A DNA stretch of 19,161 nt, filler included, from an uncultured virus (IMG/VR IMGVR_UViG_2049941000_000847) (2 parts of one record of this genome joined end to end with filler, not necessarily neighbours in it); one strand, 5' to 3'. Positions 1-19,161 are shown, counted from the first letter of the whole stretch. The notes: generated by a model from the letters alone, not told the origin. Program-made: numbers and translations.

Positions 1-735
1 ATGGTCGGCGGAAACACGATAAAACGCGTCGAAAGCATTGGATTGAATTCATTTTCAGTCACGTGCTCGTGGTATCTTCCAGAACAATACGCTCTCTTCT
101 GCAAAGGCATAAGAAGCCTATTCAGAATTGCATACCCAAACGAGGTAAGCCTCGGGGACTCGCTCACGACAGATGTTAAAAAACTTTTAAGCGGAAAAAT
201 GAAGGATGTTGACGAGCACTCGTCCGGACCAGAAATAAGAGATGCGGCAACAAAGGAATCCATGGAAAGTGGGTGGACGAACGCGGTCAATACCGTTACA
301 GGCGGAATAGGAAAAGCATTTGATGCGGTTCAGTGGGCAGCAACAAAGCTCGGCCTCACATTCTCAATTGACCCGAGTCCTGTGAGAGTTTCAATAGGAC
401 AATCGTGGGACCTTGAACCACTTGCTATAACAGGTCTTACCATAAAACCATCCAGAGAAACCTTCATAGAACCGACAACGCACGCTCACCTGCCTATAAC
501 GGTTGAGGTCACGATAAATCTGGACTACTGGCTCACCCCGAGAGCCGGTCAGGAAAACATGTCCATCGCCGGTCAGGAAATCTTCGGCTGGCTGCAGGAA
601 GACCGCTACAAGAACGTCATCAAAGACACCGAAAAATACGTCGCGGAAAAGAACGAAAAAATGTGGGGTCTGCTCACGCAGGACAAGCTGAACTCCGCAC
701 CAAATGCAAACAGAAGGCGCGGCGTGAACATGTAA
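1..735 (+). CDS. Probable phage baseplate / tail-tube junction protein (T4 gp48/gp54-like); 5' end may lie outside the window
   Basis: The C-terminal pattern P-VRVSIG...LAITGLTIK...LPITVEVTINL resembles tube-initiator/baseplate proteins. It lies immediately upstream of a neck gene. By-eye match only. Confidence 0.4.
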   Translation: MVGGNTIKRVESIGLNSFSVTCSWYLPEQYALFCKGIRSLFRIAYPNEVSLGDSLTTDVKKLLSGKMKDVDEHSSGPEIRDAATKESMESGWTNAVNTVTGGIGKAFDAVQWAATKLGLTFSIDPSPVRVSIGQSWDLEPLAITGLTIKPSRETFIEPTTHAHLPITVEVTINLDYWLTPRAGQENMSIAGQEIFGWLQEDRYKNVIKDTEKYVAEKNEKMWGLLTQDKLNSAPNANRRRGVNM

Positions 736-739
736 TGGC

Positions 740-746
740 TATAAAC
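740..746 (+). promoter_or_regulatory. TATAAAC putative late-promoter element upstream of neck gene
   Basis: Lies 23 nt before ATG 770. The same heptamer precedes three other genes and resembles the T4 late promoter TATAAATA. Confidence 0.45.
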
Positions 747-769
747 AGGAATAGGAGACACAAGTCATC

Positions 770-1516
770 ATGGCATCTGGAATATACATAACACGGGACG
801 ACATGGTCGAATACATCAAGGCCAGACTCGGACACCCGGTCGTCGACCTTGAACTGGAACTCGAGGAGAAGAACGGCCTTGGCCACATACACCTGGCAAT
901 AAACGACACCCTGGACTGGTTCTTCAGACATAACCAGAACGAGGCCGACTTCTCTGACTACATGGTTCTTTTCCTGAAGCCAGGCATCATCGAGTACGAC
1001 GTGCCAGAAGACGTGACCGACATAATCGACGTTGCTCCCTCGTTCGGCAACGGCTTCACGCCATGGACCGCGTTCGACGTTGGCGAAGGCGAAACCCTTG
1101 TCGCCACTACCGGTTGGAGTCAGTTCGACCTTGTCACATACACGGCCGCCATGCGATATATTTCAGACGTTAAGAAGCTGCTTGGTACACAGTACCAGGT
1201 GCGCTTCCACCCACAGGCTCACAAGGTCCGCATCCTTCCAACGCCAAGACGACCCCGAGTCGCGATGTGCAAGGTATACCGGAAAGCCGCACTGTCCGAG
1301 ATATTCGCAAACGTCTATTTCAGAGACCTCGCAGTCGCCAGAACGAAGGTGATGTGGGGTGAAATACTGACGAAGGACAGCTATAACTTCCCCGGCGGCG
1401 GCAAGGTGAACGGCGACACGCTGCTTTCAAACGCCCGCGCCGACCAGGATCGTCTCGAAAAGGAAATCATCTCCCAGAGCGCTTCTTCCGCGATCATAAC
1501 CGACCTGGACCTCTAA
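770..1516 (+). CDS. Neck (head completion) protein, T4 gp13-like
   Basis: N-terminal YIKARLGHPVVDLELE..IHLAINDTLDWF parallels gp13 ILRRLGAPIINVEL..IYDCIQRALE. C-terminal FPGGGKVNGDTLLSNARADQDRLEKEI parallels [27 protein letters not shown]. Confidence 0.85.
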   Translation: MASGIYITRDDMVEYIKARLGHPVVDLELELEEKNGLGHIHLAINDTLDWFFRHNQNEADFSDYMVLFLKPGIIEYDVPEDVTDIIDVAPSFGNGFTPWTAFDVGEGETLVATTGWSQFDLVTYTAAMRYISDVKKLLGTQYQVRFHPQAHKVRILPTPRRPRVAMCKVYRKAALSEIFANVYFRDLAVARTKVMWGEILTKDSYNFPGGGKVNGDTLLSNARADQDRLEKEIISQSASSAIITDLDL

Positions 1517-1517
1517 T

Positions 1518-2309
1518 ATGGATCAGAAGACGGATTTCGTCATACCGTTCGTGCTTAACGCCGAATACAGCTATTCGCGTGCAAATACCGGATTCGAACA
1601 CCTCGAAATCGAGTACGTCATACGCAGCATAAGGAAGTTCTGCCCATTCGCCGGCAGGATATTCATCGTCGGACCGCATATAATAAACAGCTGGCCAAAG
1701 AGCATCGCCGGCGAGATAACCTATTTGCGGGTTCCGGATAAATACACCCACATAAAGGACGCCAATCTGATAAACGCGGTGTTGTCCGTAATAAATTCGG
1801 TACCTGACCTAAGCGAAACGTTCATAATGGCCAGCGACGACCAGATAGTGACACGGGAATGCTCCCTGAAAGACTTCTATCCCAGGGTAAAATACGACAT
1901 GACCGGGCACCTGAAGGAATACAAGGCCATGATGGACACCTATAGCGAGAAGGATGGGTCCAGGAAATGGAACGAAGCCATGCTGAAGACGCTGATGAAA
2001 TTCCCGGACAGACCGTATTTTTACGAGCCGCATATATGGACCCCATTCGATAAGGCTAAGTTCGTCGATATGTGCAGGGAATACGACATAGCCCATGACG
2101 ACGGGGTCGTCATATTCACGCTTTACAACAACTATACCAAACAGACCTTGAGAGCCGACTCGGAGCATACATATCTACACGCCGGCCTGGATGATAGGGC
2201 GTTGGCGATGGCATTGAAGTCCCCAACAAGGCACATCGCGTGGACGGACAAGACGTTCAATAATAAACTATTCAGGGAATTCCTTGGAAATCTTTTGGAT
2301 TTGAGGTAA
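1518..2309 (+). CDS. Stealth-like hexose-1-phosphate transferase (stand-alone copy)
   Basis: DFVIPFV (CR1-like), EIEYVIRSIRKFCPFAGRIFIVG and VPDLSETFIMASDD (CR2-like), and YEPHIW. Starts 1 nt after the neck gene stop. Confidence 0.7.
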   Translation: MDQKTDFVIPFVLNAEYSYSRANTGFEHLEIEYVIRSIRKFCPFAGRIFIVGPHIINSWPKSIAGEITYLRVPDKYTHIKDANLINAVLSVINSVPDLSETFIMASDDQIVTRECSLKDFYPRVKYDMTGHLKEYKAMMDTYSEKDGSRKWNEAMLKTLMKFPDRPYFYEPHIWTPFDKAKFVDMCREYDIAHDDGVVIFTLYNNYTKQTLRADSEHTYLHAGLDDRALAMALKSPTRHIAWTDKTFNNKLFREFLGNLLDLR

Positions 2310-2311
2310 TC

Positions 2312-3354
2312 GTGCCTAGACGTTTCGATGTGGAAACACTGGAGGGGGCAAAAAGATCGTTTAACGAACTTGGAAGATACATCTTCGAGACATCGTGCTT
2401 CGGGATAAGGTGCAGCTTCTGCGGGAAGACAAAATACATAGAGGGAAGGTATCTTCTAAGAATTCTTGAAAAGCCCTCATTCAAATGCTCTGATTGCGTT
2501 GCAAAAGAACGCAAAGAGCGCAGGAAGCCGGCGACCAACCAAAATCTCGCCTATGATAAAACCGCATCCACAGAAACCAAAAAACAACTACAAAGCGAAA
2601 CGAACTGCGAAAAGATTGACTTCATAATACCATATGTTTTCAACGCAAAGTACAGCTTCTCGGTGGCAGTGACCAAATACGATCACACGGAAATAGAATA
2701 CGTGATAAAGAGTATAAGGAAGTTCTGTACATGGTCCAATAGAATCTTCGTAGTCGGCCCGGTGGAATCTCCGGTGTTCCCGGAATCAATAAGGGATGAA
2801 ATAATATACGTTCATTGCCCCGACCCGTACAGACACATAAAGGACGCCAATATAATAAATGCCGTGTTGCACGTTATCAAAACCGTAGACGATCTGTCCG
2901 AAACATTTATAATGGCAAGCGACGATCAGGTTGTAACGAAGCCAAGTCTGATAACGGATTTCTGGCCTAGAGTTGAACGCGACTACACTAGAAGACTATA
3001 TGTATACAAGAGAGAAATTGACCTAATACCAAATGGAAGACCTAGAAAAATATGGCGCACAGCCATGTACCACACGTTGCAAAAATTCAAAAAACGAGCA
3101 TACTTATACGAACCCCATATATGGACAAGATTTAACAAGACACAGTTCCTTGAAANNNNNNNNNNATTTACTCTATACAATAATTTTACAAAGCAGGAGC
3201 GACGAATGGTATCTGACCATATGTATTTTGGCGATAGAATTTCAAGACAAGAAGTATTGAACAAGCTGAAAAAAATACCAAGACACCTGGCATGGACAAA
3301 TACGGCGTTTAATTTAAAAGAGTTCAGGGCATATCTTAACAAAAAATTTCTATC
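2312..3354 (+). CDS. N-terminal Zn-ribbon module + Stealth-like phosphotransferase (paralog of 1518-2309); internal gap, 3' end runs into a gap
   Basis: GTG start 2 nt after the previous stop. CSFC..CSDC module, K/T/E-rich linker, then DFIIPYV / EIEYVIKSIRKFC / LSETFIMASDD / YEPHIW, colinear with the upstream paralog. Confidence 0.72.
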
Positions 3355-3535
3355 NNNNNNNNNNNNNNNNNNNNNNNNNNNNNNNNNNNNNNNNNNNNNN
3401 NNNNNNNNNNNNNNNNNNNNNNNNNNNNNNNNNNNNNNNNNNNNNNNNNNNNNNNNNNNNNNTTATAGCGAGCAAAGCAAATAGCACTACAAAATATCCA
3501 AAATTTGGCGAATTCAAGCAAAAAATAAGCACGCG

Positions 3536-3542
3536 TATAAAC
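3536..3542 (+). promoter_or_regulatory. TATAAAC putative late-promoter element
   Basis: CGTATAAACT context, 29 nt before ATG 3572. Confidence 0.45.
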
Positions 3543-3571
3543 TCTATGCGAGACAATTGCAAACATATTTC

Positions 3572-4265
3572 ATGCCTAGACGTTTCAATGTAGGGACACT
3601 GGAGGGGGCAAAAAAATCGTTTCACGAGCTCGGTAGACACCTGTTCACGACATCATACTTTGGAATAAGGTGTGATTTCTGCGGAAAAACGAAGTATATC
3701 GAAGGCAGATATCTGCAGAAACTATTAGACAATGGATCGTATAAGTGCGGAGAATGTATTTCGAAGGCTCGAAGGGAAAGATGGACTAGAACGCTAAAGA
3801 AGAGGCCCACCGACACAAAAAATACGGCAAATAATCAGGCACAAAAAATTGGCGCACAGTCGAAGGAATTTGACAAAAATAGATATGTGAATTTCTTTCA
3901 AACGTCGAATTATAGCTTAATAAAAAACAAGATAAAAGAATCCATGAAAAACTCTACAAGACAGGGTGTCACACAGTCCAATGTAATAAACAAGGAGCTG
4001 GTTGTCTCGATGACGACCACGTGGAACAGAATAAACGAGACACCGCTAGCCGTGGAAACGATATTAAATCAGCAGGTAATGCCGAATAGAATAGTTCTGT
4101 GGATCGACAAGCAACACGAGGAAAAGGAATTGCCGGCTTCAATAAAGAAACAGATGGAAAGAGGTCTAGAAGTTAGATACTGCACAGACGTTGGTCCAGG
4201 AACAAAGTTGATACCGTCTCTAAAAGAATTCCCAGAAGCCGTAATAATAACGGTGGATAGCGACA
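3572..4265 (+). CDS. N-terminal Zn-ribbon module + GT-A fold (GT2-like) glycosyltransferase, truncated by a gap
   Basis: MPRRFNV..CDFC..CGEC module, then LVVSMTT..RI..VETILNQ..PNRIVLWI..DVGPGTKLIP..IITVDSD (DxD-type motif). Start moved from TTG 3557 to ATG 3572 by alignment with the other module copies. Confidence 0.72.
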
Positions 4266-4276
4266 NNNNNNNNNNA

Positions 4277-4529
4277 TGGAACAGAGAAAACCGACATCTA
4301 TTTATGGACCAGGATGCGTTGAACGCCGTCTTTTCGGATAGTAAGAAAATAATAAACCCAAGATTCAATATGCTATGCAGATATTATGTCAAGGACATGT
4401 GCGTAATAGACTCGTCNNNNNNNNNNCACGTTACCAATAATACTGCACTTCACCGGTACAAAAAAACCAGATGCCGGAGGTACGGTTAAAAAATACGTAT
4501 ACGATTTCTATAGATCCTTGTGCCGCTAG
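4277..4529 (+). CDS. GT8-family glycosyltransferase C-terminal fragments (same gene as 3572 or a separate gene; frame offset across a 10-N gap)
   Basis: DQDALNAVF..INPRFN before the 4417-4426 gap. After it, frame 4428-4529 reads TLPIILHFTGTKKP..YRSLCR*. Both are GT8 hallmark motifs. Confidence 0.7.
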
Positions 4530-4676
4530 AGCAATACAAATGAACCATTACGTCGCGGGAAAAGATCATCTGGACCGGGGCGATATCCGGAAACAGACTC
4601 TTCCGGGATACTCAAAACACACCGAGTAAATAGGTCTGAATGCCTAAAATGACGGAAATTTGCAGATTTCCAGCCG

Positions 4677-4683
4677 TATAAAC
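4677..4683 (+). promoter_or_regulatory. TATAAAC putative late-promoter element
   Basis: CGTATAAACT context, 31 nt before ATG 4715. Confidence 0.45.
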
Positions 4684-4714
4684 TATTAGTGTTACTGTCA
4701 CGCATCCATAGGAT

Positions 4715-4855
4715 ATGCCGCCACGCATCGACATACGTAAATACAGTTCACTGAAAAACGCATTCAAGAAACTAGGAAGATATCGGTTCATGACATCTTT
4801 CATAAATATGAAATGCTCGAAGTGCGGTAAATCATATTGTATCGAGGGTAAATAG
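4715..4855 (+). pseudogene. Third copy of the Zn-ribbon module, truncated by TAG after 46 aa (not in ORF track)
   Basis: Translates MPPRIDIRKYSSLKNAFKKLGRYRFMTSFINMKCSKCGKSYCIEGK* and aligns without gaps to the other copies. The stop is 11 nt from a gap, and 4877-5227 has no continuous frame. Confidence 0.6.
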
Positions 4856-5231
4856 TACCAGGTGCGNNNNNNNNNNCACCGGATGTAAAAGCAAGCCTAT
4901 GCGCGGAGCGTCTATTTCGAAACCGAAGCACAAAACAAAACCGACCGCGGGCATATGGCTAAGCCACTTCACGCCACGGCATTTGAATTATCTGGAGGAT
5001 ATATATAACCCATTCATACTACAAAAAATTGGTACGCGAATTCGTGCATGGTTGAACGGGCCAATGGAATGCTCGACGTATATAAATGCCGGCGTGTTTG
5101 AAAAAACGGACTCATCGACTCGGAAAGATCGGATATGAACCTTCACGGAAAATGGACAAAGTGGAAAGAACTGAAAGAAAGTAGTCTAAATTTCTACCTG
5201 AACTCCTTTGAGAGAAAAGTAAAATAGCACA

Positions 5232-8065
5232 ATGCCACTCACCTTCTCCATAAACGACATCGACTCATTAAGACGAGCTTTCTACGAGCTCGGAAATCAC
5301 GTATTTATCGTATCGACTTTCAACGTGAGTTGTCATCGGTGTGGAAAGGTTGAATGTCTTAAAGGGATCGATCTTTTGAATTCCTTTGGAAAAGACTCAT
5401 ATGAATGCAGTGAATGTGCAAACATTAGAAAAACACCATGTAATAGACTCCATAAAAATGACAAACAGGTATTGAAAAACCAAAAACACGAAGAAAAACA
5501 AAAGCAGGAACAAGACAGCGCAGAAACAAAACAAAAAGAAGAGGTTAAGAGAGTAAAACAAGAAGAAAACAATTATACAAAAAACAAAGTCAATGAGTCA
5601 GCAAAACCGTTCGTTCAAAATACTGTGCAAGAAAACTACGGGATAAGATGGTGGAATGACAGGATACCGCTCCCATATACCAAAAAATCTAACGTCAGAA
5701 AGGAGTTATTTATCCACTGGTATTATGTCGATAGAGAGAAGGATGATTTGACCGATATGGAAACATTCCATGTAAATATGCTTTACAGATACAATGTCAT
5801 GGAGAGATTCGATTCGATACATATCAACATAGCGACAGATTCAACCGAAAACGTTTCGGCGTGCATGAGAACGGTAATAGACGTTCTCTCTTCCGGAAAG
5901 GCAAAACTATACTACAAAATAATTAAAAATGACCCCAAAAAATGGGAAGGCGTTACGATAAATGACGCCTTGGACTGCGCTGAGAAAAACAAAGAAGAAA
6001 CCCACGTCTACTACACGCATTTCAAAGGAGTTACACTAAAAAGAAGACACAGCGACCTGACAACGACAATAGACATAATGTACTGGTGCTTCCTAATGTA
6101 CAAGGCACTATTCGACTTTGATGGCGTTGACGTGGATTCGGAGCTACATAACGGGAAGACCGTTATAGGGCTTTTATTGAAAAACGCAACGGTAATGCTT
6201 CCAATGAAACGTTACAAAGATGGAAAAATAAAGGCCGGAGCAGCCATCGAATACATGAACGAGGGGTCCTATCTATGTTTCAGTAATACGGTGTATAAGA
6301 AAAGGGTAGCGGATCTGCACAAAAAATACGAATATGTCACTCATGAATACGTAAAAAAGAACACTGGGAGATACGCGGTTGAAGGTATGTGCACGTTCCT
6401 GTATGGTATAGATAATGTCACCTACATGACCGAGGATGTCTACAAATCCGGCATATCGTATCACCACTATACAAAAAACTTCTGTCCAAAGCTGCGGGAA
6501 GAGTTCAATAAATTCTGCAGACCGTCCATCCTGGTTTACTCCTATGCCGAAAATCTTTCCGCCAATGAATACGAATTCAACAAAGTAGACGGTGTGGACT
6601 ATATCCTATACACAGACCACGGGAAAAGCAACTATACAATAAACAGAATAGACTTCAAAAAAGGGAAAACATCATGGGAACGAAATAAGTGGTACAAATG
6701 GAATCCAGCAAATACATACGACTACGTCATCTACAGGGACATTTCCATGGACATAGAGGATGTTTATGGTTTGATAGAATCGGCCACATCCGAACACGGA
6801 ATAAATGTTCACAAGCACCCAAGCTCAAAAAGCATTGAAAACGAAAACATTGCCATAGCAAACCACTTCAGGAAACGAGGGATTCCATACGATTTCGATA
6901 TCGTTAAAAATGCTTCTGGCGAACTCTATTCTACAAAAACGGATATGGCAGAACTAACGTTGATAGTGTACAATAACAACAAACTTGACAGAAATCTACT
7001 AAAGGACATATGGGAAGACTTCATGCGGTTCGGGGCTGTTCGAGATCAACCGTCATTTAGATACACGATATTCAGAAACAACCTAGACATATCGTCATTC
7101 ACAACATTACCTGGTCACGTTCCATGGAACATCAAGTCCAGGGGCGCGGACACGGCCATTAAAAGAACCCAGTATTACAAACCATTAACCAATCAAGACG
7201 TTGCAAAAATTCGTCAAGACAAATTCAAAAAATTTTACGGTTACGAGTTCAACAAAAACAATANNNNNNNNNNNNNNNNNNNNNNNNNNNNAACAATATA
7301 AAAACATTCGAAGAAAAGAACGAGTGGTTTTCAGAAAACTGCGATCTCGATTCACTGACAAAATACGTCGATAAAATAGACGTGAGAGACTATGCAAAGG
7401 GTGTGGACGGACTAAATGTGATACCATTGCTCGGCACATATGATAAGTTTGATGATATAGACCTTGATTCATTGCCGGACAAATTCATCATAAAGTGTAA
7501 TCACGATAGCGGGTCCACCAAAGTATATGAACGAGGCATTTCAGATGTAGAAAAACTAAGAGAGTTTTTCAATAATAAAATGTCAAAAAATTACTACTAT
7601 GATTATTGGTATGAACCGCAGTATGCCCACATAACACCAAAGATCATAGTGGAAAAATTCATGGGTGATGACCTCTACGATTACAAGTTCTACTGCTTCG
7701 ACGGGAAGGTATTTTGCGCTTCCATTCAGAGCGACACTTTTACCAAAATTCGCATAAACTTCTTTGATAGGGACTTCAACGATCTGAAGGATATTTGGAG
7801 GGTGGAACACCCTAGGTCGGAAAGGAAGTTCCCGAAACCGGATAACTACGATGAGCTTGTGAGGATTGCCGAGAAGCTTGCTGAGCCGTTCTCTTTTGTA
7901 AGGGTTGACCTTTACAATATAGATGGTAAAATCTTCTTTGGTGAGCTAACTTTTACACCCGGTAATTGTAGATGCAAGTATAACGACAGAAGTTTTGATC
8001 TAAAGATGGGTTCTATCTATAATGTAACGAAGAGCGGTTTGAGAATGGCGAACGGCCAAAAATAA
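5232..8065 (+). CDS. Multidomain glycan-modifying protein (~932 aa): Zn-ribbon module + YxHxKG domain + DUF616-like glycosyltransferase + TupA-like ATP-grasp
   Basis: CHRC..CSEC; HVYYTHFKGVT; ILVYSY..DYILYTD..KWYKWNP..YRD..HKHP..RDQPSF; DKIDVRDY..FIIKCNHDSGS..DYKFYCFDGK..FVRVDLY..FGELTFTPG. The flanks of the 7264-7291 gap overlap (AACAATA) and join into FYGYEFNKNNIKTFEEKNEW. Confidence 0.72.
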
Positions 8066-8109
8066 GATTCCTGACATACTATGTCATAGAAGTAGGTCGA
8101 TGTCGGTAT

Positions 8110-8829
8110 CTATAACCACCCAAGAAACCTCTTATTTTCATGTGCTATTATGACCTGTTGTTTCATCCCATGGTAAACGTACCGCTTCATATTTTTATTC
8201 ATGGTTTTCATTTTATCGATGATAGCGTTCACAGTGTTCATTTCCCCAACCCTCTCAAAATCATCCACTATGATGATCGTATTCTCTGTTATCATACCGG
8301 CATTTAGCAGCACGTCTATCCTAGAATACTTCTTCATATCTCCACCAAAAGGACCGTCTATCACTATAAAGTCATAGTCGTCCACGACGCTCTCGAACCT
8401 GTCATACACCCTAACCGATTCTCCGTCATACTGAATCATTGTCGTCGGCAGATTGGCAAAAACAGTATTATCACCGATTATATCACCGTTGTTGGACTTG
8501 AATGCATTTATCCAGTCGATATCGCTCTCGACAACGACATGCTTTTTTCCATAGTATTTAGAGTACTGTGCAATCATCTTAGTAGTCTGCCCCATACCGA
8601 TTTCAAGTATCTTTTCCGGATGCACCTCATTTAATATTCTGTATATGAGGTATAAAAGGCTATACGAAGCTGCTCCTCCTCTTGGAGAAAACGACTTCTT
8701 CAGCAGCCACTCACTATCAAGTATGGTGTCTTTGAAAACGCTCGAAAAATGAATCTCTTTCACAAAAAGATCCAACCGATTCAGTTTCTCGAGGATAGTT
8801 CTTATGTGATCAATATCGTTTTTCGCCAT
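8110..8829 (-). CDS. Class I SAM-dependent methyltransferase-like protein
   Basis: ILEIGMGQTT (motif I), VVVESDIDW, YDFIVIDGP, IIIVDDFER. ATG 8829 is preferred over TTG 8844. Confidence 0.7.
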   Translation of the reverse strand: MAKNDIDHIRTILEKLNRLDLFVKEIHFSSVFKDTILDSEWLLKKSFSPRGGAASYSLLYLIYRILNEVHPEKILEIGMGQTTKMIAQYSKYYGKKHVVVESDIDWINAFKSNNGDIIGDNTVFANLPTTMIQYDGESVRVYDRFESVVDDYDFIVIDGPFGGDMKKYSRIDVLLNAGMITENTIIIVDDFERVGEMNTVNAIIDKMKTMNKNMKRYVYHGMKQQVIIAHENKRFLGWL

Positions 8830-8864
8830 TTGTTCATCTACCAAAAAGAGCGCTCCTACCTATG

Positions 8865-8871
8865 GTTTATA
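8865..8871 (-). promoter_or_regulatory. TATAAAC putative late-promoter element (minus strand)
   Basis: GTTTATA on the + strand, 35 nt upstream of the methyltransferase ATG 8829. Confidence 0.42.
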
Positions 8872-8917
8872 TACCAGAAGAGAAATGGCTTGATCAACCG
8901 ACCAAGCCATTCCACAC

Positions 8918-10063
8918 CTACTTCCAAATCTTCCCTCGCCATTCCTTCGGAACAACCGCTGCGTATGACCAATCTTCGACATCCTCGATCATGTTGACCG
9001 CCTCGTCGATCTCGGCTTTGGTGATGGAGTCGATTCGGCGGACCAAAGCGGAGATGTCCATCGGCTTCCGCTTGCTCAGTTCACGCTCACCTAGCACCAT
9101 CATCCGGTTCAAAGCCGATTCGTGGACAAGCCGCATCTGCCCGCAGAGCGAGTCCTTGGCGCGACGAATTTCGTCCTTCCCGAATCTGCATTTCCACATC
9201 TTCCCCATCTCTTCGCTCACGGCCTCGCACGCCAATGCGGCCTTTCCCGGTTCGGCCTTATATCCAATGCAGAACCCGATACCTTCGTCATATGTCTCCG
9301 TCATGGCGCGGATCCCATACACGAGCCCCATCTTCTCTCGCACCGTCTGGAACAACCTGGAAGACATGCCGTCGCCCATGATGTTCCGCACGATCGAGAG
9401 AGCTACCCGAGTACGCTCGTCTTCGGTAAAGATCACCGTCCCTTCCCGCACACATGCCTGGTTAACCGACATGCGCTTCGTCTTGTTCCAAGCACCGGAG
9501 AAAAACTGGTCACCAATTACCTTTCCGACGCCGGTCTTCCTGGAAAGTCCGTCTCTCACAAGCTTCACGAGTTCCGCGTGGTCCACCTTCCCCGAAGCCG
9601 CAACGACCATGGGAACGACCGCTAATACCTTTTCATGGTATTCCTTCAGGTCGTCCACTCCGATCTTCTTGATGGACGAAAGGGTTCCGATCACCGGACG
9701 ACCGAGGTTCGTACCGGCTCCCCACAGAGCCTCCTCGTACATGTCCCCAACGACACGGTCCGGCAGGTCAAGATACATCTTGGCTTCCTCCAAGATGACG
9801 CCCTTTTCCGTCTTGACATCCACAGGGTCGATCTTCGGGGAGTTGATCATCTCGCAGATCGTCTCCACCGCCGTATGCAGTTCGGAAGCCGACGTGTGCG
9901 CGTAGAAGCACGTTTCTCCCTGGGAAGTGTACGCGTTGAATTCCCCACCCTTCTCCTCGATGGACTTGGCGAGTTCCAGAGCACCCCTCTTCTCTGTTCC
10001 CTTGAAGACGATGTGTTCGAAGAAGTGTGCGAGACCGTTGTGTTCCGCACCTTCGTGTCTAGA
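8918..10063 (-). CDS. M16 (pitrilysin/insulinase) family zinc peptidase, N-terminus lost in gap
   Basis: GLAHFFEHIVFKGT (HxxEH), GGEFNAYTS, EKGVILEE, and SSRLFQTVREKMGLVY (R/Y pair). Confidence 0.9.
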   Translation of the reverse strand, partial: SRHEGAEHNGLAHFFEHIVFKGTEKRGALELAKSIEEKGGEFNAYTSQGETCFYAHTSASELHTAVETICEMINSPKIDPVDVKTEKGVILEEAKMYLDLPDRVVGDMYEEALWGAGTNLGRPVIGTLSSIKKIGVDDLKEYHEKVLAVVPMVVAASGKVDHAELVKLVRDGLSRKTGVGKVIGDQFFSGAWNKTKRMSVNQACVREGTVIFTEDERTRVALSIVRNIMGDGMSSRLFQTVREKMGLVYGIRAMTETYDEGIGFCIGYKAEPGKAALACEAVSEEMGKMWKCRFGKDEIRRAKDSLCGQMRLVHESALNRMMVLGERELSKRKPMDISALVRRIDSITKAEIDEAVNMIEDVEDWSYAAVVPKEWRGKIWK

Positions 10064-10073
10064 NNNNNNNNNN

Positions 10074-10822
10074 ATCATGCTGATCTTCCCGTTTCTCTCT
10101 ACGGTTCTGATGTACGTCGTGAACCCACAGCCGAAACAGCTCAATGCGGTGAACATCGACACGGGATACATCTTCACCCCTTCGTCTATTCCATCCGTAG
10201 TGAAGTCGTTGAAGATGACGGTCGTTTCAGGATTGATGGTACGAGTGGACTGCTCGTTCCGGATGCCTTTCATGTAAATCATGACGGACCCACCGCTCAC
10301 ACGAAGACCGCACACATCGGCACCGCCCATCAGCTTCGAGTCGGTGAGAATCGCCTTGATAGTATCGTCGTCGCAGCAGAACTTGCCGACAAGAGTGGTC
10401 TTGTCCACTTCCGGTCTCGCGGGAACCATTCTGAACTTGCCTTCGGTGAACTCGTCGGGAGAACCGACCGGCATGCGGTACTTGACACCCTTGCCGGTGA
10501 ACTTGAAGAACACCGTCTCGATGGACGACCTAGACGTTTCCTTGGCGATGTCCACCTCGTACACGTCCTGCTTGCCGCATGCACGGATATAGGAGATGAA
10601 CTCGTTGATGTTGGTGATGTAGATCTCGTCGTCGTCGAACGACAGGTCGCTTTCCGGTAGCTCCACGTGCACGGTGGTTCCGCTGTTGACGGAGCTGATC
10701 ATCGACTTGCCGTTTTTCTTGAAGAACATTACCTCGTCGCACCCGGACGCCTTGACAAGCGACGACAGGATCTTCATGAAATCGACCGACATTCTGAGCT
10801 TTGAAATCTTGTTCTCTTCCAT
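10074..10822 (-). CDS. Phage DNA polymerase sliding clamp, T4 gp45-like; C-terminus lost in gap
   Basis: ISSVNSGTTVHVELPESDLSFDDDEIYITNINEFISYI parallels gp45 IMTRAVNGTTYAEANISDVIDFDVAIYDLNGFLGIL. Start placed at 10822 because only this ATG is shared with the variant copy at ~10999. Confidence 0.65.
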
Positions 10823-10831
10823 GGTATCCAT

Positions 10832-10860
10832 AATATAGTATTTTTCGGGCGAGATATGAA
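10832..10860 (-). promoter_or_regulatory. Putative sigma70-like promoter TTCATA-N17-TATATT for the clamp gene
   Basis: The -35 is at 10855-10860 and the -10 at 10832-10837. The variant copy keeps TTCATT-N18-TATATT and the 9-nt spacing to ATG. Confidence 0.45.
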
Positions 10861-10890
10861 AAAGATCCGGGAACCTTTCGGTCCCGGATC
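10859..10890 (-). terminator. Rho-independent terminator after tmRNA 3' end (copy A)
   Basis: Minus strand reads GATCCGGGACC-GAAA-GGTTCCCGGATC followed by TTTTT. Confidence 0.75.
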
Positions 10891-10898
10891 ATGTAGTC

Positions 10899-10980
10899 TG
10901 GAGGTGAGGGGATTCGAACCCCTGTCCAAAAACGCATCCCCGGTCGCTCCTACAAGCTTTCCCCCTGTTTTGGTTCTCGC
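10899..10980 (-). repeat. Duplicate of tmRNA 3' 82 nt (variant allele)
   Basis: Identical to 11074-11155 except at one position (10930 A vs 11105 G). Ends at a 10-N gap. Confidence 0.85.
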
Positions 10981-11036
10981 NNNNNNNNNNTTCTTCCATG
11001 GTACTTGTAATATAGTATTTTTCGGACGGCATAATG

Positions 11037-11068
11037 AAAAAATCCGGGCCCTTTTCGGTACCCGGATT
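11037..11068 (-). terminator. Rho-independent terminator after tmRNA 3' end (copy B)
   Basis: Minus strand reads AATCCGGG-TACCGAAAAGGG-CCCGGATT followed by a T run. Confidence 0.75.
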
Positions 11069-11073
11069 ATATC

Positions 11074-11380
11074 TGGAGGTGAGGGGATTCGAACCCCTGT
11101 CCAAGAACGCATCCCCGGTCGCTCCTACAAGCTTTCCCCCTGTTTTGGTTCTCGCACGCACCCGCTCCCATAGGGGTTGGATCGGACACATGCCAGCCTT
11201 TGAAATCTCGATGTCGTGTCCAAGGCGTCCATGACATCCAGCCCCACTAGATGGCTGTCGTTTTCACCTGTGAGGCGGTGGTTCGACGACAGGGTTGCCG
11301 TTAATTAGGCAGCCATTGCGTAAGTGTCAGTGGCACTTATCTTTTTTCCGGTTTTTAAAGAGGCCACCGGAGACCTCTGC
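11074..11380 (-). ncRNA. ssrA: tmRNA, 5' end missing at contig edge; tag peptide ATDTYAMAA (11334-11305)
   Basis: PK1 (GAGGTC/GGCCTC, TCCGGT/ACCGGA). ATAAGT-GCC resume context and tag ORF GCC ACT GAC ACT TAC GCA ATG GCT GCC TAA. H5 hairpin GGCTGCC/GGCAACC and AAGCTTGTAG. T-arm GGACAGGGGTTCGAATCCCC and acceptor 3' strand CACCTCC-A (U70 alanine identity). CCA is not encoded. Confidence 0.95.
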
Positions 11381-11480
11381 NNNNNNNNNNNNNNNNNNNN
11401 NNNNNNNNNNNNNNNNNNNNNNNNTTAATTAATTAANNNNNNNNNNNNNNNNNNNNNNNNNNNNNNNNNNNNNNNNNNNN
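11381..11480. other. Artificial contig-concatenation spacer
   Basis: N44 + TTAATTAATTAA (stops in all six frames, 11425-11436) + N44 = exactly 100 nt. Confidence 0.92.
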
Positions 11481-11771
11481 AGTGAAATTAACTTCGGCGA
11501 ATCGAACAAAAGGTTTGTCGTAAAGAAATTTCGAAATTTCTACAGTGGTGGGAAGAATGACGAGACGATCACTGAAAACGAAGACGCATCCGCATCTATG
11601 TTTATCGGAGAGAAATTCACTACGGTGTACAGACCGATCGAGAATGTGTTCATGGTGACTCTTAATCCTTCGTTCAAAAAGTCTTGTGGAAATATGACGA
11701 AAGACGAGTGCATGTTGGCTGCTCTTTTACTTGGCTTCGGACTTGTGGCAGTTGCAGCCTCCGGAAGGTGA
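11481..11771 (+). CDS. Hypothetical protein, C-terminal fragment with hydrophobic tail (not in ORF track)
   Basis: Open frame from the contig edge: SEINFGESNKRFVV...ECMLAALLLGFGLVAVAASGR*. Confidence 0.5.
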   Translation, partial: SEINFGESNKRFVVKKFRNFYSGGKNDETITENEDASASMFIGEKFTTVYRPIENVFMVTLNPSFKKSCGNMTKDECMLAALLLGFGLVAVAASGR

Positions 11772-11789
11772 GTCGCGGNNNNNNNNNNA

Positions 11790-12260
11790 TGGCATGTCCC
11801 GACTCCCGAAGAATGGTATCGGATTCAGAAGAATGTCCTTGTCTCCTGCTACAAGCGGAACGACAACGACGAGTACCACGACTTCGATTCCGGGGCGTCT
11901 CTCGCCGAGAACAAGTTCACCGCTCTCTTCGACAAGGAAGCGTGGAAAGACGCTGTGATCGACAAGTCGCCCGACGAAATTCCGGTGTTCGAAGACGCCA
12001 TCGGGTTCGGCATCAAGCCGACTCACCTCAACAAGCGGTTCCCGGGATTCAACTTCGCCCTGTATTGGACGGATCTCGGGAGGTCCACGGCCGCCAAGGC
12101 GGTGCACAACAAGTTCAAGGACGAAGAGACCGGGACGGAACCCAGGTTCATCTTCAACCGGTTGGACGTTTCCCCTACGTCCAAAGCCGCGGACACGTTC
12201 GTGCTGCCCGGCAAGACCGGTCCCATCGGTCTTGGGTGCATCCGTCTCGTGAAAGATTAA
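11790..12260 (+). CDS. Fib_succ_major (FISUMP)-like domain protein, C-terminal fragment
   Basis: The frame extends upstream of track ORF 11955 to the gap: WHVPTPEEW...DAIGFGIKP...ALYWT...CIRLVKD*. Confidence 0.75.
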   Translation, partial: WHVPTPEEWYRIQKNVLVSCYKRNDNDEYHDFDSGASLAENKFTALFDKEAWKDAVIDKSPDEIPVFEDAIGFGIKPTHLNKRFPGFNFALYWTDLGRSTAAKAVHNKFKDEETGTEPRFIFNRLDVSPTSKAADTFVLPGKTGPIGLGCIRLVKD

Positions 12261-12290
12261 CAACAAAAAAACAACAAAAGGAGGCAAAGC

Positions 12291-13121
12291 ATGTTTGAAA
12301 ACGAACAGGAACCCGAACTCCCCACCGACGGCTCCGGCATCTTCGCCCGAGATCCCGGCAAGTCCGATATCATCCAGGCCCTCGCCGAGAAATGGGGCTG
12401 CAGCGTCGATGAAGCCTGCGAACGCATCGGAATGAAGCGTCCCGATCCCACCGATTCCATCGACGCGGCCGACAGGTATGGCGTCGATGTCGTCGGGTGC
12501 GACGAGGATTTCGAGGACGAGGATTTCGAGGACGATGAGGTCAGCGAGGAGGAGGCCCGCGCCAACGTGGAAAGGATCATCGCCGACGTCGAAGAAAACT
12601 TCAGAGACGTGGCCATTGATCCCGTCGCTGGAGCCGGAAACCTCCCTCCATCGTTCGATCACAATCCCATCATCGGCGAGTGGAATGGCATCCCCGAGGC
12701 GGATGACGTTGGTGACGAAGACGATCAAGACATCTATGATGAGGACGATGATGACCTGGTCGGTGGTGATGGCCTTTCCGGACATGGTCATCGGTTCGAG
12801 GTCGTGGACGAACATCTTGACCTCCTTGGAGCAAGCAAGTTCGGAAAGGACAATACCGAAGCGACCATTGTCTTCATGGTGGATGACTATGAAGAGGAGG
12901 ACGAGGCGTACTTCGATATCGTCGTCAAGCTCAGCAACATCACCTGGAACGGTCGGAGGATCAACACCTATACGATCGACAGCGTGGACCTGCCCGATCT
13001 CGACGACTACGACGAGTCAATGATCCCCGACAGTGCCGCGGACATCGACCGGCTCAAGGAAGATGCGAAGCGGTTGCTGCCCAGGCTGAAAATCGACAAC
13101 AACGGCGAGCTGGAAATCTAA
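12291..13121 (+). CDS. Highly acidic hypothetical protein
   Basis: AAGGAGG SD, D/E-rich tracts and phage-like codon usage. Confidence 0.8.
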   Translation: MFENEQEPELPTDGSGIFARDPGKSDIIQALAEKWGCSVDEACERIGMKRPDPTDSIDAADRYGVDVVGCDEDFEDEDFEDDEVSEEEARANVERIIADVEENFRDVAIDPVAGAGNLPPSFDHNPIIGEWNGIPEADDVGDEDDQDIYDEDDDDLVGGDGLSGHGHRFEVVDEHLDLLGASKFGKDNTEATIVFMVDDYEEEDEAYFDIVVKLSNITWNGRRINTYTIDSVDLPDLDDYDESMIPDSAADIDRLKEDAKRLLPRLKIDNNGELEI

Positions 13122-13130
13122 CCAGCCGCT

Positions 13131-13161
13131 CGGCACCGGTGAAAGGGGTTGACCGGTGCCG
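13131..13161. promoter_or_regulatory. GC-rich intergenic hairpin without U-tract
   Basis: Perfect 10-bp stem CGGCACCGGT / ACCGGTGCCG. Confidence 0.55.
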
Positions 13162-13187
13162 TAAACAACCCCATAAAGGAGAACACA

Positions 13188-13295
13188 ATGGCAAAGAAAG
13201 GCAACAGCGGGAAGAAGATCCGGATCTGGTGCAGAGAAAGTGGAGCGCGCTATGAAATGAAGAAGACCAAGAAGTCCAAGCAGTCCAAGAAGTGA
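13188..13295 (+). CDS. 35-aa basic mini-protein, weak resemblance to the N-terminal half of ribosomal protein bL33 (not in ORF track)
   Basis: AAGGAG SD. Translates MAKKGNSGKKIRIWCRESGARYEMKKTKKSKQSKK*. Confidence 0.55.
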   Translation: MAKKGNSGKKIRIWCRESGARYEMKKTKKSKQSKK

Positions 13296-13366
13296 AGTAG
13301 CAACGGTCGCCGAAAGGCGAAACAAACCAACACCAAACGGGTCCTCAAGGACCCAAGGAGTTCAAA

Positions 13367-13789
13367 ATGGAAGGCGGAAACATCGTGTACACGTCCTGCT
13401 TCGGAACGGTTTACACCGGAGAAATGATGACTCGCGTCGAGATCGATGAACCCAGCGTCGGCGCTGCCGAAAACGGAAACGAGGGACGCGTCTTCGTCCT
13501 CGGAGAGGATTGGATGAAAGTCTCCATCCTCACCGATGAGGTGGTCAGCCACGTGCTCGCGGGTCGTCGGTACAGCCCGATCGACATCATCACCGTTTGG
13601 GGGCACGTCAACCACAATCGGAAGTGTCTGGACAAGTTCGTCGCCTCCATCGGAAATTCGATCGTCCTCGGGAAGAAGTGCAATCTCGTCACTCTTCTCG
13701 ATCCGGTCGACATCGACAGCGACAGGGCGATAAGCATCCTCAAGAGGATCTTCATCACCGAACACAACACCATCGTAACCGGCGAATAG
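13367..13789 (+). CDS. Hypothetical protein
   Basis: AAGGAG SD; fits the tandem gene array. Confidence 0.75.
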   Translation: MEGGNIVYTSCFGTVYTGEMMTRVEIDEPSVGAAENGNEGRVFVLGEDWMKVSILTDEVVSHVLAGRRYSPIDIITVWGHVNHNRKCLDKFVASIGNSIVLGKKCNLVTLLDPVDIDSDRAISILKRIFITEHNTIVTGE

Positions 13790-13807
13790 CCAAAGGAGGA
13801 AAGAAAA

Positions 13808-14200
13808 ATGGATTTCAGCAAGATTCGGTTCACTCTCGGTCTGTATCTCGGAGATGACGCAGTTGTCGAGAAGTGCATGTCGGATGACAAACTTTTCGAC
13901 GCGTTCAATGAAGTGCGAGGGATCGGTTATCCCCACCTCTACAGCGAGGAGGACGACAAGCCGTATCTCGACATCAAAGAAGTCGAGAAGATCGCCAAGG
14001 AGCTGAACAAGTGCTGCAAACCTGGCAGCGGACTCGAAATCAAGTACGAGCACCACAATAATCGTATCGATGCTTATGTCTGTTTAGTTGGCGAACCCTG
14101 CATGTGGAGACTCCGGTTCACCGCCAAAGCCGATCAGCTTCCCACTGAACAGGAAATGTGCGAGATCGAAACCGGAATGAAAGAAAACACCCTGGCCTGA
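13808..14200 (+). CDS. Hypothetical protein
   Basis: AAGGAGG SD; fits the tandem gene array. Confidence 0.75.
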   Translation: MDFSKIRFTLGLYLGDDAVVEKCMSDDKLFDAFNEVRGIGYPHLYSEEDDKPYLDIKEVEKIAKELNKCCKPGSGLEIKYEHHNNRIDAYVCLVGEPCMWRLRFTAKADQLPTEQEMCEIETGMKENTLA

Positions 14201-14213
14201 AGGAGGACATTGA

Positions 14214-14384
14214 ATGTACGAAGTCGGCGACAAGATCGAGATCATCTCGATGGAAGGCGAGGTCGGATACGACGGACGCGTCGGTGTTATCACACACATC
14301 GACGACTGGGGTCAGCTCCATGGAACGTGGGGCGGACTCGCCGTCCAGCCCGAACGGGACCGGATCAAGAAGGTGGTCGAATGA
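14214..14384 (+). CDS. DUF4314-like small protein (56 aa; not in ORF track)
   Basis: AAGGAGG SD. Translates MYEVGDKIEIISMEGE..GRVGVITHIDDWGQLHGTWGGLAVQPERDRI. Confidence 0.75.
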   Translation: MYEVGDKIEIISMEGEVGYDGRVGVITHIDDWGQLHGTWGGLAVQPERDRIKKVVE

Positions 14385-14473
14385 TCGACACTGTCGCGAA
14401 AACTCCCTGGATGGGGGACGGAATCCCGTCCCCCTCCGAAAACTGAATGAAACCCATCAACCTGGAGGATCTA

Positions 14474-14665
14474 ATGATCGGAACGGCGAGCGGAACCGAA
14501 AACACCATGGAAGACATCCCATGGAACGTTCGAGAGGGGAGATCCTTCTACATCCGCAAGAAAGGAAAGGTCTACCAGATCTTCAAACGCGGCTGCGGGC
14601 AGGTTTTCGGGAGCATTTCCCGCGAGACCGCCGAGAAACGAATGGAAGAGCTGGACAAGGAATAG
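14474..14665 (+). CDS. Hypothetical protein (63 aa)
   Basis: A GGAGG SD directly before ATG 14474 makes it the preferred start over 14447. Confidence 0.6.
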   Translation: MIGTASGTENTMEDIPWNVREGRSFYIRKKGKVYQIFKRGCGQVFGSISRETAEKRMEELDKE

Positions 14666-14685
14666 AAACAACAGGAGGTCAACTC

Positions 14686-15024
14686 ATGATTGGCAGTGAT
14701 GTGAAATCCACGATAGCCTGGATAAAGGATTACGTGAATGGAAAGATTTCCAAGCTCGAGTATCCGAAAGAATATCTGGTCGCGGTGAAAAATATTCGCG
14801 ATCCGAGCAGCGATCTGACCGAACAGTATGAATTTCACATCGAAATCATCACGAAGACTCCCGGTGGGAGCGAACACAGTGCTGCTCTTCATGTAATTGG
14901 TCTGGGTTTGATCTGGATCAGGGCAAACAGAAGGAGACACTGTTTTTCTCCTGAAAAGAAAACCAATATCCGCCGATACATCAACAGGTTCTTTTCGGAA
15001 GTCGAAGGAATCTGGAACCCCTAA
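14686..15024 (+). CDS. Hypothetical protein (112 aa)
   Basis: AGGAGG SD before ATG 14686. The longer track ORF from 14158 overlaps other real genes. Confidence 0.7.
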   Translation: MIGSDVKSTIAWIKDYVNGKISKLEYPKEYLVAVKNIRDPSSDLTEQYEFHIEIITKTPGGSEHSAALHVIGLGLIWIRANRRRHCFSPEKKTNIRRYINRFFSEVEGIWNP

Positions 15025-15041
15025 CAAAAGGAGAAACCAAA

Positions 15042-15296
15042 ATGCGAATCACTGAAAAGCTTTACGTCGTCTACGATCCCGAAACCGCTCTTTATCTGAA
15101 GAGCGATGGGCCCGTCCTCTTCACCAACAAGCTTTCGAATGCGGGGCTTTTCGAGAAGAGGGAAGACGCCGAGGCCGCTTCCGACAATACCGGGCTCAAA
15201 GTTCTTGCTCTTTCCGTCGGTCATGAAGACATTTCCGGCGGGGTGGAGGAAGAGGTTCCGGGTTATGAACAGATGGAACTCTTCGAGGGTTCCTGA
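15042..15296 (+). CDS. Hypothetical protein
   Basis: AAGGAG SD; 84 aa. Confidence 0.7.
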   Translation: MRITEKLYVVYDPETALYLKSDGPVLFTNKLSNAGLFEKREDAEAASDNTGLKVLALSVGHEDISGGVEEEVPGYEQMELFEGS

Positions 15297-15406
15297 TGAT
15301 CACCTGCGCGCTCGTCTGGGTATCCGTCTCGAACATCTCGATGATCGGATACTGTCTGTATGAAGGACTGAAACGGCCGGTCACAAAACGTGACCGGTCA
15401 ATCTAG
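15296..15406 (+). CDS. Possible 36-aa hydrophobic mini-protein
   Basis: TGATG stop/start overlap. Translates MITCALVWVSVSNISMIGYCLYEGLKRPVTKRDRSI*. Confidence 0.3.
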   Translation: MITCALVWVSVSNISMIGYCLYEGLKRPVTKRDRSI

Positions 15407-15431
15407 CAAACCATCAGAAAGGAGATTTCAA

Positions 15432-16568
15432 ATGGGACTGAATTGGCGTGATCTCAACGACTTCAGGGAATTTCGCTGGAAGAGCAGCTTCACCCAGAAC
15501 GCCATTCCCGATCTCGAGAAGGCGATCAGCGAAGACAACTACGGTGCCTTCCGCATCAACGCTGCTCTCGCCGGCATCACGTGGCATCGCATCTGCGATC
15601 CCCACTCGATCTACTACCTCTACACGATCAAAATCGCCGGGAAGATCCTGCGGGCGCTTCTCGAGATCGGAAAGGAAGACCGCACCGCGTTCAACGCCCC
15701 GGAGCTTCTCTACAACGTGTTCCTCAAGCCGAACATGGCTTTCGAGGACATCATCCGCGGTTTCGCCAAGTATCCGGTTCTCGAATACGAAAAGCGAGTC
15801 GAACTTATCAGGGACGCGATGGACGTCACTGGCTTTGTCTCGAGGGTGTACTGCAACAAGACCGACAAGAAGCTCAGCGGCGCGTCCATTGACAAGATGC
15901 ATGATCTTTTCGAGGAGCTTTTCCCCGGGGAAAATCTTTTCCCCGCACGCTTCGGCACGTGGACCGATGAACGGGACGGCGAAGTCTATGGAACCGTTCG
16001 AATCGAAAACGCCGAATGGATTCGCATGCCTCTCAAGTACGGCATGGGTCCCGACGGTCTCATCTCCCTGGACGAGTTCCTTGCAAAGGAGAACGAGATC
16101 ATCCCGCATGGATGGCGTCTTCCCGGCGGTTACGACCTCAGCAGGGTCTACGAACACACGTACATTCCCGATGACATCCCGGCCGAGGATCGCAGGCTCT
16201 TCGACGGAACGGACCATAAAACCGTCGCGTCTCTCCTGTCCAAGGACTCCCCGTGGCCGCTGATCAAGGAAGAGATGAATCCCATCCCCAACGGGTATCC
16301 CGTCCGCGGTTCCGACAAGTGGAACGAACAGATCGGTCAGTCCGGTCTGGACTTCAGGCCCACTTACGGCACCGGCGACAGTCGGGAGTCCACCGTGATG
16401 ACTCTCATCTCGAAGGACGGCTACGGCCACACCGCACGGCAGTACTTCTCCCTCGAGCGCAACTTGCAATTTCTTTTCGACGAACCGGTGTGCGCAGATG
16501 ATCCCAACCGGTACGACGCCAAGGTCTACGAACGGTGCTGTGTCCTGCTCTGCAGGGACGTCAAGTAA
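15432..16568 (+). CDS. Helical N-terminal domain + divergent Fib_succ_major (FISUMP)-like domain
   Basis: AAGGAG SD. FGTWTDERDGEVYGTVRIENAEW, IIPHGWRLPG, SGLDFRP, and terminal CVLLCRD. Confidence 0.75.
   Translation: MGLNWRDLNDFREFRWKSSFTQNAIPDLEKAISEDNYGAFRINAALAGITWHRICDPHSIYYLYTIKIAGKILRALLEIGKEDRTAFNAPELLYNVFLKPNMAFEDIIRGFAKYPVLEYEKRVELIRDAMDVTGFVSRVYCNKTDKKLSGASIDKMHDLFEELFPGENLFPARFGTWTDERDGEVYGTVRIENAEWIRMPLKYGMGPDGLISLDEFLAKENEIIPHGWRLPGGYDLSRVYEHTYIPDDIPAEDRRLFDGTDHKTVASLLSKDSPWPLIKEEMNPIPNGYPVRGSDKWNEQIGQSGLDFRPTYGTGDSRESTVMTLISKDGYGHTARQYFSLERNLQFLFDEPVCADDPNRYDAKVYERCCVLLCRDVK
15510..15619 (+). repeat. 110-nt direct repeat with 18374-18483 (paralogous gene 5' regions)
   Basis: Gapless alignment. 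The last 50 nt (15570-15619 vs 18434-18483) are identical. Confidence 0.9.
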
Positions 16569-16590
16569 ACCAAAACCAAAAGGAGGCGAC

Positions 16591-16674
16591 ATGGCAAAGA
16601 AACAGACCCTGATTCTTCCTTTCAACCACCTGTTCAATGAATTGTTCAGGGATCGAATCAAGACTCACAAGTAA
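16591..16674 (+). CDS. 27-aa mini-protein (not in ORF track)
   Basis: AAGGAGG SD. Translates MAKKQTLILPFNHLFNELFRDRIKTHK* and fills the intergenic space. Confidence 0.6.
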   Translation: MAKKQTLILPFNHLFNELFRDRIKTHK

Positions 16675-16689
16675 AACAAAGGAGGCAGC

Positions 16690-17118
16690 ATGAACGTCGA
16701 GCTTTTCGATGCGATAAAGGAGCTTCAGAACTCCTACGAGTCTCTGATCGACGAGATCGCCACCGCGATCGAGCTTCGGAAAGGCATCGACATCGGTTCA
16801 AACCAATTCCTGACACCTGAAATCGTCCCGATCGGGAACTCGATCGATCTCTCCAACTTCCCAGAAGATTTCGCGGAAAGAATGGATGGGATCGGCGAGC
16901 TTCTCGGCGGGGATTTCAAGACGGCAGCGGAAAAGTTTCACGAACACGTGAAAGCGATCCGGGCGAAGAAACAAACCTTCGAGAGCGACAAGGAAATGAT
17001 CTCATTCATCCGAGAAGAACTGAACAAGACTCTGAGCAACCTTTTGAAGGGAATCGTCCTCTCCCTTCCGGAAAAAACCGTGGACACCGACGAGGACGGA
17101 AACCTTTTCATCATCTAG
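16690..17118 (+). CDS. Hypothetical protein (helical)
   Basis: AAGGAGG SD; 142 aa. Confidence 0.75.
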   Translation: MNVELFDAIKELQNSYESLIDEIATAIELRKGIDIGSNQFLTPEIVPIGNSIDLSNFPEDFAERMDGIGELLGGDFKTAAEKFHEHVKAIRAKKQTFESDKEMISFIREELNKTLSNLLKGIVLSLPEKTVDTDEDGNLFII

Positions 17119-17129
17119 GAGGCATCTAC

Positions 17130-18212
17130 ATGGAATGCAAAGACTTTCTCCCCAACGACACCTGCTGGAAGGGCGCCGAGACCATCAAGGCCGACGTCGA
17201 CAAGGACTGCACGAGCGCTTTCATCCACGCCACTCTCGGCAACAACCGCTTCTCCGATGAGCGGCTGCTCTACATGGCTGTCAATGGTCGCTTCGGGGTC
17301 CTGAATGCGGCCGTCACTCTCGCCATCGCCGCGAAGAGGGAACCCCGCGTCGGGAAGATCATCGAATGGATGATCGCCAGCCAGGTGTTCACGACCAAGG
17401 GTTATTGGGGTCGCCAGTACAAGGAGTACGTCTGCGACCTCGCCAAAGACGGCAAAACCATCGTCGAGGCGATCAAGCCGGGTCTCAAGTTCCTCTCGTC
17501 CAACGACTGGAACCGTATCATCGCCCGCGTCTTCAACTTCGTCGAGGGAGACGTCGGTGTCATCCGCAAGGTGCTTGCCTTGTTCGGCAAGGACATCGAA
17601 CGCGACCCCGATCCCGGAGCCGACGGCAAGACCTATGTGATCCCCGGGAAGTACGACCGGATGGGCGTCGTCTGTGTCGGCGGGTTCCTCATGATGAGCA
17701 AGGACCTGGTCGACGGCTGCAACTACGAGGAAGCCAAGGCCATCGAGGCCGAACTTCTCCCGTACGGCTGGCGGCTCCCGAGCAAGGACGAGGCCAAGAC
17801 CATCGAGGCGGCTCTCCCGCGCGACGGCGGTCTGTGCTACTCGGACAAGATCGAGGATCCCAAGTACGACCTGGCCATTGGTACGTACCAATTCGGGACC
17901 CGCGACTATGGAGAGACGCACAGCGGCTATCTTGACGAATACCTCTCCAGGGGGTCGGAGGTCAATGCGAAGGCGACCGCCAAGAAGCTGAAGCTGGATC
18001 CGCGGATCTACGACTTCTTCCCCCACGGGAACAAGTACACTCGCAGGTCCCGCAAGTATCTTGGCTGGTGCACGTGGACCCACAACGGATCCATCTTCTC
18101 CATTCCCCTCGGTTGCGAGAACAAGTGGATCGTGCCCGGCAGGAAGCACAAGGACAAGAAGATCAGCCTCCGGCTCATCCGAGATCCGGATCTGGTCGTC
18201 AAGGACATCTAA
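17130..18212 (+). CDS. Helical N-terminal domain + degenerate Fib_succ_major/CLec-fold-like domain
   Basis: AGGAGG SD. GVVCVGGFLMMSKDL, LLPYGWRLPSKDEA, and terminal SLRLIRD. Confidence 0.65.
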   Translation: MECKDFLPNDTCWKGAETIKADVDKDCTSAFIHATLGNNRFSDERLLYMAVNGRFGVLNAAVTLAIAAKREPRVGKIIEWMIASQVFTTKGYWGRQYKEYVCDLAKDGKTIVEAIKPGLKFLSSNDWNRIIARVFNFVEGDVGVIRKVLALFGKDIERDPDPGADGKTYVIPGKYDRMGVVCVGGFLMMSKDLVDGCNYEEAKAIEAELLPYGWRLPSKDEAKTIEAALPRDGGLCYSDKIEDPKYDLAIGTYQFGTRDYGETHSGYLDEYLSRGSEVNAKATAKKLKLDPRIYDFFPHGNKYTRRSRKYLGWCTWTHNGSIFSIPLGCENKWIVPGRKHKDKKISLRLIRDPDLVVKDI

Positions 18213-18280
18213 AAACCCAAACGGCGGCCGTCCGAACGGGCGGTCGCCTTTGAAACCCTCAATCGAAAGGAGATTTCGAC

Positions 18281-18483
18281 ATGGACAATACCAACATCAT
18301 CCTCAAATACGGCAAGCCCGTCGACTTCGGCAATTACCGTTCGAAGTACAGCTTCAACCGCGGCAAGGACGATGATCTCGAGAAGGCGATCAACGAAGAC
18401 AACTACGGGGTGTTCCGGGTCAAGGCTTCTCTTGCCGGCATCACGTGGCATCGCATCTGCGATCCCCACTCGATCTACTACCT
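18281..18483 (+). CDS. Paralog of 15432-16568, truncated by gap
   Basis: DLEKAINEDNYGVFRVKASLAGITWHRICDPHSIYY vs DLEKAISEDNYGAFRINAALAGITWHRICDPHSIYY. Same GAAAGGAGATTTC leader. Confidence 0.8.
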
Positions 18484-18513
18484 NNNNNNNNNNCCAAAAA
18501 GGAGATGGATGAA

Positions 18514-19161
18514 ATGAAAATCAAAACATTCGGTTATTTTTTCGCATTTATTTCGATTGTTATGCCAGTATTGTTTGCATCATGTGAATCAGAGGAAAGT
18601 TCTGAAATGCATACGAAATTTGAAAAAACAAAGCAATACGGCCTAACTTTCCACGAATACGACCTTTGCAAAAGAAATCACAATGAAAACCTAGACAGTT
18701 GCTTGGCAAGCTATGAAAAAGAACGCACGGTACGACGGGAAAAAGTAATATCCTACGGCATAACCTATTATGATTACGACCTTTGCAAAAGAAACCTCAA
18801 TGAAAACCTAGACCGCCTAAACGATTGCTTGGTGGCTCGTGCAGTAGCGAAGGAATGTCGGGACAGCGTGAATTATGATTCTGTTGCGGTAACATACGAT
18901 TACTGTTTCGAAAAATGTAATAGAACGTATAAGGCTGCGGCAGTTCTCGTTACAAATATTGACAGGAAAGAATATAATGAACGTCTGATAAAAAGACGAG
19001 ATTCTTGTGATAGAGAATGCGGAAAAAAGATCACAAATGCCGTGAATGAGATTCTGAAGATGTGCGATGATGTCTGGTTCTATAGATTCTTCCCAGAAGC
19101 CCGGACATGGTCAACGGCAGCTGCACAAGAAGCACCAGACGATGGGTATGTACCAGATTAG
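18514..19161 (+). CDS. Cys-rich predicted lipoprotein with internal tandem repeat
   Basis: AAGGAG SD. Signal MKIKTFGYFFAFISIVMPVLFAS-C. Repeat YGLTFHEYDLCKRNHNENLD / YGITYYDYDLCKRNLNENLD. Confidence 0.7.
   Translation: MKIKTFGYFFAFISIVMPVLFASCESEESSEMHTKFEKTKQYGLTFHEYDLCKRNHNENLDSCLASYEKERTVRREKVISYGITYYDYDLCKRNLNENLDRLNDCLVARAVAKECRDSVNYDSVAVTYDYCFEKCNRTYKAAAVLVTNIDRKEYNERLIKRRDSCDRECGKKITNAVNEILKMCDDVWFYRFFPEARTWSTAAAQEAPDDGYVPD

What the first reader, a model, noticed from the sequence alone, without database searches (positions are those of the whole stretch)
2312..5417. One ~62-aa Zn-ribbon 'tag' heads four phage glycan-cluster genes with unrelated catalytic domains
Seen: genes starting at 2312, 3572, 4715 and 5232 all begin with a module that aligns without gaps: MP at 1-2, F17, LG 20-21, F25, S28, C34xxC37GK, G45, then C59xxC62. 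The 4715 copy stops at residue 46. In the three intact genes a K/E/N/T/Q-rich linker follows, then unrelated domains: Stealth-like (2312), GT-A/GT8 (3572), and YxHxKG + DUF616-like + TupA-like (5232). Established: cellular Stealth, GT2, GT8 and TupA proteins are not known to me to share such an N-terminus. Inference: the module is a portable docking address that recruits captured host glyco-enzymes to one substrate or scaffold, such as the assembling virion, a growing glycan complex or phage DNA. That would be a modular phage glycosylation system I do not recognise as described.
Basis: partly seen in the sequence, partly recalled or inferred. Interest (0 to 1): 0.88.

Follow-up and report, generated by a model that had tools for sequence, protein, structure and literature searches.

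The report
Shared zinc-finger tag on phage glycan enzymes
Four neighbouring genes of a large rumen phage start with the same small zinc-binding domain but continue into different sugar-handling enzymes, which suggests a swappable address tag whose target is still unknown.

Summary
Genes at 2312, 3572, 4715 and 5232 all begin with a ~65-aa C4 zinc module. One 8,372-nt contig in two runs spans 1500-8100 across every N gap, so the copies are not stitched from different genomes. The "truncated" 4715 copy is a scaffold artefact: the real gene encodes 146 aa with an intact tag. The 5232 gene runs in frame into the TupA ATP-grasp ORF.

The tag is very rare. I found ten proteins, all N-terminal, in six architectures built from Stealth, GT-A, GT8, an uncharacterised domain and ATP-grasp modules. 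Tags have been swapped independently of the catalytic domains.

The tag matches no Pfam family. It is probably a distant single-copy relative of the CapR/DUF4379 treble-clef fingers, the DNA-binding arms of phage homing endonucleases.

Gene context is structural. The cluster sits in the neck-gene operon and shares a TATAAAC promoter-like motif with it.

The best reading is a portable docking domain. Its target is unresolved: nucleic acid by homology, virion by context.

The parts
740..746 (+). TATAAAC promoter-like motif 24 nt upstream of the neck gene
   Evidence: All 4 TATAAAC sites in the window (both strands) end 20-32 nt upstream of an ORF start. The same motif lies about 20-30 nt upstream of the neck gene in 5 of 5 close relatives, L001-L005.
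770..1516 (+). Neck / head-tail adaptor gene, first gene of the operon that runs into the glycan genes
   Evidence: PHROG 211 'head-tail adaptor Ad2', E 3.6e-15. Weak match to T4-type gp13 neck protein chains, E 0.03.
1518..2309 (+). Untagged Stealth-like paralogue, abutting the neck gene
   Evidence: Stealth_CR2, 47 bits against a cut-off of 39.4. 55% identical to the catalytic part of gene 2312. GC3 0.67, like the core genes.
2312..3354 (+). Tagged gene 1. Tag 2312-2509, basic linker, then the Stealth-like domain. The end lies just inside the N run 3355-3462. Full product is P0001, 359 aa.
3536..3542 (+). TATAAAC motif 30 nt upstream of gene 3572
3572..4489 (+). Tagged gene 2. Tag 3572-3769, linker, GT-A-like domain, GT8 domain. 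967 nt are hidden in the N run 4266-4275. Full product is P0002, 637 aa.
4677..4683 (+). TATAAAC motif 32 nt upstream of gene 4715
4715..5138 (+). Tagged gene 3. An intact tag plus an ~80-aa C-terminal domain of unknown family. The window shows a false stop beside the N run 4867-4876. Full product is P0004, 146 aa.
5232..8065 (+). Tagged gene 4, about 932 aa. Tag 5232-5426, K/E/Q-rich linker, 'domain X' plus a GT-like region, and the TupA-like ATP-grasp domain (7292-8062). The N run 7264-7291 hides no sequence.
8110..8844 (-). Convergent gene with weak methyltransferase-like matches and its own TATAAAC site (8871-8865). A possible glycan methyltransferase.
   Evidence: All matches are below cut-off: Cons_hypoth95 E 0.0047, IRX15/GXM E 0.032, AAA_31 E 3e-5. 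Motif.

Best explanation
The module is a lineage-specific, interchangeable N-terminal C4 zinc finger. It is predicted to have a small alpha/beta head followed by a treble-clef-like zinc knuckle. It most likely descends from the CapR/DUF4379-type fingers that serve as DNA-binding arms of phage homing endonucleases.

In a small clade of large rumen phages it is joined, through a flexible low-complexity linker, to soluble enzymes of one glycan-building pathway. These include sugar-1-phosphate transferase (Stealth), GT-A, GT8, a further GT-like domain and an amino-acid-ligating ATP-grasp.

I read it as a docking adaptor that brings these sequentially acting enzymes to one shared macromolecular target late in infection. 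My single best guess for what the finger itself binds is nucleic acid, that is phage DNA (about 0.35). A virion or assembly protein is close behind (about 0.3).

Shown: the module, its rarity, its strictly N-terminal position, its exchange between catalytic partners, the enzymes' solubility, and the link to the structural operon.
Inferred: homology to CapR, any binding at all, and the target.
For: Family size and position. There are ten tagged proteins, and the tag is N-terminal in every one.

Architectures. Six were seen: tag-Stealth; tag-GT-A-GT8; tag-GT-A-Stealth; tag plus an 80-aa domain; tag-X-GT-like-ATP-grasp; and a divergent tag-X-GT-A.

Tag exchange. P0002 and P0006 are 66.5% identical in the catalytic part, but their tags are 36% identical. 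The P0002 tag is 67-70% identical to tags on GT-A-Stealth proteins.

Conservation and fold. The zinc ligands are conserved in all nine aligned tags, and S28 and G45 are too; the tenth (P0021) keeps them in the pairwise alignment. The AlphaFold2 model is confident, mean pLDDT 83.7.

Solubility. None of the eight proteins scored before the script stopped has a membrane segment. The highest 19-residue hydropathy is 1.17.

CapR link.
- hhalign of the tag profile against 26 CapR/DUF4379 repeats gives probability 89%, score 32.2, over 53 columns. The reversed control scores 15.0 and 30 column shuffles score at most 14.8.
- The same result holds against 4 repeats that all pass the Pfam CapR and DUF4379 cut-offs.
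- L20, G21, C34, C37, G38 and L48 fall at identical positions in both.
- The four DUF4379-type mitoribosomal chains that rank 1, 2, 3 and 6 for a CapR-repeat model rank 2, 21, 18 and 15 of 48,161 chains for the tag model.

Known function of CapR domains. They bind DNA in CapR, in T5orf172 homing endonucleases and in CasPR anti-CRISPRs. I read passages of 10.1101/2023.03.23.533998 and 10.64898/2026.02.23.707548.

Structural and late context. Genes 1518 and 2312 directly follow the neck gene. Genes 3572 and 4715 carry the TATAAAC motif that also precedes the neck gene, both here and in 5 of 5 close relatives.
Against: No binding was tested.

The CapR link is weak in several respects:
- The tag gets no Pfam hit to CapR or DUF4379, even at E up to 10.
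- The CapR repeats used were themselves picked out by the tag profile, so the comparison is partly circular.
- Predicted secondary structure agrees only from residue 29 onwards. The N-terminal halves differ.
- A CapR-repeat model has 66 strong BFVD matches, and none of the 50 listed is in the tag model's top 50.
- The tag model's best scores are weak: Foldseek E 0.07-0.28 and VIA Z 3.5.

Charge does not point to DNA. Net charge of the finger ranges from -3 to +12, and one linker is strongly acidic at -9, so there is no conserved basic surface.

A common target is not obvious. The four tags within this one genome are only 33-68% identical, which fits poorly with one identical target.

The tag is not indispensable. 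An untagged Stealth paralogue sits in the same operon.

Against DNA as the target. None of the 20 ORFs scanned in the window matches a base hydroxymethylase, TET or C5-methyltransferase family. Untagged homologues lie beside tail genes in 4 of 5 loci annotated.
Confidence: 0.45

Rival explanations
1. Virion-docking tag. The finger binds a structural protein or assembly intermediate (neck, whisker, tail fibre or capsid). The enzymes then build a glycan on the virion, as phage-encoded glycosyltransferases do in some mycobacteriophages and chloroviruses.
For: - The cluster is in the neck-gene operon and shares its promoter-like motif.
- Untagged GT-A-Stealth homologues sit next to tail or tail-fibre genes in 4 of 5 annotated metagenome loci. 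The fifth locus has UDP-glucose dehydrogenase and an epimerase.
- At least seven catalytic domains, plus a possible methyltransferase, suggest a complex glycan.
- The enzymes are soluble, and no exporter or lipid-carrier enzyme matched in the window.
- Virion glycosylation in mycobacteriophages is reported by Freeman et al. 2023. I saw this only as cited in PMC12619734.
Against: - No partner has been identified, and co-folding could not be run.
- The nearest relatives of the finger bind nucleic acid.
- Relatives that share the neck gene have neither the tag nor the glycan genes at this position.
Confidence: 0.3
2. Enzyme-complex tag. The fingers bind one another, or bind the small tag-only protein P0004 as a hub. 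This would assemble the enzymes into one multi-enzyme glycan factory.
For: - The zinc-knuckle half gives sub-threshold matches to the ClpX N-terminal zinc finger: 14.9-16.5 bits against a cut-off of 27, and PDB E 0.2. I recall, from no call, that this domain is a dimer.
- One member, P0004, is little more than a tag.
Against: - All the ClpX matches are below threshold.
- Tags within the genome are as little as 33% identical.
- No oligomer prediction could be made.
Confidence: 0.12
3. No targeting role. The tags would be leftovers of homing-endonuclease DNA-binding arms that spread by recombination. They might persist as recombination handles for swapping enzyme cassettes or as autoregulators of their own genes.
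For: - The tag is CapR-like.
- Homing-endonuclease zinc-finger repeats are reported to promote recombination and domain shuffling (10.1101/2023.03.23.533998, passages read).
- Tags 1 and 2 share 71% DNA identity over 196 nt.
- Tags have been exchanged between genes.
- The island has a lower GC3 than five of the seven core genes measured.
Against: - The zinc ligands and core residues are kept in all ten tags despite 33-36% identity between types. That argues for selection on the folded domain.
- The tag is always in frame and always N-terminal.
- No nuclease domain accompanies any of them.
Confidence: 0.1

Closest known systems
CapR homology domain / DUF4379 / DUF723 zinc fingers (Pfam PF21817, PF14311, PF05265) of phage homing endonucleases, the PLE CapR repressor and CasPR anti-CRISPRs
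   Same: - A ~63-aa unit with a CxxCG ... CxxC zinc site. The LG, CxxCG and LL landmarks fall at the same positions.
- Profile-profile probability is 89%.
- Both models share the same top PDB neighbours.
- Both are phage-borne, modular and prone to shuffling.
   Different: - The tag gets no Pfam hit.
- The second CxxC lies 5 residues further away.
- The predicted N-terminal half differs.
- The tag is always a single copy, not an array.
- It is fused to glycan enzymes instead of nuclease, AP2 or HTH domains.
- DNA binding has not been tested.
ClpX N-terminal C4 zinc finger (PF06689)
   Same: The CxxCGK ... CxxC knuckle followed by a helix. Weak matches in 4 of the 6 proteins scanned and to PDB ClpX chains.
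   Different: All matches are below threshold: 10.9-16.5 bits against 27. The tag has an extra ~30-residue N-terminal part and a different cysteine spacing.
Phage DNA glycan hypermodification clusters (glycosyltransferases next to C5-methyltransferase/TET or hydroxymethylase genes; 10.1101/2023.12.21.572611)
   Same: Phage-encoded GT-A-type enzymes that add several sugars in sequence to a polymer inside the cell.
   Different: - No methyltransferase, TET or hydroxymethylase family matched among the 20 ORFs scanned in the window.
- The main text of that paper never uses the words zinc, DNA-binding domain or N-terminal.
- Stealth and TupA domains are not part of those pathways as far as I read.
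Glycan gene clusters of jumbo phages and virion glycosylation systems (PMC7824862; Freeman et al. 2023 as cited in PMC12619734)
   Same: Several paralogous glycosyltransferases clustered in large phage genomes. Here they lie beside structural genes.
   Different: Neither source, in the passages I read, describes a common N-terminal domain shared by the different enzymes.

Membership tests
CapR homology domain / DUF4379 (PF21817, PF14311) | Scores above the Pfam gathering cut-off | tested here: not met
   No CapR or DUF4379 row for three of the four window tags, P0001, P0002, P0004 or P0005 at E up to 5-10. Four genuine repeats score 35 bits against cut-offs of 24.2 and 24.5.
CapR homology domain / DUF4379 (PF21817, PF14311) | Profile-level sequence similarity over the whole ~63-aa unit | tested here: inconclusive
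   hhalign gives probability 89%, E 2e-6, 51-53 columns. Controls score at most 15.0 against 32.2. However, the repeats were found with the tag profile, so the test is partly circular.
CapR homology domain / DUF4379 (PF21817, PF14311) | Same fold | tested here: inconclusive
   For: the two models share four DUF4379-type PDB neighbours, with Z 2.3-2.9 for the tag and 2.9-4.5 for the repeat. Secondary structure agrees from residue 29 on. Against: the top-50 BFVD lists do not overlap, and the N-terminal halves differ.
CapR homology domain / DUF4379 (PF21817, PF14311) | Binds DNA through a zinc-coordinated finger | not testable with these tools
   Four cysteines are conserved in all ten tags. Net charge ranges from -3 to +12.
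ClpX C4 zinc finger (PF06689) | Scores above the Pfam gathering cut-off (27 bits) | tested here: not met
   10.9-16.5 bits. Best PDB ClpX chain E 0.21.
Stealth (hexose-1-phosphate transferases) | Conserved region CR2 (PF11380) above cut-off | tested here: met
   P0001 scores 42.0-42.2 bits and ORF 1518 scores 47 bits, against a cut-off of 39.4. P0005 and P0018 fall just below, at 38.7 and 37.3 bits. The scans covered all Pfam-A models and listed only CR2.
Glycosyltransferase family 8 (PF01501) | Domain above cut-off | tested here: met
   P0002 scores 108.5 bits and P0017 scores 99.4 bits, against a cut-off of 24.3. Most of this domain is hidden in the window's N gap.
TupA-like ATP-grasp (PF14305) | Domain above cut-off, and part of the tagged gene | tested here: met
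   166 bits against a cut-off of 25. The in-frame join is shown by contigs of three runs (X1, X2, X6), by the open frame and by P0020.
Phage DNA glycan hypermodification pathway | Glycosyltransferase next to a base hydroxymethylase, TET-type dioxygenase or C5-methyltransferase | tested here: not met
   None of the 20 ORFs scanned in the 19-kb window matches such a family. The rest of the genome is not available. It is perhaps about 400 kb, judging from CheckV figures for relatives.

The most novel reading that the evidence does not exclude
The fingers keep the DNA-binding role of their homing-endonuclease ancestors and tether a whole set of polysaccharide-type enzymes to phage DNA. The enzymes are sugar-1-phosphate transferases, GT-A/GT8 transferases, an amino-acid ligase and a methyltransferase. 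The phage would then write a complex phospho-glycan onto its own genome. That would be a DNA hypermodification assembly line addressed by a swappable DNA-docking tag. Sugar-phosphate and uronic-acid decorations on phage DNA have a precedent that I recall, from no call, in Bacillus phage SP-15.
Probability: 0.15. Interest if true: 0.9.

Novelty: new variant of a known kind. Interest (0 to 1): 0.6.

Why it matters
If the tag is an address label, it shows a simple way for phages to assemble a multi-enzyme glycan pathway. The phage fuses one small, exchangeable zinc finger to whatever catalytic domains it acquires. Polymorphic toxins reuse one trafficking domain in a comparable way.

It would also be the first case known to me of a homing-endonuclease DNA-binding finger recruited by metabolic enzymes rather than by repressors. 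My four literature searches on zinc-ribbon or CapR-type fingers and the passages I read found CapR-type domains only on nucleases, repressors and anti-CRISPRs.

Finding the target would tell what large rumen phages glycosylate, whether DNA, the virion or the host envelope. It would also give a handle for redirecting glycosyltransferases.

Tried and rejected
Searches for the tag that found nothing:
- tblastn of the tag against 50,697 phage records: no match.
- Tag patterns in IMG/VR: 43 pattern matches, none confirmed.
- P0002/P0006 alignment in IMG/VR and in JGI metagenomes: none confirmed.
- P0021 in IMG/VR: only a 34%-identical GT-A stretch in a giant-virus bin.

Relatives without the tag:
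- Nine IMG/VR loci share the neck gene (47-72% identity). No tag and no other window gene lies within 10 kb, and 0 of 5 whole records match. Those records are only 11-39% complete, so this is weak evidence.
- Ten metagenome loci carry GT-A-Stealth homologues. None has a tag at E up to 0.1.

Structure and feature searches:
- Tag model against the PDB by Foldseek: best E 0.28.
- VIA wide: best Z 3.5, a PHD finger.
- BFVD: best E 0.07.
- ESM Atlas with the tag: only small unnamed phage zinc-finger clusters, score at most 0.90.
- PHROGs with the six tags: an unnamed family (phrog_5602) matched 4 of 6, best E 3e-4.

Tools that gave no answer:
- No whole genome is held.
- The alignment of six tags was too diverged for a pattern scan.
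- ARAGORN found no tRNA or tmRNA, although Rfam finds a tmRNA.
- Earlier notes of this scan held nothing.
- The published version of the Cell Reports DNA-glycan paper is not held, so I read passages of the preprint instead. Supplements of bioRxiv preprints were not seen, and they may list domain architectures.

Idea rejected:
- That the tags are phage-native while the catalytic parts are freshly captured. GC3 is the same in both, 0.43-0.50.

Full report
WHAT THE WINDOW IS

The 19,161-nt window is a scaffold with twelve N runs. Between two 44-N runs lies TTAATTAATTAA at 11425-11436. I recognise this, from recall, as a six-frame stop linker used to concatenate contigs. The window is therefore two contigs, 1-11380 and 11481-19161. 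No whole genome is held for it.

The stretch 1500-8100 is present in bovine gut metagenome runs of one sample, which may be the source. It is also present at 0.18-0.66 of sampled words in sheep metagenome runs of a second study.

The neck gene at 770-1516 has relatives in nine IMG/VR contigs, at 47-72% identity. Five whole records, of 40-165 kb, are rated only 11-39% complete by CheckV. This points to a very large phage, perhaps around 400 kb. That figure is my inference.

Yes. The four N-termini align without gaps, with twelve invariant positions that include C34xxC37GK. The long copies also carry C59xxC62. A profile of the four tags retrieved true relatives at E 5e-14 to 2e-33 among 1.84 billion proteins.

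One 8,372-nt Logan contig, in each of two runs, covers 1500-8100 and bridges every gap. Sheep-metagenome contigs cover many parts of the stretch, 25 of their 33 laid pieces at 99% identity or more and the rest at 95-99%.

The same data correct three points:
- The 10 N at 4266-4275 stand for 967 nt, so gene 3572 encodes the 637-aa protein P0002, with a GT-A-like and a GT8 domain.
- The stop after codon 46 of gene 4715 is an artefact of garbled sequence beside the gap at 4867-4876. The real product is P0004, 146 aa, with a complete finger and an ~80-aa tail that equals ORF 4899-5138.
- The 28 N at 7264-7291 hide nothing. The frame runs on from 7256 into 7292 and through the TupA ATP-grasp domain. 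An independent ENA protein, P0020, shows the same fusion.

HOW WIDE IS THE FAMILY?

It is very narrow.
- The profile search of 1.84 billion representatives gave five true hits.
- Two word-indexed searches of 5.8 billion clusters raised this to nine proteins, counting P0017.
- A search with the middle of gene 5232 turned up a tenth, P0021. Residues 2-64 of P0021 align without gaps to tag positions 3-65 (hhalign probability 92%), with the same cysteine spacing.
- Nothing was found in 50,697 phage records or in IMG/VR.

All ten tags are N-terminal. The architectures are:
- tag-Stealth (P0001)
- tag-GT-A-GT8 (P0002, P0006, P0017)
- tag-GT-A-Stealth (P0005, P0018, P0019)
- tag plus a small domain (P0004)
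- tag-X-GT-like-ATP-grasp (gene 5232)
- tag-X-GT-A (P0021)
These rest.

Untagged versions of the same enzymes exist:
- ORF 1518 in this operon, 55% identical to the Stealth part of gene 2312.
- Ten metagenome loci with GT-A-Stealth fusions, 39-51% identical.
- P0022, which has domain X plus a GT2/GT92-like domain.

THE TAG IS PORTABLE

The nine tags aligned fall into four types that are 33-45% identical to one another, and P0021 (29% identical to the tag profile) is a fifth.
- Type A (56-86% identical within the type) sits on Stealth, on GT-A-GT8 and on GT-A-Stealth.
- The orthologues P0002 and P0006 are 66.5% identical over 499 catalytic residues, yet carry type A and type B tags that are 36% identical.
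- Tags 1 and 2 of the window share 71% DNA identity over 196 nt.

So tags have moved between genes independently of the enzymes. The zinc ligands, S28 and G45 have stayed fixed throughout.

Tags and catalytic parts have the same GC3, 0.43-0.50. Five of the seven core genes measured, and the untagged Stealth, have 0.67-0.85; ORF 1-735 and the M16 part have 0.535 and 0.568. The island therefore looks imported as already tagged genes, not as host genes newly fused to a native tag.

WHAT THE TAG RESEMBLES

Pfam gives only sub-threshold ClpX zinc-finger matches, 10.9-16.5 bits against a cut-off of 27. The PDB sequence search gives ClpX at E 0.2.

AlphaFold2, run on the six-sequence alignment, gives a confident model with mean pLDDT 83.7. 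The order of elements is strand 4-8, helices 10-20 and 22-27, strands 29-33 and 40-44, and helices 45-51 and 60-69. The model has no significant neighbour in the PDB or BFVD.

The weak tail of the profile search was informative. Four of its ten weak hits are arrays of Pfam CapR, DUF4379, DUF7836 and DUF723 repeats (three of them also match restriction-endonuclease-like families below cut-off).
- Twenty-six such repeats align to the tag profile over 53 columns. Probability is 89% and the score is 32.2. The reversed control scores 15.0 and 30 column shuffles score at most 14.8.
- The result repeats with four repeats that each pass the CapR and DUF4379 cut-offs.
- L20, G21, C34, C37, G38 and L48 fall at the same positions in tag and repeat.
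- A model of a repeat has the same element order as the tag from residue 29 on, but a different N-terminal half.
- The repeat model's top PDB neighbours are four DUF4379-type mitoribosomal chains, at ranks 1, 2, 3 and 6. For the tag model they rank 2, 21, 18 and 15 of 48,161 chains.

Against the link:
- The repeats were selected by the tag profile in the first place.
- The repeat model's 66 strong BFVD hits, mostly homing-endonuclease-like proteins, none of whose 50 listed rows is in the tag's top 50.

I put homology to the CapR/DUF4379 superfamily at roughly two in three. According to passages I read, CapR domains are zinc-finger DNA-binding domains. They occur in T5orf172 homing endonucleases, in the satellite-encoded capsid repressor CapR and in CasPR anti-CRISPRs.

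CONTEXT

- The neck gene (PHROG 211, E 3.6e-15) is followed directly by the untagged Stealth gene and then by gene 2312.
- TATAAAC occurs four times in the window, on both strands. Each site ends 20-32 nt upstream of an ORF start: the neck gene, 3572, 4715 and, on the minus strand, 8844.
- The same motif precedes the neck gene in 5 of 5 close relatives.
- By analogy with T4 late promoters, which I recall from no call, I infer late co-expression with structural genes.
- None of the eight proteins of the cluster and its relatives that the script scored has a membrane segment.
- No lipid-carrier transferase, flippase or exporter family matched among the 20 ORFs scanned.
- In five annotated loci with untagged GT-A-Stealth homologues, four have tail or tail-fibre genes nearby. 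The fifth has UDP-glucose dehydrogenase and a sugar epimerase.
- Relatives that share the neck gene carry ART-PolyVal, GNAT, DUF5661 and HNH genes in place of the glycan island.

HOW IT MOST LIKELY WORKS

The shown facts are these: strict N-terminal position, flexible linker, conserved zinc core, exchange between enzymes of one pathway, soluble enzymes, and structural-operon context. They fit a docking adaptor that co-localises sequentially acting enzymes on one target.

What the finger binds is inferred, not shown.
- Homology points to nucleic acid.
- Context and the number of catalytic domains point to the virion.
- The variable charge of the finger (-3 to +12), one acidic linker and the divergence of tags within the genome argue against one simple shared surface.
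- No hydroxymethylase, TET or C5-methyltransferase family matched in the window. This is the context that defines known DNA glycan pathways.

My weights are: nucleic-acid docking about 0.35, virion-protein docking about 0.3, tag-tag or hub assembly about 0.12, and a vestigial or regulatory remnant about 0.1.

NOVELTY AND VERDICT

The finger is a new, very small subfamily. It is probably derived from a known superfamily, and it sits in an architecture I did not find described. Four literature searches on zinc-ribbon or CapR-type fingers and passages of five papers found no zinc finger shared by different glycan enzymes.

I rate it a new variant of a known kind, with interest 0.6.

Noticed in passing
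window 11081-11401 (-), and 10897-10980: A phage-borne tmRNA gene (Rfam RF00023, 67 bits against a cut-off of 47), although ARAGORN reports none. An 84-nt, 99%-identical copy of its 3' end, plus a 79%-identical copy of the neighbouring gene start, lie across the N gap at 10981-10990. This looks like two strain variants scaffolded in tandem.
   Followed up: partly
window 11381-11480: TTAATTAATTAA sits between two 44-N runs. This is a contig-concatenation linker, so the window is two contigs whose adjacency is not established.
   Followed up: partly
window 740, 3536, 4677 (+), 8871 (-); L001-L005 about 9960-9975: TATAAAC lies 24-32 nt upstream of four ORF starts in the window. It also lies upstream of the neck gene in five relatives. 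It is a candidate promoter element for this phage group.
   Followed up: partly
window 8918-10831 (-): The 637-aa ORF is two genes run together across the N gap at 10064-10073. The C-terminal part is an M16 peptidase (Peptidase_M16 92 bits, M16_C 69.5 bits). The N-terminal 252 aa have no family; I guessed a sliding clamp from the sequence, but nothing confirmed it.
   Followed up: no
window 15510-15619 and 18374-18483: A 110-nt direct repeat at 92% identity. The second copy ends exactly at the N gap at 18484, so it may be an assembly artefact.
   Followed up: no
window 15390-16568 and 17130-18212 (+): Two ORFs share a GWRLP-type motif. One gives a weak Fib_succ_major match (E 0.0066), which may hint at a Fibrobacter- or Bacteroidota-like host.
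   Followed up: no
L001 12079-16073; L003 12074-13717: In relatives that share the neck gene, the slot taken here by the glycan island holds large proteins with ART-PolyVal, GNAT and DUF5661 domains (polyvalent-protein-like) and an HNH endonuclease. The slot seems to be a variable cargo region.
   Followed up: partly
L014 10734-11957 and 14938-15891: On a 363-kb metagenome contig, an untagged GT-A-Stealth homologue sits beside UDP-glucose dehydrogenase and a nucleotide-sugar epimerase. This suggests uronic-acid chemistry in this enzyme family's pathways.
   Followed up: no
window 12291-13121 (+): A 276-aa, strongly acidic (D/E-rich) protein with no family match.
   Followed up: no
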